From IMG/VR virus record IMGVR_UViG_3300042314_001187, positions 1-64,000 of that record: DNA of 64,000 nucleotides. One strand, 5' to 3'. A model generated the notes under the pieces. It saw only the letters and a program-made list of their open reading frames with translations. It was not told where the DNA came from and searched no databases. This document shows positions 1 to 64,000 of the stretch, one piece after another. Origin of the DNA: an uncultured virus (IMG/VR IMGVR_UViG_3300042314_001187). Its lineage: Duplodnaviria; Heunggongvirae; Uroviricota; Caudoviricetes. The translations under genes and the position numbers were made by a program. Every line of letters begins with the position of its first letter. Position 1 is the stretch's first letter.

Positions 1-1646
1 TCAAAATACTTAGTTAACTTGTCTTTCAAGTTTTTAATCTTCATATCCAAAGATTCAATAGTTAACTCATATTTTTCTTTGATTAACTTATTTTTCTCAT
101 ACTCATCAAACTCTTTTTTAAGTTTAATAAAACCTTGTTCTTTGCCGGTTAAATCCCGCATTAACCCCGAAATTTCGTCTTTATGCGTGTTTAACCCTGC
201 AAGTTCATTGATTTTTGCCTGAGTAATCGAAGCATTCATTAAATCAATTCCACAGTGTTCACAAATGATACCACCACTCACCGATGCCTGTAATTTTTGA
301 ATTGATTTTATTTCAGTTTCAACTCTAACAAACTCTTTATATTGAATGTCGTATTCTTTTTTAACCTCATCGTGTTTGTCTTCGTGGTAAAATTCAGTAG
401 GTTCAACAACGTTTAATTCCTTTAGTAATTTACGATTGTCATCAATTTGTTTCTCATAACCCTTAACTTCATTCTCAATTTTTTCAGGTGATAATTGACT
501 AATCTCTCGGTCAATATCCATATGTTTCTTGCTCGTTAAATCATCACGAAATTGTTGACCTCTGATAATTCTATCCTGAACATCTGTTAACTGTTTGTTT
601 AACTGAATACCACTTTCTTTCAACCCATCAATTGTTGATTTATAAGTTTCGATGTCAGTTTTTAATTTTTCAGAACTATATATGTTCGAAATCATTGATT
701 TTGAAAACTTGGAATACAAATCCTTACCGGCTTCCTCTTTTCGTTTTAAGAAATCAAGTCCCATAAAACGAGATAACACTTGACCTCTGGCAGTTGGTTT
801 AGAATCAATTAACTCTTCTAAGTTTGTTGCGGTAGTTAAGATTGTCATTAAGAAATCTTCTTTTGTTCCGATAGAATTCTTAATGAACGCTTCAGTCTCA
901 CGTCGTTGTTCACCCGTGAAATTCTGTAAACTACCATCAGCTAACTTCTTAAAGAAATCTAACTCAGTCTTAACCGTCCAATCACCACTCTTGGATAACT
1001 TACGAGTAATGTTTCTCTCAATAATATAATCATCCCCATCAATAACAATTTCACCCTTAACTGATACCTTATTCTTATCTGTAAATCTATTGAAGATTTC
1101 TTCTGCCTTAGTAGTTTTAGTTGTTTCGTTAAAGAATAAAAAGAATAGTAAGTCAACACTTAATACCGTTTTACCTCCAAAGTTAGGGGGATTAGATTCG
1201 ATTACTGAGATACCATTACATTTATCAAAATCTAACCTTTGGTTCTCACCATAAGATAAGAAGTTTGAGAACTCGATGTTTTTAATAAACCATTTTTTAA
1301 ATGGTGTTACCTCTGTTTGATTTAGAATTAATTCACTATCAACCTGTCTGTCCAATTCTAAAATCCTATCGGAATACTCTTGATTAGATTTTGATGATAA
1401 GAAAGATTCAACTAATGTTAATTGATAATTTTTGTCTAAGATATTAAAAGAGATATCAACATTATGATTTGTTGCTTCACTAACTTTTGTTTTAGTGATA
1501 ACATTAATATTGTTTGAGTTATATTTCTTTTGGAAATAATGTTTAACACTTTTAATTTTTTCCTGTGTAAAGTTTTCAGCAAAATCCTCCCATACTACTT
1601 GTATGTAGGGGTTTTCAACATTAGTTAAATCAACTTTATTACTCAT
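1..1646 (-). CDS. sbcC: SbcC/Rad50 (T4 gp46-like) SMC ATPase, N-terminal part; runs off the left edge
   Basis: Not in the ORF track (no stop inside the window). Manual translation from ATG at 1646 (overlaps the TAA of the upstream gene): MSNKVDLTNVENPYIQVVWED...WFIKNIEFSNFLSYG...ESNPPNFGGKT (Walker A variant)...coiled coil...GIICEHCG (zinc hook, nt ~252-263). These motifs are all in one frame. Confidence 0.92.
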   Translation of the reverse strand, partial: MSNKVDLTNVENPYIQVVWEDFAENFTQEKIKSVKHYFQKKYNSNNINVITKTKVSEATNHNVDISFNILDKNYQLTLVESFLSSKSNQEYSDRILELDRQVDSELILNQTEVTPFKKWFIKNIEFSNFLSYGENQRLDFDKCNGISVIESNPPNFGGKTVLSVDLLFFLFFNETTKTTKAEEIFNRFTDKNKVSVKGEIVIDGDDYIIERNITRKLSKSGDWTVKTELDFFKKLADGSLQNFTGEQRRETEAFIKNSIGTKEDFLMTILTTATNLEELIDSKPTARGQVLSRFMGLDFLKRKEEAGKDLYSKFSKSMISNIYSSEKLKTDIETYKSTIDGLKESGIQLNKQLTDVQDRIIRGQQFRDDLTSKKHMDIDREISQLSPEKIENEVKGYEKQIDDNRKLLKELNVVEPTEFYHEDKHDEVKKEYDIQYKEFVRVETEIKSIQKLQASVSGGIICEHCGIDLMNASITQAKINELAGLNTHKDEISGLMRDLTGKEQGFIKLKKEFDEYEKNKLIKEKYELTIESLDMKIKNLKDKLTKYF

Positions 1647-1894
1647 TATTTACCAGATTCTTCAGTTTGTGTTGTTTCTTCAATAATAGCATCAACAACT
1701 TCTTCAGCAATTGAGTCTGTGAATTCAGTAACTTTTTCGTCAGATATCTCAGCGTTAGCCAATTTCTCTTTTAATTCGTCAACTGAAAATTGCATAGCTT
1801 CACGATATAATTTATTCATTAAATTTTTCTCGTGTTGAATACGTGCGTTGCGTTTTTCAACTTTTCTTCTGTGTTCTTTAGTTTTTTTTCCCAT
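1646..1894 (-). CDS. hypothetical protein (basic N-terminus, acidic C-terminus)
   Basis: 82-aa ORF; its stop overlaps the sbcC ATG (TAATG); a promoter-like element lies upstream. Confidence 0.75.
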   Translation of the reverse strand: MGKKTKEHRRKVEKRNARIQHEKNLMNKLYREAMQFSVDELKEKLANAEISDEKVTEFTDSIAEEVVDAIIEETTQTEESGK

Positions 1895-1920
1895 TTTATT
1901 TAATAATTAAGATTTGATTA

Positions 1921-1949
1921 AACATATACATTTTAAATTTTATTGTCAA
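1921..1949 (-). promoter_or_regulatory. sigma70-type promoter TTGACA-17-TATGTT
   Basis: Minus strand reads TTTGACAATAAAATTTAAAATGTATATGTT, upstream of 1894; same TTTGACAATA core as the element at 49100-49128. Confidence 0.6.
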
Positions 1950-1950
1950 A

Positions 1951-2295
1951 CTATTTGGCCGGTCTATTTTCCTCAAACCATTCAACAATCGAATTAATTG
2001 CCCATACACACCCTGATGCAAATAACCCATCAAAAAACCAAGAGACGTGATTATCACATCCTAAAAATATCTTATTAGGTGAGTATAAAACTAATCCGAA
2101 GAAAAATCCAACCCAAGTACTTGTACACATCATACAAGATAACAAGTCAGAAAAAAACTTCCCAACAAACTGAAACGGAGTATAAGGATTTTCACCCCAA
2201 TTATGTAACCCATTTCTTAACCATCCAAAAATTGACCCATAAACTAGTATATTACTCATACCGTAAGCCATTAATACCCAAATAAAAATTTCCAT
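1951..2295 (-). CDS. small membrane protein, DUF1360-like, with CxxC
   Basis: Three hydrophobic segments and LLSCMMCTSTWVG. Start placed at 2295 (MEIF; TAA-T-ATG junction with the upstream gene) rather than 2310. Confidence 0.65.
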   Translation of the reverse strand: MEIFIWVLMAYGMSNILVYGSIFGWLRNGLHNWGENPYTPFQFVGKFFSDLLSCMMCTSTWVGFFFGLVLYSPNKIFLGCDNHVSWFFDGLFASGCVWAINSIVEWFEENRPAK

Positions 2296-2296
2296 A

Positions 2297-3004
2297 TTAT
2301 ATTCTTTCATTTAAATTAGAACCTCTCAAATAAACTGCATTAGTCGGATTTAATTGTGATTCCAAAAGTTTATTTTTTTGAATTAACTCATCAATTGTTT
2401 GATTTTTTTGAGATAATTCTTTTCTTAAATTTTGTAATGTCATTTCTAACATCTTTTGTTTTGAATTGTCAGTAGTTACCTCTTTAACCACCTCAACCTC
2501 CTTGATAACCTCAACTTCTTTAATAATTTCAACAGGTGGTTTGTCTAAAACCTCGTCTAAATTACGTCTAAGTTCGTCTAAACTTTCATCTTTTTTAGAC
2601 ATTTCAGTTTCCAACTGTTGTATTTTTAACAACAGTTCATTTTCAGATTCTTTGTCACTAATATACTCTATTTTTGTGACGATTTTTTCGGTAGGAACTT
2701 CTCTAACAACTTCCTTAATAACTTCTCTATCCACATATTCAATTACTTTAACTTCAACGGGAATTTCAACTATTTTTTCAACTTCCTTAATTACCTCAAC
2801 CGGTATTTCTACACGTTTTTCAACAATTACCTCAGTTATTAAGTCTTTTTCACCTTCATTAAGTGAATTTCCCAAAAATCCGTACTTCTTAATATCAAAA
2901 CCTTGTTTGAAACATTGTGTAACAAACATTGAGACATCCTCAATATTGTTTATTTTACAATACTGTATGATGTCATATTCGTATTTAGGATTTACATTAA
3001 GCAT
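2297..3004 (-). CDS. coiled-coil protein with VEVIKEV/VEIPV repeats
   Basis: 235-aa ORF with charged V/E/K/I/P repeats and heptad-rich segments. Confidence 0.75.
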   Translation of the reverse strand: MLNVNPKYEYDIIQYCKINNIEDVSMFVTQCFKQGFDIKKYGFLGNSLNEGEKDLITEVIVEKRVEIPVEVIKEVEKIVEIPVEVKVIEYVDREVIKEVVREVPTEKIVTKIEYISDKESENELLLKIQQLETEMSKKDESLDELRRNLDEVLDKPPVEIIKEVEVIKEVEVVKEVTTDNSKQKMLEMTLQNLRKELSQKNQTIDELIQKNKLLESQLNPTNAVYLRGSNLNERI

Positions 3005-3776
3005 TTGCTAAATATTCTTTTTCGTTTTCAATATCTTCATATGATGACAACTTAAACGATAAGAAAGGTCTTGGATTATGTAAATCAACAAACTCATAGT
3101 TATCGTTTTGAATATCATAAATTCCGAACCCGTGTTTATTAATTGTTTCACCGTAGTTTTGTTGGATTGTTGAACCAATCATATACGCTTTCTTACCACC
3201 AGGTATGTTGAAGATTTGTCGTTTATGGATATCTCCACATAATACTAAATCACAACCCGCAAACTTATCAGTTTCAAATCCTGACTCGAACTTATAACCA
3301 ATATCAGTAGTTAAACCCTGAACAGGTCCGTGAAACAAACCAATCTTAACCCTATCTGATTTACTGATATCAGGTGGAATATTGTGGTCCATTAATGAAT
3401 ATACAACCCAATCAATATTCTCATCAGTATACTCACCTCTATCTTTGTAATAAACAATATTCTCATTGTTTAATGAATCAATAATTGGGGTTAAAGCGTC
3501 CAATCTTGACATATTGTTTTCCAAGAAATCGTGGTTACCAATAATAAGAACCGTTTTAGCAATCTTGGAACATTCAGTTAAAACCCAAGACACCATTTCA
3601 ATAAGTTCAGGTGTCATCTGATTTTTAGAATGAACTAAGTCACCGGTAAACACAATCCTGTCAGGTTTTATTTCACTAAATTTAGATAACATATCCGTAA
3701 CAATATCACGATATAAATCGTGGTCTTTAAATAATCTGATATGTAAATCAGAAAAATGAACTAGTTTATTTACCAT
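2997..3776 (-). CDS. sbcD: SbcD/Mre11-like metallophosphoesterase nuclease (T4 gp47-like), catalytic domain only
   Basis: Motifs HFSDLH, TGDLVH, IGNHD, LFHG, GDIHK; lies near sbcC. Confidence 0.9.
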   Translation of the reverse strand: MVNKLVHFSDLHIRLFKDHDLYRDIVTDMLSKFSEIKPDRIVFTGDLVHSKNQMTPELIEMVSWVLTECSKIAKTVLIIGNHDFLENNMSRLDALTPIIDSLNNENIVYYKDRGEYTDENIDWVVYSLMDHNIPPDISKSDRVKIGLFHGPVQGLTTDIGYKFESGFETDKFAGCDLVLCGDIHKRQIFNIPGGKKAYMIGSTIQQNYGETINKHGFGIYDIQNDNYEFVDLHNPRPFLSFKLSSYEDIENEKEYLANA

Positions 3777-4713
3777 ATTTTGATTCTTTAATCATTTTTT
3801 TTACTTTACTATCGTGTTTCTCAATTTTAGAAATTCTATCCTCAACATCTTTATTTTTTGACAATATATCCCGTAATCTATTATTATCAAAAGGTTTTGG
3901 AACATCATTTTTTTCTAAAAATTCATCAATCATCTTTTCAGTAATTTTAGCCGGGTCAACACCAACCTCTGAAATGAACTTTTCTTTTAAATGTGGTGGG
4001 ATTACTCTTTTCTTAATTTCCAATTTAATTTCACCAGGTTTAACCACATTTTGTTCTAAATAATAAACCGTATAACCAACATCATCAGGTTTATTAGCGG
4101 TTAAATCAACATCGTAATGATTTGTAACAACTTCAGACCCATCATATTTATCAACTACCTCAAATAACCCTCTAACCAAAACATGTCTCGTACCTTTAGT
4201 TTTATATTCTTCAGGATTATCCAAAACATCATCCAATAATTTATGGATAACTTGTCTTTGTTCTTTCTCGGTGTCTAAACCGAGAATATCTTGAGTTATT
4301 TCAGGTGACCAAGTTAATAAAATATGTTTTCTTGGTTCAAATGTTAATGGGTCATACATTGTCGGACCCATAGCCGCACCATGCTTAACAGGTTTAATTA
4401 ATTGACTTGGGTCATACATTTCAGGAGTTAAAGATAATGATAATAAATAACATCTACCCTTAAATTCCATTAAATCGGATAATTTAATAGTTTCAGTCGT
4501 ATAAATCTTATCTTTTTTACCCTTAACTAACGGCATAGTTAAAATATCTAACGAATCACATTTATCAAATTCATCACATTCTTTAATGATGTTTTTATAC
4601 TTATCCAATTCTACACCATAAAGACAAGTTTCATCAACAAATGATGAATTAATTAAATTTAGGGTGTTCTTTTTACTTAATACCGCAACTTCTAAAAATT
4701 CTTTTAATTTCAT
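3766..4713 (-). CDS. hypothetical protein
   Basis: 315-aa ORF tightly packed in the operon; internal TPEMYDP / PTMYDP duplication. Confidence 0.75.
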   Translation of the reverse strand: MKLKEFLEVAVLSKKNTLNLINSSFVDETCLYGVELDKYKNIIKECDEFDKCDSLDILTMPLVKGKKDKIYTTETIKLSDLMEFKGRCYLLSLSLTPEMYDPSQLIKPVKHGAAMGPTMYDPLTFEPRKHILLTWSPEITQDILGLDTEKEQRQVIHKLLDDVLDNPEEYKTKGTRHVLVRGLFEVVDKYDGSEVVTNHYDVDLTANKPDDVGYTVYYLEQNVVKPGEIKLEIKKRVIPPHLKEKFISEVGVDPAKITEKMIDEFLEKNDVPKPFDNNRLRDILSKNKDVEDRISKIEKHDSKVKKMIKESKYGK

Positions 4714-4714
4714 A

Positions 4715-4954
4715 TTACATAACTATTTTTGGGGGATAACCTAAATCATCGTTAACCCCACCAATAATTGGGTTTATAGGATTAAATGGGTTTGACGATT
4801 TATGTCCTTTATATTTATCAATGTCAAAGTCTAACTCACCTTTAACACCTTTCATTTTTTCTTTAATCACATCAATATCAGACTCTTTAACTACCGTCCA
4901 ACTTCTATTAGTTAGAAATCCGTCCAACCAAATATAAAATTCTTTGTGTGTCAT
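4715..4954 (-). CDS. hypothetical protein
   Basis: 79-aa ORF, translationally coupled to neighbours; begins MTHKEFYIWLDGFL. Confidence 0.7.
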   Translation of the reverse strand: MTHKEFYIWLDGFLTNRSWTVVKESDIDVIKEKMKGVKGELDFDIDKYKGHKSSNPFNPINPIIGGVNDDLGYPPKIVM

Positions 4955-5190
4955 TACTGAATTAGATTTGTTTTATTGTCCTCATCAAATAAGGCGAAAT
5001 CAGAATTTACGTGTCCACAATCATCACATTTATAAGTTGGGAATGGTACTAACGTATCTTCTTTACTACCCGTCATTAATGCCGGAACTTTTTTAATTAA
5101 TACGACTTCCTTGAAGTACATACTACCACACTTTTCACAAACAACAGTTGGTTGTTTTTTCAAGTCAATTCTTGGTTGATTTAATTCCAT
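4954..5190 (-). CDS. small zinc-ribbon protein
   Basis: CEKC...CDDC pair in 78 aa. Confidence 0.75.
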   Translation of the reverse strand: MELNQPRIDLKKQPTVVCEKCGSMYFKEVVLIKKVPALMTGSKEDTLVPFPTYKCDDCGHVNSDFALFDEDNKTNLIQ

Positions 5191-5191
5191 A

Positions 5192-5449
5192 TTAATCTTC
5201 TTTTAGTAAGTGTATTGTTAACTCCTCATTCATAAATTTATCTTTAATTATGTCTCTATTAAATTCAAACTCAGACGCTAAAGAATCCTCACTCCCATCT
5301 TTAATTGAAAAATCCCACTTATTTTCATCCAAATAAGCAACCGCCTCCTCGTCAGTCATTCCTTCTAACTCAGGATAATCTTCTTTGTTAATCTCAATGG
5401 TGTCGTATACTTCATACACCGAATAACTTTTACTCATTCTAATTTTCAT
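5192..5449 (-). CDS. acidic hypothetical protein (85 aa)
   Basis: Start re-assigned to ATG 5449 (MKIRMSKSY), which forms an ATGA overlap with the upstream small ORF. Confidence 0.65.
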   Translation of the reverse strand: MKIRMSKSYSVYEVYDTIEINKEDYPELEGMTDEEAVAYLDENKWDFSIKDGSEDSLASEFEFNRDIIKDKFMNEELTIHLLKED

Positions 5450-5541
5450 TTTATTATATATTTGACGTTTATTTTTCCTAAACCAACAGTGTCCCAAGTT
5501 GTTGTATAATACCACACAGGACTAATTATTACATTATTCAT
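5446..5541 (-). CDS. 31-aa microprotein MNNVIISPVWYYTTTWDTVGLGKINVKYIIK
   Basis: Manual translation; fills the gap between 5555 and 5449; its TGA overlaps the next ATG (ATGA). Confidence 0.5.
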   Translation of the reverse strand: MNNVIISPVWYYTTTWDTVGLGKINVKYIIK

Positions 5542-5554
5542 ATCTAAATATAAT

Positions 5555-6421
5555 TTATTTTCTTAACTTACTCAAGTATGGTTGTATATCCATATTTAAA
5601 ATTGTTGATTGAACTTCTCTCGGAATCCTAAACTCTTCGTATTCACCATCTTCTTTAATTAAAACAATGATACATCCATACAGTTTAATATTCTCATACT
5701 TTGTCCCTTCTAACATTTTCAAAATCAATTTACCATAGAATGGTAATTGTGTGAAATAGTGTCCTAACGCATTATTTGGTTGTGCTTGGAATGGATATTT
5801 CATTGGTTTTGTGAAATAACTAACCTCAAAATTCTTAGGTTTGTTAGTCTTCCAATCGGTAATAACCAAACCAAACTCAGTTTGTTCTTTATTCATTATT
5901 ATCCACACTTTATCGGGTTGACCGGTATAACCTAAGTCAGGGTCCCCCAACACAATCTCAGTATCTAATAATACCGCACCCCTTTCAATCATAATATTTA
6001 AAAAGTCTTTACCTGCGGTTATCATACTATCACTCTTCAATATCTGTTCAAAGTCACATTCGAATATTGGTTGTCGAACATCTTTGTAATCTCCAAATAA
6101 TTTAATAGTTTCCTGTTCCAAAAAATAGTGAGTTCTTGACCCCATATTTGTTGAGTACGTACCAGCATCCGCCCATTCTTTCAATAGTCGAGCCTTTTCA
6201 ACCGGGTCACCTTGTGCTTTTTTCTCAGCAATTTCATCGGCAGGAAATTCATCATAAAATATTTTCATTACCTTTGATACTGATGGCCAATCACTACGAG
6301 AAAACCCCAACCCATCAGTCATTGTGTACTTATGAGTTTCTTCCTCAAATGTTAACCCAATCGAACTCCTCTTAACTTCTAAGATATCTCTAATATCTTT
6401 AGCAATCTCTTTTAAATCCAT
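5555..6421 (-). CDS. PD-(D/E)XK superfamily exonuclease (RecB/YqaJ-like)
   Basis: PSVSK, GSRTH, TE...GQPD, DWKT, QLPFY motifs. Confidence 0.8.
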   Translation of the reverse strand: MDLKEIAKDIRDILEVKRSSIGLTFEEETHKYTMTDGLGFSRSDWPSVSKVMKIFYDEFPADEIAEKKAQGDPVEKARLLKEWADAGTYSTNMGSRTHYFLEQETIKLFGDYKDVRQPIFECDFEQILKSDSMITAGKDFLNIMIERGAVLLDTEIVLGDPDLGYTGQPDKVWIIMNKEQTEFGLVITDWKTNKPKNFEVSYFTKPMKYPFQAQPNNALGHYFTQLPFYGKLILKMLEGTKYENIKLYGCIIVLIKEDGEYEEFRIPREVQSTILNMDIQPYLSKLRK

Positions 6422-6432
6422 TCATATTTTAA

Positions 6433-7335
6433 TTAATCTTTTATATTATAATAATAATCATTAATTTCACCTCTTAAATCACAAACGTCTTTATCATCAG
6501 GTAATTTCAATATTTTTATTTTACCATATAACCCACCACCATTAAGTTCGTGATACAATTTTACTGCATTATACCAAGCATCACCATCTAACGCAATTAT
6601 CACATTACCCATTGCTCTTTGATATATCGTATCAAATAACTTTTCAGACATATGTTTACCCAACATAGCTATACTATTAGGTAAAAAGAAACCATCAAAG
6701 ACCCCTTCAACTAAGAAGATATCTTGATTCCAATTAATTAAACTTTCATTGAAAATTATCTTATCCTTCTCAGCTTCGGGGTTTTTATATTTAGCTCTAG
6801 TGTTTGGTATCCAACTTCTTGCTATAAAATAGTTTAACTCACCTGATTCAGTATATGAGGGAACAATAACTCTCCCCCCAAATTCACCATTAGAACAAAA
6901 ACCTATTTTATATTTTTCAATAATTTCTTTGGTAATACCTCGACTAGTAAGGTAAGTATATGCTTGTCTTCTAATTGGGTGAGACTCACTTACGTCTTTA
7001 AATAATTTAAATTCATTAGGTAATCTCAGTTTTTCTTTCCTAACTTCTTTTGGTTTAAACTCTTCAGGTTGGAGAACATTATACACTTTCTTTTGACTCT
7101 TATTTCCGTATTTATCAAATAATTTACCCAAAGGTCCGTGAGTCCCATTAACGTCACCACAACTCCAACATTTATAAACATGTGAGAAATAATTCACCTC
7201 AAGATTACCTTTGTGTCTGTCATCATCACATTCAGGACAATCAAACGATATTTGACCTTTTGATTCATAATGAAGATGTTCATCCCCAAGAACATCACGT
7301 AATAAATCCACTAATATTTCACCATCATCTGACAT
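6433..7335 (-). CDS. DNA primase (zinc-binding domain + TOPRIM)
   Basis: CPEC...CWSC zinc domain, YLTSRGI, LVEGVFD, ALDGDA, DVCD. Confidence 0.9.
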   Translation of the reverse strand: MSDDGEILVDLLRDVLGDEHLHYESKGQISFDCPECDDDRHKGNLEVNYFSHVYKCWSCGDVNGTHGPLGKLFDKYGNKSQKKVYNVLQPEEFKPKEVRKEKLRLPNEFKLFKDVSESHPIRRQAYTYLTSRGITKEIIEKYKIGFCSNGEFGGRVIVPSYTESGELNYFIARSWIPNTRAKYKNPEAEKDKIIFNESLINWNQDIFLVEGVFDGFFLPNSIAMLGKHMSEKLFDTIYQRAMGNVIIALDGDAWYNAVKLYHELNGGGLYGKIKILKLPDDKDVCDLRGEINDYYYNIKD

Positions 7336-7397
7336 AACACAAAAAATAATAATAATTAATCATTCAATCAATCTTCACAAGTTTTATCAACCCTTTA

Positions 7398-7404
7398 TAT
7401 TTAT
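7398..7404 (+). promoter_or_regulatory. TATTTAT putative late promoter element
   Basis: 17 nt upstream of ATG 7422; same motif found upstream of several other operon-head genes. Confidence 0.5.
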
Positions 7405-7421
7405 TATATAAACACAAAAAA

Positions 7422-7634
7422 ATGCCCAAAGTAGTAACAATAAACAACATAACAGGTACAACACCTTATAATATATTTTTATGTGACAACCCTGTTACTT
7501 TATGTGTCTATATCGGCACAACTTCAACTCTACCGTATTCATTTGACATACCAAACGTATTAACAAATCAAGATGATTACACCCTAAAAGTTGAAGATGA
7601 AAATGGGTGTATTAACCAAACAATTATATCATAA
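7422..7634 (+). CDS. small beta-sandwich protein (single SprB-like repeat)
   Basis: GTTPY...YTLKVEDENGC; similar to the N-terminus of 13257..15896 (ITDITGLSFPYNIYVCD). Confidence 0.65.
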   Translation: MPKVVTINNITGTTPYNIFLCDNPVTLCVYIGTTSTLPYSFDIPNVLTNQDDYTLKVEDENGCINQTIIS

Positions 7635-7639
7635 AATAA

Positions 7640-8767
7640 ATGAGTTGTCCATCTACATATTGTATAAGTAATACAAGTTTTTCAACATATAATGGTATAT
7701 ATAATTCTTCAGGAACTTACAACGGTCGTGATTCGTGGTCAGGTCAATCCAACGGATATTATATCTATTTTAACACAGGAACAACTCAATGGTGTTTATC
7801 AAATGTGCTAAACGGAACTTGTCTTTTATCTGGAAAATCACCTTGTAGCTCAAGTTGCCCCGATTTATTTAGTGGTTACTTATCATCAGGTACTTGTCCT
7901 ACACCAACACCAACACCAACTGTAAACTGTTCTGTTTTAGATTTTAATTCTTTTTTTGACTGTGTACCCGTTAATTTTGTCACACCTACACAAACACCTA
8001 CACAAACCAAAACACCAACACCAACACCAACAAGTACCGATTTTTGTGGTTTACTTAACGTTGATGTAACCGTAAATAATGTAACACCAAGTCCAACACA
8101 AACACCAACACAAACACCAACAACATCAAAACCTGTTAATAGAGATAACACATTTAACGGTGACGTAACATTTAACACAATCAACACTAACTTTAATTGT
8201 CCTACTAGTAAACAATTTAGTGATTGTAACGACCCTAACACAACTTACTCAACAACCGACGTTTTAATTGTTCCAAATGGAACACCAATAACTAAATATA
8301 TGGTATTTAACGCCCTTGTTGACGGTGATACTAAATGTATATCATATATTGGATTAACAACCGACATTATTGGGGGTAATTCGATAAGATTAAATTCAAA
8401 CTCATTAGGTTTTTCTAATCTAGGTGGTTGTAGTTTTTGTCAAACAACACCAATGCCAACCCCAACACAAACGATAACCCCATCAAAAACACCAACTCAA
8501 ACCCCAACACAAACGATAACCCCATCAAAAACACCAACTCAAACACCTACACAAACAAATACACAAACTCAAACACCTACACAAACACCTACACCAAGTT
8601 TTACTCCAACTCAAACACCTACACAAACAAATACACCAAGTTTTACCCCTACACAAACAAATACACCAAGTTTTACCCCTACACAAACACAAACACCAAC
8701 TTCAACCCCGTTACCGGGTAATTGTGACTCATCAGGTTATTCTTACATATATTCACCAGCAACTTAA
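7640..8767 (+). CDS. Cys-rich modular protein with Thr/Pro linkers, putative virion fibre or decoration
   Basis: 375 aa; Cys-rich modules separated by TPTQTP repeats; tandem 42-bp and 30-bp DNA repeats at ~8460-8680. Confidence 0.75.
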   Translation: MSCPSTYCISNTSFSTYNGIYNSSGTYNGRDSWSGQSNGYYIYFNTGTTQWCLSNVLNGTCLLSGKSPCSSSCPDLFSGYLSSGTCPTPTPTPTVNCSVLDFNSFFDCVPVNFVTPTQTPTQTKTPTPTPTSTDFCGLLNVDVTVNNVTPSPTQTPTQTPTTSKPVNRDNTFNGDVTFNTINTNFNCPTSKQFSDCNDPNTTYSTTDVLIVPNGTPITKYMVFNALVDGDTKCISYIGLTTDIIGGNSIRLNSNSLGFSNLGGCSFCQTTPMPTPTQTITPSKTPTQTPTQTITPSKTPTQTPTQTNTQTQTPTQTPTPSFTPTQTPTQTNTPSFTPTQTNTPSFTPTQTQTPTSTPLPGNCDSSGYSYIYSPAT

Positions 8768-8794
8768 TTAAGATAAAATAAAAATAATAATATT

Positions 8795-11026
8795 ATGTCA
8801 TTTTCAGCATCAACATGTTTAAATTATGTAGGGTCATATACATTATCACCAACACTTTCCGTATACAGTAACCCAGTATCACCATCTAACTTAGGGGTGT
8901 TTGTAACAACAGTCCCAAGTTCAGAGATTACAGGTGGTAATTGTCCTTATATTTTAGTACTTCCTGATGGTACAACAACAATTAGATTATACGATATTGA
9001 TAATTTTTGTTATACCGACATACCCGTTAGTAATAATGATTTATGTGTTACTTGTGATTTAAATTTTAACAGTTACGTAACACCATCTGTTGGTAAAATT
9101 GTTGCCGGTGATATTACAGGTAGTTGTGATGCTAGTATATCCAACTATCTTATTAATTGGTATAATGTTTCAGACCCTTTAAATCCGATATTTAAATTTA
9201 GTTCAGGTAAAGGAACTATGTTTGCCCCATATCTATATACACACCCATTAGTTGGTACTTCATCACCTTTATCAACATCAGGAACTTTTGAACCAAGATT
9301 GGAAAAAATTGAACTTAACGGTGTTCTTTTCTCAAAAACTGAAATACCAGGATACATATTAGCCGAAATGGATTGTTTACCATCAATAGAAGTCACCGCT
9401 TTAAATTGTGATAATGGTGGTGATAGTTCTGATTTACCACAGTATGAACATAAATTCTTTTATTCAGCAACAACAGGTGGTATAACACCCGAACCGTTAA
9501 CCACCACCTTTGAGTTATCAGCAGGTACTAAGTATTTTCCGTGGAAATTTAAAGGTTTTTCAGTTCCAGATAAACTCAAATTAACATTTAGTGGTTCCGC
9601 ATACCCACAACCATTAATTTTAGAATATTGGGAAGTTGGTTCTGATTTAACATCAAATAATTTCAATTCAACAACGTTCCCTAAATCAGCCTCCACCGCC
9701 GAATATTTTGGTAAAGTCACAACTTTAAGTGGATTAACTGTAAATGCCGGTGACGCTATATTAATAGAAGTAACACCGTCAACCTCAACAACTCAAACAA
9801 GTTGGACATTTTATTGTGGTTGTTTGGACACAGTTAATTGCGATATATGTATACCAGATGAAGTCCCAACAGATTCAGGTAACACTTCCTACACTTGGAA
9901 AATCGTTGAGTCTACTATTTCCGTACTCGACACTAGTTGTGTTTCAATAATTGCAATGTCTCTTAGTGGTTGTAATATGTCTGAAATAACAGGAACAACA
10001 ATTTATCAATACGCCGGAAGTTTTTATAATAATGCCGGTTACGCACGAATTGATAGAACTAATAACTATATTAATTATAATGGTCCAACTCCTGATTGGG
10101 GGACAAATTCCATTTATTTCAACCAATTAACGTGTCAATATCCAACTTGGACTCAAAGCCGCTCATGTAACAACTTGGGTGAAGGTATAGATATAACATA
10201 TAATAAAACCCCAACACTATTTAAGGTAACTTCAAATAGTTTAACACCAATAACTATGATATACGATAATTATAAAAATTTTGTCGTACCATCTATATCA
10301 CCATTTTCAGGTGACAATACTAACATAGGATATTATAGATATTTTACGTTAGAATATACCACCGCAACAGGTATAACCCCTTGTGGTGACGGTATTCCTA
10401 ATAATTCGATTAATTTTCACCAAAGTTCTATAGTAACAACAGGTACAACTGGTAGTAATTACTTTATACAATTCACAATACCAATGATATCAGCAGGAAT
10501 CACATATGATGATTGTGATTTAAATTGTATCGGATACCAAAATCAATTGGTTGATTTTTACGTTAACACTTATTCAAGTTCAACATTTAATTATACAGGA
10601 ACAACAAATGTTGGTGCTATCAGAAATAACGGAATATATTTTTTTAGAAGTATGTCCTCATCTGTTTCCACACAAACAGGAGCAACCTTATCCGGTGGAT
10701 TCTATACCAGTTTCTATCAAAATTATACAATACCAGCATCGGGTACATCATACACCTTAATACCTTCGTTATCAGGAGTTACTTGCCCTAATCTTGGATT
10801 AATTACCAACAATGGTGATAGTTTAACCTCTCAAAATATTCAACGTAATTATAACTATTATTACGTATGGGAATTTTTTGACGAAACCGCAGTTGCTGAT
10901 AATTTTCGTATTTACGCACATCGAATTAATGAATCAGGAAATCTAGTTTTTCCGCGTGAAATTACTCTAGTTTACGAATACTTAAACGGAACTCTAAATT
11001 ACTCAAATTCAAACTATTTAATATAA
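8795..11026 (+). CDS. putative adhesin / receptor-binding-like protein, paralog A
   Basis: 743 aa, beta-rich, Cys-paired; paralogous along its length to 11045..13213. Confidence 0.7.
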   Translation: MSFSASTCLNYVGSYTLSPTLSVYSNPVSPSNLGVFVTTVPSSEITGGNCPYILVLPDGTTTIRLYDIDNFCYTDIPVSNNDLCVTCDLNFNSYVTPSVGKIVAGDITGSCDASISNYLINWYNVSDPLNPIFKFSSGKGTMFAPYLYTHPLVGTSSPLSTSGTFEPRLEKIELNGVLFSKTEIPGYILAEMDCLPSIEVTALNCDNGGDSSDLPQYEHKFFYSATTGGITPEPLTTTFELSAGTKYFPWKFKGFSVPDKLKLTFSGSAYPQPLILEYWEVGSDLTSNNFNSTTFPKSASTAEYFGKVTTLSGLTVNAGDAILIEVTPSTSTTQTSWTFYCGCLDTVNCDICIPDEVPTDSGNTSYTWKIVESTISVLDTSCVSIIAMSLSGCNMSEITGTTIYQYAGSFYNNAGYARIDRTNNYINYNGPTPDWGTNSIYFNQLTCQYPTWTQSRSCNNLGEGIDITYNKTPTLFKVTSNSLTPITMIYDNYKNFVVPSISPFSGDNTNIGYYRYFTLEYTTATGITPCGDGIPNNSINFHQSSIVTTGTTGSNYFIQFTIPMISAGITYDDCDLNCIGYQNQLVDFYVNTYSSSTFNYTGTTNVGAIRNNGIYFFRSMSSSVSTQTGATLSGGFYTSFYQNYTIPASGTSYTLIPSLSGVTCPNLGLITNNGDSLTSQNIQRNYNYYYVWEFFDETAVADNFRIYAHRINESGNLVFPREITLVYEYLNGTLNYSNSNYLI

Positions 11027-11044
11027 ATTTAAAATAATAACATT

Positions 11045-13213
11045 ATGTCATTTTCCGTATCGGCTTGTCTAAGTAACACGGGTACATCACCACTAGGTCC
11101 AACGTTAAGTGTTTATAGTAATCCTGTATCAACCCTAAATCCAGGAATCTTTGTTAGAACAATACCAACAACATCAATAACAGGTGCAAATTGTCCTTTC
11201 ACTTTTTTAGTTCCTGATGGTACTGAAAATATTCGTATTTTTGACCCTGTAAGTTTTTGTTATGTTGATATAGCTGTTAGTAATAATAATGTTTGTTACA
11301 CTTGTACATTAGGATTAAGTGGTGTTACCAATAACTTAACTTCACTTATTAACGTGAATGGTTTATCCGGAACTTGTGATAATGACATAAGTAACTTCGT
11401 AATTGATTGGTATGGCCCAGCCCCTTCAACTAGTTTAGCATTTACATCAGGTAAAGGTACGTTATTTTCAGGTGAATACCAATATACCCACCCTATAAAT
11501 AATGTAAACTCACCAATCTTAATTGACGGTACTTACACCTCAAGAATTAGAAAAGTCGAACTAAATGGTGTTAAATTTTCTTCAACGGGAGGTACAGGTA
11601 ACATAATTTCTTGTAATTTAACAGGTTGTTCGAGTAGTGTTATTGTTTCACCTTATAATTGTAATAACGGAACCGGAGGTCCTGACCCACTATATACTCA
11701 TTATAAAGAATTCGTATATACTGATAGTAGTATAGCACCTGATTCATTATCCGCAGTTTTCGTTATAAACTCAACAACAAAAGCATTTATTTGGAAATTT
11801 GAGGGTTTAAGTATATATGACACTCTTAAATTAACCTTTGTAGGTAGCTCTTACCCTCAACCAATTTTACTTGAGGAAATTAGGGTTGGTGATGACGCAG
11901 GAAGTGTCGATTTTACCCCAACTACTTGGCCTAAATTATATTATTACACTAATTTTAAAAAAATAACCGTATTAACAGGATTAACGGTAAATAATAACGA
12001 TAAAATAATTATTAATGTCACACCTAACCCAAGTAATAATTCAACTACTTGGAAATACTCCTTTGGTTGTTCAACGTTACCTACCGCAACTAAAACTTGT
12101 TTAGATTCATATCGAAACAAACCTTATAAAATTAAAGCATCAACTATTCAAATATTAGGACCTGATACTTGTGGTAAATACAAAGTCAATTATTCTGTCA
12201 GTGGTTGTAGTGTTAATGAAACTACAGGTTTTACCGAATCTACATTAGTTAAACTCAACACAAGTTCAATTTTTAATAACATAGCAACCGATAATACCAC
12301 CAAATTACTTGGTTTAGACACAGGTTATTCATTATATGACAATTTTAACGAAATAACAAGTTGTGGTCCGGGTCGTTCAGGTGTATGTGTTAACATTCCA
12401 GGTCAACAAATAAAAGTTGTTAAAACCGCAACAACAAAGGTTGAAATTTACTTTACTAGTTTGTCGGATTTAAACGTATATTACACTGATTGGTCGGCAG
12501 CTCAAGCATCAATAGTCGCGTCTTGTGGTGCATACTCAAGTAATAGTTTAACATACAGTTATTATAAATTCATAAGATTATCAGTCTATAACGGAACACC
12601 AACTTGTGGTGACTCAACACCAAGTTATGAAGAATTGGAATTCCATTATTCTTCAGTAATTAGTTCAGGTAACACAACTCCATACCCAGGATTTAATTAC
12701 TATATGTATATTACAACACCGTTAATTTCTAATAACTACGTTTGTCCTAACACTTGTTCTAATTGTAATAACCAAAACTTAGCCATCAACGCAAACGCAA
12801 CTAGAAATTTAACAGGTTACATTCGTAACGTAACAGGCTATAGACGAACAACACCATTTACTGACGTTAATGGTTTAAAATCACAAACAAGTACCAGAAC
12901 CAACTCATCATTTACAGGTAGTTTAGTTATTTACAATACTTATTCTAACCTCACATACCCAGCATCAGGTTTTACTAACACACTAATACCTTCGTTATCA
13001 GGTAGAACTTGGGATTGGGAAAATCATACATATCAATCAGGTAATAATTACGCACAAACAGTATTTTCACATAATGTTGTTGTTACAAGTTGGTCACCAT
13101 TACAATATAAAATACAAGCACAACAAATTTCAAATTTTGACACAACAGGTAATTATATTGATGTGTGGAGTAGTACTGCCGGTATTATAAATTCAACTTA
13201 TGTTTATCCTTAA
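11045..13213 (+). CDS. putative adhesin / receptor-binding-like protein, paralog B
   Basis: 722 aa; shares PTLSVYSNPVS, SGKGT, ELNGV.FS, LKLTF.GS.YPQP and LIPSLSG with paralog A. Confidence 0.7.
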   Translation: MSFSVSACLSNTGTSPLGPTLSVYSNPVSTLNPGIFVRTIPTTSITGANCPFTFLVPDGTENIRIFDPVSFCYVDIAVSNNNVCYTCTLGLSGVTNNLTSLINVNGLSGTCDNDISNFVIDWYGPAPSTSLAFTSGKGTLFSGEYQYTHPINNVNSPILIDGTYTSRIRKVELNGVKFSSTGGTGNIISCNLTGCSSSVIVSPYNCNNGTGGPDPLYTHYKEFVYTDSSIAPDSLSAVFVINSTTKAFIWKFEGLSIYDTLKLTFVGSSYPQPILLEEIRVGDDAGSVDFTPTTWPKLYYYTNFKKITVLTGLTVNNNDKIIINVTPNPSNNSTTWKYSFGCSTLPTATKTCLDSYRNKPYKIKASTIQILGPDTCGKYKVNYSVSGCSVNETTGFTESTLVKLNTSSIFNNIATDNTTKLLGLDTGYSLYDNFNEITSCGPGRSGVCVNIPGQQIKVVKTATTKVEIYFTSLSDLNVYYTDWSAAQASIVASCGAYSSNSLTYSYYKFIRLSVYNGTPTCGDSTPSYEELEFHYSSVISSGNTTPYPGFNYYMYITTPLISNNYVCPNTCSNCNNQNLAINANATRNLTGYIRNVTGYRRTTPFTDVNGLKSQTSTRTNSSFTGSLVIYNTYSNLTYPASGFTNTLIPSLSGRTWDWENHTYQSGNNYAQTVFSHNVVVTSWSPLQYKIQAQQISNFDTTGNYIDVWSSTAGIINSTYVYP

Positions 13214-13236
13214 TTTTAAATAAATCAACTTTGAAA

Positions 13237-13243
13237 TATTTAT
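13237..13243 (+). promoter_or_regulatory. TATTTAT putative late promoter element
   Basis: 13 nt upstream of ATG 13257. Confidence 0.45.
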
Positions 13244-13256
13244 TATTAAATATATT

Positions 13257-15896
13257 ATGACATCAATTCAGATTACAGATATTACAGGATTATCATTCCC
13301 ATATAATATATATGTATGTGACGTATTCGGTAATCAATGTATCTTAGTTGCAACAGTTGACACAAACATACCTCCGACTAATCAAATATATTTACCCCCA
13401 TTATTTAACACCGCACCTGCCGTTGGTGTTAGAATAATTTCACACGATTGTGAAAGATTTGAAATAGTTTATTGTTACTTAGTATTAACCAAAACACCAA
13501 CCCCTACCCCAACAATCACTCCTACAGTTACACCATCAAATACTCAAACACCAACAGTTACACCTACGTATACACAAACACCAACAGTTACACCTACGTA
13601 TACACAAACACCAACTCAAACCAATACTATTACACCAACTAATACGGAGACACCAACACAAACACCAACCCCAACTAACACAATTACACCGACTAATACT
13701 GAAACTCAAACACAAACTCCTACTCAAACTAATACTATCACACCAACTAATACTGAAACTCCAACACAAACCCCTACACCAACTAATACTATCACACCAA
13801 CTAATACGGAGACACCAACACAAACACCAACGAATACTATTACACCTACGAACACAGAAACACCAACACAAACTCCGACCAACACAATTACCCCAACAAA
13901 TACAATTACACCTACGAACACTGAAACACCAACTCAAACTCCAACTAACACAATTACCCCAACAAATACAATTACACCTACGAACACAGAAACACCAACT
14001 CAAACGCCGACTAACACAATAACATCAACTAACACTGAAACTCCAACACAAACTCCAACAGTAACTGAAACACCAACTCAAACTCCAACAAATACGATAA
14101 CATCAACTAATACTGAAACACCAACTCAAACTCCAACAAATACGATAACATCAACTAATACTGAAACACCAACTCAAACTCCAACTAACACAATAACCCC
14201 AACTGTTACTGAAACTCCAACTCAAACACCAACAAATACAATAACATCAACTAATACTGAGACACCAACACAAACACCAACAAATACAATAACATCAACT
14301 AATACTGAGACACCAACACAAACTCCGACCAACACAATTACCCCAACAAATACAATTACACCTACGAACACTGAAACCCCAACACAAACGCCGACTAACA
14401 CTGAAACTCCAACACAAACGCCTACAAATACAATTACACCTACGAACACTGAAACCCCAACTCAAACACCGACTAATACGATAACATCAACTAATACTGA
14501 GACACCAACACAAACCCCAACGAATACTATAACTCCAACGAATACTATTACACCCACGAACACTGAAACACCAACTCAAACACCAACAAATACAATTACA
14601 CCTACGAACACTGAAACCCCAACTCAAACACCAACTAATACGATAACATCAACTAATACTGAAACCCCAACACAAACACCAACTAACACAATTACACCTA
14701 CGAACACAGAAACCCCAACTCAAACACCAACTAACACAATTACACCTACGAACACAGAAACCCCAACTCAAACACCAACAAATACAATTACACCAACTAA
14801 TACAGAAACCCCAACACAAACACCAACGAATACTATTACACCAACGAATACAGAAACTCCAACCCAAACTCCAACAAATACAATTACACCAACGAATACA
14901 GAAACTCCAACCCAAACACCAACTAACACAATAACATCAACTGTTACGGAAACTCCAACCCAAACACCAACTAACACAATTACACCAACTAACACTGAAA
15001 CACCTACAAATACCCCAACACCAACTAACACAATTACACCAACTAACACCGAAACACCCACAAATACCCCTACACCAACTAACACAATTACCCCTACTAA
15101 TACTATCACCCAAACCCCTACTAATACTATCACTCAAACACCTACAAATACTATCACCCAAACACCAACAAACACAGAAACTCCGACTCAAACGCCAACA
15201 AATACAATAACACCGACAAATACAATAACATCAACAGTAACTAAAACACCTACCCAAACGCCAACAAATACAATAACACCAACACCAACAACTATTTATG
15301 TTATTGCCGAAGCATACCCTTGTTGTGGGACATACGTCACATATGATGTTATTAGTATTCCTATCACATATGCCGGAGTTGACGCTAATTATGTTGTTGT
15401 CGCAACTAATGGATATTGTTATAAAGTTGGGACATATCCAGCAATAGGTTCACCAACCATTGTTTGGGATAACACTAAACCTGTTTACCCTCAAGTTGAT
15501 GGTGATTTTGATTGCTTATCTTGTACTTCATCAAACCCTTGTCCAACACCGACACCAACACCAACAACAACCAATACTCAAACACCGACAAGAACTGTAA
15601 CTCCGACTAACACCATCACACCAACTAACACCATCACACCAACTAACACTGTTACCCCAACAAATAGTATTACACCAACAAATAGTATTACACCAACTAA
15701 CACACAAACCCCAACAAATAGTATAACACCAACTAACACACAAACCCCATCATACACACCAAGTCAAACCCCATCATACACACCTTCAAGTACACCAACA
15801 CCAACACCTACAACATTGACAGGTAATTTATTATTACTACAGACAGGTGATTACATTATACTACAAGACGGTACAGGATTTATAGAATTACAATAA
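13257..15896 (+). CDS. mucin/extensin-like Thr/Pro-repeat protein, putative virion fibre
   Basis: 879 aa: ~75-aa N-domain, ~600 aa of TNTITPTNTETPTQTP-type repeats, Cys-rich module, second T/P tract, C-terminal LLLQTGDYIILQDG motif. Confidence 0.85.
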   Translation: MTSIQITDITGLSFPYNIYVCDVFGNQCILVATVDTNIPPTNQIYLPPLFNTAPAVGVRIISHDCERFEIVYCYLVLTKTPTPTPTITPTVTPSNTQTPTVTPTYTQTPTVTPTYTQTPTQTNTITPTNTETPTQTPTPTNTITPTNTETQTQTPTQTNTITPTNTETPTQTPTPTNTITPTNTETPTQTPTNTITPTNTETPTQTPTNTITPTNTITPTNTETPTQTPTNTITPTNTITPTNTETPTQTPTNTITSTNTETPTQTPTVTETPTQTPTNTITSTNTETPTQTPTNTITSTNTETPTQTPTNTITPTVTETPTQTPTNTITSTNTETPTQTPTNTITSTNTETPTQTPTNTITPTNTITPTNTETPTQTPTNTETPTQTPTNTITPTNTETPTQTPTNTITSTNTETPTQTPTNTITPTNTITPTNTETPTQTPTNTITPTNTETPTQTPTNTITSTNTETPTQTPTNTITPTNTETPTQTPTNTITPTNTETPTQTPTNTITPTNTETPTQTPTNTITPTNTETPTQTPTNTITPTNTETPTQTPTNTITSTVTETPTQTPTNTITPTNTETPTNTPTPTNTITPTNTETPTNTPTPTNTITPTNTITQTPTNTITQTPTNTITQTPTNTETPTQTPTNTITPTNTITSTVTKTPTQTPTNTITPTPTTIYVIAEAYPCCGTYVTYDVISIPITYAGVDANYVVVATNGYCYKVGTYPAIGSPTIVWDNTKPVYPQVDGDFDCLSCTSSNPCPTPTPTPTTTNTQTPTRTVTPTNTITPTNTITPTNTVTPTNSITPTNSITPTNTQTPTNSITPTNTQTPSYTPSQTPSYTPSSTPTPTPTTLTGNLLLLQTGDYIILQDGTGFIELQ
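13490..15290 (+). repeat. coding tandem repeat, ~48-bp (16-codon) imperfect unit
   Basis: Roughly 30+ imperfect copies encoding TNTITPTNTETPTQTP, with third-position variation and A/C-rich, G-poor composition. Confidence 0.9.
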
Positions 15897-15949
15897 TTTT
15901 TTATTATATTTGTTATGTAAAACATTTCCTAATTACAAAACAAAAGGGC

Positions 15950-15985
15950 ATAAAAAAAGGGAAGTTTTATCTTCCCTTTTTTTAT
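15950..15985. terminator. bidirectional intrinsic terminator
   Basis: ATAAAAAAAGGGAAG-TTTTAT-CTTCCCTTTTTTTAT between convergent genes. Confidence 0.85.
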
Positions 15986-15997
15986 TATTAAAATAAT

Positions 15998-16597
15998 TTA
16001 CCAAATTTTAAGTTGTTTCATAAATCCTAAAACACAACAATAAGCATCTGTTTGGTCAAAATTTTCTTTTTTCAATGTATTATTTTTAGTATATAACCAC
16101 TGTATCTGTGGTTCTCGTTTTGCAACCTTTTCCCAAACAATCATTTTCTTATCAATATCTTTAGGTAACCCACCAAATAGAACAAATTTACCTTTATCAT
16201 TTTCTTGAACTAATTCAGGAAAAGCATTTTTTCTTGACTCATATGTTGAAATGAAATCCGGTATAATACCTAATGTGTCGTAAATTACTTTACAAACAAA
16301 ACTATTAAATCTTAATAACGTTTGAACTGTTCGGATATTATTTGAATTTAATAATGGTTCTTCTATTATTATTTTAGTAATTCCTAATCCTTTATATTGT
16401 TCTAACTTTGTTTTAAAAATGTCACTTTTAAGTAACAATTCCTTAATTTTACACTCTTCTTTTGGTTTTGGGACTGGCGATATGTGTGTCAATTCTAACA
16501 AATCACCACTTTTAATTTCGAACAACGCCCATCCAATAGTTTTTGTTGAGATATCAAGTCCCAATACTTTGGGACTTTCTTTTAAAGTTTTTCTCAT
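15998..16597 (-). CDS. RuvC-like Holliday junction resolvase (RNase H fold)
   Basis: VLGLDISTKTIGWA, IIIEEP, DQTDAY acidic motifs; start moved to 16597 (TAA-T-ATG after the upstream gene). Confidence 0.8.
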   Translation of the reverse strand: MRKTLKESPKVLGLDISTKTIGWALFEIKSGDLLELTHISPVPKPKEECKIKELLLKSDIFKTKLEQYKGLGITKIIIEEPLLNSNNIRTVQTLLRFNSFVCKVIYDTLGIIPDFISTYESRKNAFPELVQENDKGKFVLFGGLPKDIDKKMIVWEKVAKREPQIQWLYTKNNTLKKENFDQTDAYCCVLGFMKQLKIW

Positions 16598-16598
16598 A

Positions 16599-19031
16599 TT
16601 AAAAATCAAATTTAATTAAAAACTGTTGAATCCCTTGTCTTAAAACGGGAGACTGTAGTTTTGATACAATCATAAGATTTTTATCAGAATCGTAAAGACC
16701 AAGTTCAGTAATATATGGTTTTGTTCCCGTATTCCACGTAGGATTTGATGAGGTCTGAAATTCAGAGTTAGATAAATTCAGTTTATAGACCATTTCATAT
16801 ATGGTCGCTTGTATATCAGTTTCTAAAGACCCATAGAAATAATATTCATCACCAAAGTTTAATTGTAGTCCCGTAGAACCTTCCTGTGTAATATCAATAT
16901 AATCACCTAAATCATAAATATCATTTACCGCAGCATCATACAATTCTTTAGTAATAACAAATGTACTACCAGTAATTGCATCCTGAGTAATGTAACCATT
17001 GATTGTATTTGCACTTAAAACATCAGTCATATCAATAACCCTCCAACTATCAGATTGTGGTCGATTACCTGTTGTAACTTTTTGACAAATAATTTCAATT
17101 TTTTCAGCAAAAAATCCTTGTTTAAACGTATCTTCGTAATAATCCAAACAAGGGAAACCTGTACTAAATCTAACACCAACATTCTCAGAGTTTGAAGGGT
17201 TACAAACAACATCAGGTCCGGTTATTTTTGTATAATAATTACAATGTAATGAATTTGTAAATGCCGTTGTATTTGTAAACCTATACGTAACAAACATAGT
17301 CTCATTTGAATTTGTTAAAACACCTAATGAACTACCTAAACTATTACAAGTGTTAGGTGTTGATAAAAATAATTTAGGTGCCGGTAAAGTCCAATTTCGA
17401 TTTGATTTATAAGACATTGCAGCCAATAATTCTTCGTCATCTATAATGATAATCCTATCATCAGGGAAGACTTTTCCAACTCTGTTAGGATAACCATCAG
17501 GATTTATATTTGTATCCCATAAATGATAATATCTAATACCCGGTGAATTCATATCCTCATTCTTAGTTGATTGTATATATCGTTCTTGAAATAACACAAC
17601 ACTAGGGTCTTCAAACCCTGGAGGGTCAACCCAAAAAGTTTCACCCATACAACATTCAGGATTTTTATGCCACATTAACCAAGGCAAATGTAATTTAAAA
17701 TTCCTTGCTTGTCCCGTAGTATCATAAGGAGCCGTTGGGTCATATGGTTGTAACGCGAATTTTTCCCCATAGAATAAATCAATTGTTTGATTTGTATAAT
17801 GAATTATACCAATCGCCTTTTGTTCTTCAGGTTCAACTTTAACAATTTCCGCAAATGAATTGTAATAATACGTATCCGTAGTTTCTGCACTAAATTGATT
17901 ACTTATGAAAAAAGTTTGTCCACTATTTGACATATAACCCAAATATTCTTTAGTTCCCAAATAATTAACCGAACCAAATTGTGGGTAATCTTTATAAACA
18001 CCCGAATCTAATCCAGCTAAATTTTCAGACCAAGGAATATTCATATTCCAAACTTTAACGTCAAACTCATCTTGAGAACAAACCGATTCAAAATTAATGA
18101 TATCATCATTATAATGATTCAATGGAGTTATACTATCATATAAATCAGTCATTTTTTTAGGATAAACCAACGCCCTCGCATAACAACTCACGAATGTAAT
18201 ATTTGAAAAGTCAGGAGTAGTTCTATCTAACGTTATTTTATTACCACACACATCAACTATCCTATACGTTAATATTGAATAACAAGACGCCATTGACATC
18301 ACACATTCAGTTTTTAATGGTGCCGGTGTTGGGTCGGGACAATAAGATGCCGAAGGTGATGGTGTAGGTGTAGGTGACGCACAAGGACTACCTGGTGATG
18401 GTGGTGCCGATGGGGTTGGTGTTGGTGTTGAGTACATACTCGGTGTTGGTGTTGGTGTTGGTAAATTTTCACACCCACAATTTGACGCACCTAAATTATC
18501 TATGTATAACGTAATAAAATCACCCCTTTCAAATTGAGTATACTGAACGGGATTACAAGAGTCATTTAATAATTGTAGTGTCGTCCCACCTGTAAAACTA
18601 GACATATTAACAACATAATTTGATGTTTTAACATAATCATTACCAGTTGATGCACTCCAACTAGTTGGTAAAACACTTGTATCACCTGTGAAAAAACCTC
18701 TCATAGCCGCAGTATTATAAATTGGACTTATAACAGAATCCATATATGGTATACCATAAGTGTTTCCATTATTACCATCAACATAATACGGATATTTAAC
18801 GTTTTGTTTATTCGATTCAGGAACACCACTAGAATTCTGAGCGTTAAAACCTGATTCTAATATCATAGTATTACTGATTAAATAATTCGAGGGTAATGTG
18901 TTATACAACATTTCACTATCCCCTACTTGGAAAAAACTAATATTAAACTTACCTTGTGACAACATTTGTCTTGCGGTATCTGTTAATTTACTATTTATTA
19001 ATCCTGTTGTATTTTTTAAAATATATCCCAT
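16599..19031 (-). CDS. virion structural protein; tail-fibre-anchor (P2 gpH N-terminal/DUF3751-like) halves at both ends, internal Pro/Thr/Ser tract
   Basis: N-term KLTDTARQMLSQGKFNISFFQVGDS; C-term ITELGLYDSDKNLMIVSKLQSP; internal PTPTPSAPPSPGSP. Confidence 0.6.
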   Translation of the reverse strand: MGYILKNTTGLINSKLTDTARQMLSQGKFNISFFQVGDSEMLYNTLPSNYLISNTMILESGFNAQNSSGVPESNKQNVKYPYYVDGNNGNTYGIPYMDSVISPIYNTAAMRGFFTGDTSVLPTSWSASTGNDYVKTSNYVVNMSSFTGGTTLQLLNDSCNPVQYTQFERGDFITLYIDNLGASNCGCENLPTPTPTPSMYSTPTPTPSAPPSPGSPCASPTPTPSPSASYCPDPTPAPLKTECVMSMASCYSILTYRIVDVCGNKITLDRTTPDFSNITFVSCYARALVYPKKMTDLYDSITPLNHYNDDIINFESVCSQDEFDVKVWNMNIPWSENLAGLDSGVYKDYPQFGSVNYLGTKEYLGYMSNSGQTFFISNQFSAETTDTYYYNSFAEIVKVEPEEQKAIGIIHYTNQTIDLFYGEKFALQPYDPTAPYDTTGQARNFKLHLPWLMWHKNPECCMGETFWVDPPGFEDPSVVLFQERYIQSTKNEDMNSPGIRYYHLWDTNINPDGYPNRVGKVFPDDRIIIIDDEELLAAMSYKSNRNWTLPAPKLFLSTPNTCNSLGSSLGVLTNSNETMFVTYRFTNTTAFTNSLHCNYYTKITGPDVVCNPSNSENVGVRFSTGFPCLDYYEDTFKQGFFAEKIEIICQKVTTGNRPQSDSWRVIDMTDVLSANTINGYITQDAITGSTFVITKELYDAAVNDIYDLGDYIDITQEGSTGLQLNFGDEYYFYGSLETDIQATIYEMVYKLNLSNSEFQTSSNPTWNTGTKPYITELGLYDSDKNLMIVSKLQSPVLRQGIQQFLIKFDF

Positions 19032-19049
19032 TTTTTATTTTTTTTATTT

Positions 19050-20132
19050 TTAACTTCTAGTATAGAAGTATTCCCAATTTGATACCGAACAACAAATACA
19101 ACCTTCAATATTTAGACCTGTAAGACTATATTTATTTGTTGTTGAGAAATAAGCATTACAACAATTTAAAGCAGTATTCGACTGTTGAAAACTTAAAGGA
19201 CCTAACGATAATGTCGATGGTGCAGGATTACTACAGGTTAATTGATATGTTGGTATTACCGTAATTTCATAGGTATCTGAATTAGTATACGATAAATTAG
19301 TATAATTATACTCATATTCAGTAGTATATAATTGAAATTCTTGACACGATGGTGAGGTATTTGTTGTTGTTGTTGTTGCAGTATTATCCGTATAGTTTGT
19401 TATTACAACACCATTCTTTTTAACTTGAGGATTAAATGACGATGTTGCCGAATTCGAATACGGTGATTTAACAAATGTACCTCCAAGATTTAAGTTAAAA
19501 TTAATACTAACACCATTAGGTAATGGTGGTGTCACAGTAACACTATATTTAAATTCTTCAACTCGTGGATTATTTACAGTTATCACTGTTGAACTTATTT
19601 CTGTTAACTTAATAACGTAATTAACTGATTCTATTAGAGCCGGAATTTCAACTAATTTACTAAAAATTGTACCTTCACTATCCTTAATCTTAACTGTTAA
19701 ACTTAAATCACCACACAAACCATCTTTAAATGGTGAATTACCATATGTAACACCATTATCGAATGAATACTGATACGGTGGTTGACCCCCTTCACCATAA
19801 AGAGTGATATTAGCATCACATTCACAAGACGGGTTATTTTTAACAACAATCATTGTTAATTCTTCATTATCTGAACATTCACCCTGTGTTGCAGTTATTT
19901 CATATTCCCTACCAACCCAAGTCCAATTCCCATTAATTGGTGGACTAGCGGGATTAATATTTATTACAGTATCAAACAAATTATATGTTGTACTAGAAAA
20001 TCTCCAACAATTTGGTGTTAATGTTGTATCCCAAATTATTTTAATTTGAGTATCATCCGATAACCACGATTGTTTACCATTATAATACCCATCACAATTA
20101 AAATGGAACTTATCTAAATCAAAAAAATACAT
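19050..20132 (-). CDS. beta-rich structural protein with SprB-like repeat; probable C-terminal part of a split gene
   Basis: GGQPPYQYSFDNG...VKIKDSEG; begins MYFFDL, as does 21583..22602. Confidence 0.7.
   Translation of the reverse strand: MYFFDLDKFHFNCDGYYNGKQSWLSDDTQIKIIWDTTLTPNCWRFSSTTYNLFDTVININPASPPINGNWTWVGREYEITATQGECSDNEELTMIVVKNNPSCECDANITLYGEGGQPPYQYSFDNGVTYGNSPFKDGLCGDLSLTVKIKDSEGTIFSKLVEIPALIESVNYVIKLTEISSTVITVNNPRVEEFKYSVTVTPPLPNGVSINFNLNLGGTFVKSPYSNSATSSFNPQVKKNGVVITNYTDNTATTTTTNTSPSCQEFQLYTTEYEYNYTNLSYTNSDTYEITVIPTYQLTCSNPAPSTLSLGPLSFQQSNTALNCCNAYFSTTNKYSLTGLNIEGCICCSVSNWEYFYTRS
20113..20132 (-). repeat. 20-bp direct repeat, copy 1 (ATGTATTTTTTTGATTTAGA)
   Basis: Exact match to 22583-22602; both copies are the first 20 nt of an ORF. 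Confidence 0.9.
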
Positions 20133-20172
20133 TTATATTTAAATCTTATTTATCATTTATCGTCGTCTATTA

Positions 20173-20541
20173 TCAATAATATCCACCCGTATCAATGGGT
20201 GTAAAATCCAAACAGAAATCAACACAAGGTGGTAATGTTGTTGTTGTTGTGGTTGATGTTGTTGTCGTGGTTACACTTAACACACAAGTACTTTTAATGA
20301 CATAATCACCATTTGAATCTGTAACAGTTGCGGTATATGACCCAACACTTAAATTAGTAATTGTTTGTGTTAGACTACCATTAGCCCAAGTTATTGAATA
20401 TGGCGGCGTACCACCATTGATAACTAAACTAGCAATACCATCTGACGCAGTTATTGTCGACGGATTTGTCGAATTACAAGTAACAGACATTGGGAATATT
20501 GTTAATACCCCACATTGATTCCTATTTGTTGATTCTGGCAT
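20173..20541 (-). CDS. SprB-repeat protein with poly-Thr linker; probable N-terminal part of a split gene
   Basis: GGTPPYSITWANG...NLSVGSYTATVTDSNG, poly-T tract; ends with TGA TAA TAG. Confidence 0.75.
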   Translation of the reverse strand: MPESTNRNQCGVLTIFPMSVTCNSTNPSTITASDGIASLVINGGTPPYSITWANGSLTQTITNLSVGSYTATVTDSNGDYVIKSTCVLSVTTTTTSTTTTTTLPPCVDFCLDFTPIDTGGYY

Positions 20542-20553
20542 AAATTATATTAT

Positions 20554-21543
20554 TTATAATAAATAATCAGTTTTTTGGTTTTTTATCAATGATTTCATAA
20601 CATCCACATACTTTTTTGTTGAACTATTATCTTCTATGTAGTCAAAATAATTATCATCCTCACTTAAAAGTTTAAGTGGGTTAACATTTATAAATTCACC
20701 TTTATAAAATTTGGTTTTACTTAAATCGTAAGTAACTCCAGCCATATGTAATATCGGTTTATTTTCATATTGTTCTATGGTGTCCGTAGCCCAAGAAAAC
20801 GATAATTTTTTAGTGACACGTGTTTCATTACCTCTTAACCAAAGATTCCATAATACCGCCCACATATCTGAAGTCCACATTTGAATCTCGTGCTGAATGG
20901 GATGAGTTTTATGAAAGTTAAATAACATTTTGTACAAATTTTCACTATCTTCAAAAACTTTCTCCCAATACAAATAATCAGTATTTTTAATTAGATATTG
21001 AGCACCTCCAGAATTAAGTTGATTTTCTTTAACAATCTCAGGTGATATTCCAATAACGTTACACATCCTGTCTAATAATTCACCTTCATATAATTGAATA
21101 TGGTTATCCTCATAACGTTTTGAACATTCTTTAATGTAATCATACCCAATGTATGAGATAGTGTCCGACAAATAACTAAAATCGTCATTTAATAGACTCT
21201 CAAAATCCGGTAACTCCCTAAAAATAATATCAGAATCGTGATAAAAATAACATTTACCTAATTCAGGGTATTCTTTTAACCATTTAGATAAAATTAAAGG
21301 TCTTAAAGTCGGGATATATCGTTTATCAATTCGAGTATCTTCATAATGATGAACATTAACCCCTAATTGTTTTAACATTAAAGATTCTTCACTAGGTTGA
21401 GAACCATTTAAAATAACAAACAAAACATGAATTTGATGAGGTTTAACCCCATTACTAATAAAATTATATATGTAAATTTTAGTTTGCCAATGAAAATACG
21501 AAATGTCAGGTTGTGCAGATACAAAAACTAATTCATCAATCAT
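20554..21543 (-). CDS. GT-A fold glycosyltransferase resembling peptide O-glycosyltransferases (GT96 SERGT1 / GT95 HPAT-like)
   Basis: YFHWQT, RYIPTLRP..LSKWL, YHDSDIIF (DxD), GGAQY, WTSDMWA, ILHMAG, in the same order as the plant YFDWQT, YPAINKP, DADM, GG, WISEMY, LHY motifs (recalled). Confidence 0.7.
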   Translation of the reverse strand: MIDELVFVSAQPDISYFHWQTKIYIYNFISNGVKPHQIHVLFVILNGSQPSEESLMLKQLGVNVHHYEDTRIDKRYIPTLRPLILSKWLKEYPELGKCYFYHDSDIIFRELPDFESLLNDDFSYLSDTISYIGYDYIKECSKRYEDNHIQLYEGELLDRMCNVIGISPEIVKENQLNSGGAQYLIKNTDYLYWEKVFEDSENLYKMLFNFHKTHPIQHEIQMWTSDMWAVLWNLWLRGNETRVTKKLSFSWATDTIEQYENKPILHMAGVTYDLSKTKFYKGEFINVNPLKLLSEDDNYFDYIEDNSSTKKYVDVMKSLIKNQKTDYLL

Positions 21544-21582
21544 AATATTTTTTATTTAAAAAATATTAAATATATTTGATAA

Positions 21583-22602
21583 TTAAATATCAAACGTTGG
21601 AAACGTATCTCCATCAACACATTTTATTAACTGTTTTAATAAACATTGTTGGTGATACATATTTTGCACAAAAGTATTAAAATTAGCTTGTGTAGTATTT
21701 GCAAAATTATTTCCAGCATCAACCCAAAAATTCGACACACTTTGAGTTGTTGTTATAAATTGATTATAATACGTATCACATTGAGGACAAGCTTTTGGTG
21801 ATGTTACACTACCAGTACCCATAAATTGCCAATTTTGACCGTTTAAATCACCTCTCCATACTTTACTAGTTGTTGATGACGATTGAGCAACATTAGTTAC
21901 ATTATATGGTCCTGCACTACCTCTTAGGTTTGATTTTGCTCTAGTTTCAAACCATTGATATTGACTATCTCTATAAAAGTTAGCTAACCAAGACGATGAG
22001 GTTGTTGTTGAACCAGCAATACCACCTTCAACTAAAATTTTAGTATAACGTTTTGCACCACCTATAGTGTCATTGTCTGATTTAACGTAAAGATTTTGTG
22101 TACTACCGTCAGTATTAGTTAGTCCAGGTTCTAACCAATTATCGCCAGGATTTCCACACAAAATTGCCGGTAAAGGTGAATTAGTTGGTGTAGTAACCAC
22201 ATTTCCACGACCACTACCTAACATAATATAACCATTAGTACTTACATAAAGAGCATTGGATGCTACACCCGCCATTTTATATGTTGTTGATAATCCTATT
22301 GGTGTGTCAGTCCAACCATTGTCAAACGTCGAAACAGTTCCATTTGTAAACCCACCATAATATGTATCATAATTATCATAATTTGAGGGCCAAACTAAAT
22401 TTAGACTTGAGTCATATTGATACGTAAATGATGTAGTATTGGAATTTTCATACCAATCCGTAACAGCATCTAATAACGCATCTTTAAACGTCATAAATGA
22501 AATACCAAAATCCTGCCAACCAAGAGGTTCTCCAAATAAATCTATAGAATCAGACCCAATTGCCTGTTTAATACACCAATCTTCTAAATCAAAAAAATAC
22601 AT
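21583..22602 (-). CDS. putative structural/adhesin protein with nidogen (NIDO)-like beta domain
   Basis: PIGL...G...LYVSTNGYIMLG pattern; 339 aa. Confidence 0.55.
   Translation of the reverse strand: MYFFDLEDWCIKQAIGSDSIDLFGEPLGWQDFGISFMTFKDALLDAVTDWYENSNTTSFTYQYDSSLNLVWPSNYDNYDTYYGGFTNGTVSTFDNGWTDTPIGLSTTYKMAGVASNALYVSTNGYIMLGSGRGNVVTTPTNSPLPAILCGNPGDNWLEPGLTNTDGSTQNLYVKSDNDTIGGAKRYTKILVEGGIAGSTTTSSSWLANFYRDSQYQWFETRAKSNLRGSAGPYNVTNVAQSSSTTSKVWRGDLNGQNWQFMGTGSVTSPKACPQCDTYYNQFITTTQSVSNFWVDAGNNFANTTQANFNTFVQNMYHQQCLLKQLIKCVDGDTFPTFDI
22583..22602 (-). repeat. 20-bp direct repeat, copy 2
   Basis: Exact match to 20113-20132; spacing 2470 bp. Confidence 0.9.
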
Positions 22603-22625
22603 ATTTTAGTTTATTTAAAATTTTA

Positions 22626-24770
22626 TTAACTTGTCTCACAAGATATTTCGTAATTGATTTTTAATTTAACTAAGATATTAGAATCTAATAAATTAACATC
22701 TGAACCACAATCAGATGTGATAGTAATTTTATTGGTGTTTGTATTAATTGTAACATTACCAATACCATCATAACCCAACAATAAATTTCTAACAGTAGTT
22801 GCAAATAATGTCTCACTTGGTGCGTCCGTTAATGATGTAGTCGTATAAAATATTAAACTTTCAGTTACCTCATTAACAATTGTAATTGCTTCAAAAGTAG
22901 CTTCATTTAAAATACAATTATTTTCATCAACAGTTAAATCCACATAACCTTCATTTAACATTAATATCGGTGTTTTTTCAAGTAATTCACCATTATTCAT
23001 AAATTCACTATCACATAAATTATAAATACCATAAGTAATTGCACAATTTACACCAACTAACACTATAGTCCTAATTTTAATACAACCATTATTATCAGTT
23101 ACTTTAGCCGTATATGTTCCCGCTGACAAACTTGTTACAAGTAAACCCGTCTGACCGTTAACATTATCACTCCATTCTATAGTGTAAGGAGCTTTACCTT
23201 TTGTTATAAACAATTGAATATAACCATTATTTGATGAATTCGCATTACCAGAATTATAAATGAAATCAACACCCTCTGAACTATTAACTAACACTGTTGA
23301 AGACTGAATACAATTTTCACCTGTATCTGTAACATTAACGGTGTAACTACCTGAAGGTAATGAACTAAATGTTGCGGTAGTTAAATTTGTCTCTATACTC
23401 TCACCATTCAATTCATACACATATGGGCCTGAACCACCAACAACATTAATTTTTACAATACCATCATTTTTAGAACAAGTTGTACCCGTTACTACAAAAG
23501 TAAATGTGAATACTTCTTCATTTAATATTTCATATTGATTAACATATTGACATCCACTACCGTCCGTAATTGAAAAAGTGTATGTATCGGAAGCCAATTG
23601 TGTAAAAGTGTATGTTGGTAGTGTCGTACTAATTGAATTCTCAACACCCGTTGTGTTAACTAACTTGTACACATATGGTGGTGTTCCTGATGAAATATTA
23701 ACATTTAATGTCCCTTGATTATTACCACACGATGAATTAGTTGTAGTTATTGACACAATATTAAATGATGATGGTGTGATTAACGCAACACTACTAATAA
23801 ACGAACATAATCCAGCATCCTGAACAAAATAATTAAAGTTACCAGCACCCAATCCATTAAAACTAATTGTCCTATCAAAAGTTACTGAGGTAGTACCGTT
23901 TGAACCCGAATAGAAAAATGGTGGAGTTCCACCTGAAAGTATTATTTCAATTGACCCATTATTACCAAAACAAGATGGTTGAGTCACAAAAAGACCCGCT
24001 TGTCCAACTAACGGAACTTTTAACACATCCGCAGTTTTAACAACAACACAACCTGAATTGTCACTAACAGTTACACTATAAGACCCCTGAGTTAAACCAC
24101 TTATTGACGATGTTGTTTTACCATTCGACCATAAATAAGTGTAAGGTGGTGAACCATTAATATTATTAATAAAAATTTTACCCGAATTAACGTTACAACC
24201 GGCATCATTAACAACATACAAATCATAATCTAAATTTGTCGAATCTTGGATAATAACACTATTTGTTGTTGCAGTACAACCACCATTATCAACAACTTTC
24301 ATATAATACGTTCCGGCACTTAACCCTTGAAATGAACGTCCTGACACTAAATTCGTTGTTCCCGATGTAATATAACCTAAAGTTGTGTGATATAGATAAT
24401 ATAAATTACTACCATAATCATATTGCGTGTAAGCACTTAGTGAACCATTGTTTAAATCACAAACAGTGTTAGTCACACCTGTTATTGTTGTACATAACCC
24501 ACTTGACACATAAATTGACGCTATCTGACTTTGATTTTCAGGGTCAATACAACTATCTTTAATTAAAAATGAGTACGTTCCAGCGGTTAAAGATGTTGCA
24601 GTGTACGCTGTAACTCCCGGTCCTAAAAAAACAGTACTTAAAGGTGGATTTACCCACTCAATTCTATAATCAGGAGCACTTCCTGTAATTGTAATACTGA
24701 ACGAACCACCACTAATATTACTACAGTCACCTGTTACACCAACAAGACTATAATTTAAACTACAACTCAT
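22626..24770 (-). CDS. SprB-repeat (Ig-like) fibre/adhesin protein
   Basis: About 7 repeats of C..NNG.I...GG.PPY.Y.W.NG...L..G.Y.V.V.D..GC. Confidence 0.8.
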   Translation of the reverse strand: MSCSLNYSLVGVTGDCSNISGGSFSITITGSAPDYRIEWVNPPLSTVFLGPGVTAYTATSLTAGTYSFLIKDSCIDPENQSQIASIYVSSGLCTTITGVTNTVCDLNNGSLSAYTQYDYGSNLYYLYHTTLGYITSGTTNLVSGRSFQGLSAGTYYMKVVDNGGCTATTNSVIIQDSTNLDYDLYVVNDAGCNVNSGKIFINNINGSPPYTYLWSNGKTTSSISGLTQGSYSVTVSDNSGCVVVKTADVLKVPLVGQAGLFVTQPSCFGNNGSIEIILSGGTPPFFYSGSNGTTSVTFDRTISFNGLGAGNFNYFVQDAGLCSFISSVALITPSSFNIVSITTTNSSCGNNQGTLNVNISSGTPPYVYKLVNTTGVENSISTTLPTYTFTQLASDTYTFSITDGSGCQYVNQYEILNEEVFTFTFVVTGTTCSKNDGIVKINVVGGSGPYVYELNGESIETNLTTATFSSLPSGSYTVNVTDTGENCIQSSTVLVNSSEGVDFIYNSGNANSSNNGYIQLFITKGKAPYTIEWSDNVNGQTGLLVTSLSAGTYTAKVTDNNGCIKIRTIVLVGVNCAITYGIYNLCDSEFMNNGELLEKTPILMLNEGYVDLTVDENNCILNEATFEAITIVNEVTESLIFYTTTSLTDAPSETLFATTVRNLLLGYDGIGNVTINTNTNKITITSDCGSDVNLLDSNILVKLKINYEISCETS

Positions 24771-27700
24771 TAATTACAACATAAATTTAAATTTATTCCA
24801 ACATTAATTTTAAAATTCAACCCCTGACTGTTTTCAGAACATATTGAATTATATATAATTACCTTACCATCATTAGTTAATGTATAACTATATCCATCAC
24901 TCTCTAAATCATCTAAGGCAACAACTAAAGCGTTATACCATTGAGTATTAGTTGGTGAACTAAACGCCAATACGTTATAACCAGAACCATTAAAAAACTT
25001 ATTTTGTATTATAATAGAGTCATTTAATCGTAAGTCAACATACCATTCAGTTTGAAGTGCGTTTAAATTACAATTATCAGCCGTTTTATCAATTGAGGTT
25101 AAATAATCATTAATCACTTTACCTAAAACACCTGAAAACGTCGTAATAGTATTACTTGTTCCTGATGGATATATAGAACACTCAACACTTTGGATAGGAC
25201 AATCTATCGGTAAAAAGTTACTAACGGTAGCACAAGGTTTACAAGGTACTGGCACTATTATACAACCTCTTTGTCTTCTCCAAGCATGTTTTTGTCTATG
25301 AAAAACTGAATTTTCGTATTTAACACCTGTTGTCCATATTGTTGTTGCCGGTATCATTTGTTCAACTAACCTAATCCAATAATCACCTAAACCATTTACA
25401 TATTGTATCATTGTATCATATGTAAAATTATTATTGGTTACCCCAATTGCCTTCTCAGATAGTAAATATTTCCAATAAATCGACTCTAAAGTTGGATAAC
25501 CCATTGATTTACCGTTAGTCATATATTGTCTATTTCTAACGTTAATCATATTTTTCCAAAATGATTGAGCAAATTCAAAAAACGTTTGTCTTTTTGGTTT
25601 TGGGTCGATTTCAGTCCAATCAACACCACCCTTCATTGGATATTGAACATTAGGAAATGACGATTGAAATTGAGTATTACTCATTTTCATATTATTGGTT
25701 GAGTATGGCGTTGGATTACAATGTGTCGGAGCAATGTAGAATAACCCCTCATTCGGTATAGGATAATTCACCTCTCTTGACATATACCACACGTCATAAA
25801 CCAAACCTTGAGCCGGATTCATATGTAAATCAATATTCTTAACATTTAAAACTAATTTTTCATCGTCAACAATATATTTTGAGTTGTAACCCCCATCTAA
25901 ATTAGCTCTAGTACCAACTTCGTTGATTACCCAACTTTTATTATTATCAATAGTTTTAGTTAAATTATACCCTAATGACATAAAAGGAAATCTTCTAAAT
26001 CTATCAAGATAAACTTGACCGTAAGTATAAGGAATTAATGAAGTTTGATAGTCAGGATTTGACCCAACAAAAGTATTACTTGTTCTCTTAATATCTTCCG
26101 GAGCTCTATGAGCCGGTGTTTGTTCAAACCATCCACTACCAATTTGGAAATAATAACTTTCACTATCATCAGGAGCTATCGGATAACCATAGTCATCCAT
26201 CGGAAATTCATTTCTCGTTAATGACACGTCTTTTATCGAAAATTCTGTGGTAACACCTGTATATGTAACACCTTGAAATGTGAACACGTCATTAGCATCT
26301 AACACAATTTTTTGTTCAACATAAGTACCACCTGAAATTTGAGCAAATTGTGAATTAAATTGACGTAAATTAATTGGTCTATCAACTAAATAAACATGTT
26401 CGTTAAATTCAACTAAAGCATCAGGAGCACCAATCAATCTCATTAAAGTCTCAACGGATTTACGAGTACCTTTTGATTTAAACAAATAAGCAGAATTTAA
26501 TATTAAATTTCTGAAATATTGATAATTTAACTCATCAGGTGTTAACGCGGTTTTAACTCCCGAAAATTGAGATTTATCTTGATTTTTTTCACCAAATACT
26601 GACTTTAAAAAATCCTCTTTAGTAATTGGGGATATATTAGTATTCCAACCTAATGTTTGGGCTAAATTTTTAAGTAATTGTGAAGGTATATCATTACCCA
26701 CATTATAATTAACTGAATTCATATACGCCAAAGCGTCTATGAATTTTTTAGTTTCATCAAAACTTCTACCGTATATCTGTAAAGTCTTTTCAGTTTTTTG
26801 CCCTATGGTATCAAACTCTTTAAATGAACCCGTAGTTAAAAACCTTGATATTAAATTTGTTTTATACCCGTCAATATTTTCAACAACATCATTTAGTTGT
26901 GTCAAATATAAATTAAAAGAACCTGTCATAATATCAATATTCCAAGTTCCATTTAAAGGCCAAGTCAATTTTTGTTTTGTTGAGATATAAGTACCATCGT
27001 CATTTTCAACAGGAACAGTAAAATTACTAGTGTATATTGGAGTACTCTGTCTATTCAATAAAAATTTCTCAACCTCATCAAAATTTTCATTAAAAACTTT
27101 ACTAACCTCATAATCGTTAGGTCTAATAACTATATTCTGAAATACCTCAGTATTATCACCAAATGGTTTACCACTTACCGAAACAGTTAACGTTCCGGTT
27201 GTTAATGAGTTTGTTGGTTGGATAAAGATAATATCACAAACTTCATTTTGGTAATACATCAAATATTTACTATATTCAACAGTTAAATTCCTTAATGGTG
27301 ATACAGGTATTTCTCTTAACTCTAAGTTTCTAGTCGACTCATTTGTAAAATCAATATCAAACTGATTTCGTATTCTTGTAATATCTAAATCAAATGTGGT
27401 AGTATTGTTTAACTTATTATAAACTATGTTACTAGCCGTTTTACCTGTAACATAATTAACCCCCACAAATGTTGACTCAATTGCTGCTGGGAAATAACTT
27501 ATTATTTTTTGAACTGATACCGAAATTCTTTTAGTTAAAGAACCATACATCGTAAAGTTAGTAACTTGACTTAAATCAAAATTTGGATATACCTTGAAGT
27601 TGGCTTCAAATACTTGTTTTGATTGTGCAATATCACTTAAACCTAAATTAGTTAGATTTATTGGTTCAGAAAATGTTCCCGTAATAAAATTACGGTTTCT

Positions 27701-27844
27701 CTTTTCTGTAATTGATGTTACAAAATTAAAATTCCCCTGTGTTAATCCACCACCCTGAACTAATTGGAATCCAACTAAATCGTCAGAGAATGTACCAGCT
27801 CCTGAAGCTGGTGTTGGGGGACAAGTATATTTTTTAATCGCCAT
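24770..27844 (-). CDS. baseplate wedge protein, P2 gpI / T4 gp7-like, extended
   Basis: IPSQLLKNLAQTLGW...RNLILNSAYLFKSKGTRKSVETLMRLIG motif at ~26430-26700. Confidence 0.7.
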   Translation of the reverse strand: MAIKKYTCPPTPASGAGTFSDDLVGFQLVQGGGLTQGNFNFVTSITEKRNRNFITGTFSEPINLTNLGLSDIAQSKQVFEANFKVYPNFDLSQVTNFTMYGSLTKRISVSVQKIISYFPAAIESTFVGVNYVTGKTASNIVYNKLNNTTTFDLDITRIRNQFDIDFTNESTRNLELREIPVSPLRNLTVEYSKYLMYYQNEVCDIIFIQPTNSLTTGTLTVSVSGKPFGDNTEVFQNIVIRPNDYEVSKVFNENFDEVEKFLLNRQSTPIYTSNFTVPVENDDGTYISTKQKLTWPLNGTWNIDIMTGSFNLYLTQLNDVVENIDGYKTNLISRFLTTGSFKEFDTIGQKTEKTLQIYGRSFDETKKFIDALAYMNSVNYNVGNDIPSQLLKNLAQTLGWNTNISPITKEDFLKSVFGEKNQDKSQFSGVKTALTPDELNYQYFRNLILNSAYLFKSKGTRKSVETLMRLIGAPDALVEFNEHVYLVDRPINLRQFNSQFAQISGGTYVEQKIVLDANDVFTFQGVTYTGVTTEFSIKDVSLTRNEFPMDDYGYPIAPDDSESYYFQIGSGWFEQTPAHRAPEDIKRTSNTFVGSNPDYQTSLIPYTYGQVYLDRFRRFPFMSLGYNLTKTIDNNKSWVINEVGTRANLDGGYNSKYIVDDEKLVLNVKNIDLHMNPAQGLVYDVWYMSREVNYPIPNEGLFYIAPTHCNPTPYSTNNMKMSNTQFQSSFPNVQYPMKGGVDWTEIDPKPKRQTFFEFAQSFWKNMINVRNRQYMTNGKSMGYPTLESIYWKYLLSEKAIGVTNNNFTYDTMIQYVNGLGDYWIRLVEQMIPATTIWTTGVKYENSVFHRQKHAWRRQRGCIIVPVPCKPCATVSNFLPIDCPIQSVECSIYPSGTSNTITTFSGVLGKVINDYLTSIDKTADNCNLNALQTEWYVDLRLNDSIIIQNKFFNGSGYNVLAFSSPTNTQWYNALVVALDDLESDGYSYTLTNDGKVIIYNSICSENSQGLNFKINVGINLNLCCN

Positions 27845-28752
27845 TATTGTGTTATATTTGTGAAGTTTTTACTGAAATCAATATTATCATTTCTATCTTG
27901 TCTAACTTCATATAATAATTTATTAAATTGGTCTCTAATTTCGTATAAGTTATATTGTCTGTAAATGTTGTTGTCATTATCGTACATCGTGTAAATACCA
28001 TCATCCATAGACTTAGTTTGGTTACCAAATAGAGCAATTGCCAATGTAGAAAAGTCGTGTTCCGCAATTTCAATATCTAATGTCAAAGGATTAAAAAACG
28101 TATTTGAAATAATTACGTTTTGGTTTGGTTGTCCTATATATGGTATAGATGTTGGTTTATTAGTTGGTGATGTTGATGGTGATAAAGTACAGAACATAAT
28201 GTTAGTAACAGTATCGGTATATCTATATCGAATTGATTTTTGTGATGTATTAGTTAAATTCTCAATCACCGGCTCACAATAAAATGATGAGGTTATTAAC
28301 CTAAAGAAATTTGGTATTTTAGTACCGTCAGAATTTAAGTATTCAACTCTAAATCCAACCAATCCTTGAGTTACAAATTTGTTTCTATACGCTGAAGGAA
28401 CTTGATTTAAATCAAATATAATACCTCTAACATTTGGTAATGCTGATAACACCCCACAATCTAAAATTTGTGTTCTTATTTCTGCCGGTCTAATAAATAA
28501 AGTATAGATACCTATTTTATTAAATTGTTCTGCTGGTAATCTTAAATTATATAAACCACCTAAAATTTCAACATTATTATTACCTCCCGTTTCATTATTA
28601 TGAAAATAAGGTCTTAAAACCGCAGTTGAATCTAACTTGGTTAATAAAAAATTATCCGTTTCATCTCTAGATGGTGTATAATTTAAAATTATATCAACAT
28701 CTTCAGGTGATACATCAGCCGGTCTTATTGTTCCATACGTTCCTGTAGCCAT
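27844..28752 (-). CDS. hypothetical virion/baseplate-associated protein
   Basis: 302-aa ORF inside the structural operon, coupled to the gpI-like gene. Confidence 0.7.
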   Translation of the reverse strand: MATGTYGTIRPADVSPEDVDIILNYTPSRDETDNFLLTKLDSTAVLRPYFHNNETGGNNNVEILGGLYNLRLPAEQFNKIGIYTLFIRPAEIRTQILDCGVLSALPNVRGIIFDLNQVPSAYRNKFVTQGLVGFRVEYLNSDGTKIPNFFRLITSSFYCEPVIENLTNTSQKSIRYRYTDTVTNIMFCTLSPSTSPTNKPTSIPYIGQPNQNVIISNTFFNPLTLDIEIAEHDFSTLAIALFGNQTKSMDDGIYTMYDNDNNIYRQYNLYEIRDQFNKLLYEVRQDRNDNIDFSKNFTNITQ

Positions 28753-28769
28753 TATTTAATCTCTTTTAA

Positions 28770-28776
28770 ATAAATA
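28770..28776 (-). promoter_or_regulatory. TATTTAT putative late promoter element
   Basis: 17 nt upstream of ATG 28752. Confidence 0.5.
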
Positions 28777-28791
28777 TCAATTTTATGTTTT

Positions 28792-30036
28792 TTATTGGAT
28801 TTCATTAACTTTAAAAAACCCATAACCGTATTTTTCAAGGTCACCCACATTATCCACCTCGCCAATTCTCATTAAAGCTTCAAGACCTGATTGTTTACCT
28901 CTTTCGATAAATATATCCGACTGTGTTACGGGTTCATCAATAACGTTAAGTAATAACTCATTTTTTGTTATTCCTGAACAAACTATCATATCTGACGTTA
29001 CACCTGAAGATTCAACAACAAAAATCGTTGTCCCATCAAAGAAGTCATAATAATCAATATCATTAATTGTGTATGCAGTGTACACACCACCATTTACTAC
29101 ACCCAAAGGACCAACATATGATGGATTGTCTGATGGACCCCAAAAAGTACCAATGGTATTTGTGTCAGCAGTTATTTGAATACCCATTTTGAATCTACCG
29201 TCATATAACGATGGATTAAATTTACTACCATAGACTTCCAAATCATTTATTGTCGAATTAGTATACCCTGTTACTAAAAATGGTACGTTTGTAAAATTTC
29301 CGCTAGTCTGTAATTCGACATCACACACCGAATCACCACTGAATATATAATCATAACTCAACGATGTTGCCGACCAACTACCACCTGCGGGTATAAAATG
29401 AGCAACACCTTTAGGATTTGTTATTGTCACCACACTGTATGGTACTGTTACATCTTTCTTAACTAAATTTACACCCCAAGGACTCATACCTGACATAGTA
29501 ATAGTGAATTCACCTTGTTGGGTATATGTATGTGAATAGTTATTAGGTAGAACATTATTAACAGTCATTTGAGGTGAACCATCCCCCCAATCTATTTTAT
29601 ATTCAGAAAATGATAAATATTTTTTAAATTCAGTGTCTGAGGTGTTATAGAAATAATACGTGTTGGGGTTTGTGGTTGTTGAAGAAAAGATAAAATTAGT
29701 CATCGTTTCTTGTTGCAACACCATCCCATCAAAAACGGTATAAATACCAATATCAGTTGTATTTTCAGTGATGAAAATAGGTATTGTTAGACCCGTTAAA
29801 ATTGAATTGTACTGTTTTGTATTTGTATTGAAACTACCTCCTGACAAAATTTGAGTCATTGATGAATAAGCATACGTTTGACCACTAAAATATTTAGTCA
29901 CCGCACTTGTGTAAATGTCACAACAATAAACGTATTCGGCATTTGTTGTATCACTATTACCCGTATAATTCACTAAGAATAAATCATTCTTAATGACTTC
30001 AGGGGATATTTTATAATGAAATATTCTTTCTTCCAT
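28792..30036 (-). CDS. structural protein with PKD-like domain
   Basis: YKIDWGDGSP...SHTYTQQGEFTITM. Confidence 0.7.
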   Translation of the reverse strand: MEERIFHYKISPEVIKNDLFLVNYTGNSDTTNAEYVYCCDIYTSAVTKYFSGQTYAYSSMTQILSGGSFNTNTKQYNSILTGLTIPIFITENTTDIGIYTVFDGMVLQQETMTNFIFSSTTTNPNTYYFYNTSDTEFKKYLSFSEYKIDWGDGSPQMTVNNVLPNNYSHTYTQQGEFTITMSGMSPWGVNLVKKDVTVPYSVVTITNPKGVAHFIPAGGSWSATSLSYDYIFSGDSVCDVELQTSGNFTNVPFLVTGYTNSTINDLEVYGSKFNPSLYDGRFKMGIQITADTNTIGTFWGPSDNPSYVGPLGVVNGGVYTAYTINDIDYYDFFDGTTIFVVESSGVTSDMIVCSGITKNELLLNVIDEPVTQSDIFIERGKQSGLEALMRIGEVDNVGDLEKYGYGFFKVNEIQ

Positions 30037-30038
30037 TT

Positions 30039-30869
30039 TTAAGGTTGGTTAACGTACTCATACCATTTTATGGAACTAGTTGTTCCAACTCTATTATTAG
30101 TCAGATTGTATATTGAATACGTGTATTTATCATAATCTAATACCACTTTTTGATAGAAGTATTTAGATTCATCAAATAAAAACTTATTTGGTAAATTAGA
30201 TTGGGGTGTTGTCATCATTCTCATAAACCCACCAAGTCTACCGTTAAAAAACTTAGCACTCATATAAAATGTTGAAATGTCAATTGTTTTTTTGTCTCTA
30301 ATCCAATAAATAAAAAACCCTTCTTTATCACCAACAAAATCAAGTTTGAAAATCGGAGTTTTTATATTAACATTAGGAATAATTGGTGATATACTTGCGG
30401 ATTCCGTCGCCCCTTGTTGTGTTGGTATTATTATAGTAAAATACAGTGTTTGATTCGCAGATTGATTAGTATCATAAAAATCCAATTTAAAAAATGATTT
30501 GGTAAATGGATTTTCGTAATAATAAATCTGAGAGGACGTAAACCCTTCATTAAGATAAGTAGGTGCCCAATCAGTCGATGTTGCCACTAAAATATCACTT
30601 CCTGTTCCCGGATTATTATCAAAAAAATTAAACTCGTAATTAAGTTCAGTTTTGGTATTATTGGTATGAAAATCGTGCGAAAATCTTATAATTTCATAAT
30701 CTCTTGGACCACCGATTATCTGTTCAATAACATCTTCTTCATATAATTCAATACTCTCATCTCTACCTAAGAAATCCCATTTAATTTCTATTGGTATATT
30801 AATATACCCATCATTTTCAGGTATGGTAAATCTATAACTATTCACAGGCATCAATTGTTGGGTCATCAA
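30039..30869 (-). CDS. hypothetical structural protein
   Basis: 276-aa ORF; true start may be GTG 30845. Confidence 0.7.
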   Translation of the reverse strand: MMTQQLMPVNSYRFTIPENDGYINIPIEIKWDFLGRDESIELYEEDVIEQIIGGPRDYEIIRFSHDFHTNNTKTELNYEFNFFDNNPGTGSDILVATSTDWAPTYLNEGFTSSQIYYYENPFTKSFFKLDFYDTNQSANQTLYFTIIIPTQQGATESASISPIIPNVNIKTPIFKLDFVGDKEGFFIYWIRDKKTIDISTFYMSAKFFNGRLGGFMRMMTTPQSNLPNKFLFDESKYFYQKVVLDYDKYTYSIYNLTNNRVGTTSSIKWYEYVNQP

Positions 30870-32601
30870 TTAAATTATCACTAACAAAATTAGTTCCTTC
30901 AGGTATTATCCTAAATACATAGTTTTTATAAGGATAATGTTTACCATTTAAAAATGGGTAATCAACACCTCTACCATCTTGGTCTAAAAACCCATAAGTA
31001 TATATGTCCCTCCAAACAAACGAATCACTATATATTGAATAATATGAGTAATCCGGTAAATTACCCGTATTAAGACCTCCTTCCTCAACGTAATCTGAAT
31101 ATACTCTAATTGTTAATTTATGATGTGGTTGATAATAATAACCCATCATATTATTATAATTTTGGTTAGGTCTTTCTTTAATATCAAAAACATTATTGTT
31201 ATAAACAAACTTATGATATAATGTTGACACTGTTCTTTCCATTTGGTCAAAATCATTCCACTCGCATAAATCACCATCAATCACATCCCCTTTTTTTAAA
31301 GAATTCACATAATTAAAAATGTCTGTCACAGGATTATTTCCAACATTAGTTGTTCTAGAATAAAATCCCATAGTAACAGGCATTGACGAGTCCACATTTG
31401 TTTTATCCCACCAAGAATCAGGATTACCATTAACCAAAGGTAAGTTAAATTCATACCCTTGCTTTAATTTATAACCTGTATTAAACATCCAACCAAAATA
31501 ACCTTTCCAAATAACAGTAAAAAATAATTCAGTTATTGGTCTTTTTTGATTATCTCTTAATGGTTTTATATCAAAATCACAATTAAATGTTAATGAGTAT
31601 GACTGAGAACCTTCCTTAACTGAAACTCTCTCAATTTTATTTGGTGTGAAACCACTACTTTCAAATTTTTTTGTTTTACCAAACACATTTTGTTCAAAAC
31701 CCGATTTAACCAAAACCGCATCTTCAGGATTTGATAATATTTTTAATTCTTTAACATAGTATTTTGATATTGTATCAACAGGGTTATTAATATCAATAAC
31801 TCTTTTAAATGTCCCTTTTTGTCCGTTAAAAAAAACATTACCGGTAAATCCATAATTAAATATGTTGAATATGTATTCATTACTTCCTACAGTACCATCA
31901 CCAAATGAATAGATTTCAAAGTAATCATTACCTAAATAACTAAAACTAAGTTTTACATATTCACCTTCATTCAATCCGTGTTTAACAAAACATTTAAAAC
32001 TAACCAAATTATTACCACTATCCACAATATTTGTAATAACAAATGGAATACCATCACCTGACACCCAATTAAACACACCATTAGAATTCGTACACACTAA
32101 ATTTTTACTGTAATTATTATTAAACGGATAAGTTAAAAAATGATTCCAATTGTACGTACTAGCACTTTTAGTGACAAAATCTATATGATTATTTGGTGGT
32201 ATTGTATATCCAGAAGTATTATAATCAGTTCTAATAAAATCAAACTCATTATATTGGGGAAAACCTTTCCACCATATTGATTGTGGGTCACTTAAACATT
32301 GTTGTTTCGCCAATTCTTTAACATCCACATAGTACAAATTATTTTCAAATGGTTCATAATTAGTTTTACCTGTGTAAGCATTTTTAAATAAAATAGAAAA
32401 CTTACTTGTTGGTCTAAATGTACTTGATTTCTGTCTTTCATTATCAAAAACTTGTTCTAAACTTACATTAGCACTTCTATCATATTCAACAATTTCTTTT
32501 ACACTTTGTACTAAAGGTATCTGTATCGCAGATGATAACTCAGGTGCTGATTTGTACCTTAAAGTACTTAAAACTATTCTTATGTCTTTATTATTCCCCA
32601 T
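30838..32601 (-). CDS. hypothetical structural protein
   Basis: 587-aa ORF in the baseplate operon. Confidence 0.75.
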   Translation of the reverse strand: MGNNKDIRIVLSTLRYKSAPELSSAIQIPLVQSVKEIVEYDRSANVSLEQVFDNERQKSSTFRPTSKFSILFKNAYTGKTNYEPFENNLYYVDVKELAKQQCLSDPQSIWWKGFPQYNEFDFIRTDYNTSGYTIPPNNHIDFVTKSASTYNWNHFLTYPFNNNYSKNLVCTNSNGVFNWVSGDGIPFVITNIVDSGNNLVSFKCFVKHGLNEGEYVKLSFSYLGNDYFEIYSFGDGTVGSNEYIFNIFNYGFTGNVFFNGQKGTFKRVIDINNPVDTISKYYVKELKILSNPEDAVLVKSGFEQNVFGKTKKFESSGFTPNKIERVSVKEGSQSYSLTFNCDFDIKPLRDNQKRPITELFFTVIWKGYFGWMFNTGYKLKQGYEFNLPLVNGNPDSWWDKTNVDSSMPVTMGFYSRTTNVGNNPVTDIFNYVNSLKKGDVIDGDLCEWNDFDQMERTVSTLYHKFVYNNNVFDIKERPNQNYNNMMGYYYQPHHKLTIRVYSDYVEEGGLNTGNLPDYSYYSIYSDSFVWRDIYTYGFLDQDGRGVDYPFLNGKHYPYKNYVFRIIPEGTNFVSDNLIDDPTIDACE

Positions 32602-32603
32602 TT

Positions 32604-35600
32604 TTAATCTGTAAATATGTCACTATCTATCCATTTTCTAGTAAATCTATCAAACGCAGATTTACCTTGTGTTAATCCAAAATAAAAATAGAACGGTGCT
32701 CCTGTGTTAATTACTCTCTCAGAATATGGCACATTATCACCTGGTGAGTTTGTATCCCAATATAATGTGTCAGCATTTTGGACAGGTGGCGTCGAACCAT
32801 CTACAGAATAAATATTACCTCTATAGTATTTTGTAATCGTACTACCTTTAGTTCTAAAGTATCTTGAACTTCTTAATAACCTATCAAGGTTCTGATAACC
32901 GTAACTAAAGAATGTTGTTGCCGAAAAAGGTTCAGTATGCCATTCATTTAATTGATTACCAAAAATACTATCAGGTTTATAAGGACCAAATAATGCTGAT
33001 GGGTTTGGGTCTTCACCATCTGAATTAGGGTTAAAATTTTTCTTAATATACCACTGATAATATGGAACAACTTGTGTTTTAACATTAAAATATTCAAATG
33101 CACAATTTGCATTATTAATTGTACTTTCATCAGTAATAATAGTTCGTTTAGGTGTAATATAATCCCTAATTTGTGTGTTAGATGAGAAATACACACCAAT
33201 AATCGCATCATTAGAATTAGCACCATTATAAAAGACATCGGTACAACTATTATAATTCTCATCACTAAAACCAATAGTTCCTAACTCAGAGTTAATACTG
33301 TTCATTTGAGCATAATCACCATCAATTTTCAAATTTTCACGACTAAAGTAGGTTAGAATTTGACCAACACCCAAAATACCCAATATCTTATCTAACGAAC
33401 TCTTATTTATCAATCTCGAAATTATGAAAGTATTTAACAAATCACTCACATCTTTAAATGTTGTCGTATCTAAGTTTTTCATAACGTACCCGTCATAATC
33501 ATTTGAAAAAACAATCTCTTGAGTGTAAATGTCTCTAGGACCTAAATCCGTGATAGTAGTCGGAAACATTAAATTTTTCTGATTACCCCCAAAACTTTTA
33601 TTTGTAAACCAATTTTTTGGACTTTGACGACCAATAAATGTTTTATCGGTTGAATTATACGGACTACTTCTATAATAGAAATTATTAGATTCAGTGTTAA
33701 AATAAACCATATTTTTACAAAAACAATTATATGGTTTATTCCTCAACTTAGGATTAGGTTCAGTCGGACTTGTGAATCGTCGTGAATTAACGAATGAAAA
33801 CGAGTACAATGTACCATTTATCCAATTATTTGTAAAATAATGTGAGAAAACATTTCGACAAGCCCCAAATGTAATCACCATTCTTGCCCTCCATTCAGTT
33901 AATAACTTATAATCAAAAATTAACGTTTCAAATGGTACTGTACACGTTATATAACAACCTTGATTAAATATCTCTTCAGGTTGTGGTACACCAAATCTAG
34001 CGTTAGTTCCTTTAGGAATTCTATTACCCCAACAAGAACCAGGTCCTGATTGTGGTATTGGTTGTGTTTTATCACGAGGGTAATATGTGAAATTATTATT
34101 TTGATTAACATAATAACAATCTAAAGGTATCATACCTTCACAATTAAACGTACCTAAGATATCCGCACAAGCTCCTGTTTCAGCGTTAGCCGCTTTTGAA
34201 TCACCCGCACCACCAACACCTGAAACTGAGTTAACACCCCCATTTTGAATAACACCCCCGTCATCAGTTATTGTAAAATATGTGAAGTTATTGTTAGACA
34301 TTAAAGTATAACTTAGTTCTCTAAGTGCCGGATTTTCATTAAGTTCCTCTACCGATGATGATGGTAATCTATCTGACCTCATAACCATTCGAGCATCACC
34401 ATTACTTAAATTAATATTAACTTCAGGTAATGGTACTTGATTCTTAATAGCAACACTATTATATGTCATACTAATGAACCAACTAGCTTGTGTCCAACCA
34501 CGACCTGTTTCTAATAATGAAATTAATCGTCGATAATATGTTAGTTGTACGTTTTGTCCTGGAAACCAATTTGGATAACAACAAACCGGAAATCCAGCAA
34601 TAGTACACGCCGGAATACAATCACCATTCTCATAAGTTATATAGAAAAAATTGTTGTCTCGTTGACTTATATTAAGTGATGCTAAATTACCCCCTTCAAT
34701 AATCTCATTTGGGTAATAACCCCTATTATTATTAGTTCCAGGAACATTAGGGTACAACCAAATCATTTTATTACCCCAACCTCTAAACCAAGGTGCTAAA
34801 CCATTATCTTGATTGTTATAATCAGGTTGTACATCAATATAACCACCTAAAGCATTACCTTCAGGACCACCCCAATTCACATTACCATTATAGTTAATTC
34901 TAAGACCTTTACCTGTTGAGGTTGCTGAATTTTGAGTACCTTTACCATAATTATTAAAACAATTATCAGCCATACTTTCATCCAACATTGAATAATAGGT
35001 GTGTGCCGTCGTTGAGAATGGTCTAAAACACGCATAATCAGCCGGTCGATAAAATGGGTCTCTTCCCGGTGGATTATATGGTTGACAATTTATTGGGTCA
35101 CCATTAGCATCATAAGTACAAGTTGTCGGGTCATCTTGAGGACCAATTGCCAAACTAGTTAACGCTGGTTTCCACATAAAAGTTGAGTGAAACAAATATT
35201 GATTACTGTACGTATCTATAAGATTATTGTCAGTGATTGTATGTTTAACACATCTAATACCACCTTGAACCGGAATGTTCATTCTCATTTTATCCAATGT
35301 AACAATTTTCTTACCCCAATCCTTTTGACTATATAATTTACTCAAATCATACGAAATTGTCGTTTTTGGTGAATTAGGGTCAACACCTCTAACAAAAAAC
35401 ACAACCCTTAAACTATCTGATTTATCAATATAACCCCTAATATATGGTTTTGGTGGCGGAGCACTATAAGTTGCATGATAATGTTGTATATCACTAAGAC
35501 CATGCGGCATATTTATACTCAACAGACTAGGAGTTACTTGTACTCTTTGAGTTGAAACAATTGAGTAATTAGCGTTAATAACTCTTTCATAAAACGAATC

Positions 35601-38363
35601 CGGTAAATTAGAACCTAATGCAGTTACCGCATCAACATAATCTTTTACTGAGACATTCTCAATTACTTGAAGATACTCCAAGTCCATCGCAAATTTATGA
35701 TAACTGTCTTCTGAACCACCGGTAATAGTATATACAGTTTGTAAATTCACACCTTGACCATTAGAAACTTCACCTTGATTCGGGTCAGCGTATGTTACAG
35801 TAACCTGTGCAACATTAATTTTTTTACTACCATTATATGGGACACCAATAGTTTTACCTGTAATACTATTAGTTCCTAAATCATTAGATGGTAAGACATT
35901 TGATAAATTAACATCTTTAGTTTTTGATGGGTCAACAGTTGTTAACATACCCCCAATTGGGAAATTTGAACTTTCAGTAGAATCAACTAATACCGCAATG
36001 ACATTATCTAAATGGTATGACCCATTAAATTGATTATTACTAACAGTTAAAGGACCACCATTCATATCAGCATTAAATCTAACACCAATTTGATTCACAC
36101 CACCACCAGGATTATCCGAAGTTTGATTAAAATATTTAGCTTTAACATTAAACAAATTGAATCGTTCATGCCAAGGTAAATCTGTTGATTGTAATATTTT
36201 TTGGTCATTACCATAATTAAAAATACCCATACTTGGTGCTACACCTTTGTCATTGTCTTTACCATTAGTCGGTAAACCTGTTATAAAATAAACATCATTA
36301 CTTGCATATGGTGTAAAGGCACCTGGAGTATCAGGGATAGGATAAGGTCTTTTTGAAAACGCCCCGTCTATTACAAGGTCAGCATTAGGTGAGTTACCTT
36401 CTTCAACAGGGTCATTAGGGTCAGGTGGTACTGTTTTAGGTGCCGCTGGGTCACAAACACATAATTCACAATCAGGAAAAGTCATATTAGGTAATGGTAA
36501 ATAGGTATCTTTACATTTCCCTTCAATTGATTTCTCTCTATCCGTAAAATTATTACACTTATCTCCCGCAAAACGTTTAAATGGATACCAACTTATCGCA
36601 GTAATAGAAAACCCCCTATCTTTTAACCAACACCAAAAAGACTTTAATGCACTTACAATTGGTAGAATAATATTACATAAAACCCAAAGATATAAATGAT
36701 ATACAAAAATAACAAGAAATAAAATAACATAAGCAATAATCATTAATATTTGGAATAGAATGTAAATAATATCAATCCTAAACATCGCATCATTTGACGG
36801 AAACTTATTATTTGTCGATTCACAAGTATCGTCAAGAATGTTTTTAATCGCAATAATTCTGTTATTCGAATCACCTTTACGATATTCACTAATTAATTGA
36901 GATATTGTATATACTTTATTATATCTCATTTCATAGAATCTATCTTGACAATTGATAGCTTCTAATATCATTTCATCACCTAATGTAGTTACAGTACCAT
37001 TATTAGATTTTTCACCATAATCATCCCAATCTAAACTAAACGCATATGATGCTTTAGCTGCACGACCATTATCTGTTGTTGGAACTGTACTACCATAATC
37101 ACAAGGGTTGTCAAACCTACCAAAATTAGCCCTACTACCCGTCATTTTACCCGTTAACGGGTCAATACCGGATGATGTTGTCCATCCATACTCTTTAATA
37201 TTTGGAACTAAATAATTTGCTCGTTTAACTCTTGCACCTAAATCTGTTGATTGATTCCACATCACCTTAAATCTATATTTACCTTTAGTCGGTATACCTT
37301 TTTTAGGGTCATTAGAAATAACTTGTTCACCAAACTCATTAGTTACGACATAATCCAAATTCATTGGTACGTCAAACATCCAAGTACCATTATCATCAAT
37401 TACTTGACCACCCTCTTCCAATTCAGCTACCTCTAACGAAGGTCTTCCTTTCGAATCCATTTTTATAGTTTGTCTAATCGCCTGTATTTGACCAGGCCCT
37501 GTAATTAAACTACATAAACTACCGGATTTTAACGTTGGTTTACAATTTCTTTTTAATGCAAGGTCTTCGTCTGTTGATATTAACGACCCCATAAAAATAG
37601 CCGTTGGTCGTATTGTTATATTTTTTTCAGCTGACAAATCAAAATCGGTTCTTGTAATACCCACCTCACAAACATTTTCATCACCCCAAAATGGTTCAAC
37701 CGCAATATTCCTATTAATAGTAATAATTTGAGGTAATTCATTTAAATTGCTCGATGATTTAAATTTAGTACCATCAACTTGTTGTGGTGTTGCAACACCC
37801 ATTCGTATCATATCTTGAGGTGACAATGAAAACTCACCAATATCTGATAAGTCAATATTAACAACAACTGTTTGGACCCCAAGAGGTACTCCCAATATCA
37901 TATAATCACCACTTTCATTTGTAACTGAATTATACTTATAATATTTGTCGTAAATTTCTATTTTAGTTGGATTAGTTAGAACATCTTGTCGTGTAAAAAA
38001 AGACCCTGTTGGTACGTGATTACTGTATGATGGTTCTGTTGGTAATAAATTATAAAGGAATCCATCACCATTTAACTTTGTTAAATTTTTATAAGGATAC
38101 AAATCCGCAATTATCGGATTATTAATTTCGTCATCATCTGATAATGGGACGAACACTGAAACTTTAGCGTTTGGAACACCAAACCCATTATTAATACTTA
38201 CTCTACCAATTATGACACCATAATCTGAGCATCTCCTGTTATACACATCACTTTGAAGGACCTTTATAGATAATACTTCAAGTGATTCGAAATCTTGGTC
38301 TAACTTAACTCTAATTGATTTATCGACACCAACCGTTGTTCTTATTCTGTATGAATTTGACAT
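32604..38363 (-). CDS. giant baseplate-associated protein; N-terminal prealbumin/carboxypeptidase-regulatory-like domain and a long hydrophobic segment
   Basis: 1919 aa; GRVSINNGFGVPNAKVSV...TNESGDYMILGVPLG; hydrophobic stretch at nt ~36650-36780. Confidence 0.7.
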   Translation of the reverse strand: MSNSYRIRTTVGVDKSIRVKLDQDFESLEVLSIKVLQSDVYNRRCSDYGVIIGRVSINNGFGVPNAKVSVFVPLSDDDEINNPIIADLYPYKNLTKLNGDGFLYNLLPTEPSYSNHVPTGSFFTRQDVLTNPTKIEIYDKYYKYNSVTNESGDYMILGVPLGVQTVVVNIDLSDIGEFSLSPQDMIRMGVATPQQVDGTKFKSSSNLNELPQIITINRNIAVEPFWGDENVCEVGITRTDFDLSAEKNITIRPTAIFMGSLISTDEDLALKRNCKPTLKSGSLCSLITGPGQIQAIRQTIKMDSKGRPSLEVAELEEGGQVIDDNGTWMFDVPMNLDYVVTNEFGEQVISNDPKKGIPTKGKYRFKVMWNQSTDLGARVKRANYLVPNIKEYGWTTSSGIDPLTGKMTGSRANFGRFDNPCDYGSTVPTTDNGRAAKASYAFSLDWDDYGEKSNNGTVTTLGDEMILEAINCQDRFYEMRYNKVYTISQLISEYRKGDSNNRIIAIKNILDDTCESTNNKFPSNDAMFRIDIIYILFQILMIIAYVILFLVIFVYHLYLWVLCNIILPIVSALKSFWCWLKDRGFSITAISWYPFKRFAGDKCNNFTDREKSIEGKCKDTYLPLPNMTFPDCELCVCDPAAPKTVPPDPNDPVEEGNSPNADLVIDGAFSKRPYPIPDTPGAFTPYASNDVYFITGLPTNGKDNDKGVAPSMGIFNYGNDQKILQSTDLPWHERFNLFNVKAKYFNQTSDNPGGGVNQIGVRFNADMNGGPLTVSNNQFNGSYHLDNVIAVLVDSTESSNFPIGGMLTTVDPSKTKDVNLSNVLPSNDLGTNSITGKTIGVPYNGSKKINVAQVTVTYADPNQGEVSNGQGVNLQTVYTITGGSEDSYHKFAMDLEYLQVIENVSVKDYVDAVTALGSNLPDSFYERVINANYSIVSTQRVQVTPSLLSINMPHGLSDIQHYHATYSAPPPKPYIRGYIDKSDSLRVVFFVRGVDPNSPKTTISYDLSKLYSQKDWGKKIVTLDKMRMNIPVQGGIRCVKHTITDNNLIDTYSNQYLFHSTFMWKPALTSLAIGPQDDPTTCTYDANGDPINCQPYNPPGRDPFYRPADYACFRPFSTTAHTYYSMLDESMADNCFNNYGKGTQNSATSTGKGLRINYNGNVNWGGPEGNALGGYIDVQPDYNNQDNGLAPWFRGWGNKMIWLYPNVPGTNNNRGYYPNEIIEGGNLASLNISQRDNNFFYITYENGDCIPACTIAGFPVCCYPNWFPGQNVQLTYYRRLISLLETGRGWTQASWFISMTYNSVAIKNQVPLPEVNINLSNGDARMVMRSDRLPSSSVEELNENPALRELSYTLMSNNNFTYFTITDDGGVIQNGGVNSVSGVGGAGDSKAANAETGACADILGTFNCEGMIPLDCYYVNQNNNFTYYPRDKTQPIPQSGPGSCWGNRIPKGTNARFGVPQPEEIFNQGCYITCTVPFETLIFDYKLLTEWRARMVITFGACRNVFSHYFTNNWINGTLYSFSFVNSRRFTSPTEPNPKLRNKPYNCFCKNMVYFNTESNNFYYRSSPYNSTDKTFIGRQSPKNWFTNKSFGGNQKNLMFPTTITDLGPRDIYTQEIVFSNDYDGYVMKNLDTTTFKDVSDLLNTFIISRLINKSSLDKILGILGVGQILTYFSRENLKIDGDYAQMNSINSELGTIGFSDENYNSCTDVFYNGANSNDAIIGVYFSSNTQIRDYITPKRTIITDESTINNANCAFEYFNVKTQVVPYYQWYIKKNFNPNSDGEDPNPSALFGPYKPDSIFGNQLNEWHTEPFSATTFFSYGYQNLDRLLRSSRYFRTKGSTITKYYRGNIYSVDGSTPPVQNADTLYWDTNSPGDNVPYSERVINTGAPFYFYFGLTQGKSAFDRFTRKWIDSDIFTD

Positions 38364-38377
38364 TATTTTCTTTTAAA

Positions 38378-38384
38378 ATAAATA
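38378..38384 (-). promoter_or_regulatory. TATTTAT putative late promoter element
   Basis: 14 nt upstream of ATG 38363. Confidence 0.5.
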
Positions 38385-38434
38385 GTTTATATACTATTTT
38401 TAAAAGATAATTGATAAATTTTCAAAATAAATCA

Positions 38435-40273
38435 TCAACTAAAATTAGTTACTGATAGATTCTTAACTCGAATATTAATATCGTTATTTGGATATCTAAT
38501 TTGGTACGTTTGACTTGGTTCTGCAAATATAGTTTCATCAATTAATTCAATTTCTCTAGTGTCTTTATCAAGATATCTTTGTGATGTTTGAGATGATGAG
38601 TATTGACCACCAACTTTATTAAATACTGATATACCAGCAACACTAACAACACCGTTAGTTGCTTGAATTAATCGTCTAATTTCAGAGACATTAACATTTT
38701 CACCCATTTGTCTATTACCTGGTTCAAAATAATCAGATACTATATTAATTACTTGAGTAATTAATGAACCTTGGTTTTGACTACTCTCCAAAACAACATC
38801 AATAGTAAAAGACAAATCAATAACATTAGCCACCTGAACCGAAATATAATCATTCATCATTCGATAGTTAGATAAGTAATTAGCCACATTATTTTTTAAT
38901 GTGTCAGAAACAATTTCAGTTAACTTACCATTCTCATCATATGATAACATTTTAATAACAACTTTGTTGTTTTCTTCCGTAATCGCAACTTTAGCAGGAG
39001 CACCAAATTGTGATGGCATTGTTCTAATTAAAGAATCATAATCGTTAACCGTAACTGCCCTGTTTTGAGCTGAGAAGTTAAACGCCACTAAGTTTCTAAC
39101 CTCTTCAATTGTTGGATAATCAGCTCCACCAATAGCCGCAGTTACGTTATTACAAGACAATGAGTTAACAACATTCGTGTTTACTGACTCAGATGGTCCG
39201 TTAACGAAAAATGATACAGTCCCAATTTGTGTAATAACATTAACACCCAAATTACTAACTTGACCTCCACCAACTCTATACTGAACGAATAGTGTTGTAT
39301 TTGATTTTAATGTACTACCTAACGCAAAGTTATTTGAATATTTGTATAAATTTAGATTATATCCGTTTCTAGCAAACTCTCTTAATTGTTCATCAGCAGA
39401 TTGATTACCACCTCCAAATGTCATTTTAAAATAACCTTCAGGTGTGAATTCAGTTATAAATTTATCATTTACCGACAAATATTTACCAACTTTAATACCA
39501 GGACTATCAGACACTTTAGTTGGGTCTTCAACGAATACTCTGTCTTCCGCCAACGCTTTAACCTCATACCATCTATTATCAAGCCCCAAAAACTCTTGGT
39601 TTGAAGGGACATTACCATATTGTGTTCCGTCTTTTAATAAAACACTTGTGACCCCCAAAACATTTTTGTCAGGTAAAAACACTTCATAGAAAGGTTTAAC
39701 ATCATTAGGTGTTATAACTTTTTTATATACTTTTGTAACTCCATTAACTACCGTCTCTCTTTTAACAATCGTATAATTTATTAACTTATTATTAGAGTCG
39801 AAATTAGGTATTTTTAAACGATTAGGAAAACCATCACCACTAATTGGTGATGCAAAATCAATATCATACACAGTTTCAAAAGCTTGTCCAGCACCATTCA
39901 CCTGAGAACCTCGTCTTAATATACCACAGTATCTTAAATCTTCTTTATCTCCGTAAGCCGGCACTGTAATTGATAAATCCACCAACGCAACTGAGGGTCT
40001 TTGACCCGGTATTTTTAAACCATAAGTTCTTGCGATATTATATATTGAAGACCTTTGTTGTGCAAATTGTAAAACCGTTTCTTGAATACTTCTATCAATA
40101 TTGAAGTGTAAGTTATCAGTAACTGCCGCGTTCAAATCTAAGAACACCGAGAAAATCGCCGCGTCATTAACGTTCTCAATTAAATCAGGATAATACGTTC
40201 TTGTAAAATTAATTAACTCAGTTCTTATTGACTGAAAATCTCTTGTAGTATACGAAATCTTTTTATTAGCCAT
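38435..40273 (-). CDS. baseplate wedge subunit (T4 gp6 / baseplate J-like)
   Basis: YTTRDFQSIRTEL, AQQRSSIYNIARTYG, YRVGGG..SN, GGAD, AQNRAVTVNDY. Confidence 0.9.
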   Translation of the reverse strand: MANKKISYTTRDFQSIRTELINFTRTYYPDLIENVNDAAIFSVFLDLNAAVTDNLHFNIDRSIQETVLQFAQQRSSIYNIARTYGLKIPGQRPSVALVDLSITVPAYGDKEDLRYCGILRRGSQVNGAGQAFETVYDIDFASPISGDGFPNRLKIPNFDSNNKLINYTIVKRETVVNGVTKVYKKVITPNDVKPFYEVFLPDKNVLGVTSVLLKDGTQYGNVPSNQEFLGLDNRWYEVKALAEDRVFVEDPTKVSDSPGIKVGKYLSVNDKFITEFTPEGYFKMTFGGGNQSADEQLREFARNGYNLNLYKYSNNFALGSTLKSNTTLFVQYRVGGGQVSNLGVNVITQIGTVSFFVNGPSESVNTNVVNSLSCNNVTAAIGGADYPTIEEVRNLVAFNFSAQNRAVTVNDYDSLIRTMPSQFGAPAKVAITEENNKVVIKMLSYDENGKLTEIVSDTLKNNVANYLSNYRMMNDYISVQVANVIDLSFTIDVVLESSQNQGSLITQVINIVSDYFEPGNRQMGENVNVSEIRRLIQATNGVVSVAGISVFNKVGGQYSSSQTSQRYLDKDTREIELIDETIFAEPSQTYQIRYPNNDINIRVKNLSVTNFS

Positions 40274-40274
40274 A

Positions 40275-40733
40275 TTATAAATTTATAATAACAAAATCAC
40301 TTGAGTTGAACGCGTCATCGTTTAACAAGTAATCAATTTTAATTTTTGCAGTGTGTTCTTTTGTCCCGATACCTGGCACTCTAAAAACTCGTTCATCATT
40401 ACCATTAACAAACGTTCCTTTATCTTCCTCACCCTCTGACGCTGGTGTTACCTCTAATTTAGTAATTGTAATACCGGGAATATATTCTTTAACAGAATCC
40501 CTAATTTCAGATTCTATTTGTGAAAAAGTTGGTCCATCTAATGGTTCAAATAAATACTCATATAATCTTGTCCCAAAATCAGGTAAATAATATCTAGTAC
40601 CTTTTCTCGTTAGTAATAAATGAATTAGATTTGAACGTATTTCTTCCCTATTCGTGTTTGATAAATCAAGATATTTACCATCATACGAATCCCTAAAGGG
40701 AAAATTAATACCATATGTTAATCCTTCTGCCAT
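40275..40733 (-). CDS. baseplate gp25/gpW-like protein
   Basis: IRSNLIHLLLTRKGTRYYLPDFGTRLYEYLFEP; start moved to MAEGL (40733) because the longer frame runs into a terminator. Confidence 0.9.
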   Translation of the reverse strand: MAEGLTYGINFPFRDSYDGKYLDLSNTNREEIRSNLIHLLLTRKGTRYYLPDFGTRLYEYLFEPLDGPTFSQIESEIRDSVKEYIPGITITKLEVTPASEGEEDKGTFVNGNDERVFRVPGIGTKEHTAKIKIDYLLNDDAFNSSDFVIINL

Positions 40734-40784
40734 ATAACATAAATATAATGTCGTTATGAATTTTTTGTATAACGTTCTAAAATA

Positions 40785-40813
40785 AAAAACTCTCGACATT
40801 GCCGAGAGTTTTT
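40785..40813 (-). terminator. intrinsic terminator after nrdA
   Basis: AAAAACTCTCG-ACATTGC-CGAGAGTTTTT hairpin with T-runs on both strands. Confidence 0.8.
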
Positions 40814-40829
40814 ATGATTTACGGTTTTT

Positions 40830-43244
40830 TTAAGATGAACACCCAAAACATTCAAATTCTGAATCTTGAGGTTTTTGTGGTATCACATCAACTGTTGGTT
40901 TTTCTTTTACAGGTTTTTCTCTTTTCGAGATATCCACCGCTAAGTGTTTAGCCCCCGTCGAAATCGCTTTAGTTCGGATATAGTAACTTAATGTTTTTAA
41001 TCCTCTCTCCCAACCGTGAAAGTGAGATGAGGTAATTTTTGACAACGTTGGGTTACTCATATAGATGTTCATTGATTGAGATTGGTCAATATAAGGAGCT
41101 CTGTCAGCTGCCATATCAATCAATTCTCTTTGTGAAATCTCCCAAATCGTTTTATATTTAGACATTAAGTGTTCTATTCGTTTAACTTTCTTGTTGTAAT
41201 TTTTGTCCTCAACATCAAGATAATGATTGAAATTAACGTTCTGAATTGAACCTTCATTTAGTATGATATCATTTTTCAAATCCTCAGACCAAATCCCTAA
41301 TTTTTCAAAATCTTGTATTAAGTATTTATTTACTATCAAAATCTCACCACCTACAACTCGTCTGTTAAACAACGCCGAATGAGCGGGTTCTGTCATTTCA
41401 AATGAACCTGTAATTTTTGCTGAAGACGCAACAGGCATTTGAGCCGTGAATAATGAATTACATACACCATATTTCATTACCCTTTCTTTTAATGAAGTCC
41501 AATCCCACATTCCTGATAAATCATCCTCAGTCATTCCCCACATATCAAATTGGAATTCTCCTTTTGACATTGGCGAACCTTTGAAGTATTCATAAGGTGA
41601 GTATTTTTCTTCAATACATAATTGATTACTCTCAGTGATTGCGGCAAAGTAGATAGTTTCGAAAATTTGTTTGTTTAATTTTCTCGCCTCCTCAGATGTG
41701 AATACGTAATCTAATAAATAAAATACGTCAGCCAATCCTTGAACTCCAATAGCAATAGCTCTTTGTTCTAAACCACCTTTTCTACCCTTCTCAGTTGAGT
41801 AACTATTAATGTTAATTACTTTGTTTAAAGTTCTTGTAACCTTTCTTACCTCATCAAACAATAGTTTAAAATCAAATTTACCTTCAACGATAAAGTTTTT
41901 CAATACCATTGATGATAACGTACAAATAGCCGTAGTTTCTTCATCAGTATATTGGAAAATCTCCGCACATAAGTTAGATTGATGTATAACCCCAATGTTT
42001 TGGTGGTTAGTTTTTCTATTAGCATTATCTTTAGAACATAAGTAAGGAACACCTGTTTCAATTTGAGACTCAATAATCTTAGTCCAAATTTCAGTTGCAC
42101 TTACTTTTTTACCAAGACCTAACTCAACCGCTTTCACATAAGTTTCTTCATACTCAGAACCGTAAGACTCTTGTAAAGGTTTTAATCCCGCCTTCTTAAT
42201 ATCATTAGGACAGAACAAATACCAATCAGAATTATTTCTAACCGCTTTCATAAAGTTATCAGGAATCCACAATGCCGTAAACAAGTCTCTAGCTCTCAAT
42301 TCATCTTTACCTGTATTCTTTTTAATATCCAATAAATCAAAGATATCTTTATGCCAAGGTTCGATGTAGATAGCTGCACTACCAGGTCTTCTACCTTGTT
42401 GATTAAAGAATCTTAATGATTCGTTAACAATTTTAAGATACTTTAATAATCCACCCGCAAAACCACCTGATGTAGTAATACGACTTTCTTTACTTCTTTG
42501 GTTTGACATACATAATCCAATACCCGCAGCGTCCGATGAGTAAGTAGAAATATCATTCAATGTACCCAACAAACCTTGTCTTGAATCTGAATTATTATAA
42601 TGTAATACACAAGACGCTAACTGAGGGATTAATGTCCCTGAGTTAATCATAATTGGGGTTGCCTTAGAAATTCTTTGTTCTGACAATGACTTATAATAAT
42701 CAACCGCCTCTTCGTAACTATCAGTTACCCACAACGCAATTCTCATATACATATGTTGTGGTCTTTCAACAACCTTACCATTCGGTAATTTCAACAAATA
42801 CATTTCTTGTAATGCTTTCCACGCAAAAAAGTCAAAGTTATAATCATTCTCGTGATTAATAATTGAATCAATCTTACTTGGTCCATATTTCTCGATAATA
42901 CTCATTAGATTATCGTGAACAACACCTTCAGTGTGTAATGTGTGCATAGTTTCACTAAAACTATCAACCGTATCTTTGTGATATGATGAGATAGCAACTG
43001 AAGACGCCAATCGTGAATAATCGTGATGACTACCAGTGTATGAGGACGCAATCTCATACACCAATTTATCTAATTCTTTTGTTGTGATGTAACCCTCAGT
43101 TGGTAGAGAAGTTGTCACTTTAATAAAAATCTCATCAAAGTTAACATTAAGACCTTTAGCTGCTCTTTTAACTCTGTTGTAAATTTTTTGAGGATTAAAT
43201 GATTGTTTCTCCCCGTTTCTTTTTTTAATTTTTAATGACATCAT
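40830..43244 (-). CDS. nrdA: class Ia ribonucleotide reductase alpha subunit
   Basis: N-terminal ATP cone, QLASC, NLCAEI, ICTL, MPVASS, YYIR, C-terminal CFGCSS; no intein or intron evident. Confidence 0.97.
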   Translation of the reverse strand: MMSLKIKKRNGEKQSFNPQKIYNRVKRAAKGLNVNFDEIFIKVTTSLPTEGYITTKELDKLVYEIASSYTGSHHDYSRLASSVAISSYHKDTVDSFSETMHTLHTEGVVHDNLMSIIEKYGPSKIDSIINHENDYNFDFFAWKALQEMYLLKLPNGKVVERPQHMYMRIALWVTDSYEEAVDYYKSLSEQRISKATPIMINSGTLIPQLASCVLHYNNSDSRQGLLGTLNDISTYSSDAAGIGLCMSNQRSKESRITTSGGFAGGLLKYLKIVNESLRFFNQQGRRPGSAAIYIEPWHKDIFDLLDIKKNTGKDELRARDLFTALWIPDNFMKAVRNNSDWYLFCPNDIKKAGLKPLQESYGSEYEETYVKAVELGLGKKVSATEIWTKIIESQIETGVPYLCSKDNANRKTNHQNIGVIHQSNLCAEIFQYTDEETTAICTLSSMVLKNFIVEGKFDFKLLFDEVRKVTRTLNKVININSYSTEKGRKGGLEQRAIAIGVQGLADVFYLLDYVFTSEEARKLNKQIFETIYFAAITESNQLCIEEKYSPYEYFKGSPMSKGEFQFDMWGMTEDDLSGMWDWTSLKERVMKYGVCNSLFTAQMPVASSAKITGSFEMTEPAHSALFNRRVVGGEILIVNKYLIQDFEKLGIWSEDLKNDIILNEGSIQNVNFNHYLDVEDKNYNKKVKRIEHLMSKYKTIWEISQRELIDMAADRAPYIDQSQSMNIYMSNPTLSKITSSHFHGWERGLKTLSYYIRTKAISTGAKHLAVDISKREKPVKEKPTVDVIPQKPQDSEFECFGCSS

Positions 43245-43262
43245 AATGATTATAATATTTTA

Positions 43263-44222
43263 TTAAAACTCATCAGTAAAAGAAATTGTTTCATTCAATT
43301 TCGCCTTTTGATATTCAAGTGTTCTATTTTCAAAGAAATTACCTTTAGTTTCAACCGCAATCTGTTCCATAAACTTGAAAGGTTGTTCTACATTAAATTC
43401 TTTACTACAACCTAACTTATATAATAAACCATCAACAACGAACTCTAAATATTGTTTCATTAAATTAGAATTCATCCCAATTAATGATACTGGTAGTGAT
43501 TCAGTTATAAACTCCTTTTCAATCTCTAAAGCTGAAAGTAATATTTCTTTAATTCTTTTCTCACTTGGTTTGTTAACAATATGGTTATTTAACAAGTGAA
43601 TTGCGAAATCACAATGAAGATTCTCATCTTTAAAAATTAATGAGTTAGCGTCACATAATCCTTGCATAATTCCTCTCGATTTTAACCAAAATATTGAACA
43701 GAACGAACCTGAAAAAAAGATTCCTTCAACAGCAACAAACGCTATCAATCGTTCTTGAAACGATGCGTTTTCAATCCAATCTAAAGCCCATTTAGCTTTT
43801 TTCTGAACTGCCGGTAGTCTGTCAATCGCGTGGAAACAATCATCCTTTTCTTTTGAGTCTGTGATATAAGTATCAATTAATAAAGAATAAGTTAAAGAAT
43901 GTTCATTCTCCATAGCAACTTGGAATCCATAGAAAAACTTAGCTTCCGGAAACTGTACCTCCCTTGCGAAGTTCTCAGCAATGTTTTCATTAACAATACC
44001 ATCAGATGCTGCAAAAAATGCTAAAATATTTTTAATGAAATATTTTTCATTATCTGATAAATTACTCCAATCTCTGATATCATCACTTAAATCAAATTCT
44101 TCTGCCGTCCAAAACGCCGCCTTGTGTTGTGCATAAAATTCCCAAATATCGTGATATTGGATAGGGAATACTACAAATCTATCAGGATTTGTTTCTAAAA
44201 TTGGTTCTACTTTATTTTCCAT
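43263..44222 (-). CDS. nrdB: class Ia ribonucleotide reductase beta subunit
   Basis: [41 protein letters not shown]; start moved to 44222 (MENK), just after the helicase stop. Confidence 0.95.
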
Positions 44223-44223
44223 A

Positions 44224-45636
44224 TTATTGTTCATCTTTTTTATTTTCATCATCTTTTTTCTTCTGTGCGTCACGTTCTTTACGTCTTTCCAATAACTCAC
44301 GAACTTTATCACGTTGTTTTTGGTCGTTTTGTTCTTCAAGACCTAAGAATGTTACTGAAGATTCAGTATCAATTTCTAACATACCATTGTCGAACTTACA
44401 GTTTTCAAACACAACACCATCATCACCAATACGTGACTTAGTAATTGCGATAGTTGCTAATTTCATTTCTTTTTGTTGTAATGACTTAGCCACCGATATG
44501 ATAACGTGACCTACTTGAGCTTTCTTAATAGAACCCCCCATTTGGTCAGTTGTTACAACTTCAGAAGAAATAGATTGTCTATTACCTTGTGTTGCTGTCC
44601 ATCCAACTAAATTTAACTCGTGACACATTGCTTCAAACGCTCTCATTACAGAACCTTCCGATTTCCATTCATCACCTAAGTTTCTATCAGGTAATACACA
44701 GTCAATGTAATCTAACGATATCATATCAAGTTTAACACCATCAGCAATCATCTTTCTAACCTGATTCTTGATTTGTAACATCGTCATAGTATCTGACGGT
44801 AACTTTTTCAAGATTAATTGATTTTGCATTGATGTTTTGATATCAGTTACACGTTTCAATACCTCATCTTTCTTCAAAGTTAATTCGTCAGGATGAACCT
44901 TAGTCCACAAAACTATATGTTTTCGTTGAATAATCTTAGGATTATCTTCAAAAAATATTTGTAGGACGTTATAACCTAAGTTAAATGCGTGATTTGTAAT
45001 CTTAGTCATTAGAGTTGTTTTACCAACCCCTGTTGGTGCCAATACAACACCAATCTCACCTTTAGCCAACCCACCTTTTAAGAGTCTATCAATCCCTGAA
45101 ATACCCATTGGTATCGGATGTCTATAATCCTCGTTTAAAACGTCGTCTAAGTTAGAGAAAACGTTAGTCATACCGTCTTCTCTTTCCCCAACTTGTAGTG
45201 CACTTCTTACTAACTGTTCTACTTTGTCGTAGTTTTCGAACTCACCACCATCAATAATTTTTTGGGCTTTACCCATTACTTTTTGAAGTTCTTGTTGTTT
45301 ACAAAACTTCATTGCTTTTTCTTGAACGAACTCAGCACCTTCTATTGGTGCCTCTTTAATTTTACCAATTGTGTCAATAACTATTTTTGAAGCGGTCTCT
45401 TGTTGTAATTCCGACTTAGTTATTTGTTCCAAAGTATCAAACGTTGGTGTGTGTTCGTATTTTACATAGTATTCTTTAATCATCTGAATGATTAGTTTGA
45501 AATACTTGTTTTCAAAATAAGTCACATCAATCACGTCGATAATTGACCTAGAAAAGTCTTTATCTAAGATAATTTGGTTTAATAACTGTATTTGGAAACC
45601 ACTTCCTAAGTACTCAAAATTTTTATTTTTACTCAT
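44224..45636 (-). CDS. replicative helicase, DnaB / T4 gp41-like
   Basis: Walker [26 protein letters not shown]. Confidence 0.92.
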
Positions 45637-45663
45637 ATATCTTTTTGTATTTTTAGATAAATA

Positions 45664-46119
45664 TTACGCCTCTAAACTAACTTCAGCATATTCAAAAGAT
45701 AAATTTTTTGATGAAAAAATGTCAGTTAATGATAAAAGTAAGTTTTTTAGGTGTGGTCTTACATCCACGGTATATCTTATTTTTGGTGGATAGATTTTAG
45801 CGTCGATTTGTCTATGACAAATTGTCACATCACCTTGTTTGATAAATACGTTAAAATACTCAGGACCTTCAGTATATGATGTATCCATAACCGCAGGATT
45901 ATTAACTATCTCATACATATTATCTAACATATATGTAACTGTTTTCATTTTTAATTGACGTTCTAAATCGTGCTTAAAATCTTTAATTAAGTCGTATAAG
46001 TCAACCGAACTTTTAGCTTTTGGGTTAAAATCTTTCACGTTAAAAAAACGTTGTACAATGATGTTATCGTTAACCATCATTAAAAACTCTAACTTTGTTG
46101 ATTCGTTTTGCTCTTTCAT
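45664..46119 (-). CDS. hypothetical protein in replication block
   Basis: 151-aa ORF between exonuclease and helicase. Confidence 0.75.
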   Translation of the reverse strand: MKEQNESTKLEFLMMVNDNIIVQRFFNVKDFNPKAKSSVDLYDLIKDFKHDLERQLKMKTVTYMLDNMYEIVNNPAVMDTSYTEGPEYFNVFIKQGDVTICHRQIDAKIYPPKIRYTVDVRPHLKNLLLSLTDIFSSKNLSFEYAEVSLEA

Positions 46120-46123
46120 AATT

Positions 46124-47125
46124 TTACTTTTTAAACTTTCGTTTTTCTTTTCTTGTTAATTTTAAAAAGGGTGTTAAAAAATTCACCCAAGAATTATCAT
46201 TTTTTGGTAGGAACTTGAAGAATCCATCTTCCATCATCATTTTAATTACGTTCCTGTGACCTCGACCATCCGGGTCTAAGGTTTCTGAATAATATTCATT
46301 TACTACGTTTTTCCCATCTTCAGTTATTAAAGGGTTTGACAAATCAACTATTTTCTCATTTATAACAAAAAACTCATCACCAAATATACCACTCTTAGTC
46401 TTACCCGTCAAAAGATTCTGTAAAACTTTATTGTCTTTATCCTCTTTGTGTAAAAGTTCGGCTTTTTCTAAAATATCGGTGAATTTTATTTCTCGGTCAA
46501 GTAGCTCAGGGAATAATTTCGCTAACGTCTTATCCCCAAGGTAATAGATACCATCAATATTATCCGATTTATCACCGGCTATTATCTTGTAAGTCTTAAC
46601 GTTATAGTGAGGAATTTCAATATCCTTAAACTTAATAGTATCACCAAGTTTGTAATATTGTTTTAAATCAGGTAAATAAACTCTTACCTTATCCGAAATC
46701 AATTGGGTTAAATCACGGTCACCTGAGAATATCGTTTTATCTTCATCAGGAGAGATTTGACAATAGTAAGCAATCAAATCATCAGCTTCGTTATTATCAA
46801 CCAACACCTGTCTTATAAACAACTCTTCCAAGTATTGTTTAACACGTTCCTTTTGTTCGGTAATAGAATCTTCTTTGGTTAAATCAAAAGGGGTCTTTCG
46901 ATTCGCTTTGTATTGGGGGTATAATATTTTTCGTGACAGTGAATTCTCATCACCATCCCAAAATACAACAACTTTATCAAAACCTTCTGTTTCAATAAAT
47001 CGTCGTAATGTGTTTATAAAGTGCCACACACCACCTATGTGTTTTCCGGAGTGAAAGAAATCTTTCACCCCGTGAACACCAATTTTAATTAGGTTGTTTC
47101 CATCAACCAATAAGGTTTTAGTCAT
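46124..47125 (-). CDS. 5'-3' exonuclease / flap endonuclease (PolI N-terminal / T4 RNase H-like)
   Basis: LLVDGNNL, YKANRK, EADDLI, SGDRDL, GDKSDNIDGI..LGDKT. Confidence 0.93.
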   Translation of the reverse strand: MTKTLLVDGNNLIKIGVHGVKDFFHSGKHIGGVWHFINTLRRFIETEGFDKVVVFWDGDENSLSRKILYPQYKANRKTPFDLTKEDSITEQKERVKQYLEELFIRQVLVDNNEADDLIAYYCQISPDEDKTIFSGDRDLTQLISDKVRVYLPDLKQYYKLGDTIKFKDIEIPHYNVKTYKIIAGDKSDNIDGIYYLGDKTLAKLFPELLDREIKFTDILEKAELLHKEDKDNKVLQNLLTGKTKSGIFGDEFFVINEKIVDLSNPLITEDGKNVVNEYYSETLDPDGRGHRNVIKMMMEDGFFKFLPKNDNSWVNFLTPFLKLTRKEKRKFKK

Positions 47126-47150
47126 TTTTTACCATTAAATGGTTCTACAA

Positions 47151-48152
47151 TCAATCTTCGAATTCTTCTTCCTCTGTTGGGACAAATACTTCACTAAGTT
47201 TAAAGTCACCCTCACCACCTAATTTCTTATTCCAATAATCGGAAAATTCTTTTTTGTATTTCTCAATCGCAGATTTATCATCTTTGATATAACCTTGAGG
47301 AACCGCTAATATCTTACCATCTTTATATGATAATCCATTTACGTGGTTCTTCAATATTGAGATTTTTGTTCTTGTCGCATAAACAACTGTTCTACCGTTT
47401 TTAGTTGCGGTAATATGATTGATACCGGCTTTCTTTTGATTACCAAATAAGAACACTAATGAAGATGCTAACCAAATCGCCTCACCACCTTTTGCTTTAA
47501 TCTCAGGTTGACCAAATGGGTTGTCAGGTAATTCAACCCAAGGTTGATTAATTACAACCATACTTGCCCAATATGGAACATCCTCTTTTTTAGTTTTAGA
47601 TATTCTCGCAGAAATACCCATACCAATTTTATCAGCAAAAGTCGCGGCGTTATGTTGTTTACCACCTTTACCGTCAAATGTCATTTTACAAGGTATTGAA
47701 CCAACAGAATCCCATAAGAATAAAATGTTGTAAGGAATTTCACCTTTATCTTGAGCGTCCAATATTTGATTAATAAAATCTGTTGCTTGTTCAATGTAAT
47801 CAAAACTATCGTTGAAGATAAAGTTACCATCCCATTCACCTTCTGAGTTTTGTTCAGCCTGAAGACCTAATTCAACTGCGTGTTCCCAATTCCATTTCCT
47901 TTCAGTGATAATGAAAACAGGTAAGTCACCTTGTTTTTGTGCGTTTGCCGCTGCCAAAATCATTGCGGTAGTTTTAGATGAGTTAGAGTGACCTAAGAAC
48001 ATATTGATATGTCCTTTACTTGGACCAGGTAGACCACAAGCGTCGGCAAACTCTTCACCACAATCATAAAAACTATCAGCTTTATACTTTGTTTTCGTTG
48101 AAAACTTCCCTTTAATCGAATCTAAAGAGAAATCCTTTTTCTTTACTGCCAT
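47151..48152 (-). CDS. recA: RecA/UvsX-like recombinase
   Basis: P-loop GHSNSSKTT, ITERK, LWDSVGS, VVINQ, KGGEAI, KNH. Confidence 0.85.
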   Translation of the reverse strand: MAVKKKDFSLDSIKGKFSTKTKYKADSFYDCGEEFADACGLPGPSKGHINMFLGHSNSSKTTAMILAAANAQKQGDLPVFIITERKWNWEHAVELGLQAEQNSEGEWDGNFIFNDSFDYIEQATDFINQILDAQDKGEIPYNILFLWDSVGSIPCKMTFDGKGGKQHNAATFADKIGMGISARISKTKKEDVPYWASMVVINQPWVELPDNPFGQPEIKAKGGEAIWLASSLVFLFGNQKKAGINHITATKNGRTVVYATRTKISILKNHVNGLSYKDGKILAVPQGYIKDDKSAIEKYKKEFSDYWNKKLGGEGDFKLSEVFVPTEEEEFED

Positions 48153-48176
48153 ATATTGTGTTTTTAAATAAAAGAT

Positions 48177-48209
48177 AAAAAAAGGTAGTGACTTTGTAAA
48201 TCACTACCT
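48177..48209 (-). terminator. intrinsic terminator after SSB gene
   Basis: AGGTAGTGA/TCACTACCT stem followed by a T7 run on the minus strand. Confidence 0.75.
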
Positions 48210-48223
48210 ATCTATAGGTTAGG

Positions 48224-49069
48224 TTAGAATGGTAAATCTTCGTCGATTTCATCATTAACTTGTGGGTCAGCATAAACTTCAGTTTTAGCTTTAGAACCAC
48301 CAAATGATTCTTCACTTTCAGTTGAGTCACCGTAAGTGTATTTACCCAATTCAGTATTCCATTTTGGAGTTTCTCCACGAGCGATTGCTTCAAGATACTC
48401 AACAGGTTTTTTAGAGTAAACGTCTCTCCAAGTTAACTCATCGTTAGCCCAAGATTTTTTAGTTTCCTCATCTTCGTGTAAAGGAGCTGGGTCATCATAC
48501 ATAATTGTTTGAATAACAGTGTACTCTTTACCTTTAGGAGTTTTAGCTTTAGCCAATTCAAGGATTAAATCACGACCTTTTTCAGAATCAGTAACATCAC
48601 CCTTATTTCTCCAAATAGGAATGATTTTATCTAAAATCCCTTCATTTTTATAGTTGTGTTTAAAACGCCAGAATTTAGGACCATCTTGTTCGTTATCACG
48701 GTCAATAACTTTAACGATGTAGAACTTACGAGATTTATATTCTGAAGCCAATTTTTTATCACCTTCAATTAATAATTCTTCATACACCTCATTTAACGGT
48801 GAACGTTCATTATCCATCGCTGGGTCGTATAATTTAATATACTTACCATCAATCAACATTTCGTGAAACATTGCCTCTTTAAAAGGTGAGGAACCGTCTG
48901 TCGTTGGGAGAATTCTAAGTCTTTTTTGACCTTGTTTTTCATTATCACCTAAGATAGCCGCAAAGTATCTTTTCATTCTCTCTTCTTGAGACATTTTTGG
49001 GGTAAAGTTACCCGTTTGTTGTGCTTTCTCGTACTGAGCTAACACCGCATCTAAACTGTTTGTCGCCAT
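48224..49069 (-). CDS. single-stranded DNA-binding protein, T4 gp32-like
   Basis: RLRILP...PF.E..FH, GRDL.L..., acidic tail ending DEIDEDLPF; adjacent to recA-like gene. Confidence 0.8.
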   Translation of the reverse strand: MATNSLDAVLAQYEKAQQTGNFTPKMSQEERMKRYFAAILGDNEKQGQKRLRILPTTDGSSPFKEAMFHEMLIDGKYIKLYDPAMDNERSPLNEVYEELLIEGDKKLASEYKSRKFYIVKVIDRDNEQDGPKFWRFKHNYKNEGILDKIIPIWRNKGDVTDSEKGRDLILELAKAKTPKGKEYTVIQTIMYDDPAPLHEDEETKKSWANDELTWRDVYSKKPVEYLEAIARGETPKWNTELGKYTYGDSTESEESFGGSKAKTEVYADPQVNDEIDEDLPF

Positions 49070-49099
49070 AAATTTTAATTTATTTTATTTGTTTATCTA

Positions 49100-49128
49100 A
49101 TTATAAGTCCGCCATATTGTATTGTCAA
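49100..49128 (-). promoter_or_regulatory. perfect consensus sigma70 promoter TTGACA-17-TATAAT
   Basis: Minus strand TTGACA ATACAATATGGCGGACT TATAAT, 30 nt upstream of the SSB ATG and directly downstream of a terminator. Confidence 0.85.
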
Positions 49129-49138
49129 ATCGTAAGGG

Positions 49139-49171
49139 AAAAAAAACTTGTTTTTTTATAACAAGTTTTTT
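49139..49171 (-). terminator. intrinsic terminator
   Basis: AAAAAACTTGTT/AACAAGTTTTTT stem downstream of 49186..49872. Confidence 0.7.
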
Positions 49172-49185
49172 CTCTTACTTATAGA

Positions 49186-49872
49186 TTAGTATTTTGTTTT
49201 AAAAACATTATCCTCTTCACCGTCACCGGTAAAATCACTAAATGTTTTTTGTATTTCTTTAGGTGAAAAATCTTCAACATCATCTTTAGTTAAGATATAT
49301 TCATCTCTACCTAATTTTTCAAAATCCTCTTCTTTATCTTCAAAATATTGAGATAATTTTTGATTAAATGGTCCAGAATCTAAAGTTCTAAGTTCCATTT
49401 TTTCTTCAGGTGATTTTTGTCTATATTTTTCAACTTTAGCCTCTAAACTATTTAATTGATTAACGATATTATCCATCTCACCTAATTTACTTTCCAAATT
49501 TTCTAAGTGAGAAAATAATTGTTGGAAGTACTCTTCTTGTTTTTCCTCAACATTCTTTTGACTATTAACTAATTCAGTAACGTCTAATTCTTTTTTATTA
49601 TCACTTTTTTCATCGTCACCAACTTTTTCAACATCAGGGTCATTTTCAATATCTACAGGTTGAGGTACATCACCTGTTGGTGCTGCGGGTGCTGGTGGTG
49701 CTCCTGCCGCTAATGGGTCCGCAGGTGGTGCTCCTGCCGCTAATGGGTCCGCAGGTGGTGCCGCCGCTAATGGGTCTTCCACAGGTGGTGGAGGTAATTC
49801 TTGTTCGTTAATATATCTATTAATCGAATTAAATCGTGTAATCTCTTCTAATATTTTTTTATCTACGCTCAT
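49186..49872 (-). CDS. acidic coiled-coil protein with Pro/Ala linker, possibly assembly or internal protein
   Basis: 228 aa; ILEEITRF..INEQ N-terminus, PPADPLAAGA repeats, heptad region. Confidence 0.75.
   Translation of the reverse strand: MSVDKKILEEITRFNSINRYINEQELPPPPVEDPLAAAPPADPLAAGAPPADPLAAGAPPAPAAPTGDVPQPVDIENDPDVEKVGDDEKSDNKKELDVTELVNSQKNVEEKQEEYFQQLFSHLENLESKLGEMDNIVNQLNSLEAKVEKYRQKSPEEKMELRTLDSGPFNQKLSQYFEDKEEDFEKLGRDEYILTKDDVEDFSPKEIQKTFSDFTGDGEEDNVFKTKY
49694..49776 (-). repeat. 30-bp GC-rich coding tandem repeat (~2.7 copies)
   Basis: GGTGGTGCTCCTGCCGCTAATGGGTCCGCA repeated; encodes PPADPLAAGA. Confidence 0.85.
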
Positions 49873-49874
49873 TT

Positions 49875-50099
49875 TTACCCGTTTAATAATTGTTTAACTC
49901 CATTATGTGTTTCCACTTGAACTCTTCTGTTAGTTGCCATAGTATTGTCAACTCTTTCAATAAGCCCGTCTTTCATTCTAATTGTATAACAATCACCTGT
50001 TTCTAAATCACATACTTGTTTAAATCCGTTTCCGGCATCCTTTTCAGAATATTTGGTATTCTTACCCAAATAATTATCTAATATTAATTTTGTATTCAT
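49875..50099 (-). CDS. hypothetical protein
   Basis: 74-aa ORF with VCDLETGDC; preceded by TATTTAT at 50116-50122. Confidence 0.7.
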   Translation of the reverse strand: MNTKLILDNYLGKNTKYSEKDAGNGFKQVCDLETGDCYTIRMKDGLIERVDNTMATNRRVQVETHNGVKQLLNG

Positions 50100-50140
50100 A
50101 ACTTTTAGTTTATTAATAAATATCTTTTACTGTGAAAAAA

Positions 50141-53100
50141 TTATAAGGTAAAAGTTATTGGGTAACTTTTATAAAAATCAGCTCTTGCATTATCTTTTGT
50201 CCCATCAGGTTTAAGAGGGGTTGTATAAATCGACACTTTGAATTTATAAGTTCCTTTTGAATCCTTTGACGGTACGTTAGAACAATCCAAATCATCTAAT
50301 AAGTCTTGAAGCTCAATTATAACCTGTTGTTTATTATTTGAGATTAAGTTAGTATTAAACTGTTGTCCCGTTCCTCTTCCCGCGGCACAATTAGCGTCAG
50401 TTTCATAATCAAAGTTAATACTAAAAATTTCTCTTGGACCATCAATTTTTGGGTCGACTGTAATCGTTAAACTTTCAAATAATGGTGGTGTTGTTTGAGC
50501 ATACTTATACACATCAACTAACGGATTTAGTTTTGGTGGTGGTGAACTAACATTACCTGATGTCGGATTAAACAATTTAATTGACTCTTCAACTTTAGTT
50601 TGAATATTTAATAATTGTGTTTTATCCATCTGACTATATACCGTTTCAGGTTTGTCATTAGAGTCATTCAATATAATAAATTTAGTAATTTCTTCCTTTG
50701 AATTGTCTTTAACCGTCACCATTCTACCCTTATATCTTTCAATTAAAAAATCAATATTTTCATCAATACTTTTAAAAACCATAAATGGTTGTGAAACAGA
50801 ATTCATTGTTTTACAGAAAAATTTCGTACTTGGTGTACTAGACCATTTACTAATTAATGTAAGATTAGTGAAATTATTTTCATACGCTTTAAATGATGAC
50901 CCATAATATGATGACAAATATAAAGACGCAAATATCACATACTTTAATTTATTATCATCAGTAATATTCTTATTAAGAATTCTTGAAACCACTTTAGTTT
51001 GAACATCTTTAACAGTTATTGATGTTTCCGTAGGACTATCCACAGGTGTGTATTTTTTATAATCTTCATACAATGTTTCTTTACAAGCATCCGATTCTTC
51101 AATTTTATTTTGAGTAGATAACGTTGATTGTGTTTGTGTTTGTATGTTTTGATTAGTACCTGTACTATTCTCAAGGTTTGTCGATGGACTTGATTCTTTT
51201 TGAGTTTCAATAACTGACTTTAATAAACTTGTTTTTAATGTTTGGATGAAATCATCAATCTTTAACACAGATGCTGTTGGTTGTCTAATACCTTCAATAG
51301 TTGTTTCAAAAACACCTGGACTTATAACGTGATTTACTTGGGTTATCATATAAGGACCGTAAAACATTGGGACGTATCTTAAATTAAAATACATTGTAGG
51401 TTGTATTAATGCGTTACCCATCATAGACACAGTACAAGTATAACTTCTGTTTTTGTAGATATTATATAATGAAATACTTTGTGTTGCAGAATTTTTACCT
51501 GAACTCATATTCGCCATCATATTTTCAACTTCAAGAGATTCCGCAGTTGCAGTTCCTGATTCTTGGCCAACACTAAAATTAAAAAATATTGATTGATTTT
51601 CAGGACCGATATCAACATTAAACCCGACAACTCTATTTGATGTTGCCCAATCTTCTTTATTTTTTTGGTCTTCCAATAACGGATTGTCAGACGCTTTAGT
51701 AATATCAAAAGCATCGTCCCTAAATTTAAAATCAACATTTTTAATTGCTAAGTACTCACTAGGTTTACCGGCATAAGTACAAACCATTTTAGCTGACGAT
51801 TGTCTAACATCAACATTTAAAAATGTACCAAACAAATTATTAGCAAATTCTAAAGTCCCCTCCAATTTTGGTGTTGGTTTTTTAACTACTTCTTGTACGT
51901 TATAAAAATTAACGTATGACGGTAAGTTCATCACAACAAAATTGTTTTCTATTAAAATTGATTCAACAAATGATAACATATCAATAGTAGGTTCACTCGA
52001 AAATAGATTATCAAGTCGAGTTTTTAACTTATAGATATCAACTAAAATTTTATCACCAATATTTCTTGATGCCCTGTCTAATAATAACACATCTTCAAAC
52101 AATGTTTTATTATTAAATTCATAACCAGCAATCCATTTATCATTTAACGATTTAAAACACTCCCAATGTTCTAATTTACCAATAGTATCAGTTATCTTAG
52201 AATTAGTTATTTGTTCGGGTGTCTGAGTAATTGACGGTAAAGCAGTTTGTAAACGTAACATTAAATTATTCATTGCTTTATCTTGAAAATTACTTAAAGT
52301 ATCTATATACTCATCAACCAACCCTTTAAAATTTTGCATGTTAAAATTTGATTTAAATGGTACATCCAATTTTAAACCTTTAGGTCTTATATATTTTGTC
52401 ACTATAGGGTTGTCTTGTAACCCAAATGGACCATAATAATCAGTAATTGTATCTTCAAATAATTCTTCCTCACTATACAAAAACATAACTCTTGAAGGTC
52501 CAGCATATAGTAGTTGTTTATTTGGGTCATACAATACAGGCGTTAATCTATTATTAGTCGTAGGTAATAATTCTATTTTATTACCGTCAGTTAATATAGC
52601 GTATGAATTAACATTTGGTTCATTTGACGGTATAATAGCACTATCAACATAATCTTGTAATTTCTGAGTAGCATATATTTTTATAATCGGGGAATATGTT
52701 TTAATATTGTCCACAGTAAACGCAACATTCATATCAACAAAGAAATCCGTTATATAAGAACCGTTGTTTGAATATTTTAATTTATTAATCTCTGAAAACC
52801 CAATATAAGTTTCTAACGCTTTCCACTCATTTGGGTAATTAGTTTTTGAAGTTGATAATGTAACACCACCGTTATTAGTTGGTAAAGCATTTGGCGTTAT
52901 TGATTGATATTTAGTCCATTCATATGGGTCAGTTATTTGGTAATTAGAAAAACTTAAAAATAATTTTCTGTCATAGTTACCAGGGTTACCATATTTAACA
53001 TACATTGATGTTTCAATAAACTTAGTTAAATTTTGATTAATATTATTTAATTGTTTTGTTTGAACATCATTAACAATATCATTTGATGTTGTACCTGTAG

Positions 53101-56100
53101 GTTTTGGTATCTTCATCATCTCAACCATTAATTTTTGAAAATTTAAACCATAATCAACTTCGGTATTAATGTCATACATTGATTTACTAAAATTTAAAAA
53201 TTTCTCTTCAAATAAATCCAAAATGTCTTTTTCAAAAACAGAAAACAATTCACTAATGTCAGCGTATTTGGAACTATCTCCTTTAATACCAAAATTTTCT
53301 TGTACCGTTTTTTCATTTGAAGTATCGGGTTTTCCGACTTTCATTTCTTTAAGATATTCTTTTGGGTTATTTTTGAAAACTTTACTATTATCAAAATAAC
53401 CATAAGTCGGTAATGCCCAAAAATTTCTCACAGTACCGTTATATAATGAGGTGTTACTCATTAACTCAATATTCATAGTTTTACCACTAAAACATTCATT
53501 GTACGCCTGATTCATAATACTTCCCATTGATGGAAGCGGGTATACAAATTGACTATCGGTAGTTTCAACATACACACTCCAAGGGATAACTTTTAAATCC
53601 CTTTTCGGATTTGCCTTATCAAAACCTTTATCACCTCTAATTAATGTTTCAGGAACATATTTTAACGATACTTTAAAATCATCAATACCACTTTGTATTC
53701 CAGTATTTGTATAAGCCGAAAAAACTTCAAACCCTTGATAAAACACATTCATATCATTTATTAATTTAGGGTAAAAACCTGTATTAATAAGTGTTGACGT
53801 GTCAGTCCCAAATGTTGAGTTTTTTTGTAATATAATATCAATCACACCACCATCAACAGTAAGTGTATAGTTTTTAGCTGCATTACTTGTTACCGGGTCA
53901 TAATTGGTTAAATAATCAAAGTTTTTCCAAGCGTCCTGTAAGATATCTACACCATTATTTACAAATCTTTTATAACGATGCCATATCGAACCTAACTTAA
54001 CAATAAGTGGGTATGGTAATTTATGTGTAGCCCCAAATTTTTTAAGTGTTGCAAATATATAATCTAATTCTGTATTAATACCTGAATCATATATTTTGTA
54101 TTTTTCACGTAATGTTGAGATTGGTAAACTATTCAAAAACAAATAAGCGGCACTAACAAATGGAGTTTTATCAAAGTTTCTAAATTTAACAATACCTTCT
54201 TGAATTGCATTAACAAAATAAGGGGTGTTTAACATTGATATTGTTTGGTTATTTGATACCCCACCACTATAATTAACATAATTTAAATTACCTTCAGTTA
54301 TTAATTGTTTATCAGGTGTTCTCATATTATAGAACATCTTTAACTGAGTTAAGTAATCTTCAGGTGTTGGGATTGTTAAATCACCTTTATAAACAAAGTT
54401 AGTAATTGGAATGATATTATTATTTAAACTAAAATTAGTTAATGTTTTTAATTGTTTATCAAACGATACTGTTTTTGTCGTATTATACACCTCAATAGCT
54501 TTACTAACATTTTTCCCACCAGGTAATTGATTTTTAATCCAAGAAATATCCATAAACGGATAAACATCTAACAAATCAAAATTGTTAGTTTTTGAATCTC
54601 CGGTTAAAGTCTCAATAAACCCATCTTCATTATCTAAACTAACTGTTGGTCTAACAAATGGATTTTGAATCACTAATTCATCCAAAAATAAAAATTTATT
54701 AGTACTATTTAATTCTTTGATATATGGGGTGTTATAAATCCCTCTAATATAATTCTGCCAATTAACACCAACACCTTGATTTGAAACGTGTCGTAACACA
54801 TTCACAAAATTGTTAGATGAAAACGCATAATCACTTAATGTCTTAATTAAAAATGGATTATCATTTGATAAACTTTCTTTAATGTTAATAACCTCACTTT
54901 GAGCCACAATACTTGCTACAATATCAATCACTTCAGACGTTGATGAAATCCTATTAAGTCGAGATGTTGTTGAGATGAACAACAATCTTTCGAATATTTC
55001 ATAAAAATATTTTACCTCTTCTTTACTTTGAAAGACTTGATTTGATATTGGGAATTCAATCGGGTTTAAACTTATTCTTTTAACATCCAAAATCTCATTA
55101 GATACCGATTTATTAACACCATCACTTTTACCTCTATCGGTAAATCCTTTAATAAACTCTTCAACAAATTCAACTTCAGGCCACATTGTATAATCATAAC
55201 CTTTAGTTAATTGAATAATCTTACTATCGCCAGGATATTTGGGTTCGAACTTTTCGTGACCATCTTCACCCATAGTTGCTTGTAAAAATGTTGGCCAAGG
55301 ATAAACAGGAACTTTTTCATTAACACCTGATGTTATCGCGTCAGGATTGGCATTGGCAACTGAACTATTAAAAATAGCATTTTTCCTGACTTTTTCATCT
55401 CTAACATCCCAAGATTTCTTATGAACTTCATCTAATAACCTAATAAACCCCTCACCACTTGCAAAAATAACCGCTAACACATTTCTAATTGTTGGAATAA
55501 ACCCAATACCATTATTAGTACTTTTTAATTGGTCGTACAACGCATTTGTTAGGTCTTCTTCAATTTCTCTTTTTTTCTTTTTAAGTTGATTTTCAATATC
55601 ATCTAACTTATCAGTAAAACTAAGTTTTCCTTCATAATAATAATATTCATTAACAGGAACACGTTCACCATCCTTTAAAGTGTACGTTGTCGTTAATTCA
55701 TTTTTTAAAATACCTTTATTTATTAAATCAGCCTTAAACTTTACTAATTCTTCATTAGTTGGTTCTATCTTAGTATTTTTTGTAACAAAATAAGTTTGTT
55801 CCAAATCAACATCATCACTAGTAAATTCAGCGTTAAACTTAAAATCCGTATCTTTAATATTAATCGCAGATTCTTTTGTTTTGTTATTTACGGTGTATTT
55901 CCCATTTGAACCTAATGTTCTATTTTCATTTAATTTTTTAACCGCAGTTTTTACAATTTTATCTAATTCGGTTTTGGCATTTTCCCTTTCACCAAATGTT
56001 TTAATTTCAGGTTTAAATGTATATATTTTTTTAGGGTCGTATTGTTTACCTCTACCGAAAGGTATCTGATTTAAAGCGTTTTGTGCCGATGCCGGAAATA

Positions 56101-57241
56101 ACGATTTTACATTACCAAAATTGGATTCTTTTAATACTAAGTAATTTTTAGTATCCATATATTTTTCAAACCACGAAACTGATTGTGTTATATAAATTTC
56201 TTTACGTAAATTTATTAAAATATTTTCGTATTCTGTAATATCATTTAAGGGGGTTAAATTTTGTTTAGTAAAGTTATCCAAAACATTTTTAACAAAATTC
56301 TCAAGACTATAACGTAATTGAGCAATTGTTATTTCAGGGAAATTTTCAGGTATAAGTCCTTTAGTCTTATATTCCGCATACATTTCTTTTATTTTTTCAT
56401 AACCCTTATAAGCATTTTGATTAGTAACTTGAACCAAATTACTTTGAGTCCCTGTTTTAGGATTAACCGAAAATTTAGATTGATACATATATGGTGTCGC
56501 CAATAAATAACCCATAGATACCTCAGAAATGACACCATATTGATAAGTATGGAAAATTAAATCAACTATAAAATTACCACTTGAATAATCATATCTAGCA
56601 TTGAATGACCTAAGCATTAATTTATACCTAACACCTTTACCATAAAACCCTTTTAATGTTAATTCAAACATTGGGTATGGCATATTAAAAAAGGCGGCAT
56701 ATGGTGAACTATTACCAGCTTCAAACAATGCACGTCCTTTAACGTCTTCAAGACTAATATTAAATGTCGGCATAAAATCTAACCCTTGTCTAATGTCAAT
56801 TTTGGTAATACCTAACAAACCATTGTCAGTCGCTTTATCTTCACCATTTGAACGGACATTTTGTCTGTAATAAACATCATCAGGGTTTTTAGGGTTAGTT
56901 ACCTTAGTTTTATTAGGCTGATTTAAAGCCTGACCCTGTAAACTACCTTTACCTGTAATTTCATCCACATATCTATTATTAAGATATGTTTCACCACCAG
57001 GACTTAAAAAGTTGATTGACGCTATCGAAATTGTTTGTATCGCGTCATTAATCGCAACACCTAATGCTAATTTAGTTCTTGGGAATACTTGACAAGTAAG
57101 ATTAGCATACATAACTAAATCTTCTTGTTTAACATATCTATCTCTAACAACACCATTATCATCAATAACCCTATTCGGGTCAACAATTACTATGTTATTA
57201 CTGTCGAAGTCTACTAATATATTTTCTGTTTTACCTACCAT
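50141..57241 (-). CDS. giant baseplate hub-like protein (gp27/gpD/VgrG-type termini) with degenerate muramidase-like C-terminal region
   Basis: 2366 aa; GITKIDIR...FNISLED near the N-terminus; YTCTVSMMGNALIQP...GPYMITQVNHVISPGVFETTIEG at ~51280-51450; follows the LysM gene. Confidence 0.65.
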   Translation of the reverse strand: MVGKTENILVDFDSNNIVIVDPNRVIDDNGVVRDRYVKQEDLVMYANLTCQVFPRTKLALGVAINDAIQTISIASINFLSPGGETYLNNRYVDEITGKGSLQGQALNQPNKTKVTNPKNPDDVYYRQNVRSNGEDKATDNGLLGITKIDIRQGLDFMPTFNISLEDVKGRALFEAGNSSPYAAFFNMPYPMFELTLKGFYGKGVRYKLMLRSFNARYDYSSGNFIVDLIFHTYQYGVISEVSMGYLLATPYMYQSKFSVNPKTGTQSNLVQVTNQNAYKGYEKIKEMYAEYKTKGLIPENFPEITIAQLRYSLENFVKNVLDNFTKQNLTPLNDITEYENILINLRKEIYITQSVSWFEKYMDTKNYLVLKESNFGNVKSLFPASAQNALNQIPFGRGKQYDPKKIYTFKPEIKTFGERENAKTELDKIVKTAVKKLNENRTLGSNGKYTVNNKTKESAINIKDTDFKFNAEFTSDDVDLEQTYFVTKNTKIEPTNEELVKFKADLINKGILKNELTTTYTLKDGERVPVNEYYYYEGKLSFTDKLDDIENQLKKKKREIEEDLTNALYDQLKSTNNGIGFIPTIRNVLAVIFASGEGFIRLLDEVHKKSWDVRDEKVRKNAIFNSSVANANPDAITSGVNEKVPVYPWPTFLQATMGEDGHEKFEPKYPGDSKIIQLTKGYDYTMWPEVEFVEEFIKGFTDRGKSDGVNKSVSNEILDVKRISLNPIEFPISNQVFQSKEEVKYFYEIFERLLFISTTSRLNRISSTSEVIDIVASIVAQSEVINIKESLSNDNPFLIKTLSDYAFSSNNFVNVLRHVSNQGVGVNWQNYIRGIYNTPYIKELNSTNKFLFLDELVIQNPFVRPTVSLDNEDGFIETLTGDSKTNNFDLLDVYPFMDISWIKNQLPGGKNVSKAIEVYNTTKTVSFDKQLKTLTNFSLNNNIIPITNFVYKGDLTIPTPEDYLTQLKMFYNMRTPDKQLITEGNLNYVNYSGGVSNNQTISMLNTPYFVNAIQEGIVKFRNFDKTPFVSAAYLFLNSLPISTLREKYKIYDSGINTELDYIFATLKKFGATHKLPYPLIVKLGSIWHRYKRFVNNGVDILQDAWKNFDYLTNYDPVTSNAAKNYTLTVDGGVIDIILQKNSTFGTDTSTLINTGFYPKLINDMNVFYQGFEVFSAYTNTGIQSGIDDFKVSLKYVPETLIRGDKGFDKANPKRDLKVIPWSVYVETTDSQFVYPLPSMGSIMNQAYNECFSGKTMNIELMSNTSLYNGTVRNFWALPTYGYFDNSKVFKNNPKEYLKEMKVGKPDTSNEKTVQENFGIKGDSSKYADISELFSVFEKDILDLFEEKFLNFSKSMYDINTEVDYGLNFQKLMVEMMKIPKPTGTTSNDIVNDVQTKQLNNINQNLTKFIETSMYVKYGNPGNYDRKLFLSFSNYQITDPYEWTKYQSITPNALPTNNGGVTLSTSKTNYPNEWKALETYIGFSEINKLKYSNNGSYITDFFVDMNVAFTVDNIKTYSPIIKIYATQKLQDYVDSAIIPSNEPNVNSYAILTDGNKIELLPTTNNRLTPVLYDPNKQLLYAGPSRVMFLYSEEELFEDTITDYYGPFGLQDNPIVTKYIRPKGLKLDVPFKSNFNMQNFKGLVDEYIDTLSNFQDKAMNNLMLRLQTALPSITQTPEQITNSKITDTIGKLEHWECFKSLNDKWIAGYEFNNKTLFEDVLLLDRASRNIGDKILVDIYKLKTRLDNLFSSEPTIDMLSFVESILIENNFVVMNLPSYVNFYNVQEVVKKPTPKLEGTLEFANNLFGTFLNVDVRQSSAKMVCTYAGKPSEYLAIKNVDFKFRDDAFDITKASDNPLLEDQKNKEDWATSNRVVGFNVDIGPENQSIFFNFSVGQESGTATAESLEVENMMANMSSGKNSATQSISLYNIYKNRSYTCTVSMMGNALIQPTMYFNLRYVPMFYGPYMITQVNHVISPGVFETTIEGIRQPTASVLKIDDFIQTLKTSLLKSVIETQKESSPSTNLENSTGTNQNIQTQTQSTLSTQNKIEESDACKETLYEDYKKYTPVDSPTETSITVKDVQTKVVSRILNKNITDDNKLKYVIFASLYLSSYYGSSFKAYENNFTNLTLISKWSSTPSTKFFCKTMNSVSQPFMVFKSIDENIDFLIERYKGRMVTVKDNSKEEITKFIILNDSNDKPETVYSQMDKTQLLNIQTKVEESIKLFNPTSGNVSSPPPKLNPLVDVYKYAQTTPPLFESLTITVDPKIDGPREIFSINFDYETDANCAAGRGTGQQFNTNLISNNKQQVIIELQDLLDDLDCSNVPSKDSKGTYKFKVSIYTTPLKPDGTKDNARADFYKSYPITFTL

Positions 57242-57554
57242 AATAAAAGAAATGATTTTCTAATTGATTGTTATAATCTTGTAATGAAGCTATTAAAGGA
57301 AATGGAATTGTCAAGATTGCACCATCATTTATATACCATTCTTGTCCCCCATATTTAGGGTTAGCAATTAAAATCAACCAACCAAAATAAGGAGTACCAT
57401 AATATTGTTGTGATATTTTATCTAATCTTGACTGACCTACTCGATATATATATCTTTTATCAGAACTCTTACTTGGTAAATTAACATAAGGGACAACCGT
57501 TTGTTGTCCATTAATCACAAAATTATTATATCTGTTATAGTACTTACCACCCAT
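57231..57554 (-). CDS. LysM-like baseplate protein (T4 gp53 / P2 gpX-like)
   Basis: RLDKISQQYYG...WLILIANP...GAILTIP. Confidence 0.85.
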   Translation of the reverse strand: MGGKYYNRYNNFVINGQQTVVPYVNLPSKSSDKRYIYRVGQSRLDKISQQYYGTPYFGWLILIANPKYGGQEWYINDGAILTIPFPLIASLQDYNNQLENHFFYYGR

Positions 57555-57555
57555 T

Positions 57556-60500
57556 TCAATTAAATTTTATTTTACCATCAAAAATTTCAAAATTATTTAT
57601 TTTTGATGGGTCACCTTTATACAAATAAGTTAAATTTGTTTCTTTAGTTGCTTGTTCAGTTGGATTAGGTTCAGTTGTAAACTTTACAATTCTTGCTTTA
57701 CCTTTTTTATACAATACCTCATCTAAACCATTAATGTATTTATCATAAGTACTTTTTTTCTTGAACTTTTCAAACGCTTTTAATTCATTTTTAAGTTCAT
57801 CTTTATATGTATCAACTAAATCATCAACAATATTTTCAAATACCCTAGATAAGTTTTTAGGTTTTTTCACATCCTTAATATTTGGGGTGATTATTTTGTC
57901 AATAAAATCTTTTACTTTATTTTTGTCTTCAAATGTTCGACCCATTATGATATAGAATCGTTTGTTTTCAATTGTTTTAAAATCTTCTTTACTAACGTAT
58001 GCGAAATCATCTTTAACTTTATCAGGGATTATCTTATAATCATAATCCGTACTTGTTAATAATGAATAGAAATCATTTAATTGTTTTTTGAATATAGTAT
58101 AATCAGCAACTAATTCATCAAAACCAGGACTACTTAGTAAGTTGTAGATTTTTAAACCACCACTATCCAATATTTTACCGTCAGTTTTTGAATTGACAAA
58201 ACTCACTTTTCTAATTGTTTGAACAAAATCTTGTTGTGGTAATCCAATTTTATTATTAACGATAGTCCCTATATCACTCGACATTGGTCCTTTTAGACTT
58301 TTAACGTATTTTACTAAATTTGTTTTAATTATATTTAATGTTGTATCACTACTACCAACAGTAAACCCTTTATCTACCAACCCAACTAATATTGGATTAC
58401 TACCATTATTAATATCATCAATAACTTTACTAAATAATTTATCAATATTATCTTGATAAACCGGTTTACCTAATATTTTCACATCATTACCTGATTCAAC
58501 CCCACCTAAGTTTAATGTTCCTTTCATAAAATCTCTTTTACTACACACAACACTTAACATACCATAATTAGTTTTAGCTCTAATCTCATCCATAGAATTA
58601 TAAGTGTTTGTAAAATACGTTTTACTATTATCGTATAAAACATCCATAATTTTCATATAACTCATTTCACCTGTCTCACCACTAGGTGTTAATGGTGTTG
58701 TTGTTTTGATTTCACCAATAGTTTGTCCAGCATCATTTGTTTGTTGTTGTGCGGCATCATTACTAACACTCACAGGTGGTTGTTTAGCAACTATAGCATC
58801 AACTACCATTTTATCTAACGCTGAGGTATCTTCAGTCCAAGTAGCTCTTTCGTCATATATTTCAGTATTAGCATAATAATTAAACGATAACGCGTTTTGT
58901 AATTGGTCAACAGGTTCTTTTAAACCCATACCCCCAATTATCTTAAAACTAAGTGTAACATTAGCAATCATTGGTTGAAGTCCAATACCTTCGGGATTCA
59001 TATCTAACACTAATGGGTCATACGTGAACGCGACACTATCAGGAATAATCTTCGTATTATAGAAGTCACCAATTCTAAGTACTAATACAGGAGGAGCCCC
59101 AAATGATGTATTAACCGCATCCAAACTTTTAACAGTATTATCACTAATAACAGGTATTGTTTCACCAGGTCTAACACATTGATTTAAGAATGTTAAACGA
59201 GCATTTAACCCTTCAGGTGTCATCGAGTGAAATGTTGGGTTAAAGTATTTAATCTTCTCTTTAAATGAATCATATATCATTGGTGAACTTTCTTTAATTA
59301 CTTGGAAGTAATCACACTCAGTTAATAAGTTTCTTAATATTTTTTTAGATATACCTTCTTTTATTTTTTTAACAATATTAACTTGTTGTTCAGGTTTTTT
59401 CACCGGAATTGTTTGAGTATTACCTGCCGTTGAAGTAACATCAACCGGTCTTGCAGTTGTTGTTGTGGTTGTTGTTTCGTTAGGTTTTACCGTTATTGAT
59501 TTAATTTTAACCCTACGACAAGCCATTGCCGTTGTCGAGTTTATTTCAGCTATATTTTTATTTTGAGTAGTCTTAGGTACACCAGCCTTACTTGGTTCTT
59601 GATTCTCTGTACACTTAACATCAGTTCCTGTACCCGAATCAGTTGTAGTTCCTGTAGTACCATTAGCACCTGTTTCAACATTTGTTTTAGGGATAACAAT
59701 TTCTTCACCTTTACCCGTTTCATTAACTATCGTAATCAAGTTCTTATCAAAAAATTCACCTAAACTTTTTGTCCCAATAATTTTACTTTTTAAAAACTTT
59801 TTAACTGTATCAATACGTCTATCGGATAGTTTTTTATTATAACTAGGTGATGCCTTAGCTGACGCAGAACCTTCCATCGTAATACTTATAGTACCCAATC
59901 CTTTTGATAAAATATCATAAGCATCAGTAATAAAGTTTTTATCACCACCAGCAATTTTATTAAAGTTACCTTTAACTACACTATCAAAAAACCCACCAAC
60001 GTGAATGTTTACATCATCTGATTTAAATACACTCTCAGCATTTTTTTTATATTTTTCAATATTTGTCGAACTAACATACGTATTATAAATTGACTCGTAT
60101 TCTTCAGATGTTGTCGTATCCGGATTTTTACCAGGTATGTCGTTTTCAAAATAAAACGCAAAATCCAAATAATTATTTTCAAAATCTTTAATTGAACTAT
60201 CGGGTTCAGTTTGAGATTGTTGATTATTAGTACTAACATCAGCCCCCGCAGTTCCTGAGTTATCAGACGGTAATTTTGGTATTTCTTTATTTATTTGAGA
60301 TACTGTTTCAACATCTGTTAATCGAGGATTACTTAAAATTTCTTGATAGGTATACAAATCACTAACACTTAAAGTATTAAATTTAATAGCTAGTTCATAG
60401 ATATCGTATTTAACACATCCAGCAAAAAATGAATCAATAATAGATTCAATTCGTTCTTTAGACGCACCTTTTAATTGTTTTTCAACAACTGTATTCATAA

Positions 60501-62646
60501 CAGACGGGTGGTCTACAATTATTTTCCAACTTAACGAACCCGTTCTACTTGTACTTTTATACGTATAAATTGGTTCAGGTCTACCTAAGAAAACCGCTTG
60601 TCCCCAATCCGCCTGACTAGTGTCATTAAATTGTAAACTATACGGTGGGAACCACATAACTCTACCCCCATTTGGCCCTCTTTCACAAACAGGTAAATCA
60701 TCATAAGTTAAACCAGGTTTACTTGATGTTCTCCAAGCTAAGTTCTCAATCGAGAACATATATTTTTTAACGTGACCTCCCTTACCACTAGCATCATCAG
60801 GTATGATGTTTGTTGAATCAACACCTTTTAATGGTGCAATATTAAGATTATATGTATTATCTAATACTGAATATGTGAAACGTCTTCCCGATGTTGTTAT
60901 ACCATCAGTTTTTTGTAAATCCGCGTAAGTGTAATATGGAGTGTCTTTTGTAAATACGCGACAATACTCCATACCTTGTTGAGAACCATCAGTGTTATCT
61001 TTATATGACAACACCATTGAACCTTTTGTCATTTCTTTATAACCATCATTAAAGACTTTACTCACTTGATTCATCGCATTACCAACGTGTTTTAATCTGT
61101 TGACACCTGACACGTTATCCGCAGAATCAATTAATCTTTGAGTATTGTCTAATATTGAATTCTCCTTGAAATCAATCGCTGATGATTCGGCTTTTTGAAA
61201 GTTACTTGATATCTCATTGAATTGTTCGTCTTTAGAACCTGAACCACCACCCGGTGTCGCTTTGAACCCTGCGTTTGATTTGTATTTTGGGGAAACCCAA
61301 ACTAAACCACCATCAATACCACCCCCATCAGTTAATGATTTACCCGCAAACCCAAAATTTAAATCATTTTGATTACCTTCAAACAATATACCTAACTCTG
61401 AAGGCCCATAAACAGGACTTTCAACTTGTTCCCCATAAGGATTGACAGGTATTGCATCTGAAGGTGATGTTATAGTACTAGGTTCTGAATTAACACTACC
61501 AACATAGTAACCTCCCGATAACGTACCATTATCATTAATTAGACTCGCAGCTAAATTAACTATCGCTTGTGCAATACCTAATATACCACCAAAGTCTTTT
61601 TTATAACCCGGTTGATATCTATTTAAATCAATATTGTTAAACAATACCGACCTTTGACCGTTACCTGTGTTTGCTAAAAATATTTGTGAAGGATTTCTTT
61701 TAATATTTAATATCGGACCTAAAAACCCCCCCGTTAATTGATTAATAACATTTAACGCGTTTGAGGTTTGTTGAGTTTGAAGACCTCCACTAGTATTTTC
61801 ATCAAAATAATCACCAGGTATAAAAGAAACAGGCCAATAAGCACCTGACAATCTTGTAGCAAAATCAAAGGCTGCTGTCACAGGTGATTCAGGAACTGTA
61901 ATTCTCCAATTACGATAAATTAAAGGTTCTTTACCTGAAGCCAATAAACTCGCCTCAAATGGGTCTGATAATGATTGTAAATTAACCGCACCAACAGTAT
62001 TCTGATAAATTTCAAAATTAACTCTTTCTTGAAATAAGAAGTTTAATTGTTTAGCACCAATTCTGGCTAAGTAAGAATCATTAGATAATTTACCATCACT
62101 ACCTGTTGGGTCAGTAGATATTAATATTTCATACGGTGAATATAATGACGCTATGTAAGTTGCTGGTGTTACTGTATTATCTAAAACATATGGTAAAAAT
62201 AATTTATTATTATTTTGTATGTCATTAACATTTATAACATATTGATAATTCCCTGTAAGTGGTATAAATTTGTTTTGTATTAATGGTGATGTTGGTAAAA
62301 TATTTAAATATAAACCACCACTACTTAACACAGTACTTTGAAGTGGAGCGTAAGGTCCTTGATTTGGAATAATAGGTAACAATGGTCCGTTAAAACCAAT
62401 AGTCTTATCAAAACCACCATCAGGCCCAAATTGATTTAAAGTATATAATTTATCAGCGAATGGGTCATTAGCAATTAAATCATTAGGGGAATCAACCACT
62501 GCTGATTGATTCAAAATAATTTCATAATTTAGTGGACCTGCAGGTGGTGTATACACACCTGTCACACTGTATGTGGCTAAATTTTTAGCCATTAACGCAT
62601 CTCTAAATGATGAAGATGAAGCAAATGATAGTGTACTATTCGGCAT
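57556..62646 (-). CDS. large tail-tube initiator-like (gp48/gp54/Afp7-like) protein with inserted OmpA-like domain
   Basis: FPPY..QFND...W....LGRPEPIYTY..TSR...LSW and PPVLVLRIGD...PMIANVTLSF halves flank FYFEND..EGSAS..YNKKLSDRR..V..FL..CRRV. Confidence 0.65.
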   Translation of the reverse strand: MPNSTLSFASSSSFRDALMAKNLATYSVTGVYTPPAGPLNYEIILNQSAVVDSPNDLIANDPFADKLYTLNQFGPDGGFDKTIGFNGPLLPIIPNQGPYAPLQSTVLSSGGLYLNILPTSPLIQNKFIPLTGNYQYVINVNDIQNNNKLFLPYVLDNTVTPATYIASLYSPYEILISTDPTGSDGKLSNDSYLARIGAKQLNFLFQERVNFEIYQNTVGAVNLQSLSDPFEASLLASGKEPLIYRNWRITVPESPVTAAFDFATRLSGAYWPVSFIPGDYFDENTSGGLQTQQTSNALNVINQLTGGFLGPILNIKRNPSQIFLANTGNGQRSVLFNNIDLNRYQPGYKKDFGGILGIAQAIVNLAASLINDNGTLSGGYYVGSVNSEPSTITSPSDAIPVNPYGEQVESPVYGPSELGILFEGNQNDLNFGFAGKSLTDGGGIDGGLVWVSPKYKSNAGFKATPGGGSGSKDEQFNEISSNFQKAESSAIDFKENSILDNTQRLIDSADNVSGVNRLKHVGNAMNQVSKVFNDGYKEMTKGSMVLSYKDNTDGSQQGMEYCRVFTKDTPYYTYADLQKTDGITTSGRRFTYSVLDNTYNLNIAPLKGVDSTNIIPDDASGKGGHVKKYMFSIENLAWRTSSKPGLTYDDLPVCERGPNGGRVMWFPPYSLQFNDTSQADWGQAVFLGRPEPIYTYKSTSRTGSLSWKIIVDHPSVMNTVVEKQLKGASKERIESIIDSFFAGCVKYDIYELAIKFNTLSVSDLYTYQEILSNPRLTDVETVSQINKEIPKLPSDNSGTAGADVSTNNQQSQTEPDSSIKDFENNYLDFAFYFENDIPGKNPDTTTSEEYESIYNTYVSSTNIEKYKKNAESVFKSDDVNIHVGGFFDSVVKGNFNKIAGGDKNFITDAYDILSKGLGTISITMEGSASAKASPSYNKKLSDRRIDTVKKFLKSKIIGTKSLGEFFDKNLITIVNETGKGEEIVIPKTNVETGANGTTGTTTDSGTGTDVKCTENQEPSKAGVPKTTQNKNIAEINSTTAMACRRVKIKSITVKPNETTTTTTTARPVDVTSTAGNTQTIPVKKPEQQVNIVKKIKEGISKKILRNLLTECDYFQVIKESSPMIYDSFKEKIKYFNPTFHSMTPEGLNARLTFLNQCVRPGETIPVISDNTVKSLDAVNTSFGAPPVLVLRIGDFYNTKIIPDSVAFTYDPLVLDMNPEGIGLQPMIANVTLSFKIIGGMGLKEPVDQLQNALSFNYYANTEIYDERATWTEDTSALDKMVVDAIVAKQPPVSVSNDAAQQQTNDAGQTIGEIKTTTPLTPSGETGEMSYMKIMDVLYDNSKTYFTNTYNSMDEIRAKTNYGMLSVVCSKRDFMKGTLNLGGVESGNDVKILGKPVYQDNIDKLFSKVIDDINNGSNPILVGLVDKGFTVGSSDTTLNIIKTNLVKYVKSLKGPMSSDIGTIVNNKIGLPQQDFVQTIRKVSFVNSKTDGKILDSGGLKIYNLLSSPGFDELVADYTIFKKQLNDFYSLLTSTDYDYKIIPDKVKDDFAYVSKEDFKTIENKRFYIIMGRTFEDKNKVKDFIDKIITPNIKDVKKPKNLSRVFENIVDDLVDTYKDELKNELKAFEKFKKKSTYDKYINGLDEVLYKKGKARIVKFTTEPNPTEQATKETNLTYLYKGDPSKINNFEIFDGKIKFN

Positions 62647-62665
62647 TACTTATTTCTTTTATATT

Positions 62666-62672
62666 ATAAATA
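62666..62672 (-). promoter_or_regulatory. TATTTAT putative late promoter element
   Basis: 19 nt upstream of ATG 62646. Confidence 0.5.
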
Positions 62673-62681
62673 GAATGTTTT

Positions 62682-64000
62682 TTATTTTCTTCCCATATAT
62701 CCTTTAGCACCGTCATTAGTTTTAGCCGCGTGTATCGCATTTATAACCGCAGTACGAACTTTAGGGTCTTTTAACATAATTTCTAATTGTTTAACATCCA
62801 TACCTGGAGGTGCATTAACATCTAATTTAAGAGTTATTTCACCGTTAATGTTATTAGTCTTACTTTCAACATCCAATATTTTCTCTAACTGTTGTTGACT
62901 AATACCTGAACCAATAGAAACGTCTTTTAAAACATCAGTTGACGTTGTGGGATTTATTTTAGTTAATGTCGGTTCGGAAATTTCTTTTATGGTTTCTTTT
63001 TTTTTATTATCAATTAAATCAACATCAACTTTTTCAACTTTACCTGCGTACTCTACAAATTTATCTAAAATGGTAACAACCGCTTTAGCGTACTCATTTT
63101 TACCACCCATAATTTTTTCAGTCTCTTCAGTACCAAATTTTTTAACATCATCATATACTTTAGTAAGACCTTCACCAGTTTTTGTGGCAGCGTCCTTAAA
63201 TGCGTTTGCAACATCAGTCATAGAACCTTCACCTGTTGCTAATTTAGCTAAAGCTGTACTTATACCACCAACATTATCATCAAATCCTTTTCTGATACTC
63301 GATATATTTAACGCCTTATCGAATGTATTTGCAACACCCAAAACTAATTGATTTTCAGCTTCTAAAAATTTACCTGTTGTACTACTTGAAGCAATAGCTT
63401 TACCTGTTTTACCTCTTAATGCGTTTAAAGCATTAAGTTGTTCTTTTTCATAAGTATTTGACTCTCTTAACAACTCTTCAGTAGTCTTTGGTGTATTGGC
63501 TTCAAGTAATTCATTTAATTTGTTTTTATCACCACCAATATCCTGAAGAACTTTATTTAAGTCTTGCATTTGACCATTAACATTAATTTTCACTTCACCA
63601 TCTTTTAGTTGTGAAACATTAGTTAATAATTGTTTTTGTTCTTCAGAAATTCCTAAATCACTTGGGAATTGAATTTTCTGCATTTTAATCTCAGCCTCTT
63701 TCGCTGCTTTAGACATTTTAGATAACTCTCCTGTTGAAATACCCATTTCCTGAGCCAATTGTCTCATTTTTCGAATACTACCAGGTGCAATTCTAACATT
63801 ACCTTTAGCGTCTAACTCAGTCAAAGATTTACCCATTTCACCAAGTGACTTAGCAAATTGTTCAGGGTCATTCATTGACATATTCATCAATTTAAGTGGG
63901 TCTAACAATTCACTTTGGGTAACTCCTAATCTTTGGAATGCTGACGCCATTTTAATAGCACCTTCAGGGTCAAATGCTTTTTCAACAACACCCATTATCG
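62682..64000 (-). CDS. probable tape measure protein, C-terminal part (start outside window)
   Basis: Helical A/K/E/Q/M-rich sequence, C-terminal INGEITLKLDVNAP, position upstream of tube-initiator/LysM/hub genes; frame open at window edge. Confidence 0.65.
   Translation of the reverse strand, partial: IMGVVEKAFDPEGAIKMASAFQRLGVTQSELLDPLKLMNMSMNDPEQFAKSLGEMGKSLTELDAKGNVRIAPGSIRKMRQLAQEMGISTGELSKMSKAAKEAEIKMQKIQFPSDLGISEEQKQLLTNVSQLKDGEVKINVNGQMQDLNKVLQDIGGDKNKLNELLEANTPKTTEELLRESNTYEKEQLNALNALRGKTGKAIASSSTTGKFLEAENQLVLGVANTFDKALNISSIRKGFDDNVGGISTALAKLATGEGSMTDVANAFKDAATKTGEGLTKVYDDVKKFGTEETEKIMGGKNEYAKAVVTILDKFVEYAGKVEKVDVDLIDNKKKETIKEISEPTLTKINPTTSTDVLKDVSIGSGISQQQLEKILDVESKTNNINGEITLKLDVNAPPGMDVKQLEIMLKDPKVRTAVINAIHAAKTNDGAKGYMGRK

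Follow-up and report, generated by a model that had tools for sequence, protein, structure and literature searches.

A candidate phage O-glycosyltransferase for threonine-rich tracts of particle proteins

We wanted to know what a glycosyltransferase-like gene might act on when it lies among the structural genes of an uncultured tailed phage (IMG/VR record IMGVR_UViG_3300042314_001187). The window, by which we mean the whole stretch of 64,000 nucleotides that was analyzed, is the first part of this 131,650-base record. A preliminary description, made from the letters of the window alone, had proposed that the phage O-glycosylates its own Thr/Pro-rich (T/P-rich) virion proteins with an enzyme resembling plant transferases of CAZy families GT95 and GT96.

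The enzyme gene and its neighborhood

The open reading frame (ORF) of 329 amino acids on which the proposal was built (P0001; Table 1) was confirmed and lies on the minus strand, where it starts with ATG; the plus strand of the same interval is riddled with stop codons. It belongs to a tight string of same-strand genes, with gaps of 39, 12, 40, and 18 bp around it. Genes with matches to Ig-like (Hoc-like, SprB) domains lie nearby (P0005 and a 714-amino acid protein), and genes with matches to baseplate wedge proteins and Baseplate_J mark the upstream limit of the late gene block on this strand. Most of the neighbors of P0001 have no family match in PHROG or Pfam, and P0007, the upstream neighbor, gave zero matches in either collection. 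Judged by its domains, the 714-amino acid product is probably a surface or fiber protein of the particle, and we infer that the neighbors of P0001 are particle proteins in general. As shown in Table 1, the gene is here part of the fiber/baseplate block rather than of a lysogeny or early module. Its earlier placement inside a fiber and baseplate accessory operon is plausible and is shown in part by the tight string and by the baseplate and Ig-like genes on the same strand. When 10 kb of the window was compared with a phage collection by megablast, zero matches were returned.

Table 1. Features of the window that bear on the putative glycosyltransferase and its candidate acceptors
Feature	Coordinates	Strand	Basis
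P0001, predicted soluble GT-A glycosyltransferase, phrog_4417	20554..21543	minus	ORF and translation, PHROG, model
P0007, 339 aa, upstream neighbor in the same gene string; N-terminal MYFFDL start in common with P0006	21583..22602	minus	Translation
714-aa protein with SprB repeats and Ig-like domains	22626..24770	minus	Pfam SprB, E 1.5e-25; PHROG Hoc-like and virion structural protein
Baseplate wedge genes	38435..40799	minus	PHROG baseplate wedge; Pfam Baseplate_J
P0005, 122 aa, Ig-like (Hoc-like/SprB-like) domain, TTTTTSTTTTTT, and a short C-terminal piece; 12 bp downstream of the enzyme gene	20173..20541	minus	PHROG Hoc-like, E 1.2e-5
P0006, 360 aa, body of the downstream fiber-like protein	19050..20132	minus	blastp against downstream ORFs of relatives
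P0004, 810 aa, Thr-Pro/Ser-Pro linker at about residues 190-240	16599..19031	minus	Translation, ortholog alignment
P0003, 879 aa, mucin-like TPTQTPTNTI repeats	13257..15896	plus, divergent gene group	Translation
P0002, 375 aa, Thr-Pro repeat tracts	7640..8767	plus	Translation; 193/375 residues in T/P-rich windows

Predicted fold, family, and kinship to HPAT

The AlphaFold model of P0001 (pLDDT 96.7, pTM 0.93) is one globular GT-A domain, a single Rossmann-like α/β/α unit, from residue 1, and no membrane segment was seen in the protein, in which the highest Kyte-Doolittle mean over 19 residues is 0.83. The DxD motif, formed by Asp-103 and Asp-105, lies in YHDSD at residues 101-105, directly after the model strand E98-102, and these two residues, together with the later invariant His-266, may correspond to the GT8 metal site. 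GT-A transferases headed the list of 112 chains that the fold search returned at Z ≥ 8, and Foldseek agreed with the GT-A fold (260 matches at E ≤ 0.001). The original reading of the protein as a glycosyltransferase with a DxD motif is thus borne out by the model, by Foldseek, and by the fold matches. The best structural match was glycogenin-1 (Z 15.5, rmsd 3.5, 230 aligned), and further matches were Skp1 α-galactosyltransferase (6mw8, Z 14.5), UGGT (14.4), WbbM (14.1), LgtC (14.1), GlyE (13.9), and LARGE1 (13.5); the matches with a GT8-like fold lie at Z 12.9-15.5, with sequence identities of 6-12% in the structural alignments. By its model, P0001 is predicted to be a soluble GT-A glycosyltransferase that is closest to retaining GT8-like enzymes. 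A best structural match of the GT8 type had been named beforehand as a result that would speak against protein glycosylation and, formally, this is what was found with glycogenin. We do not take it to refute the idea, because no chain named GT95 or GT96 was present in the fold-search lists, so that none could rank first, and because several of the top GT8-like matches act on proteins or protein-borne glycans, among which we count glycogenin, Skp1 α-galactosyltransferase, UGGT, GlyE, and LARGE1, partly from their entry titles.

P0001 matches phrog_4417, a large phage protein family without a name, over its full length (E 9.1e-66, residues 7-318 on profile positions 3-290 of 293). We counted at least 1,984 sequences of this family in the 90%-identity database, along with 845 representative clusters. 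A homolog was found in 77 sequenced phages, whose hosts include Lactobacillus, Enterococcus, Staphylococcus, Lactococcus, Clostridium, and Chryseobacterium; Mycobacterium phages were absent from the organism names tallied for these 77 records. The five motifs quoted in the preliminary description were found in P0001 in the order given for them, namely YFHWQT at 16, YIPTLRP at 76, DSDI at 103, WTSDMW at 223, and LHM at 265. They are not chance strings, because they fall on invariant or near-invariant columns (Trp-19, Gln-20, Tyr-76, Asp-103, Asp-105, Trp-223, Met-227, Trp-228, and His-266) of a 52-sequence family alignment (A1), in which Asp-105 and His-266 are invariant and Asp-103 is at least 90% conserved. 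A Pfam scan of P0001 gave no family at E ≤ 10, GT8 (Glyco_transf_8) included, and nothing significant was found among PDB sequences, either by phmmer with the single sequence or by a profile search. No paper on the phrog_4417 family, or on phage poly-Thr tails that bear glycans, was found in a full-text search of the literature.

A second glycosyltransferase domain is fused to the family domain in 13 of the 86 long representatives scanned (PF11397 in three, GT2 in three, GT7C in four, GT6 in two, and GT29 in one), and O-FucT is additionally present in one of the three PF11397-fused proteins. Such fusions are frequent and would be compatible with an extending role no less than with an initiating one. 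The fused cellular homologs, which come from Chitinophaga, Mucilaginibacter, Sphingobacterium, and Acidimicrobiia, have no poly-Thr neighbors, indicating that the domain as such is not tied to a poly-Thr acceptor; for some fused homologs, one source uses the name "galactosyltransferase-related protein."

In plants, HPAT (CAZy GT95) and the peptidyl-serine α-galactosyltransferase SGT1 (GT96) glycosylate Pro-rich extensins; these enzymes are retaining, and they are Golgi membrane proteins held by a type II membrane anchor. Their Pfam family PF23452, which we take to cover the plant GT96 enzyme SGT1, was compared with that of P0001 by hhalign. Alignment A1 against 31 bacterial PF23452 proteins gave a probability of 85% (E 6.3e-6) over 269 columns, with every quoted motif aligned, and a two-sequence PF23452 profile gave 88%; the two comparisons extend over 248-269 columns, with E about 1e-6 in both. 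As controls, 30 column-shuffled alignments reached at most 1.0% and a reversed alignment 0.7%. The invariant residues of the two families coincide (Trp-19/Gln-20 on Trp-16/Gln-17, Asp-103/Asp-105 on Asp-96/Asp-98, His-266 on His-232, and Lys-281 on Lys-248), and Trp-223, Asp-226, and Met-227 of the phage family align with Trp-191, Asp-194, and Met-195 of bacterial PF23452. By these alignments, in which the HPAT members compared are bacterial, we regard the P0001 family as a remote homolog of HPAT over the whole catalytic domain. The suggested likeness to GT95 and GT96 holds insofar as HPAT is the nearest named sequence family, but single sequences stay below the gathering cut-off of PF23452: two of the 64 short relatives scanned singly gave sub-threshold matches (12.6 and 13.5 bits versus a cut-off of 23.9), the same two sequences being the ones that matched among the 52 rows of A1, and the PF23452 model, run over the whole record at E ≤ 10, returned zero candidates. 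Of the 30 look-alike clusters named in the ESM Atlas, 19 fall into sets whose members carry PF23452 in 10-58% of cases. Further, of the 120 listed bacterial proteins of the HPAT family, 104 are fused to PqqD (PF05402), presumably a peptide-binding domain. A family-profile search for longer relatives, of the length of plant SGT1, yielded 53 proteins that were all bacterial or metagenomic fusions and none from plants, which is weak as evidence of absence, and a search for PF23452 across 401 genomes of one phylum gave one match, the starting genome itself.

Thr-rich tracts in the window and across phages

Four genes near the enzyme gene had been described as carrying long Thr/Pro/Ser tracts. Such tracts are real in P0002, P0003, and P0004, but P0005 has one 12-residue Thr/Ser run with 11 Thr (TTTTTSTTTTTT) and no long T/P repeat. 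Poly-Thr runs occur in only three frames of the record, and the longest is the one in P0005, which adjoins the enzyme gene; the three frames do not include a tail-tube-like ORF at 66388-66876. In relatives, the P0005 module is the N terminus of the protein encoded directly downstream of the enzyme: P0006 and P0005 are fused into single ORFs of 464-539 amino acids in the more distant relatives L018, L020, L031, and L027 and are split here and in the two closest relatives, L005 and L011. We consider P0005 the best candidate acceptor in the window. A complex prediction for the enzyme with residues 70-122 of P0005, made without controls, gave a score of 0.02 and a mark of 0.32 and speaks neither for nor against the pairing.

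In P0004, 58 of the 810 residues lie in T/P-rich windows, and its linker, when followed across eight orthologs, is of the TPTPTPS type in four, consists of poly-Thr in L032, L035, and L010, and combines the two in L051. It is through this swap with poly-Thr at one orthologous linker that the T/P repeats are tied to the enzyme, and thus only indirectly. P0003 is far richer in repeats (726 of 879 residues in T/P-rich windows; 40.8% Thr and 15.7% Pro), has no Pfam match, and matches PHROG through the repeat itself only; P0003 and P0002 are both possible further acceptors. Elsewhere in the record, a PF11397 transferase (E 5.3e-70) is encoded directly after a 3795-amino acid T/P-rich ORF and is followed by GT11, GT25, and HtrL-like genes, and this PF11397 transferase could act on T/P repeats. 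Of 80 related loci from the lineage of this phage, 79 have a T/P-rich ORF within 10 kb. We rejected this count as a test of co-occurrence, because it concerns a single lineage that abounds in such ORFs (11 in the 131 kb of the record), and same-lineage counts are therefore not independent. A poly-Thr ORF lies within 300 bp at 37 of these 80 loci and is absent at eight.

T/P repeats as the acceptor, in the form proposed, are not supported by comparison across phages, where the enzyme tracks pure poly-Thr and not the TPTQTPTNTI repeat. A poly-Thr frame was found within ~3.5 kb of the homolog in all seven isolated phages examined (MA9V-3, phiFL1A, Lacticaseibacillus phage R3.3, nattely, Staphylococcus/Mammaliicoccus phage vB-SscS-F1, TPWB06, and Lactobacillus phage Iacchus), and in six of the seven it is the adjoining frame. 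The proteins that carry the poly-Thr of these phages are major capsid or tail proteins or the product of an adjacent gene. It forms C-terminal tails on capsid and tail proteins in phiFL1A and R3.3 and on the tail protein in nattely, vB-SscS-F1, and TPWB06, and the only two poly-Thr frames in the 38.8 kb of phiFL1A are those of its major head and major tail proteins. The transferase gene lies within a structural gene block in the window, on the same strand as the baseplate and Ig-like genes, and likewise in phiFL1A (where the major tail protein gene and tail chaperone-like genes flank it), in R3.3 and nattely (after a capsid-like gene), and in vB-SscS-F1 and TPWB06. Five relatives that gave no match to the enzyme profile in the DNA compared (Javan47, 315.6, Javan311, phiJL-1, and cIP1) have homologous capsid and tail proteins that end without poly-Thr; phiJL-1 and R3.3, which belong to one genus, differ both in the enzyme and in poly-Thr.

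The same association is seen in bacterial contigs, where a poly-Thr ORF lies within 300 bp of 34 of the 45 single-domain copies compared with one of the 35 fused copies; several of the contigs with the other 11 single-domain copies are very short. A blind scan of IMG/VR for poly-Thr coding sequence (ACN repeated eight times) gave 121 loci, and the enzyme was found at five of them, each time with the poly-Thr ORF adjoining and with just 31-45% mutual identity among the five enzymes. Control scans gave the enzyme at none of 120 poly-Asp/Glu loci, at none of 120 poly-Lys/Asn loci, and at one of 123 poly-Pro loci, which shares its contig with one of the five poly-Thr loci (Fisher one-sided p = 0.004). 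At 116 of the 121 poly-Thr loci, no enzyme of the phrog_4417 family is within reach, indicating that most poly-Thr tracts do without it. Overall, we conclude that the enzyme is gained and lost together with poly-Thr tracts across unrelated phages and that the link is not universal.

Proposed function and relation to known systems

On the strength of sequence comparison and gene context, we consider it likely that P0001 O-glycosylates particle proteins of its own phage at threonines within Thr-rich tracts. What comparative genomics favors in the original proposal is Thr-rich particle proteins as acceptors; what it changes is the kind of tract, since poly-Thr is what the enzyme tracks. We propose that a soluble, cytoplasmic, and metal-dependent GT-A enzyme would take a sugar from a nucleotide sugar and that the sugar would be O-linked to Thr in Thr-rich tracts before or during particle assembly. 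The prime acceptor in the window would be the 12-residue Thr/Ser run of the Ig-domain protein P0005, with Thr-Pro linkers and repeats of the neighboring fiber-like proteins as likely further acceptors, and the coat might provide stiff mucin-like spacers, adhesion, or shielding. The gene neighborhood suggests that protein Thr is the acceptor, and the GT8-like fold suggests that the enzyme would retain configuration; that it starts a glycan rather than extends one, as well as the identity of the sugar used and the purpose of the coat, we infer.

Within the same particle-glycosylation pathway, P0001 could instead add a second or later sugar to a Thr glycan begun by a phage PF11397-type enzyme or by a host enzyme. 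The domain fusions seen among the long representatives, three of them with PF11397, would suit such a role, as would the PF11397 enzyme of the record with its T/P-rich neighbor and the GT11, GT25, and HtrL-like genes after it; further, the top fold matches Skp1 α-galactosyltransferase, LARGE1, and XXYLT1 extend existing glycans. We nevertheless think this arrangement unlikely: phiFL1A has poly-Thr tails, yet none of its 61 annotated features is named a glycosyltransferase, and HPAT is named for direct action on a peptide residue, its bacterial members being mostly fused to PqqD. A different view is that the poly-Thr tracts are plain linkers and that the enzyme modifies a polymer of the host envelope, such as teichoic acid, cell-wall polysaccharide, LPS, or capsule, one conceivable purpose being to keep out superinfecting phages. 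The fold class does include the LPS/O-antigen enzymes LgtC and WbbM, 34 of the 35 fused homologs, which lie on Bacteroidota and Actinomycetota chromosomes, lack a poly-Thr neighbor, and the name that one source gives to some of them points the same way. However, the gene lies within late structural blocks of phages and away from lysogeny or early modules, P0001 has no membrane segment, and action on the envelope, which we hold to be distinctly improbable, would leave unexplained why the enzyme and the poly-Thr tails on homologous capsid and tail proteins are present or absent together.

We also considered whether the enzyme glycosylates modified DNA bases as a defense against restriction, like the T4 glucosyltransferases. 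Modification of DNA bases is a frequent role of phage glycosyltransferases according to a published source (PMC12619734), and the record contains dUTPase/dCTP-deaminase-like and ribonucleotide reductase genes. This role appears very improbable for P0001 all the same, with no hydroxymethylase-type family seen among 38 ORFs (PHROGs) and 78 ORFs (Pfam) of the record and no base-hydroxymethylase named among the 61 features of phiFL1A, and it would account neither for the position in the structural module nor for the link to poly-Thr.

If the glycosylation of Thr-rich particle proteins by P0001 is taken as the working explanation, a broader view may be put forward, to which we give about even credence. 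Tailed phages of many phyla might share a portable "glyco-tag," made up of a graftable poly-Thr or Thr-Pro tract and a dedicated soluble transferase that starts the O-glycan and is an ancient relative of HPAT/SGT and of the HPAT-PqqD proteins, and jumbo phages might have expanded this tag into a mucin coat. The tract could be grafted onto any exposed particle protein, whether capsid, tail tube, or fiber; jumbo phages would add proteins in which Thr-Pro residues number in the hundreds to thousands, together with batteries of extending transferases, and the glycan coat would govern how particles adhere, how stable they are, or how they evade the defenses of hosts and animals. Among phages, we know of demonstrated self-glycosylation of particles only in some mycobacteriophages; if our reading is true, it is far more widespread among phages, and a poly-Thr tract together with the enzyme gene would constitute a simple sequence rule that predicts sugar-coated particle proteins. 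This would be relevant to phage therapy (immune recognition and stability), to dairy and fermentation phages, and to the interpretation of low-complexity linkers in phage fibers, and it might provide a glycan-tagging tool for use in bacteria. Further, the link to HPAT and bacterial HPAT-PqqD proteins would make extensin-type protein glycosylation part of an enzyme lineage that is much older and broader.

Several known systems resemble the one proposed here in part. The A64R protein of chlorella virus PBCV-1 (PDB 2p6w) is likewise a virus-encoded soluble, cytoplasmic GT-A enzyme and, by its entry title, puts glycans on the major capsid protein of its own virus; unlike P0001, it comes from a eukaryotic giant virus, and its fold match to P0001 (Z 10.8) is far weaker than those of the GT8 group. 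We know of no poly-Thr tag in PBCV-1 capsid glycosylation. The GT8-like enzymes (glycogenin, Skp1 α-galactosyltransferase, LgtC, GlyE, and UGGT of GT24) share the GT-A fold as the best structural matches, and GlyE belongs to the pneumococcal pathway for serine-rich-repeat proteins, whereas by sequence P0001 matches none of the Pfam glycosyltransferase families. Plant HPAT and SGT1 belong to the nearest named sequence family, whose conserved motifs align with those of P0001 when bacterial rather than plant members are compared, and the targets of both plant and phage enzymes would be hydroxyl residues of structural proteins that are repetitive and Pro/Thr/Ser-rich; the phage enzyme differs in being soluble and without an anchor, and its likely acceptor is Thr rather than hydroxyproline (Hyp) or Ser. 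In mycobacteriophages, Freeman and colleagues (2023, Cell Host Microbe) reportedly found virion glycosylation with glycans at the C termini of capsid and tail-tube subunits, the same places at which the poly-Thr tails are found in phiFL1A, R3.3, and nattely. In both cases phage-encoded glycosyltransferases would modify the phage's own particle. The mycobacteriophage system, however, belongs to Actinomycete hosts, whereas a single enzyme family is found here in phages of Bacillota, Bacteroidota, and uncultured aquatic hosts, and its acceptor would be a recognizable poly-Thr tag that, in the window, is carried by fiber-like proteins rather than by the capsid.

The enzyme gene and its product

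The preliminary description placed an ORF at 20554-21543, and ORF calling and translation confirmed it on the minus strand, as an ATG-initiated frame of 329 aa (P0001, the enzyme); the plus strand has no open frame here, with stops throughout. The five motifs quoted in that description were all found, in the same order, at residues 16, 76, 103, 223, and 265. The virus record is AT-rich (~31% GC), and, because its 131,650 bases are rated 45% complete by CheckV, the phage is large. The enzyme gene sits in a tight one-strand string (P0007, 39 bp, enzyme, 12 bp, P0005, 40 bp, P0006, 18 bp, P0004), and we note that P0006 and P0007 both begin with MYFFDL. The regions with Ig-like matches hold Ig-like modules of the 'GGTPPY' kind as well as the similar SprB repeats (Pfam E 1.5e-25); both are typical of gliding Bacteroidota and thus hint at a Bacteroidota host. 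A Chryseobacterium phage provides the nearest isolated-phage homolog of the enzyme (40.5% identity). Further along the window, a replication and nucleotide block separates two sets of baseplate genes and giant structural ORFs (1919, 2366, and 1696 aa).

Features of the virus record (positions in the record; the window ends at 64,000)
Feature	Position	Strand	Remark
P0004, 810 aa	16599-19031	-	
P0006, 360 aa	19050-20132	-	
P0005, 122 aa	20173-20541	-	
Enzyme (P0001)	20554-21543	-	phrog_4417
P0007, 339 aa	21583-22602	-	
Ig-like matches (Hoc-like, SprB-repeat)	20173-20541 and 22626-24770		PHROG/Pfam
Baseplate-wedge and Baseplate_J genes	38435-40799		upstream of enzyme gene; PHROG/Pfam matches
Ribonucleotide reductase, DnaB-like helicase, exonuclease, UvsX-like recombinase, SSB	40830-49069		replication/nucleotide block
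Third RMNT/CmcI-like methyltransferase	65651-66277		between baseplate and tail-tube genes
Superoxide dismutase Fe/Mn, complete (Sod_Fe_N + Sod_Fe_C)	75577-77136 (L331:12577-14136)		in first half of 519-aa protein
213-aa ORF with TTTTTT run	82635-83276	-	ends second glycosylation cluster, 82635-100159 (loci L332, L333)
HtrL_YibB-like gene	83339-85054	-	Pfam
GT25	85930-86664	-	Pfam
GT11	86678-87457	-	Pfam
PF11397 'GlcNAc' transferase	87472-88719	-	E 5.3e-70; follows 3795-aa ORF
3795-aa ORF, 1,901 residues in T/P-rich windows	88772-100159	-	outside window
Sugar-modification group: DegT-type aminotransferase fragment, PhyH-like dioxygenase, hexapeptide acyltransferase, three GT2-type transferases, two RMNT/CmcI-like (sugar-O-methyltransferase-like) genes	~111552-122758		outside window; loci L333, L334

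The enzyme has no Pfam match, even at E <= 10, and matched no PDB sequence in single-sequence and profile searches; it does match phrog_4417 (function not assigned) over its full length (E 9.1e-66). Its family comprises at least 1,984 proteins at E <= 0.001 among the candidates scored and 845 clusters at 50% identity, and the 120 family matches listed all lack Pfam domains and informative names. A model built from a 52-sequence family alignment (A1) is a single GT-A domain (pLDDT 96.7). When this model was structurally aligned, independently of Foldseek, with ~48,000 PDB representatives, glycogenin-1 came first (Z 15.5, rmsd 3.5, 230 residues). A best match such as GT8 had been set beforehand as a sign against the O-glycosylation proposal and formally came out, but the fold-search lists contain no chain named as GT95 or GT96, and several of the GT8-like matches act on proteins or on protein-borne glycans. 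Skp1 alpha-galactosyltransferase (Z 14.5), the UGGT catalytic domain (14.4), WbbM and LgtC (both 14.1), GlyE (13.9), and LARGE1 (13.5) were also matched, and Foldseek returned the same enzyme group. A comparison with predicted viral structures gave two clear matches (an uncharacterised phage protein and Lactobacillus phage LP65 Orf49), followed by giant-virus GT8-like enzymes.

In A1, Asp-105 and His-266 are invariant and Asp-103 nearly so; we take these residues to correspond to the DxD...His metal site of GT8 enzymes. A hydropathy scan found no hydrophobic segment, so the enzyme is predicted to be soluble and presumably cytoplasmic. Fusion with another glycosyltransferase domain (PF11397, GT2, GT6, GT7C, GT29, or O-FucT) was seen in 13 of the 86 long family representatives scanned, and this partnership points to a role in glycan assembly. 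In one representative (metagenomic protein P0224), the partner is radical-SAM plus SPASM, a pairing typical of peptide-modifying (RiPP) maturases.

Relationship to HPAT

The preliminary description likened the enzyme to HPAT and GT96 transferases on the basis of plant motifs. The Pfam HPAT model (PF23452) found nothing in the 131,650-base record at E <= 10 and gave sub-threshold matches in only two of the 64 short relatives scanned (scores of 12.6 and 13.5 bits; the family cut-off is 23.9). Among the 30 nearest ESM Atlas clusters bearing a family name, however, 19 fell in sets with 10-58% PF23452 members (scores 0.96-0.97). Profile-profile comparison of A1 with 31 bacterial PF23452 proteins gave 85% (E 6.3e-6, 269 aligned columns), with the invariant residues of the two families coinciding, and a two-sequence PF23452 profile gave 88%. 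In a repeat run with controls, the real pair scored 77%, compared with 1.0% or less for 30 column-shuffled alignments and 0.7% for a reversed one. Thus, a remote link stands and membership does not: as judged from these alignments, the family is a sister of HPAT inside the GT8-like GT-A fold.

A true PF23452 gene above the cut-off occurs in two of five bacterial genomes carrying a relative of the enzyme. At the bacterial locus L378, such a gene (2133-3266) lies directly upstream of a P0001-family gene (3299-4258), and PF23452 is otherwise rare in that phylum (1 of 401 genomes). Of the PF23452 proteins gathered with the L378 gene as the query (P0321-P0440), 104 of the 120 matches listed are fused to PqqD (PF05402), a peptide-binding domain of RiPP pathways. 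These fusions and the L378 adjacency suggest bacterial peptide-glycosylating gene clusters that pair both families.

Thr-rich tracts and their association with the enzyme

The Thr/Pro/Ser tracts reported for genes 7640, 13257, 16599, and 20173 are real in all four, but that of gene 20173 (P0005) is of another kind, a single run (TTTTTSTTTTTT). The whole record has only three poly-Thr frames, and P0005, which starts 12 bp downstream of the enzyme gene, is the longest. It is an Ig-like module that, in more distant relatives, forms the N terminus of a 464-539-aa protein right after the enzyme; in the window and its closest relatives (L005 and L011), this protein exists as two ORFs, an Ig-plus-poly-Thr piece of 122-134 aa and a body of 360-381 aa (here P0006), and because the split is shared, it is conserved and not an assembly error. 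A W(D/E)YFY(N/T)RS C terminus is common to P0006 and small ORFs of L005 and L011. Across 80 same-lineage IMG/VR loci (51-71% identity), a poly-Thr ORF is present in 72, and in 37 it lies within 300 bp. P0004 carries a TPTPTPS-type linker, and at the same position eight orthologs have TP-type (four), pure poly-Thr (three), or mixed (one) tracts, so the two tract types are interchangeable there. This swap links the T/P repeats to the enzyme as the targets originally proposed, and it is the sole evidence doing so.

A tblastn search with the enzyme found homologs in 77 phage records, all below 60% identity and mainly from phages of Gram-positive hosts, and we examined seven of these phages. In Enterococcus phage phiFL1A, the enzyme gene follows the major tail protein gene, and the major head and major tail proteins end in Thr runs; the 38.8-kb genome has no other poly-Thr frame. 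Thr runs occur on capsid-like and tail-like proteins of Lacticaseibacillus phage R3.3, on a tail-tube-like protein of Enterococcus phage nattely, and on the gene immediately upstream of the enzyme in Chryseobacterium phage MA9V-3; the pairing recurs in Staphylococcus phage vB-SscS-F1, in Arcanobacterium phage TPWB06, and in Iacchus, a 138-kb myovirus. The phiFL1A tail protein has homologs in 76 records, five of which served as the negative control, from phages without an enzyme-profile match in the DNA fetched (Javan47, 315.6, Javan311, phiJL-1, and cIP1, the last covered over 20.7 of 38 kb); in all five, the capsid and tail proteins align to the C terminus and then end, with no Thr run. phiJL-1 and R3.3, from one genus, differ in just this respect.

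Just upstream of the enzyme, short, near-pure Thr frames at L004 (nattely, 6698-6859), L419 (TPWB06, 9669-9932), and L418 (9557-9931), read in a different frame, overlap or directly follow the ends of capsid-like or major tail genes. A programmed frameshift could give a fraction of subunits a longer poly-Thr extension here; SPP1 gp17.1* is a precedent for subunits extended in this way.

In 80 bacterial genome contigs holding a relative, a poly-Thr ORF lies within 300 bp of 34 of the 45 single-domain copies compared with 1 of the 35 fused copies, the latter involving overlapping frames on a high-GC contig. In a blind reverse test, scanning IMG/VR for ACN x8 gave 121 loci, and five had the enzyme, each time beside the poly-Thr ORF; these five share 31-45% identity with one another and 35-40% with P0001. 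Control scans gave 0 of 120 (poly-Asp/Glu), 0 of 120 (poly-Lys/Asn), and 1 of 123 (poly-Pro), the last on a contig already among the five. A one-sided Fisher test gave p = 0.004. Across phages, the tract that accompanies the enzyme is pure poly-Thr and not the T/P repeat. On an IMG/VR contig (L096/L472; 8489-13317 of L096), neighbors of a relative join long poly-Thr to poly-Pro runs (at least 10 residues) with single Thr spacers, an extreme extensin-like design.

Interpretation and comparison with known systems

We consider it probable that P0001 is a soluble, metal-dependent transferase that would O-glycosylate Thr-rich tracts on the phage's own particle proteins. For this choice of acceptor, the comparative evidence (isolated phages, enzyme-less controls, bacterial contigs, and the blind scan) weighs most; modification of the host envelope by the enzyme is improbable and glycosylation of DNA very improbable. 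Against our reading, 116 of the 121 poly-Thr loci of the IMG/VR scan lack an enzyme of this family, no poly-Thr ORF adjoins the gene in 11 of the 45 single-domain cases from bacteria or in 43 of the 80 loci of the phage's own lineage, and the cellular fused forms work in another setting. Within the same pathway, the enzyme might extend the glycan rather than start it, which we find unlikely, if somewhat less so than an envelope target. The cluster in which a PF11397 transferase follows the 3795-aa T/P-rich ORF, together with the other sugar genes of the record, strengthens the picture of a phage glycosylating mucin-like proteins, yet another enzyme encoded in the record may act on the T/P repeats. 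PF11397 is also fused to the P0001-family domain in several metagenomic proteins.

A full-text search, covering mostly journals outside subscription, found no paper on the P0001 family or on glycosylated phage poly-Thr tails. By sequence, HPAT is a remote relative of the enzyme, whereas the likeness to GT8-like enzymes is one of fold; a deep-learning survey had predicted that GT95 adopts a GT-A-like fold and GT96 a novel one (PMC8476585). The function proposed for P0001 resembles the virion glycosylation of mycobacteriophages (PMC12619734). Compared with known virion glycosylation, what appears new is the family to which the enzyme belongs, a recognisable tag on the candidate acceptors, and a host range that is far wider.
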